A stretch of 63,959 bases of DNA, filler included, from Licmophora abbreviata (taxonomy: Eukaryota), in NCBI GenBank assembly GCA_900291995.1. It is 15 parts of 15 records of this genome, joined end to end, with 100 filler letters (N's around TTAATTAATTAA, not from the genome) between each part and the next. Parts side by side here need not be neighbours in the genome. Positions count along the whole stretch, not along the records: positions 13,495 to 28,950 come from OLMU01001333.1; 14 more parts are not named here. One strand, given 5' to 3'. Below, piece by piece: positions 1 through 63,959 of this stretch; the first letter of the stretch is position 1, and each line of letters begins with the position of its first letter. The notes under the pieces are model-generated. The model searched no databases and was not told where the DNA came from. It saw only the letters and a program-made list of their open reading frames with translations. A program made the translations under genes and the position numbers.

Positions 1-1864
1 AGGGGTTGTCAATTATCCCACTGACGCTGACACTGAAACTTTCGCTTCAGATTGCTGACGTGTCACTTAACAATCACTTAACAACTCGAGTACCGGGCGT
101 CGAGCGGACAGCTTCAGTGTCAGTGTCAGCGTCAGTGAAGCGAAACGCCGCTGAAGTTGCCGCTGAAACGCTGAAACTGTGTTTTTTCGCCTTTTCAATT
201 TTTTCCCGCATCATCAATTGGCATCAACAACCAACAATAACAAGACATCCAAACAACAAACACCCACAGCATATTAGCCCAAACCAATCCACAATGCCCC
301 GTATTTCGAAACGTGCACGTGCTATTAGGCAATTGAAATCCATTGTTGCTCTTCGTTTACATAATAGAATCGTTCGATCGTTCGTCGACGAAGACGACGA
401 ATACGAAAATGGGCTCGATCTTGCATTTGCTGTATCCCTCAAGAATGCCAATGAGAGTAGATACTTGTTTCGACCCACCAAGTATCGAAAAGGACGATCT
501 ACAGAGACTTTCAGGCTGGATTTAAATGAGGATCCAGTTACTGATTCGTCCGATGCTTCAGCAAGCAAGGAACAACCTTGGTTGAACGACGACGAGTTTC
601 TCTCGAAATACAGAGTCTCCAGGAAAGCATTCAGACACCTCCTGTCGTTGATACAAGATCTTCCTGTGTTTGTTTATAAAGGCACGAAAAAACAGGCTCC
701 TGTGTCTCACCAATTACTTACTTGGTTAAAGTATGTTGGAACGGAAGGTAACGGGGCTTCCAACAGCAATCAACGGAATACTTTTCGTTTTGGCCACGGC
801 ACTGCTTGGAATTATCGGAACAGAGTCACAGAGGCATTCAAGTCAATTGCAAGCGAATACATTCATTGGCCGGACGAAGAGGAGCGGTTGAGCATCGCTC
901 AAGCCGTATTGAAAACGTACGACTTTCCCCACTGTGTCATGATTGCCGACGGCACTTTATTTCCGCTTGCTTTCGAGCCAGAGACACAGGATGCTCCCGA
1001 CTATTCAGGGAGAAAGTATGGGTATTCCTTATCTACAATGATATTCTCGGATCACAAGAGAAGAATTCGACATTATTTGGCTGGATTTCCTGGGTCGGCA
1101 CACGACAATAGAATTTTCAAAGCGACAAAAGTATTCAAAAAAGCGGATGAGTATTACTCGCCAAGGGAGTACTGTTTGGGAGATTCCGCGTTCGAGAACA
1201 GTCCACACATGGTGTCTTCATTTAAAAAACCCCGTGGTGAGACCATACCGCCCGGTCACGAGAAATTCAACAACAAACTAGCACGGATTCGAATCATTTC
1301 GGAGCACTGCATTGGGATTTTGAAGGGTCGATTTCCGTGGCTTCGACATATTAGGATTAAGGTGACAGATGACAAGGAGTCTTTGGAAGCAATCATGGAT
1401 TTAATCAAGGCAACAATTGTTGTGCACAATATTCTCATAGAAATTGGGGAAGAGGAAAAAAAGAATGGATGGATTCGGACGATTTCTCGGATTTCGACGA
1501 CGCGGAGCGTGCACCGTACGAAGATGGGGACGCGCTTAATGAAGGAATTCCTCCTGATTGTCCAAAAGATGAAAGGAGGACTAGATTGACACACTATTTT
1601 GAAGAACATCACTATTTCTAAGAGTAGTACTAATGCTTAAATTTTTTGCAATGTGATGAATGTAATTGAGACCATTCGTCGCTGCGAGGGGCGAACTTGA
1701 AGAGCGAAAAGTTTCAGTTTCAGTGTCAGCGTCAGCGTCAGCGGGGGTAGTCAATTATGAAAAAATCTGATGCATATGATTGGCTAATGATGAGTCATCA
1801 TGCGACAAAAATTTTAAAGCGAAAGTTTCAGTGTCAGCGTCAGTGGCGATAATTGACAACCCCT
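1..1864 (+). mobile_element. PIF/Harbinger-superfamily DNA transposon with both TIRs
   Basis: Bases 1-46 (AGGGGTTGTCAATTATCCCACTGACGCTGACACTGAAACTTTCGCT) are the reverse complement of 1818-1864 apart from one extra C. The TIRs enclose a DDE_Tnp_4-type transposase ORF. The TSD cannot be seen because of the window edge. Confidence 0.9.
294..1621 (+). CDS. Harbinger/HARBI1-type DDE transposase, with a 1-nt frameshift near the C-terminus
   Basis: Motifs ADGTL, YSGRK, GFPGSAHDNRIF, LGDSAF and FNNKLARIRIISEHCIGILKGRF. First ATG at 294. The listed ORF stops at 1589, but adding one A to the A7 run at 1456-1462 gives the typical acidic tail EWMDSDDFSDFDD...RRTRLTHYF, ending at 1621. Confidence 0.85.
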
Positions 1865-1867
1865 ACT

Positions 1868-1967
1868 NNNNNNNNNNNNNNNNNNNNNNNNNNNNNNNNN
1901 NNNNNNNNNNNTTAATTAATTAANNNNNNNNNNNNNNNNNNNNNNNNNNNNNNNNNNNNNNNNNNNN
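1868..1967. other. Artificial scaffold linker (N-TTAATTAATTAA-N), recurring at every contig join in the window
   Basis: An identical six-frame-stop spacer sits within each N run. Confidence 0.97.
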
Positions 1968-2382
1968 CTTGACTTGACTAATTCGACTAGACTCGACTCA
2001 CTTGACCCAGTCAGTATTGTGGTGGGGCCGCCGCGCGCGTGGCGATGGGGCGTATGTACCAAGAAAGCGGAGGGTCCGAAAATTTCAAAATTTGAGCATC
2101 ACATCACGTACACTGAAATTTAGACACATCACGTGGCGCGAATAGATATCGTCGCAGTATCTTTCTTCATGCATCTTCCACTTCACGCACGGCAGTTGTA
2201 TAGACTGCAGCTTACCGTTTACTCTGGTTTCAATTATTCCAAAACGCATTACGAAGAGGTTTTAACGCTGGACTTACAAACTCACGAACGCTGAAAGCTT
2301 CCTTTTGAAAAAGAAACTTGAGTGCTCAGTTTGGCTTGTTGCCAAGCCGCCGGTTCATCACGCTCCAGCACACTCCCTCACC

Positions 2383-5300
2383 ATGAATGAATTCCAGAGC
2401 AAGATGAAGAGTTTCCTCCTGGGAGATTACTACATTGCGCTCTGCTCTCGCCTGGCCATTCTGTTCGTCCTTGTTGTCTTCTTATGTGACGCGCATTGGA
2501 CACAGTTCGACCCTACTTTCTTGATCGTGTTTGTTGTGATCATTCTAGTGTCTCGAGTCACCACCGACGCAAGCTCCACAGCAGAGAAGGTCTTTTACGT
2601 GTTGTTCTTGATCGGCGTCTGTCTTTCAGCCTTGTTGGTAAATCGACTGGCCGATCATGACTGTACGATTTGCTTGTTTAGTCTCCCCGATCTGGTCAAG
2701 CAATATGTCCTCCCAGAACCTGGTCAAGACCGTCTCGAAGCTTGGCAGCTCTTTACCGAAGAGGCGAACACCCCCCGAAAGTGTGCCAGCTGTGTAATTC
2801 GTGTGTCAGAACGATTCAACTGGGTTGTGCCTGTCGACTTTGCCGAAATTTCGAGTTCGAAACATCTACATGGAGACTGGGGAACTGACCCAGAAATGTG
2901 TTCCGCCGAAGAGTGTCCGGCCGTTGAGGATCCGGGGGCCCTCAGTCCTGCAGAACTCCGCGAGATGGACGAATGGTACTCGAAAGTTCGCAAGACCACC
3001 GCCCCCAAAGGCGCGTTCAAAAAGTTTATCCGTGCTCTCGCCGCTGATGTCCACAGTGATATTGGGAATGAGCTGCTGTCGAACATGACACATGACTTTC
3101 TTTGTTTTCCCACCTCTCGAATGAACGGCCCCAAGCCATCAGAATTCCTTCATAACCTCAAGGAGCCTCGTTTTACTGGAGAAGAGAAAGTGAAAGGAGA
3201 CGGGCCAATGAAGATTGACTTTGACAAGCTGGTGGCAATCATGCGAGGTGACAAGATGCGGCAGCTTCCCCCCGACGTCTGCGGGATGATTCGGTTGACC
3301 AGCATGCTTGCGACTGACGAGACCGTCCTCACAGTTGGAATGAGTGCTGCCAGTGTTGCACCAATTGGAAATGAGGTCGACCTCAATGGAGACGACGTGG
3401 GATTGTTATTTCCAGGTCTATATATCCCAAGAGGCGACGAAGACAAGGATCCCGATGGCTCATCGTCCACTGTCACGTCAACGCTCATTTCTCTCTACAA
3501 GCGTCTCCCCGTCGTGGACGATTCCAATTGGTTTGAGACTAGCGAAGAGTACCTTGCCTTCTTTCGCTGGTTAATCGAGCACAAGCTACAGGACGAGCAC
3601 TACTTTCCCAAGTGGTTGTCGAGGATTAACGAAACTGACGGTTCCTCACCACTGTTGGAGAAAGTCGGGGAGGTGGTGTCCGATCAATTTCGCTTTCGGG
3701 GAGATCGACAACGCATCTTTGATTCTACCTCGGATGTCACCTTGGCGGACCGCGCCTTCTATGGCGCTGGTGTCAAGAGTTTGACCCGCATCGTGCTGCC
3801 AGGTGACGCCTCGTACGGCTACTTGGTTGCTCCGGAATACTACAGGACTCCTGCGGAACGAGAGTTCTTCCGCAACAAGGCCATGCCAAGCGAGCACGAC
3901 ATGCTACGTATGGCCACAGTTGCGTGGGGCCACCCGGTTGACGATCTTGAGTTGCTACGCGACAAGATGGTGCAAATCGATTACACGCTTGTGTCGCATT
4001 GGGAATACCGCGACCCCTTCGAGTCAAATGGGGCCATTCTATACTTGGACGCTGAGAAACGTACCGCCATGGGCATTTGGGTATCGTGTCGAGAACAAAT
4101 GGTCCTCCCCACTGGCGCTTTTTGGGAACACGCAAAATTTATTTATCGGTCTACAGAAGTTGTGGTGGCTGCCATGATGTAAGTATTGTGTGCACATGGC
4201 ACCGCTATCTTGATCGCACTCTCATCTTCGCACCATCATTTTTTGCAGACATGTTGGGGAATATCACGTGGGATGGGCTAATCGCTTCAACGTTGCCATT
4301 CGCCAGACTCTCCCTCCGTCGCATGGTCTCCGTGTGCTCATGAAACCCTACACGCACGGAACGGGATCCGTGAATTGGAATGCTTATCAAATGCTTCTCA
4401 AGGATGATAGTATCCTCGCTAGGGCATGCGGCTTGACAAATCTAGCACGCGGGTATTCTTGGGGGCACATCTCCAAACACTCTGATATGGTGTCTACCTT
4501 GCCGCAGGCACTGAAAGCGAAGAATTTGGACGGAATTTCCAATCTTACTACAACACTTCCTTACTTTACGCAAGGGACAAAGTTATGGAATATTCACAAC
4601 GAGTATGTCGAGAAGTTTGTTGAGTTGATCTACCCAGACGATGCTCCGCTCTTGGAGGACGAAGAACTATATCGATTCTGGCACCACGTGAACTCTCTCG
4701 GTCGCAATATTGATCCATGCGTCTGCGCTATGGACACGTCTGCGTTTTTCAAGAAGGGTGTATGGCCCGCGTTTGAGGTAACTCGAACCTGCGGAGGGCT
4801 TTTGGATCATGCGAATTTCCACGTCGAAGACACCGATCCGAAGCACCGCCGAGAACTCTGGTGCAACCAGTCACTGTTAAATGAGCGCAGCAAAGCCTTG
4901 TACCAGTGGCTTGAATCGGAATGTGAAAGTCCTGAGAGCTGCCCCTCCTTCCGGGTTGAGCACACGAGAGCATCAATGGGATTGCCGGAGCTGACAAGGG
5001 AGACTTTGGTGAACTTGATAACGCGGTTTGTGTATGAAGTGTCTGCGGGTCATGAGATGATGGCGGACAACGTAAGTATGATAGTGCTTTGTGTGAGCTC
5101 CAATGCATGGCTACTCTTCGTCTCATAATCAATTCATTCTCTGACGCAGCTTCCGTTCATTGTCGATCCGGCCTACGGAGGGGTACGAAGGCTAAAAGAC
5201 TACGATGATGCGGCGCCACCCATGACCGACATTAGCACCTATGTCTTTGGAACTGTCATTTCGGCCCTAACAACGATCCGTTCCATGCCACTCTTGGCTG

Positions 5301-5530
5301 ATTGGTCTGGTTTATTGATTAGTTGGGTGGACAACAAGGCTGATTGGCGTAGATTGAGCGATGCGGATAGAGAGAAGCGCAAAGACGCTCTTCGGACTCT
5401 GCATCGCGAATACAAGTCGAAGCTTATCTTCAATTCGAATCAATTCCTGAAAGAAACTCTTCAACGACCTCAAAACCAATGGTCACCTTTCCTGAACCCG
5501 AGTGTCCAGGCAGCGTCGGTTGCAGTTTGA
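2383..5530 (+). CDS. Divergent lipoxygenase with N-terminal membrane segments; join(2383..4178,4249..5071,5150..5530), 999 aa
   Basis: Two GT-AG introns restore the frame. Motifs WEHAK, HVGEYH (H-x4-H), RQTLPPSHGLRVLMKPY, SAGHEMMADN and C-terminal SVAV match the LOX iron-site layout. Confidence 0.8.
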
Positions 5531-5925
5531 GAGGGGCAGAGTTATTTCTCATTGTTATCTGTCGCATGCTTTGTTCTTTGTGAAGGGCAGGTGCGTGTTG
5601 GAAAACGTCGTGCAGATGTTGGTAAAGTTAAGAACGGGGGCTACATATGATGATTTCATGTGCTTTGAAGAAGATGCGCAGATAGACGCGGCCGTAAAGC
5701 TAGCTTCTATGCCCATCTTATCATTTTTCTAACAAGCCTCTAGACGAGGAAGGTGCAGGCGCTAGTCTCATAGAGCTAGTCTTTCATGGCGAGACCCCGC
5801 CATCGGTTCTGCAGCTTTCAACTTGTTCCGTCTGACCGCCGACTGAGCGCGGGCTTCGTTCCCTCAACGCGCAGCGGCATCTGCGCTCCTCACTCATCGT
5901 CCCATGCCCCACACAAGGTTGAACC

Positions 5926-8623
5926 ATGGAGTCGCCATTGTCCAGCAAGCCGTCGGCGCCTCACTCGGTACGGGCCACGGCGTGGGACGCCTCGAGTCCT
6001 TATTGTCTTTTCCTTCTTCCTGCGCAAAAGTCAAACAACAAAGAGGAATTCTTGACTCCTTTTTACTCGCACGATGGTGTCGGCTGCAATTCATTCGAGC
6101 GATTGGCTTTGATGCAGCTTCTGGAAGGAAGTGACGCTGAAAATGCTGAAGGTCAGCTCATGAACGGAGGCTTAACACAGAAAAGTAGTATATTTGTCCA
6201 GATTCAGTCGCAGACCTACCGCCGCGCCCTTCGGAATTGTCTAATGGCCTGGCAAGAACAGGCCCAGCTGGAGGAAGGGGCGAGCAATGTGGCGGCAAAG
6301 GACGAGGGCAGCCTGGAACTACTCAAGGTCGTCTATGCCGTGACGCATTTGACAGAAATCTTTCTCTTTTCTGAAAATTCCAACGAGCAGGGTGCTGCCA
6401 CGGCTGACACAGTCCGCTACTTGCGTCATCACCACATGGACAACATCGAGATTCCAGAAGACACTTCCGGCACCTCCTCTGCATACTGGAGCGCAGTGCA
6501 GTCATTGGTTCTCCGCGGGTGTCTGGAGGATGCCTGGGCGCTTCTGAGTCGGCATGTGTTGTGTCGTCGCTGCTTTGAGACGACCCAGGAAAGCCAGATA
6601 CTCGATGACTATGATCGACAAACTCTGCAGCAAGATAGGGATGGTTTCTTGGCGCTACGAGCTCTGATGTTGTCGGCGCCCCTCCCCGGCGGTCGTCACG
6701 ACGGCAACGACGAAGGGCTCACACTACTGCCACGTGACGAGGAAGACGAAAATGACGAAAATCAGGAGCCCGTTTTCCTAGAAGGTATTCCTGCCGATGC
6801 CCACAACCTGTGGGAAGCCTCGTCTGGCACTGCAGCTTCGTCTGGCGCCTCTCGGATGTCGGATCGTCCCCTTGAGTACAATGCCTACGCAGCCGCTTCC
6901 ACGTTTCAGGCATGGCGTCGTTTGGTCAACGATCATATCTTGTCAACACTGGTACCCTTGATTCGCCGTCTCCCACAGCTTCAGTCGTCAGTCTTGAACA
7001 TTCTGAGTGGTCAATTCGAGGACAATGTCGTGTTTGAACATTGGAGCGACGTGTTCTGCGCCGAGCTGCTATATCAACGTCCCCAGCTGTACCCTCGTGA
7101 TCTTTCGATGCGGGCCAAACGTATAATGGAAAAGTATGGAGCAATAGGTGCCTTTGAAAAAGTCTTGCTGAGTGTCATGCAGGGAAATGCTGGTCGAGTT
7201 GTCAGTGTTTTGCACGATCTGGGGGGCGGCAGCGGTGCGGCGCTACCAGCTACTATGGTACGTGGTCACTCTAGCAATGGACATGAAACTGTCTTGGCAT
7301 GCCTTGGACTTGTTTCTCAAACCGTTCCTCTGCTCTTCGTCCGCTCCAGACGGCCCTTCTTTGTAACCTTCTAACAGAAACCGAGGATCTCCCCAAGGTA
7401 GACCCTCCTGCGTTTAGCATCCGCGTCGAGCTCTTTCTCTCTGCCTCGGAAGCCATTCTCTCTTCGCTTTCAAAAGAGTCTGNNNNNNNNNNNNNNNNNN
7501 NNNNNNNNNNNNNNNNNNNNNNNNNNTTAATTAATTAANNNNNNNNNNNNNNNNNNNNNNNNNNNNNNNNNNNNNNNNNNNNGAGTCTGATCTGGCTGTG
7601 CGCCTTTCGACCAAACTGCTTTTGCCGCATGCTACACCAGAGAGCGATGTCCGCATCACCGCCACGCTCTCCGAAACACTGGCTCGACATGCCCCCAAGA
7701 CTGACTCCGAAGCACATATGCTTCTGTCTATCTGTCGCCCATTATTGAAACGCAAGAGTCGACGTGTTCTAGAGGCGTGCGTCAATCTCGCCTTGGTTCG
7801 CCATTCGGACGCGCTGCCATTGGGACATTCTGTACAGTGGCTCTTAACAGGGATTGAGTTGGAGACACTGCTCCTTTGCGACAATCGCGAAGATTGCGCA
7901 TGGGAAACGGTTTTGGCATCGGGAAGATGTGGGGCAGTCTTGCGCAGAGAATGTATTACAACTGCGAAATCTTTGCTATTGGGCTTGCTCGAAGACAGCT
8001 CCGAGAGCCTGGTCGGGCAGCAATACGTTAAGGCAGCAAGCATGGTTTCTTCTATTCAAAACCATGATGAGATGTCTGACTTCTGTCAAAAGATTCCTGC
8101 TGTGCAGCTTTTGATTCATGTCCTAAATATGGCGAAAGCCATGGCAGAAAGCGAAGGGGATAGTGTGATTGCGGAGAACATTGCAGCATGTCTGGAAGAC
8201 AAGAAGAGTTCTGCTACTGGGGTAGTATCCTTCCTGGCTCACCCCTCCTTGCAATGGGAGCTTCTCTTACTCGCATGCTCAATTATCGAGAGAGACGAGG
8301 AAAAATCGGAACTCGGGGAAGACACCGCACGCCCTGTGGCGTCCTTCAACGTGCGTGGGATGCAGTGTTTGATGGAACGATTCGCGCAAATCAAGCTCCT
8401 TCGCGATACGGAGCAGACCACGAACGAGGTCGATCCCATGCGCCTTGCCATGGGAAAAGGTCTCATGAGAGCTTTCGTGGCAGAGAATGCAAAGAAAAAA
8501 GGCCTTAGTTTCCAGTATGCTGTGCAACCTCGTGTGGGATCGGTGCGTTCATCCAAGCTGGCGTCGCACAGCAGACTGGAGCAAGAAGCCATCGTGAGGG
8601 CCATGCTTGACCCATCCATGTAA
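5926..8623 (+). CDS. NUP85: Nucleoporin Nup85-like (intron from 7258; spans an assembly gap)
   Basis: YWSAVQSLVLRGCLEDAWALL and W...CAELLY..P motifs in a helical solenoid. The ORF continues at 7583-8623. Start codon uncertain. Confidence 0.7.
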
Positions 8624-8780
8624 ACAGCGGCTGCGGCTGATAACTACCAGAAGACACGAGTGGGATTGCTTCTGTTTTACTAACTTAGTGCAGAAGACGG
8701 CGCTACTAGGACCGGTACTACTAGCTCTGAGGCATGAGGACAGAAGGTCCTACTAGGCCGTGACCCTGACTGTACCCACC

Positions 8781-9074
8781 TCAGTCACCTTTCTTGACGC
8801 TCACAATAAGCGGCCCAACATTGTCGCCCGTTTTCTCATTGTGCTTCACATGGGTGCCATCACACAAAGGGAACGTTCCCGACTGCCAGCACCTACAGTA
8901 CACCTTCTTTCCCTTTTCAATGGTGTCCATAGTAGCCACCTTGGGGCTGTCGAGGTCAACCATCTCGTTGATGCGGTTCTCGAGGAAGAGCTTCGTCTGG
9001 GCACGGGGCTGAGCGACAAAGGTAAACGAAGAAGCCGACGCAAGGCAAAGGGCAGCTGAGAGGAAGAACTTCAT
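8781..9074 (-). CDS. CDGSH 2Fe-2S (NEET) protein, probably plastid-targeted
   Basis: YCRCWQSGTFPLCDGTH motif and DNVGPL. N-terminal signal peptide ends ASS-F, like the diatom ASAFAP motif. Confidence 0.9.
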   Translation of the reverse strand: MKFFLSAALCLASASSFTFVAQPRAQTKLFLENRINEMVDLDSPKVATMDTIEKGKKVYCRCWQSGTFPLCDGTHVKHNEKTGDNVGPLIVSVKKGD

Positions 9075-9346
9075 GGTGAGGAACTGGTGGAACAATGATG
9101 ACAAAGACAGAAAGATACGCCGATGATTTGTGCCATCATCATCAATCATCGCCCGACACACGTTCGGCGAAGTTCCCCGCCGTGAACCTCTGATGCTGTC
9201 TGACGTCAGTGATCTCTCTGCTTGTACATCCGGGTCGTTTTGGAACTCATTCGAATGATCGGATGGGGAAACTAGAGCTAGCTAGTCAACTACGCCGTCG
9301 TCCGCTAAGAACAAATCAATAAGACTGGTCTCCTAGAGTAATAATC

Positions 9347-10614
9347 TTACATGTTGAAGCCATCCTCACACACATCGCCCTGCTTGGATGCAGCTCCATA
9401 GAATTGCTTGCCCTGAGCCTTGAAGGGCTTCTTGGCCTTGGCAGCGGCTCGCTTCTTCTTCATGAGTTCAGCCTTCTTGCCAACACGTGCCGCGGCAGCA
9501 GCGGCCGCAGCGCGCTTCACCTCGGCAGCATACGGATCTAGCTTCTCCAAAGCAGCAGCATTACGCAGCGGGTTGGCCTTGGGAGCATAAGTCTTGAGGT
9601 CCGTCTTGGCGGGGTTAACAACAGACTGGATTTCGTCACTGTTGATGATACGAGCCAAATCTGCGTTGGTCATGGCAGCAGCAGGAATACGCTTTCCATC
9701 CTCTCCATAAATTTCATCGAGCTTCTCAAGAGCAGCCTGAGACCAGACGCAGAAGCGTCCCATATGTCCACCGGGGGCAAGCTGGAGAAGATTGAGGCGG
9801 TCAACGCAGCAAAGCTCGACGCCGGGCAAGTTGCGGAACGCCTGTTCGACGCCGTCGTTGCTGGCATAGATAACGAGAGGCCCACGGCGAAGCGTGTAGC
9901 GGCGATTACGCATCTTACCCTTACCGGCGCGTACCTGCTTCGAGGAAGCAGCCTTCTCAACATCCTCATAGGCGCCGACCTTTCCTAGGGCATCAATGGC
10001 AGCCGACGTTTTCTTAGTGGCCTCAACGGCANNNNNNNNNNNNNNNNNNNNNNNNNNNNNNNNNNNNNNNNNNNNTTAATTAATTAANNNNNNNNNNNNN
10101 NNNNNNNNNNNNNNNNNNNNNNNNNNNNNNNGGCAGAGGCAGCGAGAGCGGACGCAACTGCGTAACGCTTCTGCGTCGAGTTGATCTTGCGGTGCCACTT
10201 GCGCCACGTCTTGGTGGGGGCAAACATTCTTTAGGGCAATTCATAAAGCAATGAGAGGATAAGTTCGCGTGTAAATTGTTGGTCACAGAGAAAGTGGACA
10301 CGGTTTGCACCACCAGTCTTACCTTCCACCACGGCACATGTTACCGAACGCACCCTGTCCGGAGCGCGAGGTACCACCTCCTCCGACACGAGGGATACGA
10401 GCGACGGCACGTCCGGTACCCCAAGACGAAGCGACAACCTGCTTTCCCGCTTTGATGGAGACTGCGTAAGCCTGACGCTTGTTCTTGTTCATGTTAGTAT
10501 GAACAAACTGAACAATATCGGGACGAAGCGGAGCCGTCATCACGGCAGGGAGGTTGTCTCACCGGCTTTGTCGCCGGTGAGCGAAAAGACGCTAACCAAG
10601 GGTCGGGCAGCCAT
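9347..10614 (-). CDS. RPL4: 60S ribosomal protein L4 (uL4); intron 10229..10322; spans a gap
   Basis: MAARPLVSV start, [29 protein letters not shown] and [15 protein letters not shown]. Confidence 0.97.
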
Positions 10615-11279
10615 GTTTTATCTACTCTGTGGAATGAAGGGCACGAAGAGATCGTCAGCAAGAGCTACGGAACTCAGCAGCGAGCAACGGGGACCCATCA
10701 TCGGGCACCGTCGCGGACTTGTCATAGCACCTGGGTCATCGTTTACCGGTTACTAGTGGTCAGTACTGAAATCTACGATGATCCCTGTAGGACGGATTTG
10801 ACAACGTCGCCCCCACGGCGGCGGCTTATCAACATGGGCCAGATCCCGTATTTCGCAGCGGATTCAGATAACCAGTCTTCACCAGACACCTCTCCTTCCC
10901 AACCAGAGCCTCCTAGCCCGTCCCATTGCCAAAGTTCTGATCTCAAACCGCTGTTTAACATCCTCTACTCACCGAGATTTCGTTTCAACACGAGAAAAGT
11001 GATGAGACTCGAAATTATTTTGCGGCTATGGAGGAGCAACGCTACGACGGTCAGACAATTTGAAATTAGGAGCTAACTCTCTGTCGACAGACAGGCGAAA
11101 TGGAGGGACGAGTTTCGAAGTTACTATAAGACTTTCTTCCAGCCGATTGATTCAATGCTGCACTCTCGACTTGGAACTCCTCTACCAGTTTCAACCAAAA
11201 GTTCCTGGACCTTTACGGAAAGTCTATGATGTGTAATAAGTACATCTGAGCAAAGTAGCAGTTTCCGCGAAGAAGCCTA

Positions 11280-12326
11280 TCATGTAGGAGCTCGTCCTTT
11301 ACTCATTGCCGTCGTGGTATTGACCGTTCGCCGCCTCGTCTTCGACTTGCTACGACTCCTTCTGTTTCTCAGAGTAGGAGATAATTCCCTCCTACTAGAA
11401 TATACATTCTTATCCAGTATTCGTGGCTCCCAGTTAAGTCCTTCCTTGACTTCCTCGTCAGACAACATGTACCACTCTCCTGGTTCCGAAATGCCATTCA
11501 GATTCAGAGACTCCCCGATTCGTATTCGTTTAAGATTCATTACCCCCGATTTCAGAGCATGAAACATGCGACGGACTTGCCGATTCCTCCCCTCACTAAT
11601 GGTCAGCTCTACCATTGTTGACTTTGCCGTGGGATGGGACAGAATGGCCGCATGGTGTACGGGCTGTGTCACTCCACCATGTTTAGCACCAATGTCAACG
11701 CCATCCACACGCAGAGGCTCCAGCTGATCATCTTCCCAGTGCCCCATGACGAGGGCTTGATAGGTTTTCGTGATCTTAGTATTGCTGAAGTTGCTGTCGT
11801 GGGTCGACGCTGTCGGATTCGTCACATGATGCACCAAACCTCCATCGTTGGTCAACAAGAGCAAGCCTGTCGTGTCGACATCGAGGCGTCCGATGGCATG
11901 ATATTTTGAACGAATCCCCGTGACTTGGGAAAATGTGGTGTTGATTGTACTATCATAATCTGGACCAACATAGCCTGTCATACTTTCGATATCTTGATAG
12001 ACTGTGCGACGAGCCGAGGGTGACTTAGACGGACGAGCGTCAGAAATAGAATGGGATGTAATCACGTTCGCAGGTTTGTGATACGCAATCACGACTGTTC
12101 GTTCTCGATCAGACGAGGTGACTGGTCGCGCTGAGACCTGTGTACCCCATAACCGCCAGTGCCGCTCCCGTCGGTGATCGAGCCTCAGCCTACTGCTGGA
12201 TGAAATCACGACCCAGCCACAGCTCCTGCGACGATTTGAGATGCCGGCATCAAGGCTCGCCAAGGAGCGCTCGTGTGTGAGTGCCAAAACCCCAACCACT
12301 AAGCACAGCTCTCTCGTGAGAATCAT
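11280..12326 (-). CDS. RsuA/RluE-family RNA pseudouridine synthase, probably organellar
   Basis: YHKP, IGRLDVDTTGLLLLTNDG and EGRNRQVRRM motifs. Hydrophobic leader from the Met at 12326 (alternative start 12377). Confidence 0.88.
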   Translation of the reverse strand: MILTRELCLVVGVLALTHERSLASLDAGISNRRRSCGWVVISSSSRLRLDHRRERHWRLWGTQVSARPVTSSDRERTVVIAYHKPANVITSHSISDARPSKSPSARRTVYQDIESMTGYVGPDYDSTINTTFSQVTGIRSKYHAIGRLDVDTTGLLLLTNDGGLVHHVTNPTASTHDSNFSNTKITKTYQALVMGHWEDDQLEPLRVDGVDIGAKHGGVTQPVHHAAILSHPTAKSTMVELTISEGRNRQVRRMFHALKSGVMNLKRIRIGESLNLNGISEPGEWYMLSDEEVKEGLNWEPRILDKNVYSSRRELSPTLRNRRSRSKSKTRRRTVNTTTAMSKGRAPT

Positions 12327-12493
12327 TTGACTGGAGACATGGTCAAGTGTGGGACCGGAAACGACATTTCCTAACATTTTCGTGTCGCTCCCGCACCCTT
12401 CATGCGATGGCGCGCCTTCGCAACGTAGAACCTGTACTGGGCTCTACAGCCGCCAAAATCCCATTTCACATTTCAAACTGATGAAGTTCTGCA

Positions 12494-12982
12494 ATGGCGG
12501 CGGCATCACGTGAGGCAGACTTGATCCACTTGGAGCACGCCACGTCCTTAGCCGACGAAGCGGTCAAGGAAGGCAATCACCCTTTCGGTGCAATTTTGGT
12601 GAGCGTCGACGGCAACGTGATTGGAGAGGGAAAGAATTCGTACACAGTCGACAAGGGCCCCGGACATGCGGAATCGAACTTGGCACGCACGGCCGCCAAG
12701 CAGTTTCCCGAAGAAGTTCTTCGCAAATCGACTCTTTACACTTCGGTAGAACCCTGTTGTATGTGTTCGGGGACCATCTACTGGGCAGGGATTGGAAGTG
12801 TGGTCTATGGAATGTCGGAAGAACGTCTAGGTACACTCACAGGCGACGACCCTGAGAACCCAACCCAAAGTCTGGAATGCAGGAAAGTTTTTGCGGCAGG
12901 GCAGAACTCCGTGCAAGTAAGAGGACCGTTCGCGGAAATGGAAGGGCGTATTGTAAAGCAGCACCAAGACTACTGGAAGTAA
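12494..12982 (+). CDS. Zn-dependent cytidine/deoxycytidylate deaminase family protein (guanine deaminase/TadA-like)
   Basis: NHPFGA, HAE and EPCCMC zinc motifs. Intronless, 162 aa. Confidence 0.88.
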   Translation: MAAASREADLIHLEHATSLADEAVKEGNHPFGAILVSVDGNVIGEGKNSYTVDKGPGHAESNLARTAAKQFPEEVLRKSTLYTSVEPCCMCSGTIYWAGIGSVVYGMSEERLGTLTGDDPENPTQSLECRKVFAAGQNSVQVRGPFAEMEGRIVKQHQDYWK

Positions 12983-13030
12983 AGGATGAAACAACGAGAT
13001 TACTAAGCGAGCACACGACAGTAACGCCTT

Positions 13031-14518
13031 CTACTTTCCCTCCTTGAACTTGGCCGCCTGCTCACTGCCACCAGTCGCGTTGCCTTTCGAATAGGAGAGC
13101 TTTCCCGTACCCACCAGTTTTCCTCCCTGAGCAATGAGATACTCATCTCGTATCGGTCGACCCTCAAAGAAGCACTCCAGAATCTCCTGAACTCCTGCGG
13201 CATACCTTGCTTGAGCTGATAGCGTCGTACCGGACGTATGAGGCGTCATGGCGTGCCATGGCATCGATCGCCATGGGTGTTCGCGAGGCGCTGGCTGAGG
13301 GAACCACACATCACCGGCATAGCCGGCAAGGAGACCCGACTGCAGGGCTTTCTGGATGGCGGTCGTATTGCAAATCTTTCCTCGGGCTGTGTTGNNNNNN
13401 NNNNNNNNNNNNNNNNNNNNNNNNNNNNNNNNNNNNNNTTAATTAATTAANNNNNNNNNNNNNNNNNNNNNNNNNNNNNNNNNNNNNNNNNNNNACCAAA
13501 TAGGCTCCCTTCTTCATATTGGAAATCATGGCGTCGTCGAACAGATTCTCTGTTTCTGGGTGCAGAGGGCAGTTGATGGTAACAACATCACATACCTGGA
13601 CCATGTCTTCGACCGTGGCATGGTATGAAAGGTTCAACTCGCTCTCGACTTCTGGTGGCAGCCTGTATCTGTCTTTGGAAAGAAAAGGCACGAGAAATGC
13701 TGTGAGTACAGTTAAGTTTACTCGTGATTGACAAGACATTGTACGTATATACCTGTATAATGCAGCCTGCAGTCAAATGGTTTCATTCTCCTAAGCACCG
13801 CAAGGCCAATCCGTCCGGCAGCGACGGTACCAACATGCATACCCTCCACGTCGTAAGCCCGTTGCACACAATCGGCAATGTTCCACCCACCGCTGACGAC
13901 CTGGTGATAACTCGGAATGTAGTTTCGGACGAGTGAAAGGATCATCATCACCACGTGTTCCGCTACACTGATGGAATTGCAGTAGGTCACCTCGACGACC
14001 GTCAAGTTGTGCTCACAGGCGGCAGCTAGATCCACGTGATCAGATCCAACGCCAGCCGTGACGAGCATCTTGAGGTTAGGGGCACGAGAGATGCGGTCGG
14101 CTGTCATATAGGCTGGCCAGAATGGTTGGCTGATGACGACCTCGGCATCTGTGAGGTGCTTTTCCAGTTCCGTGTCCCGCCCATCCTTGTCGCTGGTCGT
14201 GATGTACGTATGACCTCGGGACTCAAGCCAAGGACGAAGACCCAACTCCCCCGATACAGATCCAAGCAGCTTCACACTAGAAGAAGGTGGTTGGCTTGGA
14301 GACGGCGCAGTCTGCCCTGACTTTCCGAATTGATCCGGGTAGCTTGTGATGGCGGGAAGCGTGTCTCGGGTGTATGACAAAGGATAACCGCCAACGGGGT
14401 CGTCGTAAAGCACCGACACGACTTTGGCGAAATTCCGACTCTGCCCTCCTGATGATACTGGTGGCAGCTTATTGGAAGTTGTACAGGGAAATCCTTTGAG
14501 GAGGACAGATCGCAACAT
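13031..14518 (-). CDS. FDH: NAD-dependent formate dehydrogenase, bacterial type, with N-terminal presequence; intron 13673..13752
   Basis: [66 protein letters not shown] and [12 protein letters not shown]. The gap at 13395-13494 joins in frame (AYLV/NTARG). Confidence 0.95.
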
Positions 14519-15131
14519 GGTCGACACCAGGGTGGTTGAGAACAGTGCGATGATGAACGTGTCAAAGAACACATCAAGAAGGGCGTGCGCCAAAAAAGCC
14601 AAGAAGATACCTTTCCAGCGTTCCTAGAAAAGATACAGTGGAAATACTTGATGCAACAATGGTCTTCTGACCAACAATATCTTTCTCAGACGCTAGAGCG
14701 TTTTGGGGAGAGAAAGGATTCTGATGTCACCTTCATTAGCATCCGCACCACAATTGCAACCATTACGAACCCATCACATAGGACGCGCCTCCTTTCGCTT
14801 CTTGAGTTCTTTTTCATGGAGGGTGTTCCTCTTACTTGTCTTACTGGATAAGGAGGCTGATCCAGTCTCCGACGTCTCATCGGAGCGAGCCGAGCATTCA
14901 GTCGCCGTCATGTGTATCGCTCGCGGTTGGGCCGTTGAGTGTTACTTTCGAAAATTTGCTTTTCAATAAAGGAAGAGCACCTCTCGTGTTTCATCGAGAC
15001 GAAATGTTGCACCTATCGGCAGCAAAAGATAGGCCACACATACGTTTCGGCGATCCGTTCAACAGGCGGAGGCGAACGATGGAAGGTCGCTGCCTGGCTG
15101 GGCGAGATCAACCGCATATTCCAGCGACACG

Positions 15132-16040
15132 ATGATGGCTGCCGAACCTCCATCGCTCAATCGGGATAGGCAGACAATGCGGAAAGCTTTGTCTACGAGT
15201 GACCTCCCTGACTCGAAGGGCCATGGTGTCACTATCGCACCGCCCAGTAAGCCTGCTGATGGAAAACAGGCGACTCCCACTCCGCGTGGTGCCGCAAAAC
15301 CTGCGTACCTGTTTGCCCCGGATGCTTCCTCGGGAGAGCTCTGGAAAGTGACACATTGGCATTACGCACCGTGCCCTACTGCCGGCGCCCCTTCGTTTTA
15401 CTCACATCCGTACCACCGTAACTGTACGTGTTCTCCACCGAACCTCGGTCCTGCGACGCCCGAATCTCGTAGCAGCATGTCCAGCGGCGACAGCGCGATC
15501 AACCCATCACTTGCTGCCAACGATACCATCGAATGGACCCTTAACATTCGAAATAAGTTTCTCAGGACCCTTGCGTACCGGCGTATCAAGGTCCTTGCAC
15601 CACACGAGTCTGCGGACTGGGCAGAATCTGCGCTCAAGAACTTCTTCCCGGGAAGGTACAGGGTTGTCAGGTCCAAGCCGAACCAGTATCGGCGATTGGA
15701 CTGCAAGTACCCCTTGTGTGACTTTCGAGCTCGTGTCGTGCGCTCGCCCGAAGATGGACTCTGGTACGCGGAAGACACGGAGATTAGGACGCACCATTGC
15801 TATGATGGCCTACCCTTGCCGTTTCAGATAACGCTCATGAACCTTCTCAAGTCGGTGGAATCGTCCAAGGCACCCGGCGTAACCATGAAAAAGCTCGTTG
15901 ATTCGCTACATGAACAATATCCAGAGGACCCGCTCTGTCAGGCGTCCCAGAAGGATACCTTGTCCGCCGCAGTCCAACAGTTCCTCCAGTACGTTCGTGC
16001 GAAGCAACGTTTTTATCGGGAACGTCGTGACAAGCGTTGA
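15132..16040 (+). CDS. Hypothetical protein with MuDR/WRKY-GCM1-type zinc finger
   Basis: 302-aa ORF with C-x4-C-x24-H-x-C (CKYPLCDFRARV...W...HHC) preceded by YRVVRS. No DDE domain visible. Confidence 0.5.
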   Translation: MMAAEPPSLNRDRQTMRKALSTSDLPDSKGHGVTIAPPSKPADGKQATPTPRGAAKPAYLFAPDASSGELWKVTHWHYAPCPTAGAPSFYSHPYHRNCTCSPPNLGPATPESRSSMSSGDSAINPSLAANDTIEWTLNIRNKFLRTLAYRRIKVLAPHESADWAESALKNFFPGRYRVVRSKPNQYRRLDCKYPLCDFRARVVRSPEDGLWYAEDTEIRTHHCYDGLPLPFQITLMNLLKSVESSKAPGVTMKKLVDSLHEQYPEDPLCQASQKDTLSAAVQQFLQYVRAKQRFYRERRDKR

Positions 16041-16229
16041 TTGTATTGATGGAATACACTCTAATGGAGAGGAATGCTGTGTGCCCACTGTGAATAGCTC
16101 TCTAGACGACAAGAAATAATAGTCCATGTTTATTTGGGTATCGTTAAGCTGCTACTTTGCCAGAAGGGCAAGATCAACAAAATAGCGAGGGACGTCCACG
16201 CTAGACACAACACGCTGGGAAAAAGCAGC

Positions 16230-17710
16230 TTATAGGAAATAGTCGGGAGTTCGCGGGCTCTTGTGCCAACCTTCATCCCGTGGTGCTGGATCGAATTGTG
16301 AGCTGTGACGCAAAAAGAGACTTGTAAGCTCGACGCAGCCTCAATCACAAAATACAAAAAAGAACACCCTTCATCAGACTTACAATTTGCAATGATCATG
16401 AATCGTCTCCTTGCTGGACTCATCCACGGTATCATCCACCTCCATGATGGCCGCTTGGTTGCCGCATCGGTAGCAGTAATTGGGGGCCGAGAAAACAGTC
16501 ACAACCTGCCGGTTGTGCTGCCACTGATATCCCTCCATGACGAGCTGATGCGCTCTGGCAATGAAATGAAGTCCGTTAATATGAGTGAACTGTTCCGTAA
16601 TGTCTTGCCCGAACGTGTACCCGGCACCTCTTGGCGAAATACCCCAGCCGCAGCTGAATGAATCGAAATTGCGAGGATAAGCCAGATGTGAGCGAGTGCG
16701 AACAAGAGATTTAAGAGACTCAATGTGTCATACATTCGAGACACATACCGATCATCGGGATCCGACCAGACGAGATCGCACATGGGACCCTCATGAGGCA
16801 CCTCTTGAACCCGATCCAATTCCCTCGCATGATCGAGCGTATCAATCGAGGGAGAAAGGCCTCCATGAAGACAGAATATACGATCCTCCACGACGGCAGT
16901 CATCGGCAAGTAGTCAAAGGTATCCGTGAAGGATTTCCAGACATTGGCATTACCATATTTCCTCAGGCACTCGTCGTAAAAGCCGTAGCTGTGAAGTGTA
17001 GGAGTAGCGACAGCAAAAACGCAGCAGCATGAGAAACAGCGACGATTCCTCCTAAACATGAACTCGTACGCCTCTCCTTTGTCTTCACTCACACTTGCGT
17101 AATCTGACGACTCTCGTGATTGCCTCGAAGAATGGTAATACGGCCCCGGTACCGCACCTTGAGCGCCACAAGCAAGGTGACCGTCTCCAGTGAGTAGTAG
17201 CCCCGATCGACATAGTCTCCCATGAATAGATAGTTCGAGTCGGGACAAGGTCCTCCGATTCGAAATAGTTCGGCTAGATCGTAAAACTGCCCGTGAATAT
17301 CGCCACAGACTGTGACGGGGGCACGCACAGGCTGTACATTGGACTCTTCCGACAAGATCTCCTTGGCCTGCGGATGGACAGGAAGGGAAAGAGAGAAGGT
17401 CAGACGCGACTGGCTTCCAGCGAAGTACATCGGGCGCTGCTATACATCTGCTAGAAGTGAAATCGCTATAGTCTCCCGCGAACGTTGCACTCTCTTGAGC
17501 AGAGACACACAAGACACTGCTTCCGAGATCGCATCTGCGTCTTCTCGCGTTGCCGCTACACGATTTCAGTACCGTGTAGCAGTGTGGACAGCGAGCTCGT
17601 AGTTTCATACTGACCTTCTCACACAGCGCTCTCACTTCATTCTCCGATAACGTATCCCCCTCTCGTAGCCTCTCTATCTGAGCATCGATACTCGATGTAT
17701 CCTGCGACAT
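16230..17710 (-). CDS. PPP2C: Protein phosphatase 2A catalytic subunit (multi-exon)
   Basis: GDIHGQ, GDYVDRG, RGNHE and [13 protein letters not shown]. The last exon encodes C-terminal TPDYFL, with the stop at 16230-16232. Confidence 0.95.
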
Positions 17711-18066
17711 GATATAAAATAAGGCAAAATAGTGGCTAGTCCGTTCTCTTCAAACGCGGAAATGCCCACCGGAACCAAGACCGATGCGGGAGGATGACGA
17801 CGAACGACGGGCGACCAAAAGATGATGAGCGGTTTGGAATGACTGACCTTGCGCGCGCGAAGTGTTGGTACTGAATATACGAACGTTTCAACGTGTGTAC
17901 CGGTAGTATGCGACACCGGGACGAACACCAATGAGAACTCCGTATATGACACAGTGGAGTGTGAAGGCCAATGACGGCAAAGACTGGACGGATGGCCGGG
18001 TTTAGACAGTGTATTGAGTATTGTAGTCTGCACTAGGGCAAACTTAGTTAGCTAGAAGTGACCATG

Positions 18067-19797
18067 TCATCTTTTTATTGTAGACGAGTATAGTACGAGC
18101 CATCGACTCAGCTTGTCGTTGAGGACCTGCTCCCGCACGAGCTCAAGCTGCAAGCCTGCGCTCGCAGTGTCCTCATCCGACGGAAGACAGTCGCGTCGCA
18201 GGTCTTGTTCGAGTCGCAGACACGGCACAAACGCCACTACTGTCCCACCGTCGATTCGCAACAGAGGCTCGCCGTTGTTTCGATCACGGGCAATGCTTTG
18301 AAAGAGTTCCGTCAGTGGATCCATGTCGTTCGTACTTTCGCGAATGCCATAGGGTGGGTCGGTCAGGATGACGTCAAACGGGGAGTGGTCGATCGCTGCA
18401 CGTGCCTGGCGGCGTACGGTGACATCGGTGGAATCGCCATGAATTAGCGCCAGGGGAGCTGTCAGGCGTCGCGAGTCAAAGTCCTTGCAAATGTCCGTTC
18501 GATTCACCAATCCATTGTGGGCAATTTCAATGCCCACACTGCGACACGTCGGCTCGATCATGCTGGCGGCCAGCAAGGTTGCGCCGGAGCCGCAGTAGGG
18601 ATCGAGAATATAGGAACCGGCAGTCACACCAGCAACATTGCACAACGAGAAAGCTGCAATGGGACACAAGGGCGTGTTGGTAATGCAAATGCGAGTTACG
18701 GGGGCAATCGTCGAAGTCTGTGGAAACGTGGAGGAAGGAGGAATCTTGAGTAAATGGCTCATGGACGCGCAAAACTGCAGCGTACCAAGTACCGGCACGA
18801 GGAACGTACCCTTGGCCCCGTGGCCAGTCGTCTCGCCAATACTTTCTTTTGTTGTAATAGTCCATCAAAGACGTAAATCTTACAGTCTGGATCATTGAGA
18901 TTGACATGCCCTCCGAATTTGAGTAGAAGTGGCTTGAGCAACTGCAACGCCTTACGTTCCAATTTCATAGATCGCGCTCGTCCGCCGTATCGCGTCGCCT
19001 TTTCCTCTGTGGACATGTCCCCGTAATGTCGTACACGAAGACACCACGTCGAATTTTCGTTCCACCCGCCCACCATGACATCGTCCAGGCCGCCTTGCGC
19101 GAACGCAGCCGGCGAGAGCTGCTCGTAGGTGTCCTCTTCGGCCACCACCTGGTACAAGGCGTGGACAAGCGAGCAACGTGATGCCGTCTGAATAAGAGCA
19201 TGTGTCGTGACTTCCTCTGGTACGTCCTCCAAGTACTGCATGGCACTGTTGAAACTGATACGCTTGAGTTCCGCGAGTTCCACCGACGCGTCGTAATTGA
19301 GAGCGTCGACAAAGGACACGCCACTGGAAGTAGCCGGGGCTTCCTCTCCCAGTACGGCCAGGAGAGCCCCGTTGAACTCCACATGCCGAAACTGAGCACT
19401 GTATCCCTCCATGTCCTCTCCTCTGTGGTTTACGATGGACACGGGCAGTTGTCAGTGCAATAGAACAAGAAAGTGTACTCTCCACACTGGATGATTGGAA
19501 ATGATTTTTTCAGAGAGCGCAGCCGACTCACTTCCAATGAACCAAGAACGCTCTTGGGCGAAACTCTGTCCGACGATTCCCCACCCCCTCGCTATCCACT
19601 TCCCCCAGATGATACGACACTGAAGCGAGACTCTTTTCGTCTGGATTGATTCGTCGGTTCCCATCGAAAAAGCTTCGTTGCGTGAGGATGACAGTGCTGG
19701 CTGACGATGGTGACTTGATGGTGATGAAGGACTGACAGCACCGGGACGTCAGGATGGTGACCAGTACTAGCGCGAGAAGAGGAGTAGAATTCATCAT
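18067..19797 (-). CDS. Trm11/TrmG10-like tRNA guanine-N2 methyltransferase, possibly plastid-targeted (3 exons)
   Basis: ILDPYCGSGATL SAM motif and ILTDPPYGIRE. Introns at about 19423-19531 and 18718-18810. Signal-peptide-like leader ending QS-F. Confidence 0.78.
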
Positions 19798-20233
19798 GAC
19801 TGATCAACTCTACTTGTTCCCAGAAAAGTCGCAAAGGAAGCCATGGATAGGGATTCTTGCAGGAAGAGGCGATTCTTCAGAGAGAAAGAGCAGCAAAGAG
19901 ACACATCACCGGTATGGTGTGTCGTTGGCGCGAAGTATGATCGCATCGATCACTCTCCGTCGGAAAGCAGAGCAAACGGTTCGCGCGCAATCGCGGTTGA
20001 GAACGCGCATAATCTGACTCGTGACTCGGGATCGATAGCTCGATGAGCGTGTCACGAATGTTGGATCTTTGTGTTCCGAAAAAAAACCAAAAAACGGCGC
20101 GACGAAGTTCGAAAGTGGTCGACGCCGGACATTCACGAGCATCATGTGAGGATGTCGTTGTGGATGTGAAGCTCATTGCCGTCCCCGCAGTTTCCTTCCA
20201 CAGGCTTTCGAAAGAGAGTTCTTGGAAACAACC

Positions 20234-23200
20234 ATGAACGCTCTTCAGGCAACGAACCGACTTTCGGCCATTCCAGGTGTGAAATCACTGCTGACGAGAA
20301 CGATCGCTTCCATTTCAAATCAGAATGCGGAGGAGGGGTATCTTTCAGACGATAGCACGTTAGAATCTTTGTCCGTAGATAGATCAGACGATACAGACGA
20401 AGATGATAAGCAAGGTGACACTGTAGGTGGTACTAACGGTGATAACGGTGTACTGATGATGTCTAGCTTGGTGGACGAAGACGAGGCTGTTGAAGACCAT
20501 TCGATGATGGACCACACAATTCGGGTTCTTGCTTCCTACGAGAAGAAGAACCCAATGGCCGCGTTAAACGAAAAGTACCAGAAACAGGGACAGGATGGAG
20601 TAAAGGCATGTGTGAAAGACATCGAACACCCTACTGGAAAGGGGCCATCTCTATGGACTTGTGCATTTGCCTGTCCACTTTACGAAGTCGATTATGAATC
20701 TGGCTTTCCAGGATACGCTCTCTTGTCGAGAAAGCGCAGTCGTGTCGCAGCAGCCAAGAAGATGGAACTGGTTCAGTGGACAAAGAAAATTGTGGGAGAC
20801 TATCTTCTTCTGAATCAAAAGGTGCTCTTCATCTCGAAAAATGGCGCGAGGCGGAGTTTGGCGTTATCCGTCCTAGAAAGAGAAACAAACCAATCATCGT
20901 CCTCGCCACCTAGAATTAAGTCTGAAGAGCCGCCCGAAGAATCGCTGATATCGACGCAACCTCCTCCGAAACAGAAGGCTAAACGTCGATTACCTAGATG
21001 GGCATGTCTACTCAGCGAACTTGGAGTAACATCTCAGTCGCTGAAGATTGAGTATGTCGAATCTTTCACTGCCAAGGCAACTCCTGGCTGGACTGGCCAA
21101 CCATCTCTTCTCCGTTGCATCGTGTCTACCAAAGAACCTTATGAGCTGACTGTTGTAGGCAGTCCGCAGCCATCAAAGAGTCTGGCTCTGAAATGTGCCA
21201 TAGACGATCTCGAGCTAACTATTCGGAGACAGGCAAGAGTGGAGAGCTCACCATCGCACACCGGAACCCATGAGGAGCAGCACCGGCTGATGCTCTGCAA
21301 CACAGCCATGACTTGCCTAGCACAGCCACTACCAGAATGGACCACAGCAGAGTTCACACCACCACAACATGGGGAAGAAGAGTACTTTGTGTACGTGTAC
21401 AGGCTCGAGTTCCGAACTGAACAAGGTGACAATTTCGTTGCCCAACGATCTGGTCTTACGATTGACTGCACCACACCGCTTGGAATCATGTTTGCGGTAG
21501 AGTTGGAACCACCAGGTAACTCGGATGCGGTTTTCGAGTCTCAGTTCTCCGTTCCGAATAAAGGCTCTCCTGGTACCGAATCGGTCTCTGTACGGATGCG
21601 GCGTTGTTGCGCGTTAAATCTTGCAGAAGATGGCGCCGATGCCGCAACTAGCATTCGACGTACCAAACAGTTCAATGCAAAGCTTCAGAACTGGAAAATG
21701 TACGGCTTTGATAGGGACGCAAATCGAACGTCGGCATTTTTGCCACCGCAGACGAGGCCAGATAGCGAAACGGAATCACCACACGCCTTCGATCGGACGT
21801 ATCTGTTCGTTCCGTTGAGGATTGAGAATCTCGATGGTAATGAGACGAGTTGCGTCGACTGGGACTGTATCAATCGCGCATGGATGGAAGAGAAAACCGC
21901 CTTGCTGCAGCCATTTGAAAATGGCTGGAAATCGCCTTTACCGATAGAGTGTGATCTATTGTTTGTCAGCAAAAGTCTTGGGATGACAAGTCTCATATTT
22001 CTGCTGCCTCCGCTCTACGCCATGGCGAAGGAATACCTCACAGGTGATTCGTGTCCTATCACAGATTTTGTAGACTACTGGGAGATATACCTCGGAGCAC
22101 TTCTGCTGCTAATTTCTGTCTTGGGTATTGTGAGCTGGCATGCATGCCCTCCTACCAGGTGTTTCACTTCCGCGAAGCTGAGGAATCGATTCTTGGTACA
22201 GATGGGAGCATGGAACACACTTTATGTACTACAGAATCCCGAAGAGTACGACGGGGGCGACTGTCTGACAGCAAACTCACTCTTTCTAGGCTCTTTCTCT
22301 CAAGAGAAGCCCAGCCCTAACAAATTGAAGCGGGTCAAGGATAGACTTGGTCTAGACCTGTCCACAGCGTCATTCGAAGATTACTATCTGAAGAAGTATG
22401 GATTGGAGCTTCGCTTTCCGACCGAGGCGCTGGTTTCCGCGCAAAACGTCGCCTCACATTCCGCACATGACTTTCTGTTGCGCGACGGAGGTCACAGCCT
22501 CGTGCACATTATGCCAGAGCTTGTTCATGTACTTCCAATACCTCGCGATGTCATGTACATTGTGGATCACGCGAAGGCTTTCATGACAGCACTAGAGAGA
22601 GAAGTTGAGTTGGCACACTTCACGACCCGTATTTGGGACTTCCAACACCTATCGCCGGCACCATCTATCAATCGTGCCATTGCATCGCGACTTCATTCGC
22701 TATTGAGAGAGGCAACTACACTGAATCCCCGACCAACCTATCAGAGACTAGAGTTCCTAGGTGACGCCGTTCTTGGCCACTTTGTCGCTCTCAATGTCAG
22801 CTGCTTACCGATGCTTTTGGACTTTGACGATTGGCAGCGCGCGTTGCTAGCAGCAACCAAGAATACAGTCTTATCCGAGGCTTCTCTCCGAATGGGAATA
22901 GGAAGGTTTCTGCAGAGAGGGCAAAAGTATTGGCGAAGCGCGTATCGACGGAGAACCGGAGACTCACCCGTGCCTATCGATGCAGACGAACAGCTGCCAA
23001 TGACCCTTGTCAGCGACCGCACGATGAGTGACATGGTTGAAAGCCTGCTTGCTGCGACCTTCCTGGCGGGCTACCGATGCGAGAAAGAGGACGAAGCGGC
23101 CGCGCGGTTGACTAGACATGTATTGGAAGCTCTACAACTCCCCCACCCTTCATCGGTTATGGCGACTCCGCAACAACAAGAAAGACACAGGGCTAGAGGA

Positions 23201-24160
23201 GCATGCTTGAAGGCCGGGTACCCATTTGAAATCGACGATGTTTGGGAGCAACGATTCAAGCGTATAGAGGCAGCCCTGCGACCGCGCTCTGCACTGATTT
23301 GCAACTTGAAGGACTCCATCGTAGAACACCATGACGGAGACGGATCAGTCGCAAGAGTCGGCGGTCTGAAGGCTCTATTTCTCGATCAAAGATCCAGGAC
23401 CCTACTCGCGGTTGCGGTATTTGCCAACGCGGAAGAGCTGGACAGAGAAAGTGGATCCACAAATTCGTCTTCGCACGATCCAGAGGTCGGTAGCAGCCTG
23501 GGCGACTTTTCTGCAATCGACAGCGGAAGCGACTCTGAATGCGTCGCCGCGCTACGACTTGTTCTGTACCATGTGGGAGCCTACTCGTTGCAGCTCTGTA
23601 TCACGCACGAACTCTTCCATCGGTTTCCAGAAGCGAACGAGAGCGATCTACACCTCTTACGAGCCTGTGCCATGAGTGACGATGTTGTTGTCTATATTGC
23701 GTCAAAGAGTGAGTTTCGAGCTGGCCTTCACCGTGTGCACGCAAACGCGTTTGACCGTTTCCTCGTGACTGCCGCAGCAGCAGAAGCTATTGGATCCAAG
23801 ATCTGGGACAAGAAAGGCGGCTGGGTCGTTGACGATGGCGCGAAGGTATTCACCCGGCGACAGGCTGCTCACGCCAATCTCGTAGGACGAACCGAAACTC
23901 CAGGCGAAACGAAACCGAGATACGTCGGTCTCGTGGGAGGTCGGCTGCACGGACACAAAGCCAAAGTGCCAGAGAAGATCACATATGACCTCATGTTCAC
24001 AATGAAAGCCATGATTGGTGCAATGGTTCTCTCCCTTGGTCTCGAAAAGACGTGGGAGTCTCTACTCCCGCTATTTGAAGAAGTTATGCTCTTGTCCGCG
24101 CAAGAACTGAGACGAGACTTATCAGAATCGTCGACCCTCGTACGATCGTATCCGCGTTAG
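20234..24160 (+). CDS. DCR: Dicer-like protein (dsRBD-like x2, platform, PAZ, RNase IIIa, degenerate RNase IIIb; no helicase)
   Basis: NPMAALNE dsRBD start; YLFVPL...VDW platform; SFEDYYLKKYG...IMPELV PAZ; YQRLEFLGDAVL and SDMVESLLAA RNase IIIa; HELFHRFPEANESDLHLLR RNase IIIb scaffold. Confidence 0.85.
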   Translation: MNALQATNRLSAIPGVKSLLTRTIASISNQNAEEGYLSDDSTLESLSVDRSDDTDEDDKQGDTVGGTNGDNGVLMMSSLVDEDEAVEDHSMMDHTIRVLASYEKKNPMAALNEKYQKQGQDGVKACVKDIEHPTGKGPSLWTCAFACPLYEVDYESGFPGYALLSRKRSRVAAAKKMELVQWTKKIVGDYLLLNQKVLFISKNGARRSLALSVLERETNQSSSSPPRIKSEEPPEESLISTQPPPKQKAKRRLPRWACLLSELGVTSQSLKIEYVESFTAKATPGWTGQPSLLRCIVSTKEPYELTVVGSPQPSKSLALKCAIDDLELTIRRQARVESSPSHTGTHEEQHRLMLCNTAMTCLAQPLPEWTTAEFTPPQHGEEEYFVYVYRLEFRTEQGDNFVAQRSGLTIDCTTPLGIMFAVELEPPGNSDAVFESQFSVPNKGSPGTESVSVRMRRCCALNLAEDGADAATSIRRTKQFNAKLQNWKMYGFDRDANRTSAFLPPQTRPDSETESPHAFDRTYLFVPLRIENLDGNETSCVDWDCINRAWMEEKTALLQPFENGWKSPLPIECDLLFVSKSLGMTSLIFLLPPLYAMAKEYLTGDSCPITDFVDYWEIYLGALLLLISVLGIVSWHACPPTRCFTSAKLRNRFLVQMGAWNTLYVLQNPEEYDGGDCLTANSLFLGSFSQEKPSPNKLKRVKDRLGLDLSTASFEDYYLKKYGLELRFPTEALVSAQNVASHSAHDFLLRDGGHSLVHIMPELVHVLPIPRDVMYIVDHAKAFMTALEREVELAHFTTRIWDFQHLSPAPSINRAIASRLHSLLREATTLNPRPTYQRLEFLGDAVLGHFVALNVSCLPMLLDFDDWQRALLAATKNTVLSEASLRMGIGRFLQRGQKYWRSAYRRRTGDSPVPIDADEQLPMTLVSDRTMSDMVESLLAATFLAGYRCEKEDEAAARLTRHVLEALQLPHPSSVMATPQQQERHRARGACLKAGYPFEIDDVWEQRFKRIEAALRPRSALICNLKDSIVEHHDGDGSVARVGGLKALFLDQRSRTLLAVAVFANAEELDRESGSTNSSSHDPEVGSSLGDFSAIDSGSDSECVAALRLVLYHVGAYSLQLCITHELFHRFPEANESDLHLLRACAMSDDVVVYIASKSEFRAGLHRVHANAFDRFLVTAAAAEAIGSKIWDKKGGWVVDDGAKVFTRRQAAHANLVGRTETPGETKPRYVGLVGGRLHGHKAKVPEKITYDLMFTMKAMIGAMVLSLGLEKTWESLLPLFEEVMLLSAQELRRDLSESSTLVRSYPR

Positions 24161-24165
24161 CTCGC

Positions 24166-25761
24166 TCACGCCAGAGGAGGCAAGGCAATCCCGCCAGTCT
24201 CCGTGACGATCTCATTCTGTGTAGCACAATCCTCATCATTGGGATTTCGCACAGCATCCAGTGCCACTTCGTAACTTCCCATGCACGCGAGAAAGGTGAA
24301 CCCAGCGAGAAAGAAGATATTCAGAGATGCCAGCCCAAGAGCCATGTCGAATCCAGCTTCATTTAGAAAGGTGAATACCAGAGGCGGAAGCCACGACAAT
24401 ATCTGCCCTGCTAGCAGAAACATGCCCATGAGCTCGCTTTCTTCTTTTCCTTTTGGCATGATATTGATGAAAATAGAAGCATGCATAGGATGAAGCCACC
24501 CGAGCTCAAGTCCCCAGAAGAGTCCGAACACGTATGTCAGGTTCTTAGCCTCGGGTCCCGTCAACACGACTGCTGCCACAGAGGTTGTAGCGACAAAGCC
24601 CGCGACGCAAACCTTGGCGCTGGCGATTGGATCGTACAGGAGTGCAAATTTCTCCCCAACTTTGCTCCCTGGAATGCCCATGAGGAGCACTAGTAGGAAG
24701 ACGCCGCCGATCTCCACAGCTTCCATGTTGAGAAATTGACTAGAGTACAGACAGAGAAAAAAAGACAATCCCAAGATTGTTGTTAGGGTCACTTTCTACA
24801 CTTTTCATGCTTCCGTGACAAGTTCGTCTTACCTCATGAAAGTAGTCGCAATCGTCACGAGTGCCCCCGCCCCGGCTTCTGTGCACATGACGGACAGTGC
24901 AAAGAATCGAAGCGCTGGGAGCTCCTCGTGGATACGCCGCATCGTTTGAAAGACCTTTCGAAAGCCGCACGTGACGAGCATCGATCCTGGTGGAACTTCA
25001 CTGAGAGCGGGTCGATCGCGAAAGAAATACCTCCATGCCACTCCAAAGCAAATGCTAGCCGTCGCAAACGTGATGACCTGGGAAATGCGTGCTGTTCCGA
25101 CGTCGTCCGTGTTGAATGCGTACGCCAACGCCAACACTTCAAATAGAAACAAGAGCGTTGAAACGTAGAGAACAACAAAGTAGTAGGTATTGTACTTCGT
25201 CTGCTGGTCTGGATCACGTGTGAGCTCTGAGGAATAAGCCCAACACGAACAGGCATGCACCCAGTAGATGGCGCCAGATACGACCTGTAATATAGCGACC
25301 GCAAACCATGTCTTGGACGACACCATGACCTCGATTCCCTTGATGACAGTCACACCCACAGCCGAATAGATACCCACTTGTTTCCGATAGGGAGTCTTGT
25401 CGACGATGGCCCCAAACAAGGGCAGCACGAGAGATCCCAGTAGACCCGCGGCGATGGCAATGTTGGTCAACAAGGAGGACGGTTTCATATGATACACTCG
25501 TCCACACGACTCGTCCTCGTCACTCTCGTCATCTTCACACTCCGCCGCTTCACTGGCAAGCTTCAGTAGTGCGGGGCCAATGAAAAGTCCACTCATAATG
25601 ATGGCAGCACGTCCGTACATGTCCAAGGCCAAGCCTGTGGCCTCTGGAGGTCCGTGATCGAAACGAAAGAGCCATGGGACACGACGATAAACCAATGGAC
25701 GAGGTATATCTGAAGTAGCATCGTTCTGCAATGGAGCTTCACTCGATACGGGCTCGATCAT
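24166..25761 (-). CDS. MFS transporter, Atg22/UMF1-like; intron 24740..24832
   Basis: About 12 hydrophobic segments, LPLFGAIVD..YRK motif and P.GKESELMG. Splicing restores the frame. Confidence 0.8.
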
Positions 25762-26012
25762 CGTGCTAGGGAGCTCGAGGACAAGATACTGGCTGTTGCT
25801 GCGAGGACGACCAAGCCAGCGGCCATGGTCGTATCGCCGATTGTGTCGAACTTTTGATGTTTTGCGAGAGTGTGTGACGTCTTTCTTTTCTGCGAGCTAT
25901 GCTTTATGTTTTCGACTCGAGTAACTCGCCTAAAATGTAGCATGGCGGGGTGCACCATGGTGCCACTTTTCTGATGTGAGACCCCGCCGTTTCTGTTCTG
26001 AAGCTTTCATTC

Positions 26013-27203
26013 ATGTTAACCTTCTCGTTGGCTCATCATAGCTTGCTTCTCACAGCAACTACTACAACGCTGTGGAGCTTTTCTCGTGCCATGTCGTCTT
26101 CTAAGAATGTTGCAGCCGTTGCCCAGCTGTGCTCGACCAGCAACAAGCGATCCAATCTGATTGCCGTTGCGCACTGTGCATATCTTGCGACACAACAAGA
26201 CGCGTCCATGCTTTTTCTCCCCGAATGTTTTGGGTACCTGGGGACGAGTTCCCAAGAAACTGTGCAACAGGCGGAACCTGCGATGGGAGAGACTGTCGCT
26301 CCGAACGATGCAAGAATTTCCAAGCTCCTCGCTTCCGTCGTCCAGCATGGCATGTATGACACGGATGGCACGCAAAAGCAGACCAATCCGGAGGAATCGT
26401 TAACGCCAATATCTTTGCTACATGGCCTTCAGGTCATTGCCCAGACCAGTGGGCTCTGGATTTCTGGCGGGGGCATGCACGAATCGGGCGCTCCCAATGG
26501 ACGGATTTACAATACACATGTTATATTGGACAACACGGGAACGATTCAATCCCATTACCACAAATCGCACCTATTTGATGTCTCCATTCCTCAGCACAAG
26601 GTTCACTTGCAAGAAAGTGCGACTACAGCGGCGGGGGAGCGACTAGTAGTCTGCGACTCACCGTTGGGACGTTTGGGTCTATCGACTTGCTATGACGTAC
26701 GATTTCCCGAGGTCTATGCCGAACTGGTAGAGCGGGGAGGAGCCCAGATTCTCCTGGTGCCATCTGCCTTTACAGTGCCTACGGGAAAGGCACACTGGCA
26801 CGTCCTGCTACGAGGTAGGCTATGCGCTACATTAGTCATATCATCATGGTGGATGGCGCCGACACTTCGTTCAACCCTAACACGATCGCTCACTGCCATC
26901 ACATACTTCTCTACTCCCTATTCTTATCTAGCCCGCGCCATTGAAACTCAGTGCTACGTCCTAGCAGCCGCACAGTGTGGTCGTCATAATTCAAAGCGTG
27001 AAAGCTACGGTCATAGCCTGGCTGTGGATCCGTGGGGAACCGTGGTGGCGGACGCGACTAACACCGCTGCCCCAAGTATTGTCTCGTGTACCATTGATTT
27101 GGGAAACGTCGATTCGATTCGGGAGCGCATGCCGATTCAGCGTCATCGCCAGGCGGCGGGAACGCTATCTGTGCAAGCGCATAATGGAAAAGAGGCTTTG
27201 TGA
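26013..27203 (+). CDS. NIT1: Nitrilase-family Nit1 (deaminated glutathione amidase); probable intron about 26814-26931
   Basis: FLPEC, YHKSHLFDV, CYDVRFPE, PSAFTVPTGKAHW and RAIETQCYV. Confidence 0.9.
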   Translation: MLTFSLAHHSLLLTATTTTLWSFSRAMSSSKNVAAVAQLCSTSNKRSNLIAVAHCAYLATQQDASMLFLPECFGYLGTSSQETVQQAEPAMGETVAPNDARISKLLASVVQHGMYDTDGTQKQTNPEESLTPISLLHGLQVIAQTSGLWISGGGMHESGAPNGRIYNTHVILDNTGTIQSHYHKSHLFDVSIPQHKVHLQESATTAAGERLVVCDSPLGRLGLSTCYDVRFPEVYAELVERGGAQILLVPSAFTVPTGKAHWHVLLRGRLCATLVISSWWMAPTLRSTLTRSLTAITYFSTPYSYLARAIETQCYVLAAAQCGRHNSKRESYGHSLAVDPWGTVVADATNTAAPSIVSCTIDLGNVDSIRERMPIQRHRQAAGTLSVQAHNGKEAL

Positions 27204-27282
27204 TCAATGTCTGAATGAAAAGAAGGTTACAGTACTTGTATCTACTTATGCATGCACATGTTGTGGGCGTTATGCTGAAGTC

Positions 27283-28950
27283 TCAGGTCTGCGCCTCAAG
27301 TTGATTGTATTGAAGATCGAGACATACACCTCCAAATGGCAGTCCATCCGTTCTTGTAATGTCAAATACTACGCCTTCATCCCGGTAAGCATGGTACATG
27401 TGCCTGTTGTCCGGACTTAGGGCCAGCCCAGCAGTCTGACCCTTGAGTCCTGTCCCCGCAAGGATACTAAAAACGTTGCCGTCCGCATCGCGACCACGTA
27501 CACCGACATTTTCGCCAGCACCTTCCTCAGCAAAATATAAAATATCCTCTTCGAGGCCTCCCCCAAGAGCTCGCTTGACCTGATTAGGCTGTCCTTCAAA
27601 AAGCCCCGAATCCACCGAATACCGTTCGTATGTCATATTCGCTAGATCAAGGATCATCAAAATCCTGGGAGACTTGGCAGTCATATATAGGATACCGTTT
27701 CGAATATCAACACCCATCGAGTATGGATAATGCGTTCTTGCATCATTACCAGCTGCTGACTGATTATCACTGCCGGTCCATGTGAACGTTCCCCGGCTGG
27801 GATCCTCCAGATCGGGGTTTAAGAGAAGGAATTCAATCTTGCTGTCTCCCGTGGTGTGCAGCAACTCGCTGTAATTTCCGCTCTCATTGGCCACGGCGAC
27901 AGCATCATCGTCGGGACTGAACCTGCGCAGAGCTCCCCACAAGTTGTCTTCTGTGACATAAAAGGTTGGATTCTCTGGGTAGGTACGATCGTAGGCGAAC
28001 GATGAGAAAACACCTCCATCCTGCCCCCCGAGTAGGGTCTTTCGTGCACTGGCTTCTCCAAATGGATCAGTTTCCCACACCTGCCCGCCCGCGATTCCTT
28101 CGCAACTTATCCACCTGACGAACGAAACGAAATGAAGAAATGAGATACGAGGCTTCGCCTATGGATCGCGAGGTGGAGGGAGAAAACTTTGTGTCGACTC
28201 ACGTGTTCCACCATGTTTTGCCCCCGCCACTGTTGGCTCGTGTGGCATCTGTAATCATTCCGTAGTTCTCGACTTGACCGCTGCTATCAAAATGAATAAC
28301 ACCGACGCCTCCAGGACTTTCTTGAGAATTGCTCACATAAACCCAGCCCCCGTCTTCTTTGTTGAACGTGGCTCCACCGTCTGGCCGTCCATGAAAATTG
28401 ACTGTGAAGGCGTTGTTGTTGGTATGGCTGACAGGAAGACCCGATCTGGCGATGATTTTGGCCGAAAGCCCAGCGGAGAGAAGTAAGCCTTCTTGCGTTA
28501 CAACGGTCAGATTTCCTGGAAAGTACGCCACGTCGGCGCTCTCCACAGCCTGGTAGCAGTAGTTTGTGCCAGCGACATCCCCGATCATGCCACGAATGCA
28601 TCCTGGGACAGAGGCTGACCCCTCGCGATCGAAGCAAGAAAGTATACCGTCGCAGTCTTCGTCGACGGTGCAAGGTCCTTCGCAGACATTGCAGGGGCTG
28701 GCATCGCTACACGATTCCACAATAGAAAGGGAAATGGCTTGCTCCTCTGAGTAAAATCGGGTGGGGTCATAGGAAGGAATCGCAGAAGGAGAATTCGAAG
28801 GCTCTGTTGAAGGTACGCTCGAAGAGGTTCCAATCATGGAGGGACGGGCTGATTTCACATCCAGACTCGCGGGAGCAGCGGCGATCTCGATCCCCGAAAC
28901 TTTAGGGTTTTCGATCTCCTGCCCAAAGTGAATCGATATCTGACCGTCCA
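27283..28950 (-). CDS. Malectin-array gene E (5' end in gap): malectin, S/P linker, frustulin-type Cys domain, PhoX-fold domain with substituted ligands; intron 28115..28202
   Basis: ENPKVSGIEI malectin end at about 28880-28950. CNVCEGPCTVDEDC...CFDR...VPGC Cys domain. PhoX-like PDGGATF, GGWVYVSNS, GGGKTWWNTWISCE and FYVTED. Confidence 0.75.
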
Positions 28951-29294
28951 NNNNNNNNNNNNNNNNNNNNNNNNNNNNNNNNNNNNNNNNNNNNTTAATT
29001 AATTAANNNNNNNNNNNNNNNNNNNNNNNNNNNNNNNNNNNNNNNNNNNNACTCGAGTTTTGACTTGACTGACTCACTCTAGGACTGACTCGACTCGACT
29101 CACTCGCAATCTGAAGGTCACTCACACAATCACTTTGAATACACTGGCATGATACAGCACTGAGTACGGCACCAATCATATGTACATCAAACTAATGAAA
29201 AATAGGTTGGCTCCCACTGTTACCAGAATGCACCAACATCCAGGACCTACTCCAAAAAGGTCAACTATTAAAACATAACTTTAGAGGCAAGGGA

Positions 29295-32200
29295 TTATGC
29301 ACCAAATCCGAGGATGTATCGATATCCCCCAACGAAAGTGTATGACTCGTTCACTCCAGCCGAGATTGTCACGTTAGATGTTCCGTTACCTGGGGGGAGC
29401 GTGCACACAAGCTTGGAATATGTAACACTACCCACAATAGGACAAAGTACTCCGCCGACTGTCACAGTCGGTGGTCCAAAGGTATCGAAGTTCTCTCCGT
29501 ATATGGACAACTCGTTCCCCCCTAAGTAGCCCCCGCGTCGAGGAAAGACGCTTTTGATTTTCATGAATAGCCACGAAAGCTCGTCAGGCTCGTAGGCGAG
29601 CACCTTGTTCTTGAAATTTTGGGCAACATAAAGGGTTCCATCTGGACCCTGCGTCACGTCCAATCCGCCATCGCTCACAAGCTCTGCAATATTGTTCACA
29701 GTTGCTCTCCCATCACTGGACAGCGTGGCGTCATACAGCGCACCTTGGTATCGTCCAAGAATGAGGTGTCCACGAAGTTGACTGGCAAAATGGTCTCCCT
29801 GGAACTCGACAATTCCCGTGACAGCCCTCTCCAATGTCGCCACATAGTTATCGACATTGTACCAGTCAAATGTGCACTGCCTGGGGTCGCCATTGATGGC
29901 GCGAATCAAATTGGGCGATCCATAGTAGGTGTCTTTCTCAATCAATAGTAGCCTATCGTCGGTATCGGGGTTATTGCCGGAGTCGGAACAGTTCACCAAA
30001 GCGTTTCCATACTCGTTGTTGGGACCGTTGTCTGTACCATAAAGGTGGCCGTTTGAATGAAGCACGATGTCGTATGGGTTTCGCATCCCTGGCGCGAATA
30101 TCTGCACATCAAACCCTGAGACTGGTATTCCATTGCTGTACGTGATATCTCCATCAAAGTTCGGGCTGGTGATGTTGTATGCTACGACCGTTGCTGCAGA
30201 AAAATAATTCTCATCTTGTAAACCAGATTGAGAGACATAGCCTGGAACGCCAGCGTTTGTGTTCCCTCCAATCTGGAGGTACAGTTCCCCGTTGTCGCCG
30301 AACTCTAGTCCATTGACAGCGTGGTCATGATCTGACACAGGAAGACCCGTCACGATGTCCTCCATTACCGTCAGATTGCTTCCGCTCAGTGTACTAATTT
30401 TTGCGTTGTAACTTTGAAGCTGTCCGTGNNNNNNNNNNNNNNNNNNNNNNNNNNNNNNNNNNNNNNNNNNNNTTAATTAATTAANNNNNNNNNNNNNNNN
30501 NNNNNNNNNNNNNNNNNNNNNNNNNNNNAAAGAGATAGCTGTGAGCAACGTAGAGTTTCGGATTCGGTGATGTGTCTAGAGGATCGAAGGCAAGACCAAG
30601 AATAGTCCTTGTTCGATTCATTTCTTCTTCTGATTTGGCGATAACGTCTGACATTATTATGTCGGCTTCAAGCACTTGCTGGTTGTCGTCGAATGTGATC
30701 TTGTAGACATTTCCGGCAACATTCGCTACATACAGCTTCTGATCTGGACCGAAAGTTAGCACACTGGGGCCATAGACGAACGGCATAATGGTATACTTTT
30801 GAAATGCAACGGGCGGGAGCAAATAGTTGACGTACTTGAACGCGACTGCATTGCTTGTGCCCACCGGAGTTTGGATCGACACGTCCACTTCTCCAAGGAA
30901 GTTGCTTGGGAATGAAATGATCTTGAGGTGCGTGGCGTTGATGATTTCGATTTGTGACGGACCGGTTAGATTGTACTGACCAAATCGAACGATAGTTTCA
31001 GTTTCGTTGACGGTGAAGCCTGCGCCTTCAATCACAACTGAATCTCCTCCTGAAACGTCACCGTCGGGTGGTATCAGATAAGCAATAGCTGGGAACCCGA
31101 AAGGCCGCACCGTCACTGTAGTAAAATCCTGATGCACGTCACCGTCCGTGTCTTCCACTTCCAATATGAGGGTATGATTTCCTACTCCGAACGGTATGTT
31201 TGCGACAAGGCCCTGAGCCCTTTCCAGGCCATTCACAATCCATCGCGCGCTCCGAAGGGTAGCCCCTGGACCATGGGTGTGCGAGAACGTTCCGTCGACA
31301 AAGATGGTTTCAAAGCCGTCGTTGTCCGTATCGGTATCCAAATAAGGCCCGCCTGGAACAGCATGAGCGTAATGACCAACGATTGCAATCTGAATACCAG
31401 AGATCTTAGGGTTTTCAATAACAGCTTGGAAACCAATTGTAAGACTTTCGTCAATCACCCGAACCGAAATTATCTTTTCCATTGCGGTGTAGGCACCACC
31501 AGCTTCGGCAAAGATGTCCAAATTGACCAACTCTACCGCTTCCTCGCAAGTAACATTGAAAACACGTTTTCCGATGTCGTCGATTCGGAAGAAGATTTCT
31601 GCAAAATGAAGCGTAACCTCGTAGTCGCCGTTTGGGACGGGAATTTCAAAGCTAAGATCAGAGCCCCACCTTTCGGACTGATAAATTAGTGGGTCGCTCG
31701 TTGAGGCTATTTCGTTGTTTGTTGAGCCTTGGCCACCATTGATATTGTAGCCATCTGCCTCCCATGTTGTTCCCGTTTTATCGATGAAGGATGGTCCGCC
31801 GACGTTGATGTGGTACGGCGAGAAAGGGATGTCCGCGGAAGGAGCTTGGGAGGGTTGTACGGACGGGGACAGAGAAGGCGCTACTGATGTAGACGGCCCA
31901 CTAGTAGGAGCCATCGACGGTTCCAGCGAAGGCGACATGGACAAGGATGGGGCAGGTGATCCCATGGAGATCGGAGGGCTTGAGGCAAGTAGCGCCGGCA
32001 AGATCTGAATCGCCGAAAGCTTTGGATTCTCAGTCACTTTCTCAAAGGACACTGTGAGTCGGCTGTCCGAAACAGTCACCGTTTGGGTTACATTCCAGGC
32101 AGCGTATCCTCCCACTTCTTCGAAGATGTCAATATTGTCAATACGAGCCAGTCCCTCCTCGAGTAAAACGTTGAACACCCGAGCTCCGATGAACTGCGTA

Positions 32201-35200
32201 CCAAAGTAGATCTCGGCGAAAAGCAAGGAGACCTCATAGTCGCCATTGGTGATTGGAAAATCAAAGGAGAGACCATCTCCATAACGCTCTGTCTGAAACA
32301 AATGGTCATCGTCCGTCCCAGAGATGGGTTGAAGAACGGAATCGAGGCCACCCTCTTGGTTGGAGTAGCCGTCTGCCTCCCAATAGTTCCCCGCCAGATC
32401 AATATGCGCGCCACCACCAACGTTCACCCGATATGAGTTTGGTGCCTGAGTAGGAGCTTGGGAAGGAGCCAAGGAAACAGAAGGACCGAGGGAGCCACCC
32501 GATTGCCCCGTTGGGACACCCACCGCTGTAATCTCGATACCAGACACTTTGGGATTTTCCTCTTCCTTGCCAAAAATGATTGACACGAAATTGTTGGTAA
32601 CTATTGCGCTTGTCGCTATCACGTACGGCGCGTAGCCTTTGACTTCCTTGTAGATGTCAACGTCATCAAAAACTAGCTCATCCTGAATTGATATATTAAA
32701 GACGCGATTTCCGCTTCCCTGGGCCCCTGAAAAAATCTCAGCAAAGTGAAGTCTAATGAGGTAGTTGCCGTTGGGGACAGGGATGGAGCATTGTAGATCG
32801 GGATCCCAGCGGTCAGATTGGTACAGTGGATAATCAATAGTGTTGATATTCTTGATGATGTTGGATGTTGTGTCAGTAGAGCTCTCGGGGTTGAAGAACT
32901 GGTCACCAGCCCAGCTATTGCCATTAGAATCCAAAAAAGCAGATCCGCCCGCGTTGATACGGATCGGGTTGAACGGGGGCGTCGTCTCGTCTGTCTCAAT
33001 CGACGGTGCAACAGACCCACTAGACTGTACACTTGGGACCAGGGAGGGAAACTCCGATAAAGAAGGAACAACACTCGGAAGGCTTGAGGGGGGCGCTCCA
33101 GTGAGTGTCGAGGGGGAAGCAGACGAACTTGGCTTTGTGCTGGGTATGCTCGATTCTACCTTTGTCGGAACATGAGAAGGAAAAAGNNNNNNNNNNNNNN
33201 NNNNNNNNNNNNNNNNNNNNNNNNNNNNNNTTAATTAATTAANNNNNNNNNNNNNNNNNNNNNNNNNNNNNNNNNNNNNNNNNNNNTGATGGTGAAAGCG
33301 ACGGATCACTTGACGGCAGCACAGACGCGGAAGGCTCGATCGTAGTCTTGGGAGGCGTCGTGGGAGTCGTGGACGGAGAGTTTGACCGTGATGGACCTTG
33401 AGTCGAACCCGAGGGCAGAGTAGCGATAGCATGAACTTCTATGGCACTGATCTTCGGGTTGTCCTTGCCTTCGATGTGAAAAAACTCAATTGACACCTCT
33501 CCGTTCTCTACTGTCGTGTTAAACTCCTTTATCAAGGCAGTATTCGGTGAGAATACTTCAGAAACAATGTCAAAGCTCTCCAACACCAGGGTACCATCGA
33601 TTGACACACTAAAGACGCGAAAGCCAGCCGTAGACGCATAGATCTCAGCGAAGTGCAACTTGACCTGGTAGTCCCCGTTTGGGACCGGGACTCGATACTC
33701 CATTCGTGGCGCGTCTGAATCATCCCACCTCTCGGACTGGTATATCACGGAGTCGTCGGTCCCTGTAATGTCAGCCACCGTCGATTCGACATTTCCTGTG
33801 TTGTAGTAGTCGAGAAACTCGTCCGAGACCCACACGACACCATTAGCGTCCGTGTAGTTGGCTCCACCGGCATTGATGTAGATCGACTCAACCGGACTAG
33901 AAGAAGATGGACTTGCAGATTCCGATGGCACCGTCGATGGTGCAGCTGATTTGGACGGGCCTGGCGTTGAAGGTTGAGGGGTAGAATGCAGAGCAAGAGC
34001 GTGAACCTCGATCGCACTGATCTTAGGGTTGTCCTTCCCGTCGTTATGCAAGAACTCAATGGGAAGCTCCTTCTCGGTGACAGTCGTATTGAACTCCTTA
34101 ACAATCGCTGTGTTCCGAGCTACCTCCGAGAGAATGTCGAAATTCTCCAGAACCATTGCCGTGTCGATCATCACGTTGAACACACGAAAGTCTTCGTCGA
34201 AGGCGTAGATCTCGGCAAAGTGAAGCTTGACTACGTAGTCTCCGTTGGGGACAGGGATTCGATACACCAGAATCGGAACTCCATCGGGATCCCATCGGTC
34301 CGACTGATACAAGACGTCGTCTGTCGTGTCCGTGATCTCTTTCTTGGTGGAGTCGGTGAGGCCAACACTGTTGTGGTAGTTGTAGTCCTCATCCGAGACC
34401 CAGACGTTGCCATCACCGTCGGTGTAGTTGGCTCCACCTGCATTAATGTAGACGGAATCAAACGAGACGGGCGTATCACTTGATGGGGCGGCCGACGGTT
34501 CAGCAGTCGGTATCGTGTCGTCTATCCGGTGAATCTCAATCGCGTTCACTTTCGGATTCTCGAGAAGATGGATGAACTTGATCAGCACTTCCTCTCGGGT
34601 CACTGTCGTGGTGAATTCCTTGACAAGGGCTGTATTGCGACCCACCTCAGCGAGAATATCAAAGTCCCTTAGCACTGTGAGACCTCCTATGACCACATTG
34701 AAGATGCGCTGACCAGGCTGTGTTGCGTATATCTCGGCAAAGTGTAACTTAACTCGGTACAAGCCGTTGGAAGCAGGAATGCGATATGTCAGTACTGGAC
34801 TATCGTCAAGGTCCCATCGATCCGTCTGGTAGAGCTCGTCATCTGTTGTACTGGTAATTGGGTCATCGGTGGAATCCGTGAATCCGGTATTGTAATATCC
34901 GTAATCTCTATCTGCAACCCAGAGATGGCCGCCTCCGTCAGTGTAGTTGTCACCGCCAACATTGATGAACACCGACTCAAACATGATAGCAGACGATGGA
35001 GCCACAAGCATGGATGGCGTAAAAGAAGGAAGTTCGGATACGGAAGGGATATTCGATGCCGAAGCGACATGAGATGGCTCGTCCGATGGTAATGCAGATG
35101 GAACGGNNNNNNNNNNNNNNNNNNNNNNNNNNNNNNNNNNNNNNNNNNNNTTAATTAATTAANNNNNNNNNNNNNNNNNNNNNNNNNNNNNNNNNNNNNN

Positions 35201-35922
35201 NNNNNNTAATATCCGTAATCTCTATCTGCAACCCAGAGATGGCCGCCTCCGTCAGTGTAGTTGTCACCACCAACATTGATGTATATGGGGTCGAATTCAG
35301 GTGTCATGATTGTTGCTGCCAATGATGGAGCACTGGATGGCTGGGTTGATAAGGATGGTGAAGAAGTAACCAGCTCCAGCAGCTCATGGATTTCAATTGC
35401 ATTGATCTTGGGATTTTGCTCGCGGCGGAGAAGTCGAATGAGCAACTCGCCACCAGTCACAGTTGTATTGAATTCCTTCACAAGAGCCGTTTCCCGGGGC
35501 ACCTCGAACAGAATGTCAAAATCTTCAAGCACCAAAACGTTTCCAATGCCGACACTGAAAATACGAAAGCCTATAGCAAAGCCATAAATCTCAGCGAAAT
35601 GCAGTTTGACTTGATATTCGCCGTTTACCACTGGTATGCGATACTCCATCTCCGGAGCATCCGGAGGATCCCACCGATCCGTCTGATAGAGAAGATCGTC
35701 GGTTGTCCCTCCTATGGGAGCGCCCGTGTTATCAAGAAGCCCTGCTCCATCATGATAGTCATAGACTGTGTCGGCCACCCAGAGATTCCCGACCCCGTCC
35801 GTATAGTTCTCCCCTCCAGCATTTATGTAGATTGACTTTCCGGCGACGAGAGCACTTCCAGGAACAACTGCGCTCAGAAACAGAACCATCACCGCGAGCG
35901 ATGGTAGGCTGAAGTCGGCCAT
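29295..35922 (-). CDS. Malectin-array gene A: signal peptide, at least 8 malectin domains, PKD-like, IPT/TIG, GSDH-like beta-propeller, IPT/TIG (spans 3 gaps)
   Basis: Repeated INxGG...W.AD...LYQ.[DE]RW...Y.V.LHFAEI...RVF...NPK[IV]..IE units separated by S/T/P linkers. HAVPGGPY PKD-like segment; GMRNPYD and DNGPN propeller motifs. Joining across the gaps is inferred from domain continuity. Confidence 0.78.
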
Positions 35923-36363
35923 CCTAAAACGCTCGGTAAGGCTAAGATGTGTTCTTGAGTCTGTTCTGAGAATTCGATGACATCCTCCAACTGTGATGTT
36001 GTTGAACAAGCCCCTCGATGACTCGAAATCCGCACACACGATGACTTCAAAAGAAATATGATAATGACCGCCTGTGATCGATGAAAATCAAGAGTTTCAG
36101 GCCACTGAATGTAATCTTCAGGTATAAATACAATTTAATTCTGTCTCTTTGAGCTTGCATCGGAGTTGCGTCTACATGAATGAGTATGAAACAACTCATA
36201 ATCAGAAACAAATGCGTTGGGTGAGAATGATAATCGCTCACCTTGAGGCTGAGAAAGCCGGTAGAAAAGTCATATTGAATATTATGAAGGCGTCGGCTGA
36301 GATGTAAGATTGTAAGAGTCCTAGAAGTAAGCTGAAGTCATCACGTACTATAAGTTGATGCCA

Positions 36364-39300
36364 TCACTGCCCCGGTATGTACTTATAGCCCCCTTCCAGT
36401 GTATACGACTGATCTCCGACTGAAACTACAACGTCTGCTTTGCCGACACCTGCTGGTNNNNNNNNNNNNNNNNNNNNNNNNNNNNNNNNNNNNNNNNNNN
36501 NTTAATTAATTAANNNNNNNNNNNNNNNNNNNNNNNNNNNNNNNNNNNNNNNNNNNNCAACGTCTGCTTTGCCGACACCTGCTGGTAGCTTGCAGGTCAA
36601 CTTAGAGTAGCTCACAGAACCTTGCAAAGCACAATTGTTGCCACCAACGGTTACCGTCGGGGTACCAAAGGTGTCGAAGTTTTCTCCATATACGGTCAAT
36701 GGCTTGCCGCCCGCGTAGCCTCCGCGCCTGGGGAAAGTGCTCTTCACCTTCAAGTATAGCCAGCTTGCCTCCGAGGGCGAGTGATAAATGACCTTGTTCT
36801 TGAAGTTCTGCGCCACAAACAGCGTACCATCTGGGCCCTGAGTTAACGAAAGCCCGCCGTCCTCGACCAACATGGCGACGTTGTTGATGATTGATTCACC
36901 ATTTGGTGTGAGTTTTACACTCCATAGCTCTCCTTGATACCTCCCAAGGATGATGTCGCCGCGCATTTGTCCACCAAAGTGATCGGTTTGAACTCAATAA
37001 TTCCATTCATAGAGGCTTCGAGCAGTGCGATGGGTGCGCTGTACACGTCATCATCCGGCTCATCGGTTGCCCGATATCGACACTGCCGGGGGTCACCAAA
37101 CTGTCCCCGCAGACGATTAGCATGCCCGTAGTATCCATCCTCAACGATGAGATTCAACTCATCGCCAAAGTTGGGATTGAACCCGGATGAAGTGCACGTT
37201 GCGGAGGAGGGCCCGTATAGATTGTTTGGTCCATTGTCGGCCGCATACATTTTTCCGTTTGAATGCAGCATGATGTCGTAAGAGTTTCGCTGACCAGATG
37301 CAAACACCTCGACGTCGATTCCTGGTAGCGGTAGGCCGTTCTGATCGTACGTGATCTGACCATTGAAGCTAGCGCTCCCAATATTACGGGCAACAAGAGT
37401 GGCAGCGGAGAAGTAACCTTCCTTTTGTTTCCCGCTGGCCGAAAGCTCTCCTGGAACGCCGGCGTTTGTGTTTCCTCCGACCTGAATGTACATTTCGCCG
37501 TTGTCGCCAAATATCATGCCATTCACACTGTGATCATGATCTGAAATTGGTAGCCCGGTGATCACATGATTTAGAACATTGAGATTGGCACCGTGCAGTG
37601 TACTGATCTTTCCGTTGTAGNNNNNNNNNNNNNNNNNNNNNNNNNNNNNNNNNNNNNNNNNNNNTTAATTAATTAANNNNNNNNNNNNNNNNNNNNNNNN
37701 NNNNNNNNNNNNNNNNNNNNATTGGCACCGTGCAGTGTACTGATCTTTCCGTTGTAGCTTTCAAGTTCTCCATGGAACAGATAGCCATGCGAGACATACA
37801 CGCTTGGGTTAAGTTTTGTATCAAGGGGATCAAAAGTCAATCCTAAGATGGTCCGGGTAATGTTTGGTTCGGATCGGGCAATTTTATCCGATGTCACACT
37901 TTCAATTACCTGATACTGATCGTCCAACGTCAGCCTATGGACGATCCCTGCGACTGTGCCGACATAAAGTCGGCCGTCAGGCCCAAAACTAATGCAGCTG
38001 GGTCCGTACAGGTCGGGAATACCATCGTACGGCAGAACATTTCCTTTCACGAAGGAAACAGGAGGCAGTCGGAAGTTGATATACTTGTATGCCATAACAT
38101 TGCTTTGTCCGATCGGGGTGGTCACATAGATGTCCACTTCACCGGCCAGGTTTTCTGGAGCTTCGATTTCGATGGTATTGCTGTCGATGATGTTGAGATC
38201 TGAGCCGGTTAGCTCATACAAGCCAAACTTTACTTTGGTCTGGGCTGTACTTGCTGTGAACCCTGCACCCACGATCCGAACAATTTCGCCTCCGGCAACA
38301 TCGCCATTATCTGGCTCCAAGGTTGAGATATCTGGATATCCAAACGGTCGAATTGTCACTGTTGTAAAGTCCTGGGAAACACTTCCTTGTGTATCTTCCA
38401 CTTCCATCACCAGCGTGTGGACGCCTACAGGGAAGGCGATAGAAGTTAGAATGCCTGTTCCCTTCTCTTTTCCATTAAGAAGCCATCTCGAGTTCCGAAG
38501 ACTCGCCCCGGGACCATGTGTGTGAGAGAAAGATCCGTCCAGCGCGACAGTTTCAAACCCATCATTGTCAGTATCCGTCTGCATGTAAGGTCCGCCAGGG
38601 ACAGCGTGTGCGTAGTGCCCAATAAGATCAATCTCAACACCCGAGATCTTCGGTTGATCGACGATTGACTCAAATGAGATAGTTAGTGCCTCATCGGTGA
38701 CCCTCACAGACTTTACAGAACTCCATGCCTTGTAGGCTCCACCTGCCATTTTGAACGGATCGACGTTTTCAAGTTCCAGAATGTCCTCCATAAAAACATT
38801 AAACACTCTCTCGCCTTCATCATCAACTTTGAAGTAAATCTCGGCAAAATGAAGGGTAACCTCGTAGTCCCCATTTGGAACAGGAATATCCAAACGCAGG
38901 TTGCTTCCCCAGCGCTCTGACATGTATAGAAGGGGGTCGTCAGTGTTCTCGATGTTCTCGCTCGTTCTCGTTACACGTCCAGTTCCGTCATTGTAACCAT
39001 CAGCTTCCCAGGTGGTTCCTGTTTTATCGATGAACGATGGGCCGCCAACGTTGATGTGATAAGGCGAGAAACTGATGACTGGTGATGGCGTTCCGATTGG
39101 TGGGCTAGTTTGAAGTATCGGCTGAGGCACCGGCTGCGGTACAGGCTGCGGCNNNNNNNNNNNNNNNNNNNNNNNNNNNNNNNNNNNNNNNNNNNNTTAA
39201 TTAATTAANNNNNNNNNNNNNNNNNNNNNNNNNNNNNNNNNNNNNNNNNNNNCCACCCGCATTGATATAAACTGAATCACCAGCAGGTGCCGGTACAGGC

Positions 39301-39899
39301 TGCGGCACCGGCTGCGGTACTGGGGGAGACCCAGCTGGTAAAAGGATGGCGATCCCCGATATTTTTGGATTTTGCTTTCCTGGGATGCGGATGAGTTCAA
39401 CCGTGACGAACCCAGAGGTGACAGTGGCAGACCCAGTTAGCACCAATGCAGCATCATGTCCCTTCTCAGCGAAGATGTCAAGATTTTGAAAGACTTCTTG
39501 TCCTTGTACCTTCACGTTGAACTTTCGAACATCCGCCTTCTGGGCATAAATCTCAGCAAAGTGCAACTGTACTTCGTATAATCCGTTTGCAACGGGAATG
39601 GTATACTTCAGATTGACTCCATTGTCGACGTCAAAACGCTCGCTCTTATACAGATTCGGGATACTGGTGCCGGAAATTGAGTCTGTCGTGGACCATGAAG
39701 CGCCACCGTTGTTAAAATTGTAAAAGTCATCGGCAACCCACGTAGTTCCCTGACTGTCCGTGAAGGTTTCACCTCCGGCGTTGATGTAAATGACCCCCGC
39801 GCCTTGCGACTGTACAAAGACACTGCTGGGAAACGCAATGCTCCATAGGAATAGGGGGCAAAGCCATAGCGGCCCTAGTCTCGACAAGGCTCGCACCAT
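36364..39899 (-). CDS. Malectin-array gene B: signal peptide, at least 3 malectin domains with PQPV linkers, PKD-like, IPT, GSDH-like propeller, IPT; 1-nt frameshift at about 36990
   Basis: Paralogous to gene A (shares FSPYHINVGGPSFIDKTGTTWEADGYN). Adding one base restores EFQTDHFGGQMRG. Stop at 36364-36366. Confidence 0.78.
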
Positions 39900-40511
39900 G
39901 GTCGGCAGAAGAGTGTTGAGAATGATTGAGTTAGAATGATTGAGTTGTGAGTCTCTCGTCAGTCTTTTTGCTCCCAATGGTGGCAAGGCTTAGTGAAGCA
40001 TCACGCGATATTAGACATCGTCTGAATGACCGTGTGCAACTCCTAAAGTCAAGACGTCTTCGGATCACACAGTTTAAATAAAGAATGATGACTGCGACGT
40101 TTTTAGCAATGTGACGGACCCATTTCTCTCACGAGTGGCACAGATAAATCTCAACTCTCACCATTTTGGAGTACATACAAAATGCGAATGCGGGAATGAG
40201 ATGGCAATTGTTTCGGCCTAATCATCGGAGAATTCTCATTTTTCATTTTTCTGCAACACTTTGGATGAGTCAGCCTCTCTTTCGGCGCATATTCAAGGCA
40301 ACAACAGGTATTCTGACGTTTTCGTGACACGAGCTCCTCTCATCTGAAAAGGAGCTGGTCGTATTCGCTTTGCCGCCTGCACGCCACATCATAAGCGTTA
40401 TAAAGCTTACAAACAAACTCTGTATGGCTCATGGCAACCATCGTCAATACATGATGGCGTTGGGTGTTGAGCATCGGGTTTTTCATTTGACAAGAGATTG
40501 ATTCCTTGACC

Positions 40512-41240
40512 ATGCCGCCTTCTGCTTTATCCCAGCACCAGAAGGAGACTCCGATGGTCTGGCATAGGCCAGCAAGGCCTGATTTTGGCAACTATCTGAA
40601 CCTCGGTGCCGTCGCGTTTCCACCGTGGAAGAGTCGTTGTCTCAAGTCTCTCTTGGGGATGACTGTGGCGCTCTATGTACTGAACCAGAAGCATCTCTTG
40701 CCTCTTGGAATATCCTCTGCAGTCAGCAAAACTCTTTTCTGGCCAACTCTGCCGATTACTGTCTTCCGTAGACTCGGCTCTTGGACTACGGTGGTAGATG
40801 AAACTGTCGTTATGGGAGGGGCTCCGTTCGGCTTCATGAATCTCCCGGAACGTCTGTACAACGACTTTGGAGTACGGGGTATTATCAACATGTGTGACGA
40901 GTACAAAGGTCCACAGCGAAAATATCAGAAACTTGGAATACAGGAACTTCGACTGCGAACGGTAGATCACTTTGAACCGTCCTTATCTGACCTGATACGC
41001 GCCTTTCACTTCATCAGAAAGCACGAAGAAAAGGGTGACAGAGTATACGTTCACTGTCGGGCAGGGCATGGACGGTCGGCCGCTGCTGTCTTTGCTTGGT
41101 TGATGTACAAGAACCCGGGTGTAGATATGGAAGTGCTCAATGCTCAGCTCAGCACCATTCGAAACGTTCGCAGAACCCTGTGGAAACAGTCCAATCTCAA
41201 CGACTTTTACTCGTGGCTGCGTCGCATAAGAAATGTGTAG
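40512..41240 (+). CDS. PTPMT1-like dual-specificity / phosphatidylglycerophosphate phosphatase
   Basis: VYVHCRAGHGRSAA catalytic loop, LFWPTLP, GIINMCDEY and TVDHFEPS. Confidence 0.85.
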   Translation: MPPSALSQHQKETPMVWHRPARPDFGNYLNLGAVAFPPWKSRCLKSLLGMTVALYVLNQKHLLPLGISSAVSKTLFWPTLPITVFRRLGSWTTVVDETVVMGGAPFGFMNLPERLYNDFGVRGIINMCDEYKGPQRKYQKLGIQELRLRTVDHFEPSLSDLIRAFHFIRKHEEKGDRVYVHCRAGHGRSAAAVFAWLMYKNPGVDMEVLNAQLSTIRNVRRTLWKQSNLNDFYSWLRRIRNV

Positions 41241-41304
41241 CTTTCTAATACCGGCGAACGACATGAACAAGTTCAAAAAGTAAGAATGGAACTAGCAGCA
41301 GCCT

Positions 41305-44300
41305 TTACCTCCTCCTAAGTCGAGCTGTCCCTGTCCGAGGTGCAGATGCTCTCTGGGTCTCGTTTTGACTGGTCTCCTTTGGACTAGTTCCGTTTAGACT
41401 GGTTTCATTCTGTGTAATCCTCACAGCTGTATTCGCTGTCAGTGATTCAACCAGAGGCCCTCTGATATACCGGTACCCGCCGACGAGCACATCTGTCTCA
41501 ACCCCAGATATTGTTGCCATCGAAACTGTCACATCCGCTGGTCCAGTCCCAGGAGGAAGAGTGCAGGTCAGCTTTGACGCCGTGATGCTACCGGTGATGA
41601 CGCAATCGAGGCTGCCGACAGATACCGTCAGAGTTCCAAATGCGTCAAAATTCTCTCCATAAACAGACAGCGTTGTGTTCCCGAGCTCACTACCTCGCCG
41701 TGGAAAAATGCTCTTGATCTGAAGTCCTGTCCACGGCTCTTCAAGTGGCTTGTGAAAAATAACTTTCCTCTCCCAGTGCTGCGATACTACAATTGTTCCA
41801 TCTGGGCCTTGTACCAAGTTCAGACCGCCTCCAGGTATCAGGACCTCAGGAGTGGATGCGTTGGTTCCATCGTCAGTCAGGGCTATGTTGAATATTGGTC
41901 CTCCCCACTGTCCGACTAATAGGTGGCCACGAAGTGCCCCACCGAAATGATTCGATTGGAACTCGATGAGGCCATTGCTTGATGAAGGCAAGTCGGCGAT
42001 TCGAGTTGTGTAACCACCACGACTCGTCTCGTTCCTATCTTTGAATCTGCACTGACGTGAATCCGCTTTGCCTCGATTCCGATTTGCATGTCCGTAATAG
42101 CCGCCTTCGACGATTAGATTCAACTTGTCCCCGTGATCCGGATCCGGACCAGTCTTCCTGCAGTTCACAGATTCTAGACCCTGACCCTTGTTTGGGCCAT
42201 TGTCGGTTGCATACAAATTGCCGTTCGAATGAAGAACAATGTCAAAGGAATTCCGCTGCCCAGACGCAAACAGCTGAACGTCTAGCCCAGTCACGGGTTC
42301 TCGGGTTCTCTCGTCGTATGTGATCGCACCGTCGAAGCCCGGCAGCGTGACATTGCGGGCAATTAGCGTAGCGGCAGAGAGCGCCTCTTCCGGCTGTGCG
42401 TGTCCCACGATAGAGAAACCACCACCAATTCCAGCATTCGTCATTCCTCCGTTTTGAATAAATAGCTCGCCAGCGTCGCCAAACTCGAGACCATTGATGC
42501 CGTGGGAATAGTCAGATACGGGCAACCCAGTAATCACATCTGTATACGTCTTCAGCTTCCTTCCGCTGACTATACTGATCTTGCCGACATAAAAGTCCTT
42601 CTTTTGCATGTGGTATAGCCAACTGTGTGAAATGTAGACCTTAGGATATTCTGAAGTGTCCATTGGGTCAAATGCAATGCCAAGAATAGCCCTTTCCGGT
42701 ATACTCGGGTTTGGGGATTTTGGATTTCTCACATTGACGATATTCGAGGTAACATTCTCAATGACACGATATTGGTCGTCCAAAGTCAATTTGTACAGGA
42801 TACCCCCTGTCGTACCGACGTACAGTTTCCCATCTGGACCGAATGCGACACAGGTCGGCCCCTCCACGTCTGCTAGAATGTCCCCAGACGTCCAGTTGAT
42901 TGGAGAATTGAAGTATCGAAACTTCAATTCATTACTAGATTCTGTGGGTGCCTCGCCACTTCGAAACTCGACTTCGCTGCTGTTGACCGAGGCTGGCGTC
43001 TCCACCCGCACAGCTACATCGTTCAGAGGTGGATTCTTCGGCGGACTGAGGGCTTCGATCACAGTCGAATTGACAACCTTTATCTTGGAAGTTCCTGTGA
43101 GGTTCGTTGAGCCAAAATGGACGATGGTTCGGTTCTCGTCGAAAGAGAATCCGGATCCGTAGAGCATCACTTTCTCTCCGCCCACAACAGTCCCCGAAGT
43201 CGGCACCATGGATGTAATCAACGGGAAGCCGAATGGTTTGATGGTCACATTTGTCTCTCGCTCTCCATAGTAGCCGTCGCTATCGATCACCTCCAGCCTC
43301 ACGGTGTGTTCCCCAACGGGCAAGTCTAAGGTCGCAATGAGCGATGTGCCGACGTACACGGGGCCATTTGGGGCGAGGCGCGCCCATCGAGCATTGGCAA
43401 TACTAGCATTGGGCGTGAACGTGTAGGAGAATGAGCCATCAACTCGAACCATTCCAGTACCATTGTCATCCCGGTCAACACCGAAATATGGGCCACCAGG
43501 CACTGCGATGACACGTTCGCCAATTAGGTTGACCTCAATTCCAGAGAGCTTGGGAACCATTTTGATCGACGCGAACGTGATGTCAAGCTTCTGATCCTCC
43601 ACTCTTACCAAAAGAGTCTCGTTGACAGCCTTAAAAAGACCTCCTGCTTCTGAAGCGACGTCAAAATTACCAAGTTCGACTTTTCCTTCGATTGAAACGT
43701 TGAATACTCGACTGACAGTCTTCATTTCGGTGTTGATTTCAGCAAAGTAGAGCGTAACGAGGTAGTCTGCGTTTGGGACGGGAATGCTGTAAGCCATGCT
43801 AGAGCCCCACCGTTCCGTTCTATATAGCGGGGAATCCTTCACTTTTACATTCACAATCTCTTCTGGCGTAGAAAACTTTTCCCCACCCTTTACGAACGCA
43901 TCCGCTCGCCATTTCTGGCCCGTCGAGTCGGTGAACGCCTCACCACCTACGTTGATGTATAACGGCTGGAATGGGAGGAACAGCGGCGTATCGCATCTGT
44001 GACATGTTTCTGGGCACTCGTCGAAAGCATCTTGTCCCGGCTTGCAGAGCTGCTGTTGAACGTCAGGGTTCAAGGCGAGCCAACTACAAGATCTACTTCT
44101 TCGATCGTAGATGAACTTTGTGTCTGGAATATCCACGCAGACATCTGAGCAGACACCACAAGTCTCTCTACAAGCATCCGCAGCACCGGAATCCTTCTGC
44201 TTGCAGATGTTTGCAATTGCTTTGGCATTACGGGACGCCAGAAAAGCACAGCTTCGCTTCTGGCCACGGATAAGGACCGTAGCAGTCGTGTCGTCATCGC

Positions 44301-44400
44301 ACGCATATCCGAGCTGCAGTCCTTCAGTTCGTGAATCAAGGTCAGATCCCAGGAGCACGAGAAGTAACACTAATACAGAATATATGAAAGGGGACTTCAT
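41305..44400 (-). CDS. Malectin-array gene C: signal peptide, two ShK-like Cys repeats, malectin, PKD-like, IPT, GSDH-like propeller, IPT
   Basis: Single uninterrupted ORF. Two C...SC..LA...C...C.ETC..C repeats; LYFAEI malectin; GQRNSFD, DNGPN and GGYYGHAN propeller motifs. Confidence 0.85.
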   Translation of the reverse strand: MKSPFIYSVLVLLLVLLGSDLDSRTEGLQLGYACDDDTTATVLIRGQKRSCAFLASRNAKAIANICKQKDSGAADACRETCGVCSDVCVDIPDTKFIYDRRSRSCSWLALNPDVQQQLCKPGQDAFDECPETCHRCDTPLFLPFQPLYINVGGEAFTDSTGQKWRADAFVKGGEKFSTPEEIVNVKVKDSPLYRTERWGSSMAYSIPVPNADYLVTLYFAEINTEMKTVSRVFNVSIEGKVELGNFDVASEAGGLFKAVNETLLVRVEDQKLDITFASIKMVPKLSGIEVNLIGERVIAVPGGPYFGVDRDDNGTGMVRVDGSFSYTFTPNASIANARWARLAPNGPVYVGTSLIATLDLPVGEHTVRLEVIDSDGYYGERETNVTIKPFGFPLITSMVPTSGTVVGGEKVMLYGSGFSFDENRTIVHFGSTNLTGTSKIKVVNSTVIEALSPPKNPPLNDVAVRVETPASVNSSEVEFRSGEAPTESSNELKFRYFNSPINWTSGDILADVEGPTCVAFGPDGKLYVGTTGGILYKLTLDDQYRVIENVTSNIVNVRNPKSPNPSIPERAILGIAFDPMDTSEYPKVYISHSWLYHMQKKDFYVGKISIVSGRKLKTYTDVITGLPVSDYSHGINGLEFGDAGELFIQNGGMTNAGIGGGFSIVGHAQPEEALSAATLIARNVTLPGFDGAITYDERTREPVTGLDVQLFASGQRNSFDIVLHSNGNLYATDNGPNKGQGLESVNCRKTGPDPDHGDKLNLIVEGGYYGHANRNRGKADSRQCRFKDRNETSRGGYTTRIADLPSSSNGLIEFQSNHFGGALRGHLLVGQWGGPIFNIALTDDGTNASTPEVLIPGGGLNLVQGPDGTIVVSQHWERKVIFHKPLEEPWTGLQIKSIFPRRGSELGNTTLSVYGENFDAFGTLTVSVGSLDCVITGSITASKLTCTLPPGTGPADVTVSMATISGVETDVLVGGYRYIRGPLVESLTANTAVRITQNETSLNGTSPKETSQNETQRASAPRTGTARLRRR

Positions 44401-44615
44401 CTTTATGCTCGCTCGTCCCTGATTTCTCGTCGCCCTTTGTACTTGGTTGACTTGACTGACTCTGGACACCGTCCGTGATGCAAAGGCGCTGCAGACCCGT
44501 TTTTGTTGCGGTTGTTGGGTTGCGATGTTCGTGAACCAAAATGTCTTTTCCTACGTTGCGACATGTACAATCACTCTCCAACGGCTCAAAACATCAGATC
44601 AGAGCCAATTTGTAT

Positions 44616-45101
44616 GCTTTTCCCATTCTGTCGGGATCGAGCGATAGGGAAGGGAGCCCTCTCACGAAATTGTCACTGTAGACTGGGAAGGGTGACGTAG
44701 ACAAGCGAACACCAACTGCTTCTCTCGTCAACTACCTACGCAACCCCGAAGCTTGAAGTTCTTAGAGTGACCGTTTCATCGAAGAAGAGAGCCGTTCAAA
44801 TCCCGCCGAGTCATCGAATTCTAGCAACTGAAAAATGGACTCTGCTCTCTGCTCATTCTTTGACGAACGATGACGAGAAAGTGATCTAGATAGTTACCAC
44901 TTCACCAGCGGAGTTTAGGTGCGGTGCACCCGAGACAAGTATTAGCTCCGATTACCACCAGACCTACGCCTCCCATACGTCCCAGCACCTAACCTTAGAG
45001 ATGGACGAAGGAACCCGGACTAGTCAAAGCGATGGTCATCGCTTTTCCCATTCTGTCGGGATCGAGCGATAGGGAAGGGATCCCTCTCACGAAATTGTCA
45101 C
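44616..45101 (+). repeat. 61-bp direct repeat (44616-44676 and 45041-45101, 1 mismatch) flanking 364 bp
   Basis: GCTTTTCCCATTCTGTCGGGATCGAGCGATAGGGAAGGGA[G/T]CCCTCTCACGAAATTGTCAC occurs twice. Confidence 0.9.
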
Positions 45102-45445
45102 GCTATTGGTGACAGATTCGAATCATACGACTACGAGTAACAAACTGACTGACTGACTCGACTCGACTCACTCAGTCGACTTCAACTTTCTCGTACTCCT
45201 TTGCACCCTTTCTAAAACGGCTGAACTACAACTAGTAGTAGTCTCCGAAGACCTACTAGATGGTCGCCCTTCTAACAATTATCACAGCAAAGCAACATGA
45301 CTCAATCGTTAGCAACTAATGTCACCTATCAATCCCATGAAATGTGATATGCATAGCTACCAATAAATCCTTGCACAAGAAGAACGTAGTAGCTACGCAA
45401 ACCACTTGCTGTGCCTTGTGCCTTCAATTCGGGACTATCTGTTAG

Positions 45446-46190
45446 CTACCTGGCGGACCTGGAATGTAGCGATAGCCACCGAAGAGGATACCCCATTGTG
45501 GTCCCTCCTGCGTCGTCGTCCCTGAGGATCAGTGAAAGCGGGACCTCCACAGTCACGTGTAGCGTCTCGAACATTGTACCGCTTCCACTCTCCTGAGTTG
45601 GCTGCGGCGTTGGCTGAGGGGTTGTGCCGGGTTGAACGCTGTAGAGAATGGCCTCAATGGCTGAAATTTTAGGATTCTCTACCTTTGGAATGAACGCAAT
45701 GTCCAGAAAACCATCAGAAACTGTAACGATCTCGGTCACAATAATTGACGCAAAGTTGCTACTCGCTTCGGCAACCAAATCCAAATTTGATATTAGTGTT
45801 TGACCTTCAAAGGCGACATCAATGACACGCTGGCCCACCGATGAGAAGTAAATTTCAGCAAAATGCAGCTTGACCTGGTACATTCCATTTTGGTTGACAG
45901 GGATGGAATAGGCCATGTTGGTGGAATCTGCAAAGTCCCATCGCTCCGATTGATAGAGACGCGCATCATAACCTTCATTGACTACGATAGAACTGCTCAC
46001 AGTGAAGGTCGACCCCACGTTGAATACAATGGGTTCACTGTCAGATTTCCATGTTCGCAGCTGACTGTCAGTCAACGTGTCCCCCCCCGCAGTTAATGTA
46101 TATGGGACCCCGTGCCGTCTGACCGGCAACCCAGCCACAAAGGCTGGTGATGAGCAAAATAAAAGACAGAGATCGTTGCCGATTCATCAT
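45446..46190 (-). pseudogene. Malectin-array gene D: signal peptide plus a single malectin domain, frameshifted and apparently truncated
   Basis: MMNRQRSLSFILLITSLCGWVAGQ...PIYINCGG shifts frame at the 8-C run at 46081-46088. Malectin and a QPTPQPT linker follow, then unrelated sequence. Confidence 0.6.
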
Positions 46191-46737
46191 AGCTCCATTT
46201 GGCAGGCGAATGAAGCGCACGAGTTCAGCGTCTCACCGACGGCGTCTCTGGGTTATATTGATGAGAATCCTAATCGATATCTCATTCGCGACTCAACTGA
46301 TACTTTTGGAAACGTGCTATAAGACTGCGGCTGTTTACGCCAATATCGGCTTAATAAATATCAATATTTTAGCATACATCTTGTTTATATATTATTTTAA
46401 AATCTTATCTCGCAAGACGAAAATATTGGTGTATGATATCACAGAAATGAAAGACCCTCTACTTATGACCTTCTAAAATATGAAACTGACTCGACTCACT
46501 CGACTGAGATTCGACGTATGACGAGCAGACCACCCCCGTCTTCTCATATTCAATATCGTCTTCTGTGGTTCTTGCGCCATGGATGTGCGGACCCGGGGCT
46601 GCGCGGAACTGTGATGGTCGTGCATGATTGCAATGAAAATGTTGTATGAGTCGCTAGTATGCACCCATTCTGAAGCTGAAGACGTTCTTTCGCCCGTTTA
46701 AGCTTATTTCACTTGCGCAATTATCGCGGTCGTCACC

Positions 46738-47928
46738 ATGGTGGGGGTAACATGGGGAGCAAACCAGGTTCATACGTTTGGGCAAGGAACGAGTTCCGCG
46801 ACGTCGACGGCGGCACCACCCTCGGCGCCTCTTTTTGGAGCCTCCTCGGCCCCTGGCACAGGAAGCCTTTTTGGATCCAGCGCTCCAGCACCTGCTCCGT
46901 CCGGTAACATGTTTGGGGCCCCGGCTCCCAGCACTAGTCTGTTTGGAAGCACAGCGCCCACAACTCCATCCCCAGGTCTGTTCGGATCATCACCTGCTCC
47001 TACTTCCAGCTTGTTTGGGGCACCTGCCCCATCACCCGGCCTGTTTGGATCAACGCCTGCCCCATCTTCTGGAGGCTTGTTTGGAGGACCCCCTGCCGCC
47101 GCTACGCTTTCGGCTCCTGCCGTACCTGCACAGGTCGCATTCCAGACTTACTTGGACGAGACAAACCGACAAGAGGCTGTAAAACTGCAGGGTTCCGCCG
47201 AACAGCTCTACAATGGTTACCGTGGCTCTAAGTTTGTGACCATTGTTTACAACGAAATGACTCCGGAGCAACGCCAATGGCAATGGACGATGGCGAACAG
47301 CGGCTTTCGCCACCCGATGCCTCCCACGCCACCTACCGTATCGGAACGGGAATGGATCGACAAGTGCGTCAAGAATCCGGATCCAGATTCTTACATGCCC
47401 GCAGCCATTGCGGGCGCTGAAGCGCTGCAGACACGCCTCGCCTCACAGCAAGACCGAGCACAAGACCTCGAGAACAAACTAGGAACCCTCCAAGAAGCTC
47501 AAGCCTCGCTGCAATCGATGCACGAAAGCTTTCAGTCAGCCTTGACGTCGCTTGCCGCGACTCATGCTCGCCTCCGGCAACGTCTGCTGGATGTCATGCG
47601 CAAGGTGGAACTCGTTCGATGCCGCAATCTTCCGCTCCAGGCCAACGAGGCAAAACTTGCGCAGCAGCTTCACATGCTGTCGACCCAAGTCGCGCAACTG
47701 GCCCAGATGCTGACTCAGCTACAGCAACAAGCACAGTCGACACCAGCTCGCATCGCTGCTCCTATAGTGGCCTTGCCCGATAAGGCGCAGCTTCATCGCG
47801 TCCTGACGGAGCAACGCGAAGCGCTCACCAAGTTGAGCGACGCTGTGCAGCAGGATGCCAGCGATCTCAGTCTCCTCCAGCAAGCAGTGGTACACGGGAA
47901 TGTGCCGCTTCCTCCTATGCAATTGTAA
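46738..47928 (+). CDS. NUP54: FG nucleoporin Nup54-like
   Basis: Many LFG repeats, then NPDPDSYMP..IAGAEAL..R and coiled coils. Confidence 0.8.
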   Translation: MVGVTWGANQVHTFGQGTSSATSTAAPPSAPLFGASSAPGTGSLFGSSAPAPAPSGNMFGAPAPSTSLFGSTAPTTPSPGLFGSSPAPTSSLFGAPAPSPGLFGSTPAPSSGGLFGGPPAAATLSAPAVPAQVAFQTYLDETNRQEAVKLQGSAEQLYNGYRGSKFVTIVYNEMTPEQRQWQWTMANSGFRHPMPPTPPTVSEREWIDKCVKNPDPDSYMPAAIAGAEALQTRLASQQDRAQDLENKLGTLQEAQASLQSMHESFQSALTSLAATHARLRQRLLDVMRKVELVRCRNLPLQANEAKLAQQLHMLSTQVAQLAQMLTQLQQQAQSTPARIAAPIVALPDKAQLHRVLTEQREALTKLSDAVQQDASDLSLLQQAVVHGNVPLPPMQL

Positions 47929-47994
47929 ATTGTGGAGCGGTTTCTATCTATGATACCATTGTGGTTTAGCTCGACGAGAAGCCCGCATGGCTAT

Positions 47995-50860
47995 TTAAAC
48001 CACTTTGTCTTCGTTGCCATCAAGATCGATGTCGTTCATGTCATTTCGTAAACTAGCAGCCTCGCACGACATCTCATTGTCTTCTTGGTAGTTGACTCGA
48101 CGGTAGGGCATTGGTCTCGCGTAGGACCCCGAGAGAATGGGCTGTCTGTAAACGTAGTAGTCAAACCTCTTGGTGATCTCCCACGCCTCTTGCTGTTTGT
48201 CCAATTCCATGGCTCGCTCAAGACTCAGGTGGCTACCCTTGTCAGCGTAAAGGCGCTTGAACTGGAACATCATGTAGAGAGTGTAAACTGGAAGGGGCGA
48301 CAACAAAATAGGCTGGTAGAATCCTTCGCGGAGAATGGTGTAGAAAATCAGACAGCATTGTCCCGTCACCAAGGCAACCAGCGCACGATGACATGCAGAG
48401 GGAAACAGGGCTCCGCCGCTTTCGTATGTCGCCTCAAAAACAAGGAGAAGCTGTTTCTTGTATACAAGCAGAGCCGCCAAAAAGTAAAGGGCTCCAAGCG
48501 GAAGCACAAATGGGCAGATACAAGCATACGTCGACATGATAAGGAAGACAAGCAACAAATCAATATACTAAAGCGAAAAGAAGGAAAGCACGATCGTCGT
48601 TAGGTTTTCATGAAGAAATACGAAGGCCAAACGAGATCGGAGCACACAGTCGATGTACCTCTCTTCCATATCTCAGAGGGTGAGATTGACTCTGCTTGTC
48701 CAATTCTCTCTGGGTCATCATCCTCTCGCGACAGAGGAGTTTCTGCGTGATTCTCCGAGTGAGAGCCAGCGGGCGTGTCATGACCCAAGGAAGTCCTACC
48801 AGCAGTTTTGTGATGAGAAGGGCGATGAAGTAGCCAACAACGGTGGTCAAGGTCGTTCCGAGAATCTCAATGGCACTGCCCGGATGGTTTAAGATATCGG
48901 CAAGGGCATCCAGAACAGAGCCCGCAGTAGCTGTCACGTATACATTGGCCAACTGATACCAGAAGAATCTGTTTACCACCGTCCGCTCCACCTCTGAGCG
49001 AGACTTCCGACGCTCATAAACCAACGCGACCCACTTAAGCGCGAAGGGCAAGAGAAAAATGATGAACAATAACGCCGTTACAGGAAGAAACCCGTTGATG
49101 AAAGCCTTCATTGAATCGCTCATTCCTTCGCCGAGTCCTGATAGACCAGGAATTTCAGCTTCAAAAGAAACAAGAATTATTTATCAGTAGTTAGAACACG
49201 GTCGGGGGATATGGGATGGAAAAGATTAACTCAGAATCAGCGTACCTAAGGACTCCAGATTTGCAAGTGCCTGAATGGCGGCAACAGGGACGGACCACAG
49301 GACCGCCCCAAGCACAAGCAAGACATTCGCAGTCCATTCACGACCAGCACTCCAAGATCTATTGATATGCGCGTTGTTCCACTTGACATCACGTGGTTCT
49401 GGGCTGATCTTGGCGTGGAGTACCCCGGCTTCATGACTAAGCGGTGCGTTGATGGCACAAGCAATGGATACCAGATCTTTGAACGTCACGAAGCCTGTCG
49501 AAGACATGGTTGCCCCTCTGACAGTGTCGACAATAGCGTCTGTGTTACAGAGGAGGAGTGCGTGAGCCTCCATCACCACAATCCTTCCCCATTCACTGCC
49601 TGGTCTACATACATACATACCTAATTGACGATGCATTGAAAGAAAGCCACCAAAAAGAAAATCGATCCCCACTTGTCGCAGAAGAACCAGAGTGTGCGAA
49701 CGCACCGCTGCCGCCACGCCTGTGCTCACCATCAAGCCATCGTCTTCGACCGACCCGGCAACACTTCGTTTCGAATTCGTTCGTTCTAATCCAAGCGTAT
49801 GAGATATCCACTCGCTGGCGCGCACCGAATTATCCCCTTGAGACGCCAGCGCCAACTTCGCTTCCTGAATGTTGGCGACCCGAGCATTCAAGACGGCCAA
49901 GTATTTTGTATAATAATCAATCGAAGCCACTTTATCGCCTGGCCTTGCTAGTCGTTCTGTGTCGTCATAGTGGTGTTCGTGATCCTGATCATTGCTGCGA
50001 CGACCAGGTGTTTTGACCTTGCGCCGGACAGTGTGTGTGGGTGTAACGCCTGTAGCCACTTCCATGGCTTGACACTTCTCCAGTTTGGCTAGAATGAGAT
50101 CCCGTTCCGCCACAGCTTCGGCTAGGTCTGGAACATTCAAAACAATTTTGGCCGAGTGGACCTTTCCCGGAAAGAGTTCCTCAAAGTAGTCGTGCAACGC
50201 TTGGTCGCTGCGGAGCTCGTGCGGGATATCCTCCACCATGAGGGTGTAGCCCTGTTGCGGATGGACACTTGAGTCTCCCTTGGCGAGAAACTCCTGCCGA
50301 CATTCAATATAATGTTTGTACTCTTCGTTCATGCAAAATAGGACATACGAGGTGACAAAGTACATGAAGATAGCTGGAATCCAGAGCTTCCAGTCTCCCT
50401 GTGGAAGGTTTGCCATGCTGAAAAAGTACCACCCGTGTGCATCGTTCCCACCTGTCGCATAGACAGGCCACAAGACAAGCATTGCCCAAAGGCCGGACAC
50501 TGCCGTAATCTGAAAGAGCATGCGGATGTAGCGAATGAAAAAGTAGGCGTCCAAGCCGCACGTCTTGCGGAGCTGCGTCCACGAAACGGCAAACACCTGA
50601 GGAATCCAACCGACGAAGGGAGCCGAAGACTGCATCATGGGGCGAGGCAGGTTCATGTGATGAGTGCCATTCTTGAAAAACTGATTCGGCCGATAGACGC
50701 TCGGTAGAAGGCGACTGAATATCTCGTAGCAACACATGAGTACGACAAAGAGGACGATATCCAGGATCAGGGTCATGAGAACAGCTGATTCATCGTAGGA
50801 TTGAGCACCCCCAGTGTACACAGCTGACTCTTCGCCATCGGATGTATTGTTCGTTTCCAT
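47995..50860 (-). CDS. OSCA/TMEM63 (CSC1-like) mechanosensitive channel, multi-exon
   Basis: CGLDAYFFIRYIRM, YTLMVEDIP, TGFVTF, PEPRDVKW and YESGG.LFP. Confidence 0.92.
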
Positions 50861-51207
50861 GACTGCTTGAATCAGAGCCGTGGCAAGGTAACGAGTAGCC
50901 ACAGGGATTCTCTCTTCTAATTAGAGCATCCATACCATCACGAAGCCCGTGCCATGACAGAAAAGACGCCGAAAAAACAAAAAACAAAAAAATGACCGAG
51001 CGCGGGCGGGTCATCTTCAATCAATCGTGGCATTTTGAACACGCCAGCTCGTAGCAACGCAGAACACGTTTTGTTCATATGTCGTTATAGCATCTATTTC
51101 CATTTGAAACTGGTATCATTCCAGGTACATGTCCGTAGTCTCGCCCCTCCTTCGGCCAGGCCTTACTATTGACCACCGAAAGACAAGCAAGCGTAAAAAT
51201 CCTCGTA

Positions 51208-52266
51208 CTACAACCCTCCTGGGCGACTGCCTAGCTTGATGCCCAGAAAGACACCGAGACCTGGTCGTAGCTGACGTGCAAGCTTGCCCAAAATGGGGGG
51301 CTTGATCGCCGACTCTGGAATATCCCTCACATAGCTCACTTTACGAGACTCCGGATCCAGCTTGTAGAAACTTATGCCTTTGATTGTCTCGTCTGCACCA
51401 TCCAGGGCCACTTCCCACGTGAAGCAGCAGCTGTCCACACCATCGTCAATACGCTGCGTTCGAAATTCGATCCCGGGGAACATAAACTTCTCAATGAACT
51501 CACGCACTTCAGTTGTCCCCAGCAGTTCATGCTCATAGTTGAAATCGCGATAAACGATCTTCTCGTCAAAGCATCGTATGCTCTCATCAACGGACGAACC
51601 TTGTACTTCATTGAACAGGTAATCGACCATGTCGCTCGCTTTTGTGGGAGTCCTCTCTTGAAACTCCTTGGGCGCTTTCGGTTCTACCCCCTCCGTGACG
51701 GCCTGCAGTAGCTGCACCGTCAGATCACCAGGCTTAAATAGAGGCTCTGGGATTTCTCGTACGTATGCAATTTCATTCTGATCATTGAGCTCCACGAACG
51801 TCGTCCCTCGCAGTCCCTCTTCGTCGCTGGAGGTGTAGGTCCACCCAAATCCACACGCCTTGCTTCCATCACTCATCATGTCCACTCGCAATTCACCCCG
51901 ATTCTGCCGTGCTTGCACTTTTGCTACCATGTGATTCAAAACGGGTGTTTTTCCTACAATGGGTTGCGGCTCAAAGCAATCTTCGTACACCACGTTGCTA
52001 CTGCACTTGTCACCAAACAGTCTCGCGCCCTGCTCCGACGAGTAGCACCGCTCGTCTATTACCAAGGTCTGCAGTAAGTCTCGCGCTGTTCGAATACTTA
52101 CTGAAGCGAAAAGGGTCGACGATGGCAAATGGAAGCGTTTCGTTGTGATGGGGACTGGAGTGGTAAAGGCCATCGTATTGAGAGGGGACAACAGAACGGC
52201 GACGCTCAACACGGCCCAGCAATAGCCCACTATCAGTGCCATGATCGACCGTGAGACATTGTTCAT
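51208..52266 (-). CDS. Tandem NTF2/SnoaL-like domain protein, probably plastid-targeted
   Basis: Two repeats (VVYED..GFGW..GTTFVEL..YVREIPE and IVYRD..CFTW..GISFYKL..YVRDIPE). Signal peptide followed by AF. Confidence 0.65.
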   Translation of the reverse strand: MNNVSRSIMALIVGYCWAVLSVAVLLSPLNTMAFTTPVPITTKRFHLPSSTLFASVSIRTARDLLQTLVIDERCYSSEQGARLFGDKCSSNVVYEDCFEPQPIVGKTPVLNHMVAKVQARQNRGELRVDMMSDGSKACGFGWTYTSSDEEGLRGTTFVELNDQNEIAYVREIPEPLFKPGDLTVQLLQAVTEGVEPKAPKEFQERTPTKASDMVDYLFNEVQGSSVDESIRCFDEKIVYRDFNYEHELLGTTEVREFIEKFMFPGIEFRTQRIDDGVDSCCFTWEVALDGADETIKGISFYKLDPESRKVSYVRDIPESAIKPPILGKLARQLRPGLGVFLGIKLGSRPGGL

Positions 52267-52765
52267 CCTGACGGGAAGGAGCGCTGAGATCGAGCTGCTA
52301 TGTGGCCCTGTAGTCTTTCGTCGGCGAGCTTTGGAACGGTGTAGGTGACGATGCGATGGTGCGACGATAGCGATGGGGTGATCGCGGCTTCACAAAATGG
52401 ATCTTTNNNNNNNNNNNNNNNNNNNNNNNNNNNNNNNNNNNNNNNNNNNNTTAATTAATTAANNNNNNNNNNNNNNNNNNNNNNNNNNNNNNNNNNNNNN
52501 NNNNNNCGATAGCGATGGGGGTGATAGCGGCTTCACAAAATGGATCTTTCTTGCAAAAAACGAAAGTAAGATTCGTCTTCAGCGTTCTTATTTTGCGTAC
52601 AAAACCTCTCACCAAAAGTTTGTACATTGTGAATGTGCAGCAAAACTATAGAGCGCTGGGAATTGATCGTTCGACTCATCCCTCAAAACGCAGGGCCTAT
52701 CTCAGAACCGGCGGCAGGTTTGCTGATGCTCCTCCCTCTTGTACACTCTTCTCTGCATCCTTATT

Positions 52766-53689
52766 ATGTCGAAACTATTGGAAAAGGCGGATAGCACCTA
52801 CGCTGTTGCCGGAGTAGCTGGCCTTGCTTTTTCCGGCCTGCTGCTGAAGACCGTGTTCGCACCGGCCAAAAAGACGTCTCCGCAGGTTGTCTTGGTCACG
52901 GGCGCTTCCTCCGGCATCGGCAAGGCCACTGCTCTGAAGCTCATTGAGGACGGCCACATCGTCTATGGTGCAGCTCGGCGTGTGGAAAGAATGAAGGATC
53001 TGGAGGAAGCCGGCGGACATGCGATTGCGTTGGACGTCAGCGACGAAAAGCAGATTGTCGCGGCAGTCAAGCTAGTCATCTCGGAACAGAAGCGCATCGA
53101 TTGTTTGATCAACAACGCTGGGTATGCCGTCTATGGACCTATCGAAGACATTCCGATTGCGGAAGCTCGGCGTCAGTTTGAGGTCAACATCTTTGGACTC
53201 GCTCGCATGACCCAAGAGGTGCTTCCCCACATGCGCGCCGTGCACTCTGGGACCATCATCAATACCAGTAGCATGGGAGGAAAGATGTATACCAACTTTG
53301 GAGCGTGGTATCATGGTTCGAAGCATGCCCTGGAGGGATGGAGTGACTGTCTCCGTCTCGAATTGCATGAGTTTGGAATCAAGGTTGTCATCATGGAACC
53401 AGGACTGATTGCGACTGAGTTCGGCGATGTCATGATGGGACCCATGATGGAGCACGCCAAGGGAGGCGCATATGAGGAAACCGTCAAGAATTTTGCGAAG
53501 AATAGCGAAGCAGGCCTTGGAGTCATGTCCCCACCCTCTGTCATTGCCAATGCCATGGCCGATGCAGTCGTGCGCAAGAATCCGCCTCGCCGCTACCTCG
53601 TCGGTTCGATGGCCAAGCCTCTGGTGTACTTCCGCCGCTGGTTCGGCGACGGCTTGTATGACTACATCATGCTGGCGAATCTCAAATAA
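52766..53689 (+). CDS. Classical short-chain dehydrogenase/reductase with hydrophobic N-terminal anchor
   Basis: TGASSGIG, NNAG, SSMGG and YHGSK catalytic motif. Confidence 0.92.
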   Translation: MSKLLEKADSTYAVAGVAGLAFSGLLLKTVFAPAKKTSPQVVLVTGASSGIGKATALKLIEDGHIVYGAARRVERMKDLEEAGGHAIALDVSDEKQIVAAVKLVISEQKRIDCLINNAGYAVYGPIEDIPIAEARRQFEVNIFGLARMTQEVLPHMRAVHSGTIINTSSMGGKMYTNFGAWYHGSKHALEGWSDCLRLELHEFGIKVVIMEPGLIATEFGDVMMGPMMEHAKGGAYEETVKNFAKNSEAGLGVMSPPSVIANAMADAVVRKNPPRRYLVGSMAKPLVYFRRWFGDGLYDYIMLANLK

Positions 53690-54092
53690 GGGACGAAAGG
53701 ACGAGTATGGCAAATGGATTAATGAGACTGTAGNNNNNNNNNNNNNNNNNNNNNNNNNNNNNNNNNNNNNNNNNNNNTTAATTAATTAANNNNNNNNNNN
53801 NNNNNNNNNNNNNNNNNNNNNNNNNNNNNNNNNGAGACTGTAGCCCTTGGCGGCCGTCACAGGACGAGATTCGGTCTCGATTGTTTACATGACTGCAGCT
53901 TGGCGGCTCCCACTAATACCAAGGAAGAGAAGCAAAAGAGCGTGCCGGTATGAGGTTTTGTGGTAAATCTTTAATATGATGATAGTAACTACGAAGTATT
54001 ATTTTTTTGGAAGCCCGTTGCTTAGTATGGGTATCTACGGTGCGCCCCTCGCTTTCCTGCTCGTATGAATACCTTCATTTCTCTGCCATTCT

Positions 54093-55211
54093 TTAGAGTT
54101 TGTTGATTTTGCGCATCCGTCGATGCTCCACTACGTGACGGATTGCTCTTGACACCGAGGCCACCAAAGAGAGCCCTCCCAGAGAGAGAATACTGAGACT
54201 CTGTAGAGGAGTGGGCAACAAGATGATCCCTTTGATCACCAAGGGAGCCGTAGCCACGCCGGTGACGCGAACTGCCAACGATGTTGCTGCCTCAGCCGTA
54301 GTGCGAGGCTTTGTCATGGAAGTCGAAACCGCCAGTTGGCTACTAGAAGCCGGAGCGTCGATCGAGTTCCCGTCGAATACTGATCCAAGATTGTCTGAAC
54401 GCATAGCACGGACAAGTTCACCTTTTTCAGGGAGCTCAGGAAGAGACAGATTGTGTGCCAGTTTAGGATCCATAGCGACTGCAGCTGCGAAGGTACCAAC
54501 GATCATGAACAAGGCGAAGCACAGGAGCCAGAAAAGACCGCGCCCCGCGCCTGGAGTCGCAGGTTGCTCTGTTAAAACATTATTGCTGGTGCGGAGAGCA
54601 TCTTCAGTGAGAAGTTTGGTCGAGGGAGGCTGAAAGAGCGTTAACATACTCAAGGAGCGGTCACGGGCTCTCACACGAGCCTGACTTGAAGGCGGCAGGT
54701 GCTGAAGCGTCTGCATTCCAATTACGACACTCTTGTAGCACTGGTAGATCTCGGCCCAAGTGAGGGTCTGGCTGTTGGCTTCCTCCGTGGTTCCTGCAGT
54801 GAGATTCTTGGTCAAGGTACGAAGTACAAGCATGAATTGACGATCCGTCGTCATGGCTTCGGACGACATGGTGTCTGACTCCAATCGACCAAGTGCCTGA
54901 AGCAGGACGTGGAAGGGGACTTCGCGTTGCATCACATTGTCTTCGTCGATGGCGAACTTCTCGTTGCGTTCTTCCCCAAAGGCCGTCCCTAGCTCCTCGA
55001 TTCGATCAAGAATGGGTCGAATGTGGGACAAACTGGCAAGATTCTCGGCTTCTTGCTGACGAACCATTGTTTCGTAGCGGAGAAGGTACGCCAACGCCGA
55101 ATGGTCCACAAATTGCCCCTCGCTCGGACTATTATCGTCTTCCTCATCATCTTCCGAGATGCTCTTGACGAGCTCAGGCTGCAGTGGCTGAAACTCGACG
55201 GCAGCGACCAT
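54093..55211 (-). CDS. Hypothetical membrane protein
   Basis: 372-aa ORF with hydrophobic segments (GLFWLLCFALFMIVGTFAAAVAM and the C-terminus). No family recognised. Confidence 0.55.
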   Translation of the reverse strand: MVAAVEFQPLQPELVKSISEDDEEDDNSPSEGQFVDHSALAYLLRYETMVRQQEAENLASLSHIRPILDRIEELGTAFGEERNEKFAIDEDNVMQREVPFHVLLQALGRLESDTMSSEAMTTDRQFMLVLRTLTKNLTAGTTEEANSQTLTWAEIYQCYKSVVIGMQTLQHLPPSSQARVRARDRSLSMLTLFQPPSTKLLTEDALRTSNNVLTEQPATPGAGRGLFWLLCFALFMIVGTFAAAVAMDPKLAHNLSLPELPEKGELVRAMRSDNLGSVFDGNSIDAPASSSQLAVSTSMTKPRTTAEAATSLAVRVTGVATAPLVIKGIILLPTPLQSLSILSLGGLSLVASVSRAIRHVVEHRRMRKINKL

Positions 55212-55713
55212 GTTTGTTGCTTGATATGTTTGTCGAGTGTTGTGTGTTGTGGCTGTCTCTCGAGTTCAAAACATCGAATGTGGCCGATTTGAATCATTTG
55301 TGTAGACTTCTACGTGCGCATGTACCACTTGCTGCACTACAACACTAACGTAGATTCTACACATGTCCCTAGGTCCGGGTTCGGTTGCCAAAAGGAACGC
55401 GAGACGTTTGCTCCCTCTAGAGACGACTAAGGTACCGGTAGACCTAAAGACTACTGGTAGATGATACCGGTGGGTATGGAGTCTACCGGTACTGATGAGC
55501 ACCCAATCCTCTCACCCACCACAGGAAGAGTCAAAAGGGCTCCATTCATGCGATCGACGTGAGCGTCGATCAGACCAACGTCACTATTTTATCTGGATTG
55601 ACGTGATACGTTTGTAGTAGTAGTCTAGCTATATCACCTGACGGACTTCAAAGTGCAAATGAAAAGATCGCACTTCTTTCTTGGCTTCACAGATCAGGGA
55701 GGGACTGAGGCGT

Positions 55714-56369
55714 CTATACATGGCGTCCCATAGCGTACACCCACCTGATGAAAGCATCAGAACCAGACAGGCAGACAGAGGAAAAGCGTTAGTAAATCAA
55801 GAAGCATCGTGACCTCCATTCTAGCAAGTATATCTAAGACCTTTTACACGAACAACTCACCCTGGATTCGCAGGCATCTGACCTGGGCCCTGCTTCGGAA
55901 CTGGGCATTGGACACCGATGAAGTAAAGGAGCCCACCTTGCTCATTTCGTAACGGTGAGATAAAGAACTCATTTACAAAAGTAGAGCCATCCTTACGGTA
56001 GTTTAAAAGGTTCACCGATGTTTCCTTGTGATTTTTGATGGCCTCGCGGATGCGGCCGACATCTTCTTTTGACGTCGCCGGACCCTGCAAAAAGCGACAG
56101 TTTCGACCTTCAATTTCGCTTGGGCTGTAGCCCGTACAGTGGCAGAACCCATCCGCAGCGAATATGATAGGCGTATCTGGCAAGTCTGGGTCGCAAACAC
56201 AGAAGGATACCTCCTCGTGCCCTGCGCTGTTCAGCATGTCGACGAGAATGTAGTCTTTCTCGCAGAGAGGCTTGGTGGGAACAAATTGGCGCGCTTTTGA
56301 AAGACCGGCGGCGCTCCCGGGAAGCGGCTCGCAGCCCAATGTCGACTGAAGCATTGCAAATAAGCCCAT
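55714..56369 (-). CDS. Stand-alone LOV-domain blue-light sensor; intron 55745..55860
   Basis: DPDLPDTPIIFA, GRNCRFLQG (photoactive Cys), LLNYRKDGS and FIGVQ. A short last exon encodes WVYAMGRHV-stop. Confidence 0.88.
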
Positions 56370-56814
56370 AATAAAAGAACTGAATGAGACAGGGGCCTAT
56401 TGCAACGCCGATCAAGACAGAGAAAGCAATGATTCGGTTCAACGAAGCTTGGATGTTTGTGGGTGTCAACATGAGACATCAGACAAAGATGAGACATCAG
56501 TCAAAAGAGCGTGAGATGACGCATTTCAATTTTTTTCGCACACACGCACGACTCGCGCGTCATACATGCGCGAGACGGACAATGACCGGACGGCGACAAG
56601 ATTTCAGTGATGCGATCCGATGCGGCAATGATGACTCCGCCGTGAGCCTTGAGGCGACGTTGATGATACTGTATCTCAAACTTGCTGCTGAAAGGAGTGA
56701 CGAAGGCAAGGAAATCTGTCCTCCAACTCGCTCTATAGTGTCTGTGTATTCGCAAGCTTTGGAATTTTGCTAAGAATCGATAAGCGGCACTGTTTGGCGT
56801 CCAGGTCGTTGAGG

Positions 56815-57765
56815 ATGCTTGCTCGACGCCTGATGCCGCGATTGAGGCCGATGAAAGTGCAGAACACGAGATTCGTTGCCGTTTGTTCGTCGTCAATCTC
56901 TAGGCGTGGAATCTCACAGAGAGATCGATTTCAGGACAGTACGAGGCTCTTTTCTACGAGCAGAGAGTCCTCTGTTTCTTCAGATGAAGTGTCCAAGTTC
57001 TCGGCAATGGAAGACATGTGGTGGAATCCCGATAAGCACCCTCTGGTAGCTATGAATCCGATTCGAATTAGGTACATTCTCGATACCCTGCGGAATCTTG
57101 AGTGCCTGAACATGCCAACGGGCGAGTCAAGCACCCCCTTACAGGATCTGACTGCACTCGACGTGGGCTGTGGTGGGGGCCTCCTCTCGGAAAGCTTGGC
57201 GCGGCTCGGTGCCCACGTGACAGCAATTGATCCTTCCGAGGCGCTCGTCGAGGCTGCCAAGAAGCACGCAGCGCTGGATTCACTGACTGTATCTATTGAT
57301 TATCGTGGAGGTGTCTCAGTCGAAGACTTGGCATCAATAATGGATTCCCAATTTGACGTGATTTGCATTCTAGAAGTAATTGAACACGTCGCCAACGTGG
57401 AAAGTGTCTTACGGGCGGCCTCGTCCTTGCTGAAACCCAACGGCATCTTGTTTGTATCTACCATAAATCGAACATGGAAGAGTCATGTTCTGGCAATCGT
57501 AGGCGCAGAGTACGTAATGGGATACATTCCGATCGGGACACATGACTGGAATCAATTTCGGTCGCCCCACGAGGTCAAGGCGCTCATGAAACATGCCTCA
57601 TTGGAGCCGGTTGATGTTCAAGGCATGATCATGCGGGCACCTCCATTGGATGGAATTTGGCGATGGAGACTGGATCCAAGGGATACTGACGTGAACTGGA
57701 TAGGAGCTTACCGACGACGACTCGAGCAGATGAGCGAGCAGCTAAATACATCTAACGCTAATTAG
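56815..57765 (+). CDS. COQ3: Ubiquinone biosynthesis O-methyltransferase
   Basis: EVSKF..WW, MNPIRIRY, LDVGCGGGLLSESLARLGA, STINRT and GTHDW. Arg/Ser-rich mitochondrial presequence. Confidence 0.93.
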   Translation: MLARRLMPRLRPMKVQNTRFVAVCSSSISRRGISQRDRFQDSTRLFSTSRESSVSSDEVSKFSAMEDMWWNPDKHPLVAMNPIRIRYILDTLRNLECLNMPTGESSTPLQDLTALDVGCGGGLLSESLARLGAHVTAIDPSEALVEAAKKHAALDSLTVSIDYRGGVSVEDLASIMDSQFDVICILEVIEHVANVESVLRAASSLLKPNGILFVSTINRTWKSHVLAIVGAEYVMGYIPIGTHDWNQFRSPHEVKALMKHASLEPVDVQGMIMRAPPLDGIWRWRLDPRDTDVNWIGAYRRRLEQMSEQLNTSNAN

Positions 57766-57810
57766 GTTTTACTTGCTTTGTGCACACGTCGCCAGTCCAA
57801 AGACAAGTCA

Positions 57811-58744
57811 TTAACGGCGAACCCACTGTGGAGACTTTCGAGCCTTTACCTTGCCAACCTTCTTTCGTTCTACCTTACGCGGATCTCGTGTCAGATATCC
57901 CAGACGTTTGAGGGGCGGACGATACAAGTCTGGATTGTAGTGATTCAGGGCACGGGCCAGACCATGTCTAATCGCTCCCGCCTGTCCCGACAGGCCTCCC
58001 CCTTGCACATAACACTGCATATCAAAGGCTCCGCACGTCTCCGTTGCTACAAAAGGCGACAATATGGACTCGCGATGTGTCTCTCGTGGAAAGTACTCGG
58101 TGAGTTCCTTGCGATTTACCACCACTTCGCCCATTCCCGGCTGAATCCAGACACGCGACGAGGCCTTCTTGCGTCCTCCCCGTCCATAAGCTCGACCGCG
58201 TTCATCAATCTGCGAGTACCGAACCGGTTTCTTGGAAATTTCGATCCATTGCTTGCGGCGTTCTTCGTAGTCAACCTGTGACTGTTTCGCCCACTTGACT
58301 AGTTCCTCCATTTCCACTTCAAACTTTTCCCCACTGACTCCCTCGTTTNNNNNNNNNNNNNNNNNNNNNNNNNNNNNNNNNNNNNNNNNNNNTTAATTAA
58401 TTAANNNNNNNNNNNNNNNNNNNNNNNNNNNNNNNNNNNNNNNNNNNNTGTTCGTTGGAATAACTTCCTCTATCCTCATTAGATTGTTGAGTCTCTTTGT
58501 CGGAATAATCGCCTTCAAAAAGATTGACCGCGTGCGTACGAAGCTTAGGTTGCTGGAGACGCAGAGGACCACCTAAACTGCTTCTGGATGATGAACCGAC
58601 GTTTTGGCGTTGGCTCTGATTCGGTCCTCTGTTTCGCGTGGAGAAGCTCCGAGTGCCTATTGTCAGAGAAGGCCATTGAGACCTTAGCAGCAACTGAGGC
58701 GAAGCGCTTCCCAAGGCCGCCTTTTGCAGGCAAAGGGATGCCAT
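57811..58744 (-). CDS. MRPS9: Mitochondrial ribosomal protein uS9m (spans a gap)
   Basis: GRGGRKKASSRV, GGGLSGQAGAIRHGLARAL, TRDPRKVERKK and KARKSPQWVRR. Presequence in the upstream contig. Confidence 0.92.
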
Positions 58745-58973
58745 GGTCACAACGTCAGCGTTGCGATGGAAGGAGTGGAAGATGTCGCGAGACGCGCGTG
58801 TGACAGGTTTGGATTGAGTCGAATCAATCAAACGTCAAACATTGCAATCACAGTGTGTCAGGACAAAATTTTGAACGACGGCATACAACACTGAACATGA
58901 CCCACCATCTCGGGGCCATCACAGATCACAGCACCACAACCCACACCAACCACAAAACCACAACGCTTCGACC

Positions 58974-59909
58974 ATGAGCCAGTCTCCTGTAAGATCGAAC
59001 GAAGAAACACCACTCCGAAAGAGCCCTGTTTATGTACCCAGTGACAGAGAAGTCGCTCAAGAACTTGATGGCTACTCCTATACCTTGAATCCGTCACGAT
59101 TCGAACCCCCACCTCTTACCCTAACGACAGCCTCGTGGAAAGGCATCAAGCTTGCCACAATCGTAATTCTATCACCAATTTTGCTCCTTGGATCGTTAAC
59201 GTGTACCTCGATCATGTACTTTGCACCCCAGACGATTCAGCATTGGGTTTTTTCCAAATTTCTTTCCAAAATCTGCGGCGCACTAGACTCCCGATTTGGA
59301 AACGAACGTACAACGTTGCTGTCGAACACAAGAGGCAGTGTCTTGGATCTGGGAAGCGGCAGTGGCGCATATATGAAATATCTGGTGAATGCAGAAAGAG
59401 TGGTGGCACTCGAGCCCATGTCGAAATTGCACGCCACCATTCAGGCTCAGGCTGACAAGTGGCTTTCACCCAAAGAGACGGAGTTCGACTTATTGGAATC
59501 AACACTCGAATCGTATTTGGAGCAATATCCCGACCAAGCAGGAACATTCGACTGGATCGTTTTGGGAAATGTTATGTGCGAAGTGCCGAATCCTATGTCT
59601 ACCTTGAACGCAGTCGATCGTGCCCTGAAAAACGGCGGGAAAGTGTACTTTTCCGAACACATTGCTTGCAGTACTACTCATGCGCCCTGGAAACGCTCGG
59701 TACAGCACCTGGTGAATCCGTGGTGGAAAATTGTAAGTGGCGGCTGTAACATGAACCGCGATACGCTGGAATGGATTCAGGCCATGCCCCATTGGCACGT
59801 GATTGTATGGGAGTTCCCCCACGTCAATGTGGGCCTGGGTCCTTTTGTACTGGGTCTTGCCCAGAAAAGGCCAAATTCAAACTTTGCTAGAACTGCCAGC
59901 CTGCGATGA
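58974..59909 (+). CDS. METTL7-like class I SAM methyltransferase
   Basis: VLDLGSGSG, VALEP, GGKVYFSEH and GGCNMNRD. N-terminal hydrophobic helix. Confidence 0.85.
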   Translation: MSQSPVRSNEETPLRKSPVYVPSDREVAQELDGYSYTLNPSRFEPPPLTLTTASWKGIKLATIVILSPILLLGSLTCTSIMYFAPQTIQHWVFSKFLSKICGALDSRFGNERTTLLSNTRGSVLDLGSGSGAYMKYLVNAERVVALEPMSKLHATIQAQADKWLSPKETEFDLLESTLESYLEQYPDQAGTFDWIVLGNVMCEVPNPMSTLNAVDRALKNGGKVYFSEHIACSTTHAPWKRSVQHLVNPWWKIVSGGCNMNRDTLEWIQAMPHWHVIVWEFPHVNVGLGPFVLGLAQKRPNSNFARTASLR

Positions 59910-60166
59910 GCATCCTTGGTGCTCATTCAAAACACGCTACGATATCTAAGCCATTGTTGCGTTAATGGAGTGCGTGAATGGTGGTTGGTTGACATCTCCG
60001 GTCTGCCTAGACTAGAATTTATAATAGCTAGAACGAAGTCAAACACAAAACCGCCAAACGACGTATCATCGCAAAACTACGAAACAGCAACACTTCAACT
60101 ACCTAGTTAGAAGCGAGATCGGAAATCACGAAACAACATCGTGTCCACGACAGTATCTAGTGGTGG

Positions 60167-61180
60167 TCATGGTGGAGTAGCGAGTGATGTCACCTCACTC
60201 ATCATCGCAATAACCGCAGTAAAACCCCTGGTTTGCAACCGATCGACAGCCTTGATAGGCATGCATTTCTCAATGCACTTGCCCGAAGTGCGGAACTTGT
60301 GCATTACTACCTGCTCCCGGGGCGACGGGCATCCGCTGGTTGATTCGGCATGGCAGAGAAAGCTAGAAGGAAGGGGCGTTATCGTGCTAATGCGCCCCTG
60401 CTGCAGTCCTTCCAAGTAGAGACAGTCTTGCCAGAGTTTGTTATCCTCTAGGAGTCCAGTAGCGGTAATGAACCGTTCCATAAAGTATCGCACTTCTGGT
60501 TCGATAGGAGTAGTAACATTCTGTCGAAAGCCGGCGCCGTGCAGATTTTTCCACTCTACAAGAAGAGGAGTCACGAGTGGTAGACTCTCCGTATCGGCGA
60601 TCCTATCCCAAGGATCGCCTTGTCCCCTGATCAATTTCAAGTTGGGGAAGAGATCGGGGAGGTGGGATCGTGCATGCGCTTGGCAATTGCCGCGACTCAC
60701 GTCCATAGCTTTGACTGCTGGATCGTTGTTCTCCTGAGGGACGCAGTCACAGGAGGATTCGCAGATGGAGAACAGGAAGTAGTCGAGCCTTCGGCGCCCG
60801 TTTTCTTGGTCAACGGGGTCACTGGAACGGTACATCTCCAATGCGGTCTTGCGCGCTTCGTCGCACGGGTTCAAGCGCACGTAGGCATCCAACCGTCTTT
60901 CGCATCTTCTTGCATTGTTGTCGAACGGCATGGTGACACGAAGGCAGTCGTCGTATCTCCCATCGTTCTGCATGACTCCGACGCCACCGCAGAAGCCACA
61001 GAAGTTACGTGGCAGTGTCACGACGGAGCAATCATCTGGCTGCCTCCTGTTGTCCCCTCCCACACAAGTCGACTTTCTTTTGGTGGGGTCCGCTTCGGTT
61101 TGATTCCCAGGCGGAGGCCGTGCGGCGGTGGCAGCCTGAAACACCAAAGAGAACAGAAACAAGTGGAGGAGGCTGATCAT
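60167..61180 (-). CDS. Secreted cysteine-rich hypothetical protein
   Basis: Signal peptide MISLLHLFLFSLVFQAATA and about 17 Cys, including FCGFC, ICESSCDCVP and RGNCQAH. Confidence 0.65.
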   Translation of the reverse strand: MISLLHLFLFSLVFQAATAARPPPGNQTEADPTKRKSTCVGGDNRRQPDDCSVVTLPRNFCGFCGGVGVMQNDGRYDDCLRVTMPFDNNARRCERRLDAYVRLNPCDEARKTALEMYRSSDPVDQENGRRRLDYFLFSICESSCDCVPQENNDPAVKAMDVSRGNCQAHARSHLPDLFPNLKLIRGQGDPWDRIADTESLPLVTPLLVEWKNLHGAGFRQNVTTPIEPEVRYFMERFITATGLLEDNKLWQDCLYLEGLQQGRISTITPLPSSFLCHAESTSGCPSPREQVVMHKFRTSGKCIEKCMPIKAVDRLQTRGFTAVIAMMSEVTSLATPP

Positions 61181-61979
61181 CGTGGTCTACAGTAACAATG
61201 TTGCGTTGAGCGGTGCGCAATGCGAAGTCCAAATCAAGGACCAAAGGAGAAGAAAGGCACGATCACTCTATCTGTGTTGGTGCAGAGAAGGCAAAAAGGA
61301 CGAGCAAGTGAAAATTGTTGCACCAGAACCTAATCCCCAGCGGTTGGCGTCCCGTTTTCTCGTAGAGTCAATAGCATAAAAATCAGTAAGAGCGCTATCA
61401 ACATTGCTGCGCCCCGCCATTTTTGTGGATTGATCAACTTCAGCACTAAATATATAAATAGATCTAATATTTCCAAGACCTTGTATAAGCTAATGAAAAA
61501 TTAAATAAAAAATTCTTATAGTTCCTCTTGTGTCATTTATTGATATTTACTCCAATGCGATTTCGAATTGAAAGTTCTCTATGCGTCAAGAATTGAAATA
61601 CATGTCCAAATTGAAAATATTTGAATGTGTTGATACATAAATATTCTTTGTAGTTCCAGTCGTCCGGCATCGCGCATGGAAGACAGACAGACCTTCCCTC
61701 ATCACGCGAAAACTTGAGTTCACAACGCAAAACGCTCATCACACGCACACACACCTCGCCACCTAAACACGCGATGCAAACACACATCTCACAACACTGC
61801 AATGAAATGAGAATGCGCCAGCGCGACACCCTGTTCTTGCATCCCTTGAGAGCAGAAGCCTTTCCGTCGAGTAGGTAGCTCGGAAAACCCTTCTTTTGTC
61901 TTCTCTAGCTATTGCTGTCTTTCTTGCGGCAGCAAAGGTCTCTGATATAGGGAGTCTCACGACTCTCAGTGCAACAAGC

Positions 61980-63265
61980 ATGAGGGTGTCCGTCACAAGC
62001 AAACATGAGCGAGTATGGTGGATGACCGCGTTCCGATGGAAGACTGCTATATTCTTGTCCATTGCTACCATATGGCTCCTGTTTCTTGGGCACGGCCCTT
62101 ACATGTTGTCGCCCGAGTTCGGCTCCCCTGGTGGAGTGAACACTGTCGAGATCATCGAAGAAGACAAAGTCTTGATGGTTACCTGGATTTTTGGAGAAAA
62201 GTTTGTCAACACTCGCCTTTTGCAGCTGTTTCTGGAATCTGGTAGAGGATCTGGAATCGACATTGCCATTGTCGGACATCCCGCCCCCAAGATCCCTTTG
62301 CCTCCCAATGTGCGACATATTCCAGTCACCTGGGACGACCTTACAGACCGAATCAAATTTCGAATTTTCAACGGGACGGAACCAGGTGATTTAAGACAGG
62401 CACAGTATCCTGACGAAAGTAAACAAGGGTTTACCAAAGGGCGCTTCTACAAAATCAGTAAGTCTATGGAGTGTGAGTGCATCATCGAAATTTGAGACGC
62501 TTTCAACTCTCACATAGAACACTTGCAGATGACATCAAGCCCTTGTTCGCATATCTCTTTCCTGAGCACGTCAAGGGCTACGACTGGTGGGGCCAAATCG
62601 ATAACGACATGATCCTAGGAAACTTACGAAACTTCCTGACACCCGACAGACTCGCAAATTCTGACGTTATCAGCACACCGATGGATGTTGGATACAAATT
62701 GACATCCGGCGCGTTCACACTGTACCGCAACACACGTCAGATTAACGAGCTGTTTCGCCTGGCAAAACGGCCCCTTGAGGATATCTTCGCGACAAATGAA
62801 CTCACCATGTTTGTCGAGTGGGGCGGTGGGCAGAATAAGAAAAAAGGTTCTGGTTTCGAATCTTCCATGAGCGGGATTATTGTCCAAAACCGCGAACGAC
62901 TCGGAATCCGATTTTCCGGCAATATTGGAACGATATGGGATGGTTTCTGCCTCGAAGACTACTCGCACTTGGGACGTGTATGCTCGCGTTGTCAACTCGC
63001 ACAGCTGCCGAATGGCAATCAAATGTTGACAAACTCCGACGATGATGAAGTTTCAATGTGTCACTATCAGTATTCGAAGAATCTCCTGGATAGGTATTTG
63101 GAGTCCGACGCCCTGATGAACGATCTGAGGCGAGAGAGGCAGTTTCGATACGACTATCGAGATGGCTTCTTTCATTTGAACGGGACGCGATTCAATAATC
63201 AAGCATCTCTGAAGGCGCCAAGAAACGTGAAAGAGTACAAAGCAATGAACAGTGCTACAACATAG
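61980..63265 (+). CDS. DUF6625-like (glycosyltransferase-fold) type II membrane protein; intron 62458..62528
   Basis: TM anchor, then DIKPLFAYLF...YDWWGQIDNDMILGNL (DxD) and SGAFTLYRN. Confidence 0.7.
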
Positions 63266-63350
63266 TAACATCGGTTTACTTTCGGTCTCTATTTATTCTT
63301 CTCTCGTCATCCTTGCCGGTACGTCTGATACGATCGACTGTGCTTCGCAA

Positions 63351-63959
63351 CTACGGCCCGTCACGCGCAGGTGAAATTTCAAAAACAAAGACTTCCTTGT
63401 CTTCTTCCCATTCGTAGACGACGGGGTGCCATGCAATACAGTCCACTGTCCAATTTCGGGTTTGCACCTCCTCCAATACCCGGTCGACACTCGTAAACAA
63501 GACGCTAGAGTCTCCGTCTACTGGATCTCGCCGCTGAAAGCTCATGAGCAATTTCGCTCCAGGAGAGGCCTCAAAGATAGCTGTCACCGTTGAGAGAAGA
63601 GCATTGAACATGGAGACGAGCCAGACGCAGTCGCTAGCGATGATCAGGTCCATATGTTGGTACATGCCAAAGGGGAGCTGTTTCTCAATTGGGATTGTCC
63701 AATTCAGGGACTTCGCACCAACCCAACCTTTGCCAATCCTCACGGCATCTACAGGGGTAAGCCATTCGGGAGGCTCTCCATTTTCTTCCGCCTGGTTTAT
63801 TCGGTTTTCATTCCTGGCAAGGTTAGGTAGTATTGAATCGGTGACTAGTGTCGGCAAGTCCGTCAGAAGGACATGAGCGCCAGCACTCGCCAGACATGAC
63901 CCGACGACGCCTACACCTGCGCCAAGCTCCAGTACACGAGGTGTATCTTGTACCATTCT
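63351..63959 (-). CDS. METTL21/FAM86-family protein-lysine methyltransferase (5' partial)
   Basis: VLELGAGVGVVG, LTDL, LNW and DLIIASDCVW. Confidence 0.85.
   Translation of the reverse strand, partial: RMVQDTPRVLELGAGVGVVGSCLASAGAHVLLTDLPTLVTDSILPNLARNENRINQAEENGEPPEWLTPVDAVRIGKGWVGAKSLNWTIPIEKQLPFGMYQHMDLIIASDCVWLVSMFNALLSTVTAIFEASPGAKLLMSFQRRDPVDGDSSVLFTSVDRVLEEVQTRNWTVDCIAWHPVVYEWEEDKEVFVFEISPARDGP

Follow-up and report, generated by a model that had tools for sequence, protein, structure and literature searches.

The alkaline phosphatase PhoX of Pseudomonas fluorescens (PF05787; structures 3zwu, 4a9v and 4alf) is a six-bladed beta-propeller. According to PMC4223295, its cofactor consists of two iron ions, three calcium ions and an oxo group, with a cysteine thiolate bound to Fe3+. 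PMC5768637 describes an enzyme with ten active-site residues, and PMC11098088 names R385 and D292. The latter also covers Psip1 of picocyanobacteria, an active Fe/Ca phosphatase with a PhoX-like propeller, nearly all PhoX ligands and a lysine in place of R385; Psip1 was compared with our gene by description only. Short PhoX-type proteins, found in diatoms and some bacteria, also carry PF05787 and are annotated as DUF839, 'osmC-like' or hypothetical. They are the direct family of the gene reported here, and our literature search returned no assayed member of the short diatom subfamily.

Pseudophosphatases and other pseudoenzymes (STYX, MK-STYX and PTPRU D2; prozyme) form a second group of relevant systems. 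They keep the fold, have lost catalytic residues and have an active paralog in the same genome. As far as the accessible sources describe them, pseudophosphatases are mostly intracellular tyrosine-phosphatase folds, and none of these descriptions mentions PhoX. Our survey covered listings and abstracts with few subscription papers, and within that scope we found no PhoX pseudoenzyme and no paper joining diatom, malectin and alkaline phosphatase. PMC7283521 mentions neither PhoX nor DUF839, and the accessible parts of PMC11677812, PMC12981677 and PMC3478156 contained nothing further on whether such proteins are known. The gene described below most likely works like a pseudoenzyme, a class already known, and is descended from the PhoX family.

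Gene structure

The gene lies on the minus strand at 27283-28948 of the window, by which we mean the whole 63,959-nucleotide stretch of Licmophora abbreviata DNA that was analyzed, from a gapped eukaryotic draft. From the gap edge at 28948, its open frame reads down to 28203 and continues, after a predicted GT-AG intron of 88 nt (28115-28202), through exon 2 from 28114 to 27283, where it ends with the stop. The visible spliced frame comprises 525 codons without stop or frameshift. From N- to C-terminus, it encodes the C-terminal end of a malectin domain (28880-28948; 76% identity over 21 residues with one of the malectin repeats that Pfam marks in the neighboring gene, pairwise E 4e-8), a linker rich in Ser, Thr and Pro (28712-28879), a Cys-rich repeat that precedes the propeller in the paralog and the ortholog too (28553-28711), and a PhoX-type propeller of 384 residues, which is split between exon 1 (28203-28525) and exon 2 (27283-28114).

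The splice join is stop-free and colinear with an intron-less paralog, with no gap at the junction. Among 24 candidate joins that were tried, the family motif was restored by 28202-28115 alone. The sequence-only reading had described the open frame and the intron as intact, which holds for the visible 525 codons and the GT-AG join; at its 5' side, the frame enters an N gap at 28951. It had also placed the feature at 27283-28500, whereas the propeller domain begins at 28525. The remaining 5' part, with the start codon, any signal peptide and the full number of malectin repeats, falls into the gap (28951-29050), and a search of the contigs of the same genome returned no second contig matching 28600-28950 that could supply it. 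In a single sequencing run (share 0.05), which we can only guess to be RNA, coverage fell on 28490-28611 and on part of the neighboring gene, outside the ligand codons and the intron.

Each gap in the window, such as 28951-29050, consists of two 44-N runs flanking 12 bases that contain stops in all frames and are TTAATTAATTAA in the gaps that were read. This filler is an assembly linker, not biology.

The surroundings contain several further genes. A carbon-nitrogen hydrolase on the plus strand (25980-27203; PF00795, E 4e-48), probably with an in-frame intron near 26816-26931, is convergent with the PhoX-type gene, the two stops being 79 bases apart. On the plus strand at 20150-24160, a frame of 1336 codons encodes a ribonuclease III domain and may represent the 3' portion of a Dicer-like gene. 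A malectin-rich gene cluster on the minus strand (29295-46183) is broken by gaps, with one copy whole at 41305-44550; at least three of its genes appear to join malectin repeats, IPT/TIG domains and a propeller of the glucose/sorbosone-dehydrogenase type.

Fold and family

A predicted structure of exon 2 alone (pLDDT 91.5) had its best fold matches in PhoX (3zwu and 4a9v; Z 21.7, rmsd 2.5, 248 residues aligned), followed by the next fold entry at Z 16.0. The full-domain model of the closest paralog (pLDDT 86.7) also matched PhoX best (4a9v; Z 27.6, rmsd 2.6, 346 residues aligned). The gene is thus predicted to encode a PhoX-type six-bladed beta-propeller.

The two exon pieces, scanned separately with PF05787, gave no PhoX match, while the paralog, 58% identical, scored 30.6 bits (cut-off 24). 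Exon 2 alone had no match in a sequence search of solved structures, and NCBIfam returned no family for the three proteins tested. The nearest ESM Atlas clusters are PhoX-type, with no separate family. We collected homologs from the exon 2 search (the best 150 of 636 representatives at E <=0.001) and from two word searches (27 and 38 proteins), in one of which 25 of the 27 proteins carry PF05787. Those homologs that carry names are diatom proteins.

The predicted propeller shares its architecture with P. fluorescens PhoX, but it is shorter (about 385 residues versus 580), eukaryotic, interrupted by an intron, and fused behind malectin and the Cys-rich repeat.

Metal-ligand positions

Part of the PhoX ligand list, and the assignment of residues to iron or calcium, are taken as general background on the PhoX structure. 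Residue numbers follow P. fluorescens PhoX; C179, E194, E273, D292 and E532 were set by a 67-homolog profile against that protein (E 1e-11), and E90, R385, E387, D479 and D494 were counted along the 4alfA row (PMC5768637 supplement) and then motif-matched. Four of the ligand positions (E90, E387, D479 and D494) are therefore mapped by motif only.

The gene has other residues at seven of the nine metal-ligand positions. All codons are on the minus strand: E90Q in an SNSQ motif (28322-28324), C179S in NSGGG (28229-28231), E194G in CEG (28096-28098), E273S in FSS (28003-28005), E387M in YSMG (27715-27717), D479N in PNQ (27583-27585) and E532Q in QTAG (27436-27438). D292 is kept in a TED motif (27946-27948), and the D494 equivalent is still acidic, as a glutamate of FAEE (27523-27525). 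The equivalents of E193 and D69 are acidic as well, and a lysine conserved in the family is retained (27673-27675). With D292, an acid at D494 and a neighboring Glu in place, one cation site is possible.

In the profile and motif alignment, the order of the motifs is the same as in P. fluorescens PhoX, as stated in the sequence-only reading. All seven motif changes named in that reading are present, at columns that are at least 90% conserved among 180 homologs. Its claim that TED alone is clearly kept was too strict in view of the other retained acids. The changes lie inside otherwise invariant motifs and align without gaps.

Altogether, 60 columns are at least 90% conserved among the 180 homologs. 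The gene differs at ten of them, namely the seven ligand positions, the column of PhoX Q550, where a new Arg replaces a conserved Gln (27382-27384), and two others. With the D/E column D494 added, 7/9 ligand positions are lost versus 3/52 other conserved columns (Fisher p 9e-6). By a second count, 3/55 non-ligand conserved columns differ; the mean for 148 intact rows is 1.8 (range 0-8).

The position of the phosphate-binding R385 is occupied by Tyr. Arg is not among the common residues of intact rows at this column, and R385 is absent across the whole short subfamily (117 of the 193 intact rows have Asn there), in which the conserved Lys, present in 190/193 intact rows, may stand in for it. 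Since R385 is absent and no assayed member was found, ancestral phosphatase activity is itself something that we infer. The full ligand set suggests that intact members are phosphatases, as does a bacterial short PhoX-type gene located directly after pstA, pstB and phoU (L026, 749-3912), which has the conserved Lys and no Arg385.

In the short family, 193 of 211 rows lack no more than one ligand, whether of the full nine or of the positions visible in the row, whereas our gene keeps two. Although it is of PhoX descent, the gene lacks most of the Cys and Glu/Asp set that holds the PhoX cofactor, and it ought not to be classified among the PhoX phosphatases. A fold that is predicted to be kept, with catalytic residues lost in the alignment, is what characterizes a pseudoenzyme.

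Intact paralogs and a probable ortholog

In the 13 other scorable copies of the L. abbreviata genome, every visible ligand position is retained, one D-to-E swap apart; in two of these copies, just 4/8 ligand positions are visible. One weak family match was left out of the count (contig C5772, 4-255); it has an internal TGA and is a fragment or pseudogene. With these copies in the genome, phosphatase supply need not depend on the altered gene.

The closest paralog (contig C1346, 5284-6696) has all ligands. Contig C1347 (1-3082), which lies upstream and overlaps C1346, encodes a hydrophobic N-terminal stretch followed by three Pfam malectin repeats, as well as several Cys-rich repeats. Judged by this domain order, the paralog is a candidate malectin-tethered phosphatase. 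Contigs C1333, C1334 and C1343 follow the order of the window, and the paralog is therefore probably located about 50 kb from the altered gene.

Two proteins from another assembly match the altered gene on either side of its intron. P0028 was the best exon 2 match (among the best 150 of 636) and begins with intron-like sequence at the same junction; P0223 was returned by the exon 1 search, is 61% identical, and ends at that junction. Both are single members, each on a 5326-base JGI/IMG contig, and from the equal size and matching ends we infer that they sit on one contig. Joined, they are 59% identical to our gene and 58% to the paralog over 374 columns. E90Q and C179S are common to the pair and our gene, at columns that are 99% conserved in intact rows, and the pair additionally has E194N and D292G, while keeping E273, E387, D479, the acid at D494, E532 and the Gln at the Q550 column. 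When the ligand columns were left out of tree building, P0028 was placed as sister to exon 2 of our gene (SH-aLRT 87; 98 with the paralog). P0223 and P0028 thus probably represent the ortholog, from an independent assembly. The two shared replacements and the shared intron position, which is not found in the intact paralog, indicate that the loss of these first two ligands is old and predates a deep split, with later losses that differ by lineage. A scan of metagenome DNA for close orthologs gave 92 pattern matches, of which one was confirmed, as a bacterial gene.

Recurrent ligand loss

We scored 222 rows, of which 211 show at least six of nine ligand positions, leaving out three same-cluster duplicates. 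Fifteen of the 211, our gene included, lost at least three ligands, three lost two, and 193 lost one at most. Here, E-to-D was scored as loss; it accounts for 14 of the 77 changes in the other 14 ligand-less rows, and excluding such swaps removes P0168. As the sample was drawn by likeness to our gene and favors divergent singletons, 15/211 is not a frequency.

On a tree built without ligand columns, ligand loss maps to nine separate changes, and a single origin of all ligand-less forms was rejected (p-AU 3e-50; 15 rows among 44). The eight other lineages are P0135/P0128/P0164, P0152/P0110/P0105, P0165/P0192, P0119/P0168, P0071, P0170, P0074 and P0142. Three of the groups have divergent members (50-70% identical), and one lineage has MMETSP transcript members. 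Mostly, 7-10 non-ligand columns are altered in the other ligand-less rows, compared with three in our gene, and some of these rows may be decaying.

Lys or Arg at the Q550 column occurs in 7/15 ligand-less versus 1/181 intact rows. When kinship is counted, eight independent pairs are left, with three to four changing in the same way and none in the opposite way. This is not significant (sign test p 0.125), and we rejected the idea that a convergent gain of Lys or Arg proves anion binding.

These patterns bear on the idea that the protein is an iron-free, calcium-dependent hydrolase of another substrate, like the six-bladed calcium propellers (paraoxonase, DFPase, lactonases). DFPase, Drp35 and the RPA3624 lactonase were close fold matches in the structure search, and Asn ligates calcium in six-bladed calcium-propeller enzymes. 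E90 is altered in 11/11 and C179 in 13/14 ligand-less rows (five of the E90 changes are to Asp), and the 70% identical P0165 and P0192 have one altered signature in common. The ligands lost and kept in the ortholog correspond roughly to what we take to be the iron set and the calcium set. However, our gene has also lost E273, E387, D479 and E532, which leaves only two acidic positions of nine, and replacements vary among lineages, so that no common new site is visible. A calcium-dependent hydrolase fits the ortholog better than our gene, for which we consider it rather improbable.

Selection on the fold

Over 375 codons, comparison with the C1346 paralog gave dN 0.375, dS of about 2.3 (saturated) and dN/dS of about 0.17, a ratio that pools both branches and is compatible with a very recent loss of function. 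Fourfold sites were identical in 40 of 118 cases. When neutral decay was simulated from the paralog codons, the pattern of our gene (7/8 ligands lost, no stop, at most three other conserved changes) occurred in 0/20,000 runs at each of eight divergences. Together with the ortholog, these results argue for purifying selection rather than decay, in agreement with the sequence-only reading, which had suggested a selected non-catalytic propeller.

With only the ligand codons freed, the probability of losing at least seven of nine was 0.51-0.73 at 0.8-1.1 substitutions per site. Free drift alone thus accounts for the number of losses, and we rejected positive selection for ligand loss as unneeded. 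Four of the seven swaps are isosteric, which exceeds the drift expectation (P 0.001-0.016, in a test picked after seeing the data) and points to a packing constraint in the pocket, not to a new function. Of the arguments for a maintained propeller, the earlier one from conservative swaps is the weaker. Purifying selection has thus continued to act on the fold after the ligand positions were set free, and what may replace the ligands is still constrained by the pocket.

A gene that was maintained for long as a pseudoenzyme, but is now silent, recently dead, or cut at its unseen 5' end, is unlikely. The 5' part does lie in the gap, and the stop of the upstream gene is 244 bases plus the gap away. 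Yet the whole visible frame is uninterrupted with canonical splice sites, and the simulated chance of remaining stop-free fell to 0.12 once 0.05 substitutions per site had accumulated, and to 0.02 with 0.1, so that any death would have to be very recent.

We give still less credence to the view that the gene is a redundant duplicate, stripped of its ligands by drift, whose pocket has no binding role and which stays folded only to spare the fused malectin protein. The loss number is compatible with free drift, and the propeller is C-terminal to the malectin domain; but for that very reason one stop codon could shed it, two lineages 41% apart nevertheless keep it whole, and the replacements are small and polar beyond drift. 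An assembly or alignment artefact, conceivable in a draft of 7734 contigs, is largely refuted by the gap-free alignment of the altered motifs and by the recurrence of two changes and the intron in an independent assembly.

Proposed function and implications

We favor, with reasonable confidence, a non-catalytic pseudophosphatase of PhoX fold that is kept by selection and probably located at the cell surface, with a neutralized, slightly basic pocket that would bind an anionic group or a partner, or act as a scaffold. Ligand positions are lost and fold positions kept, in a long open frame with a malectin fusion and an intact paralog. We regard it as likely that this is an old binding protein, maintained by selection and encoded beside intact copies in the genome.

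In the history that we propose, a gene for a malectin-tethered PhoX-type phosphatase would have duplicated, and one copy would have gained or kept the intron; this copy would have been without E90 and C179 by the time the ortholog lineage split off. Once the iron site was gone, the lineage of our gene would have lost four further acids. The protein would be secreted, with its malectin domains holding glycans of wall or mucilage. The cluster of two iron and three calcium ions presumably cannot form, and without it the protein would not hydrolyze phosphoesters. Small polar residues, together with the Lys that was retained and the new Arg, probably line the axial pocket. Its most likely ligand would be an anionic group (phosphate, sulfate or carboxylate of a glycan or protein), held there without being cleaved.

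A wider reading is possible, if doubtful as a whole. On at least nine occasions in our sample, members of the expanded PhoX-type phosphatases of diatoms would have become propellers free of iron, with the iron-binding Glu and Cys lost first. Some would keep the calcium half, maybe as iron-independent hydrolases, and the fully stripped ones, our gene included and often with a new Lys or Arg, would be tethered to glycans at the surface, as receptors or traps for molecules that carry phosphate.

Organic-phosphorus use and iron-phosphorus co-limitation are gauged from the number of PhoX copies in genomes and metatranscriptomes, and 10.1101/2025.04.09.648040 treats diatom phoX and psip1 as expression markers. 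Ligand-less copies that score as PF05787 (P0110 with 27.3 and P0152 with 29.5 bits, above the cut-off of 24) would inflate such counts. The paralog, the ortholog and the gene described here form a natural series with nine, five and two ligands kept, in which one could ask how much of the PhoX cluster is required, and which part, and whether an iron-free form binds or turns over phosphoesters. If the pocket binds without cutting, the protein would be a candidate extracellular sensor or trap.
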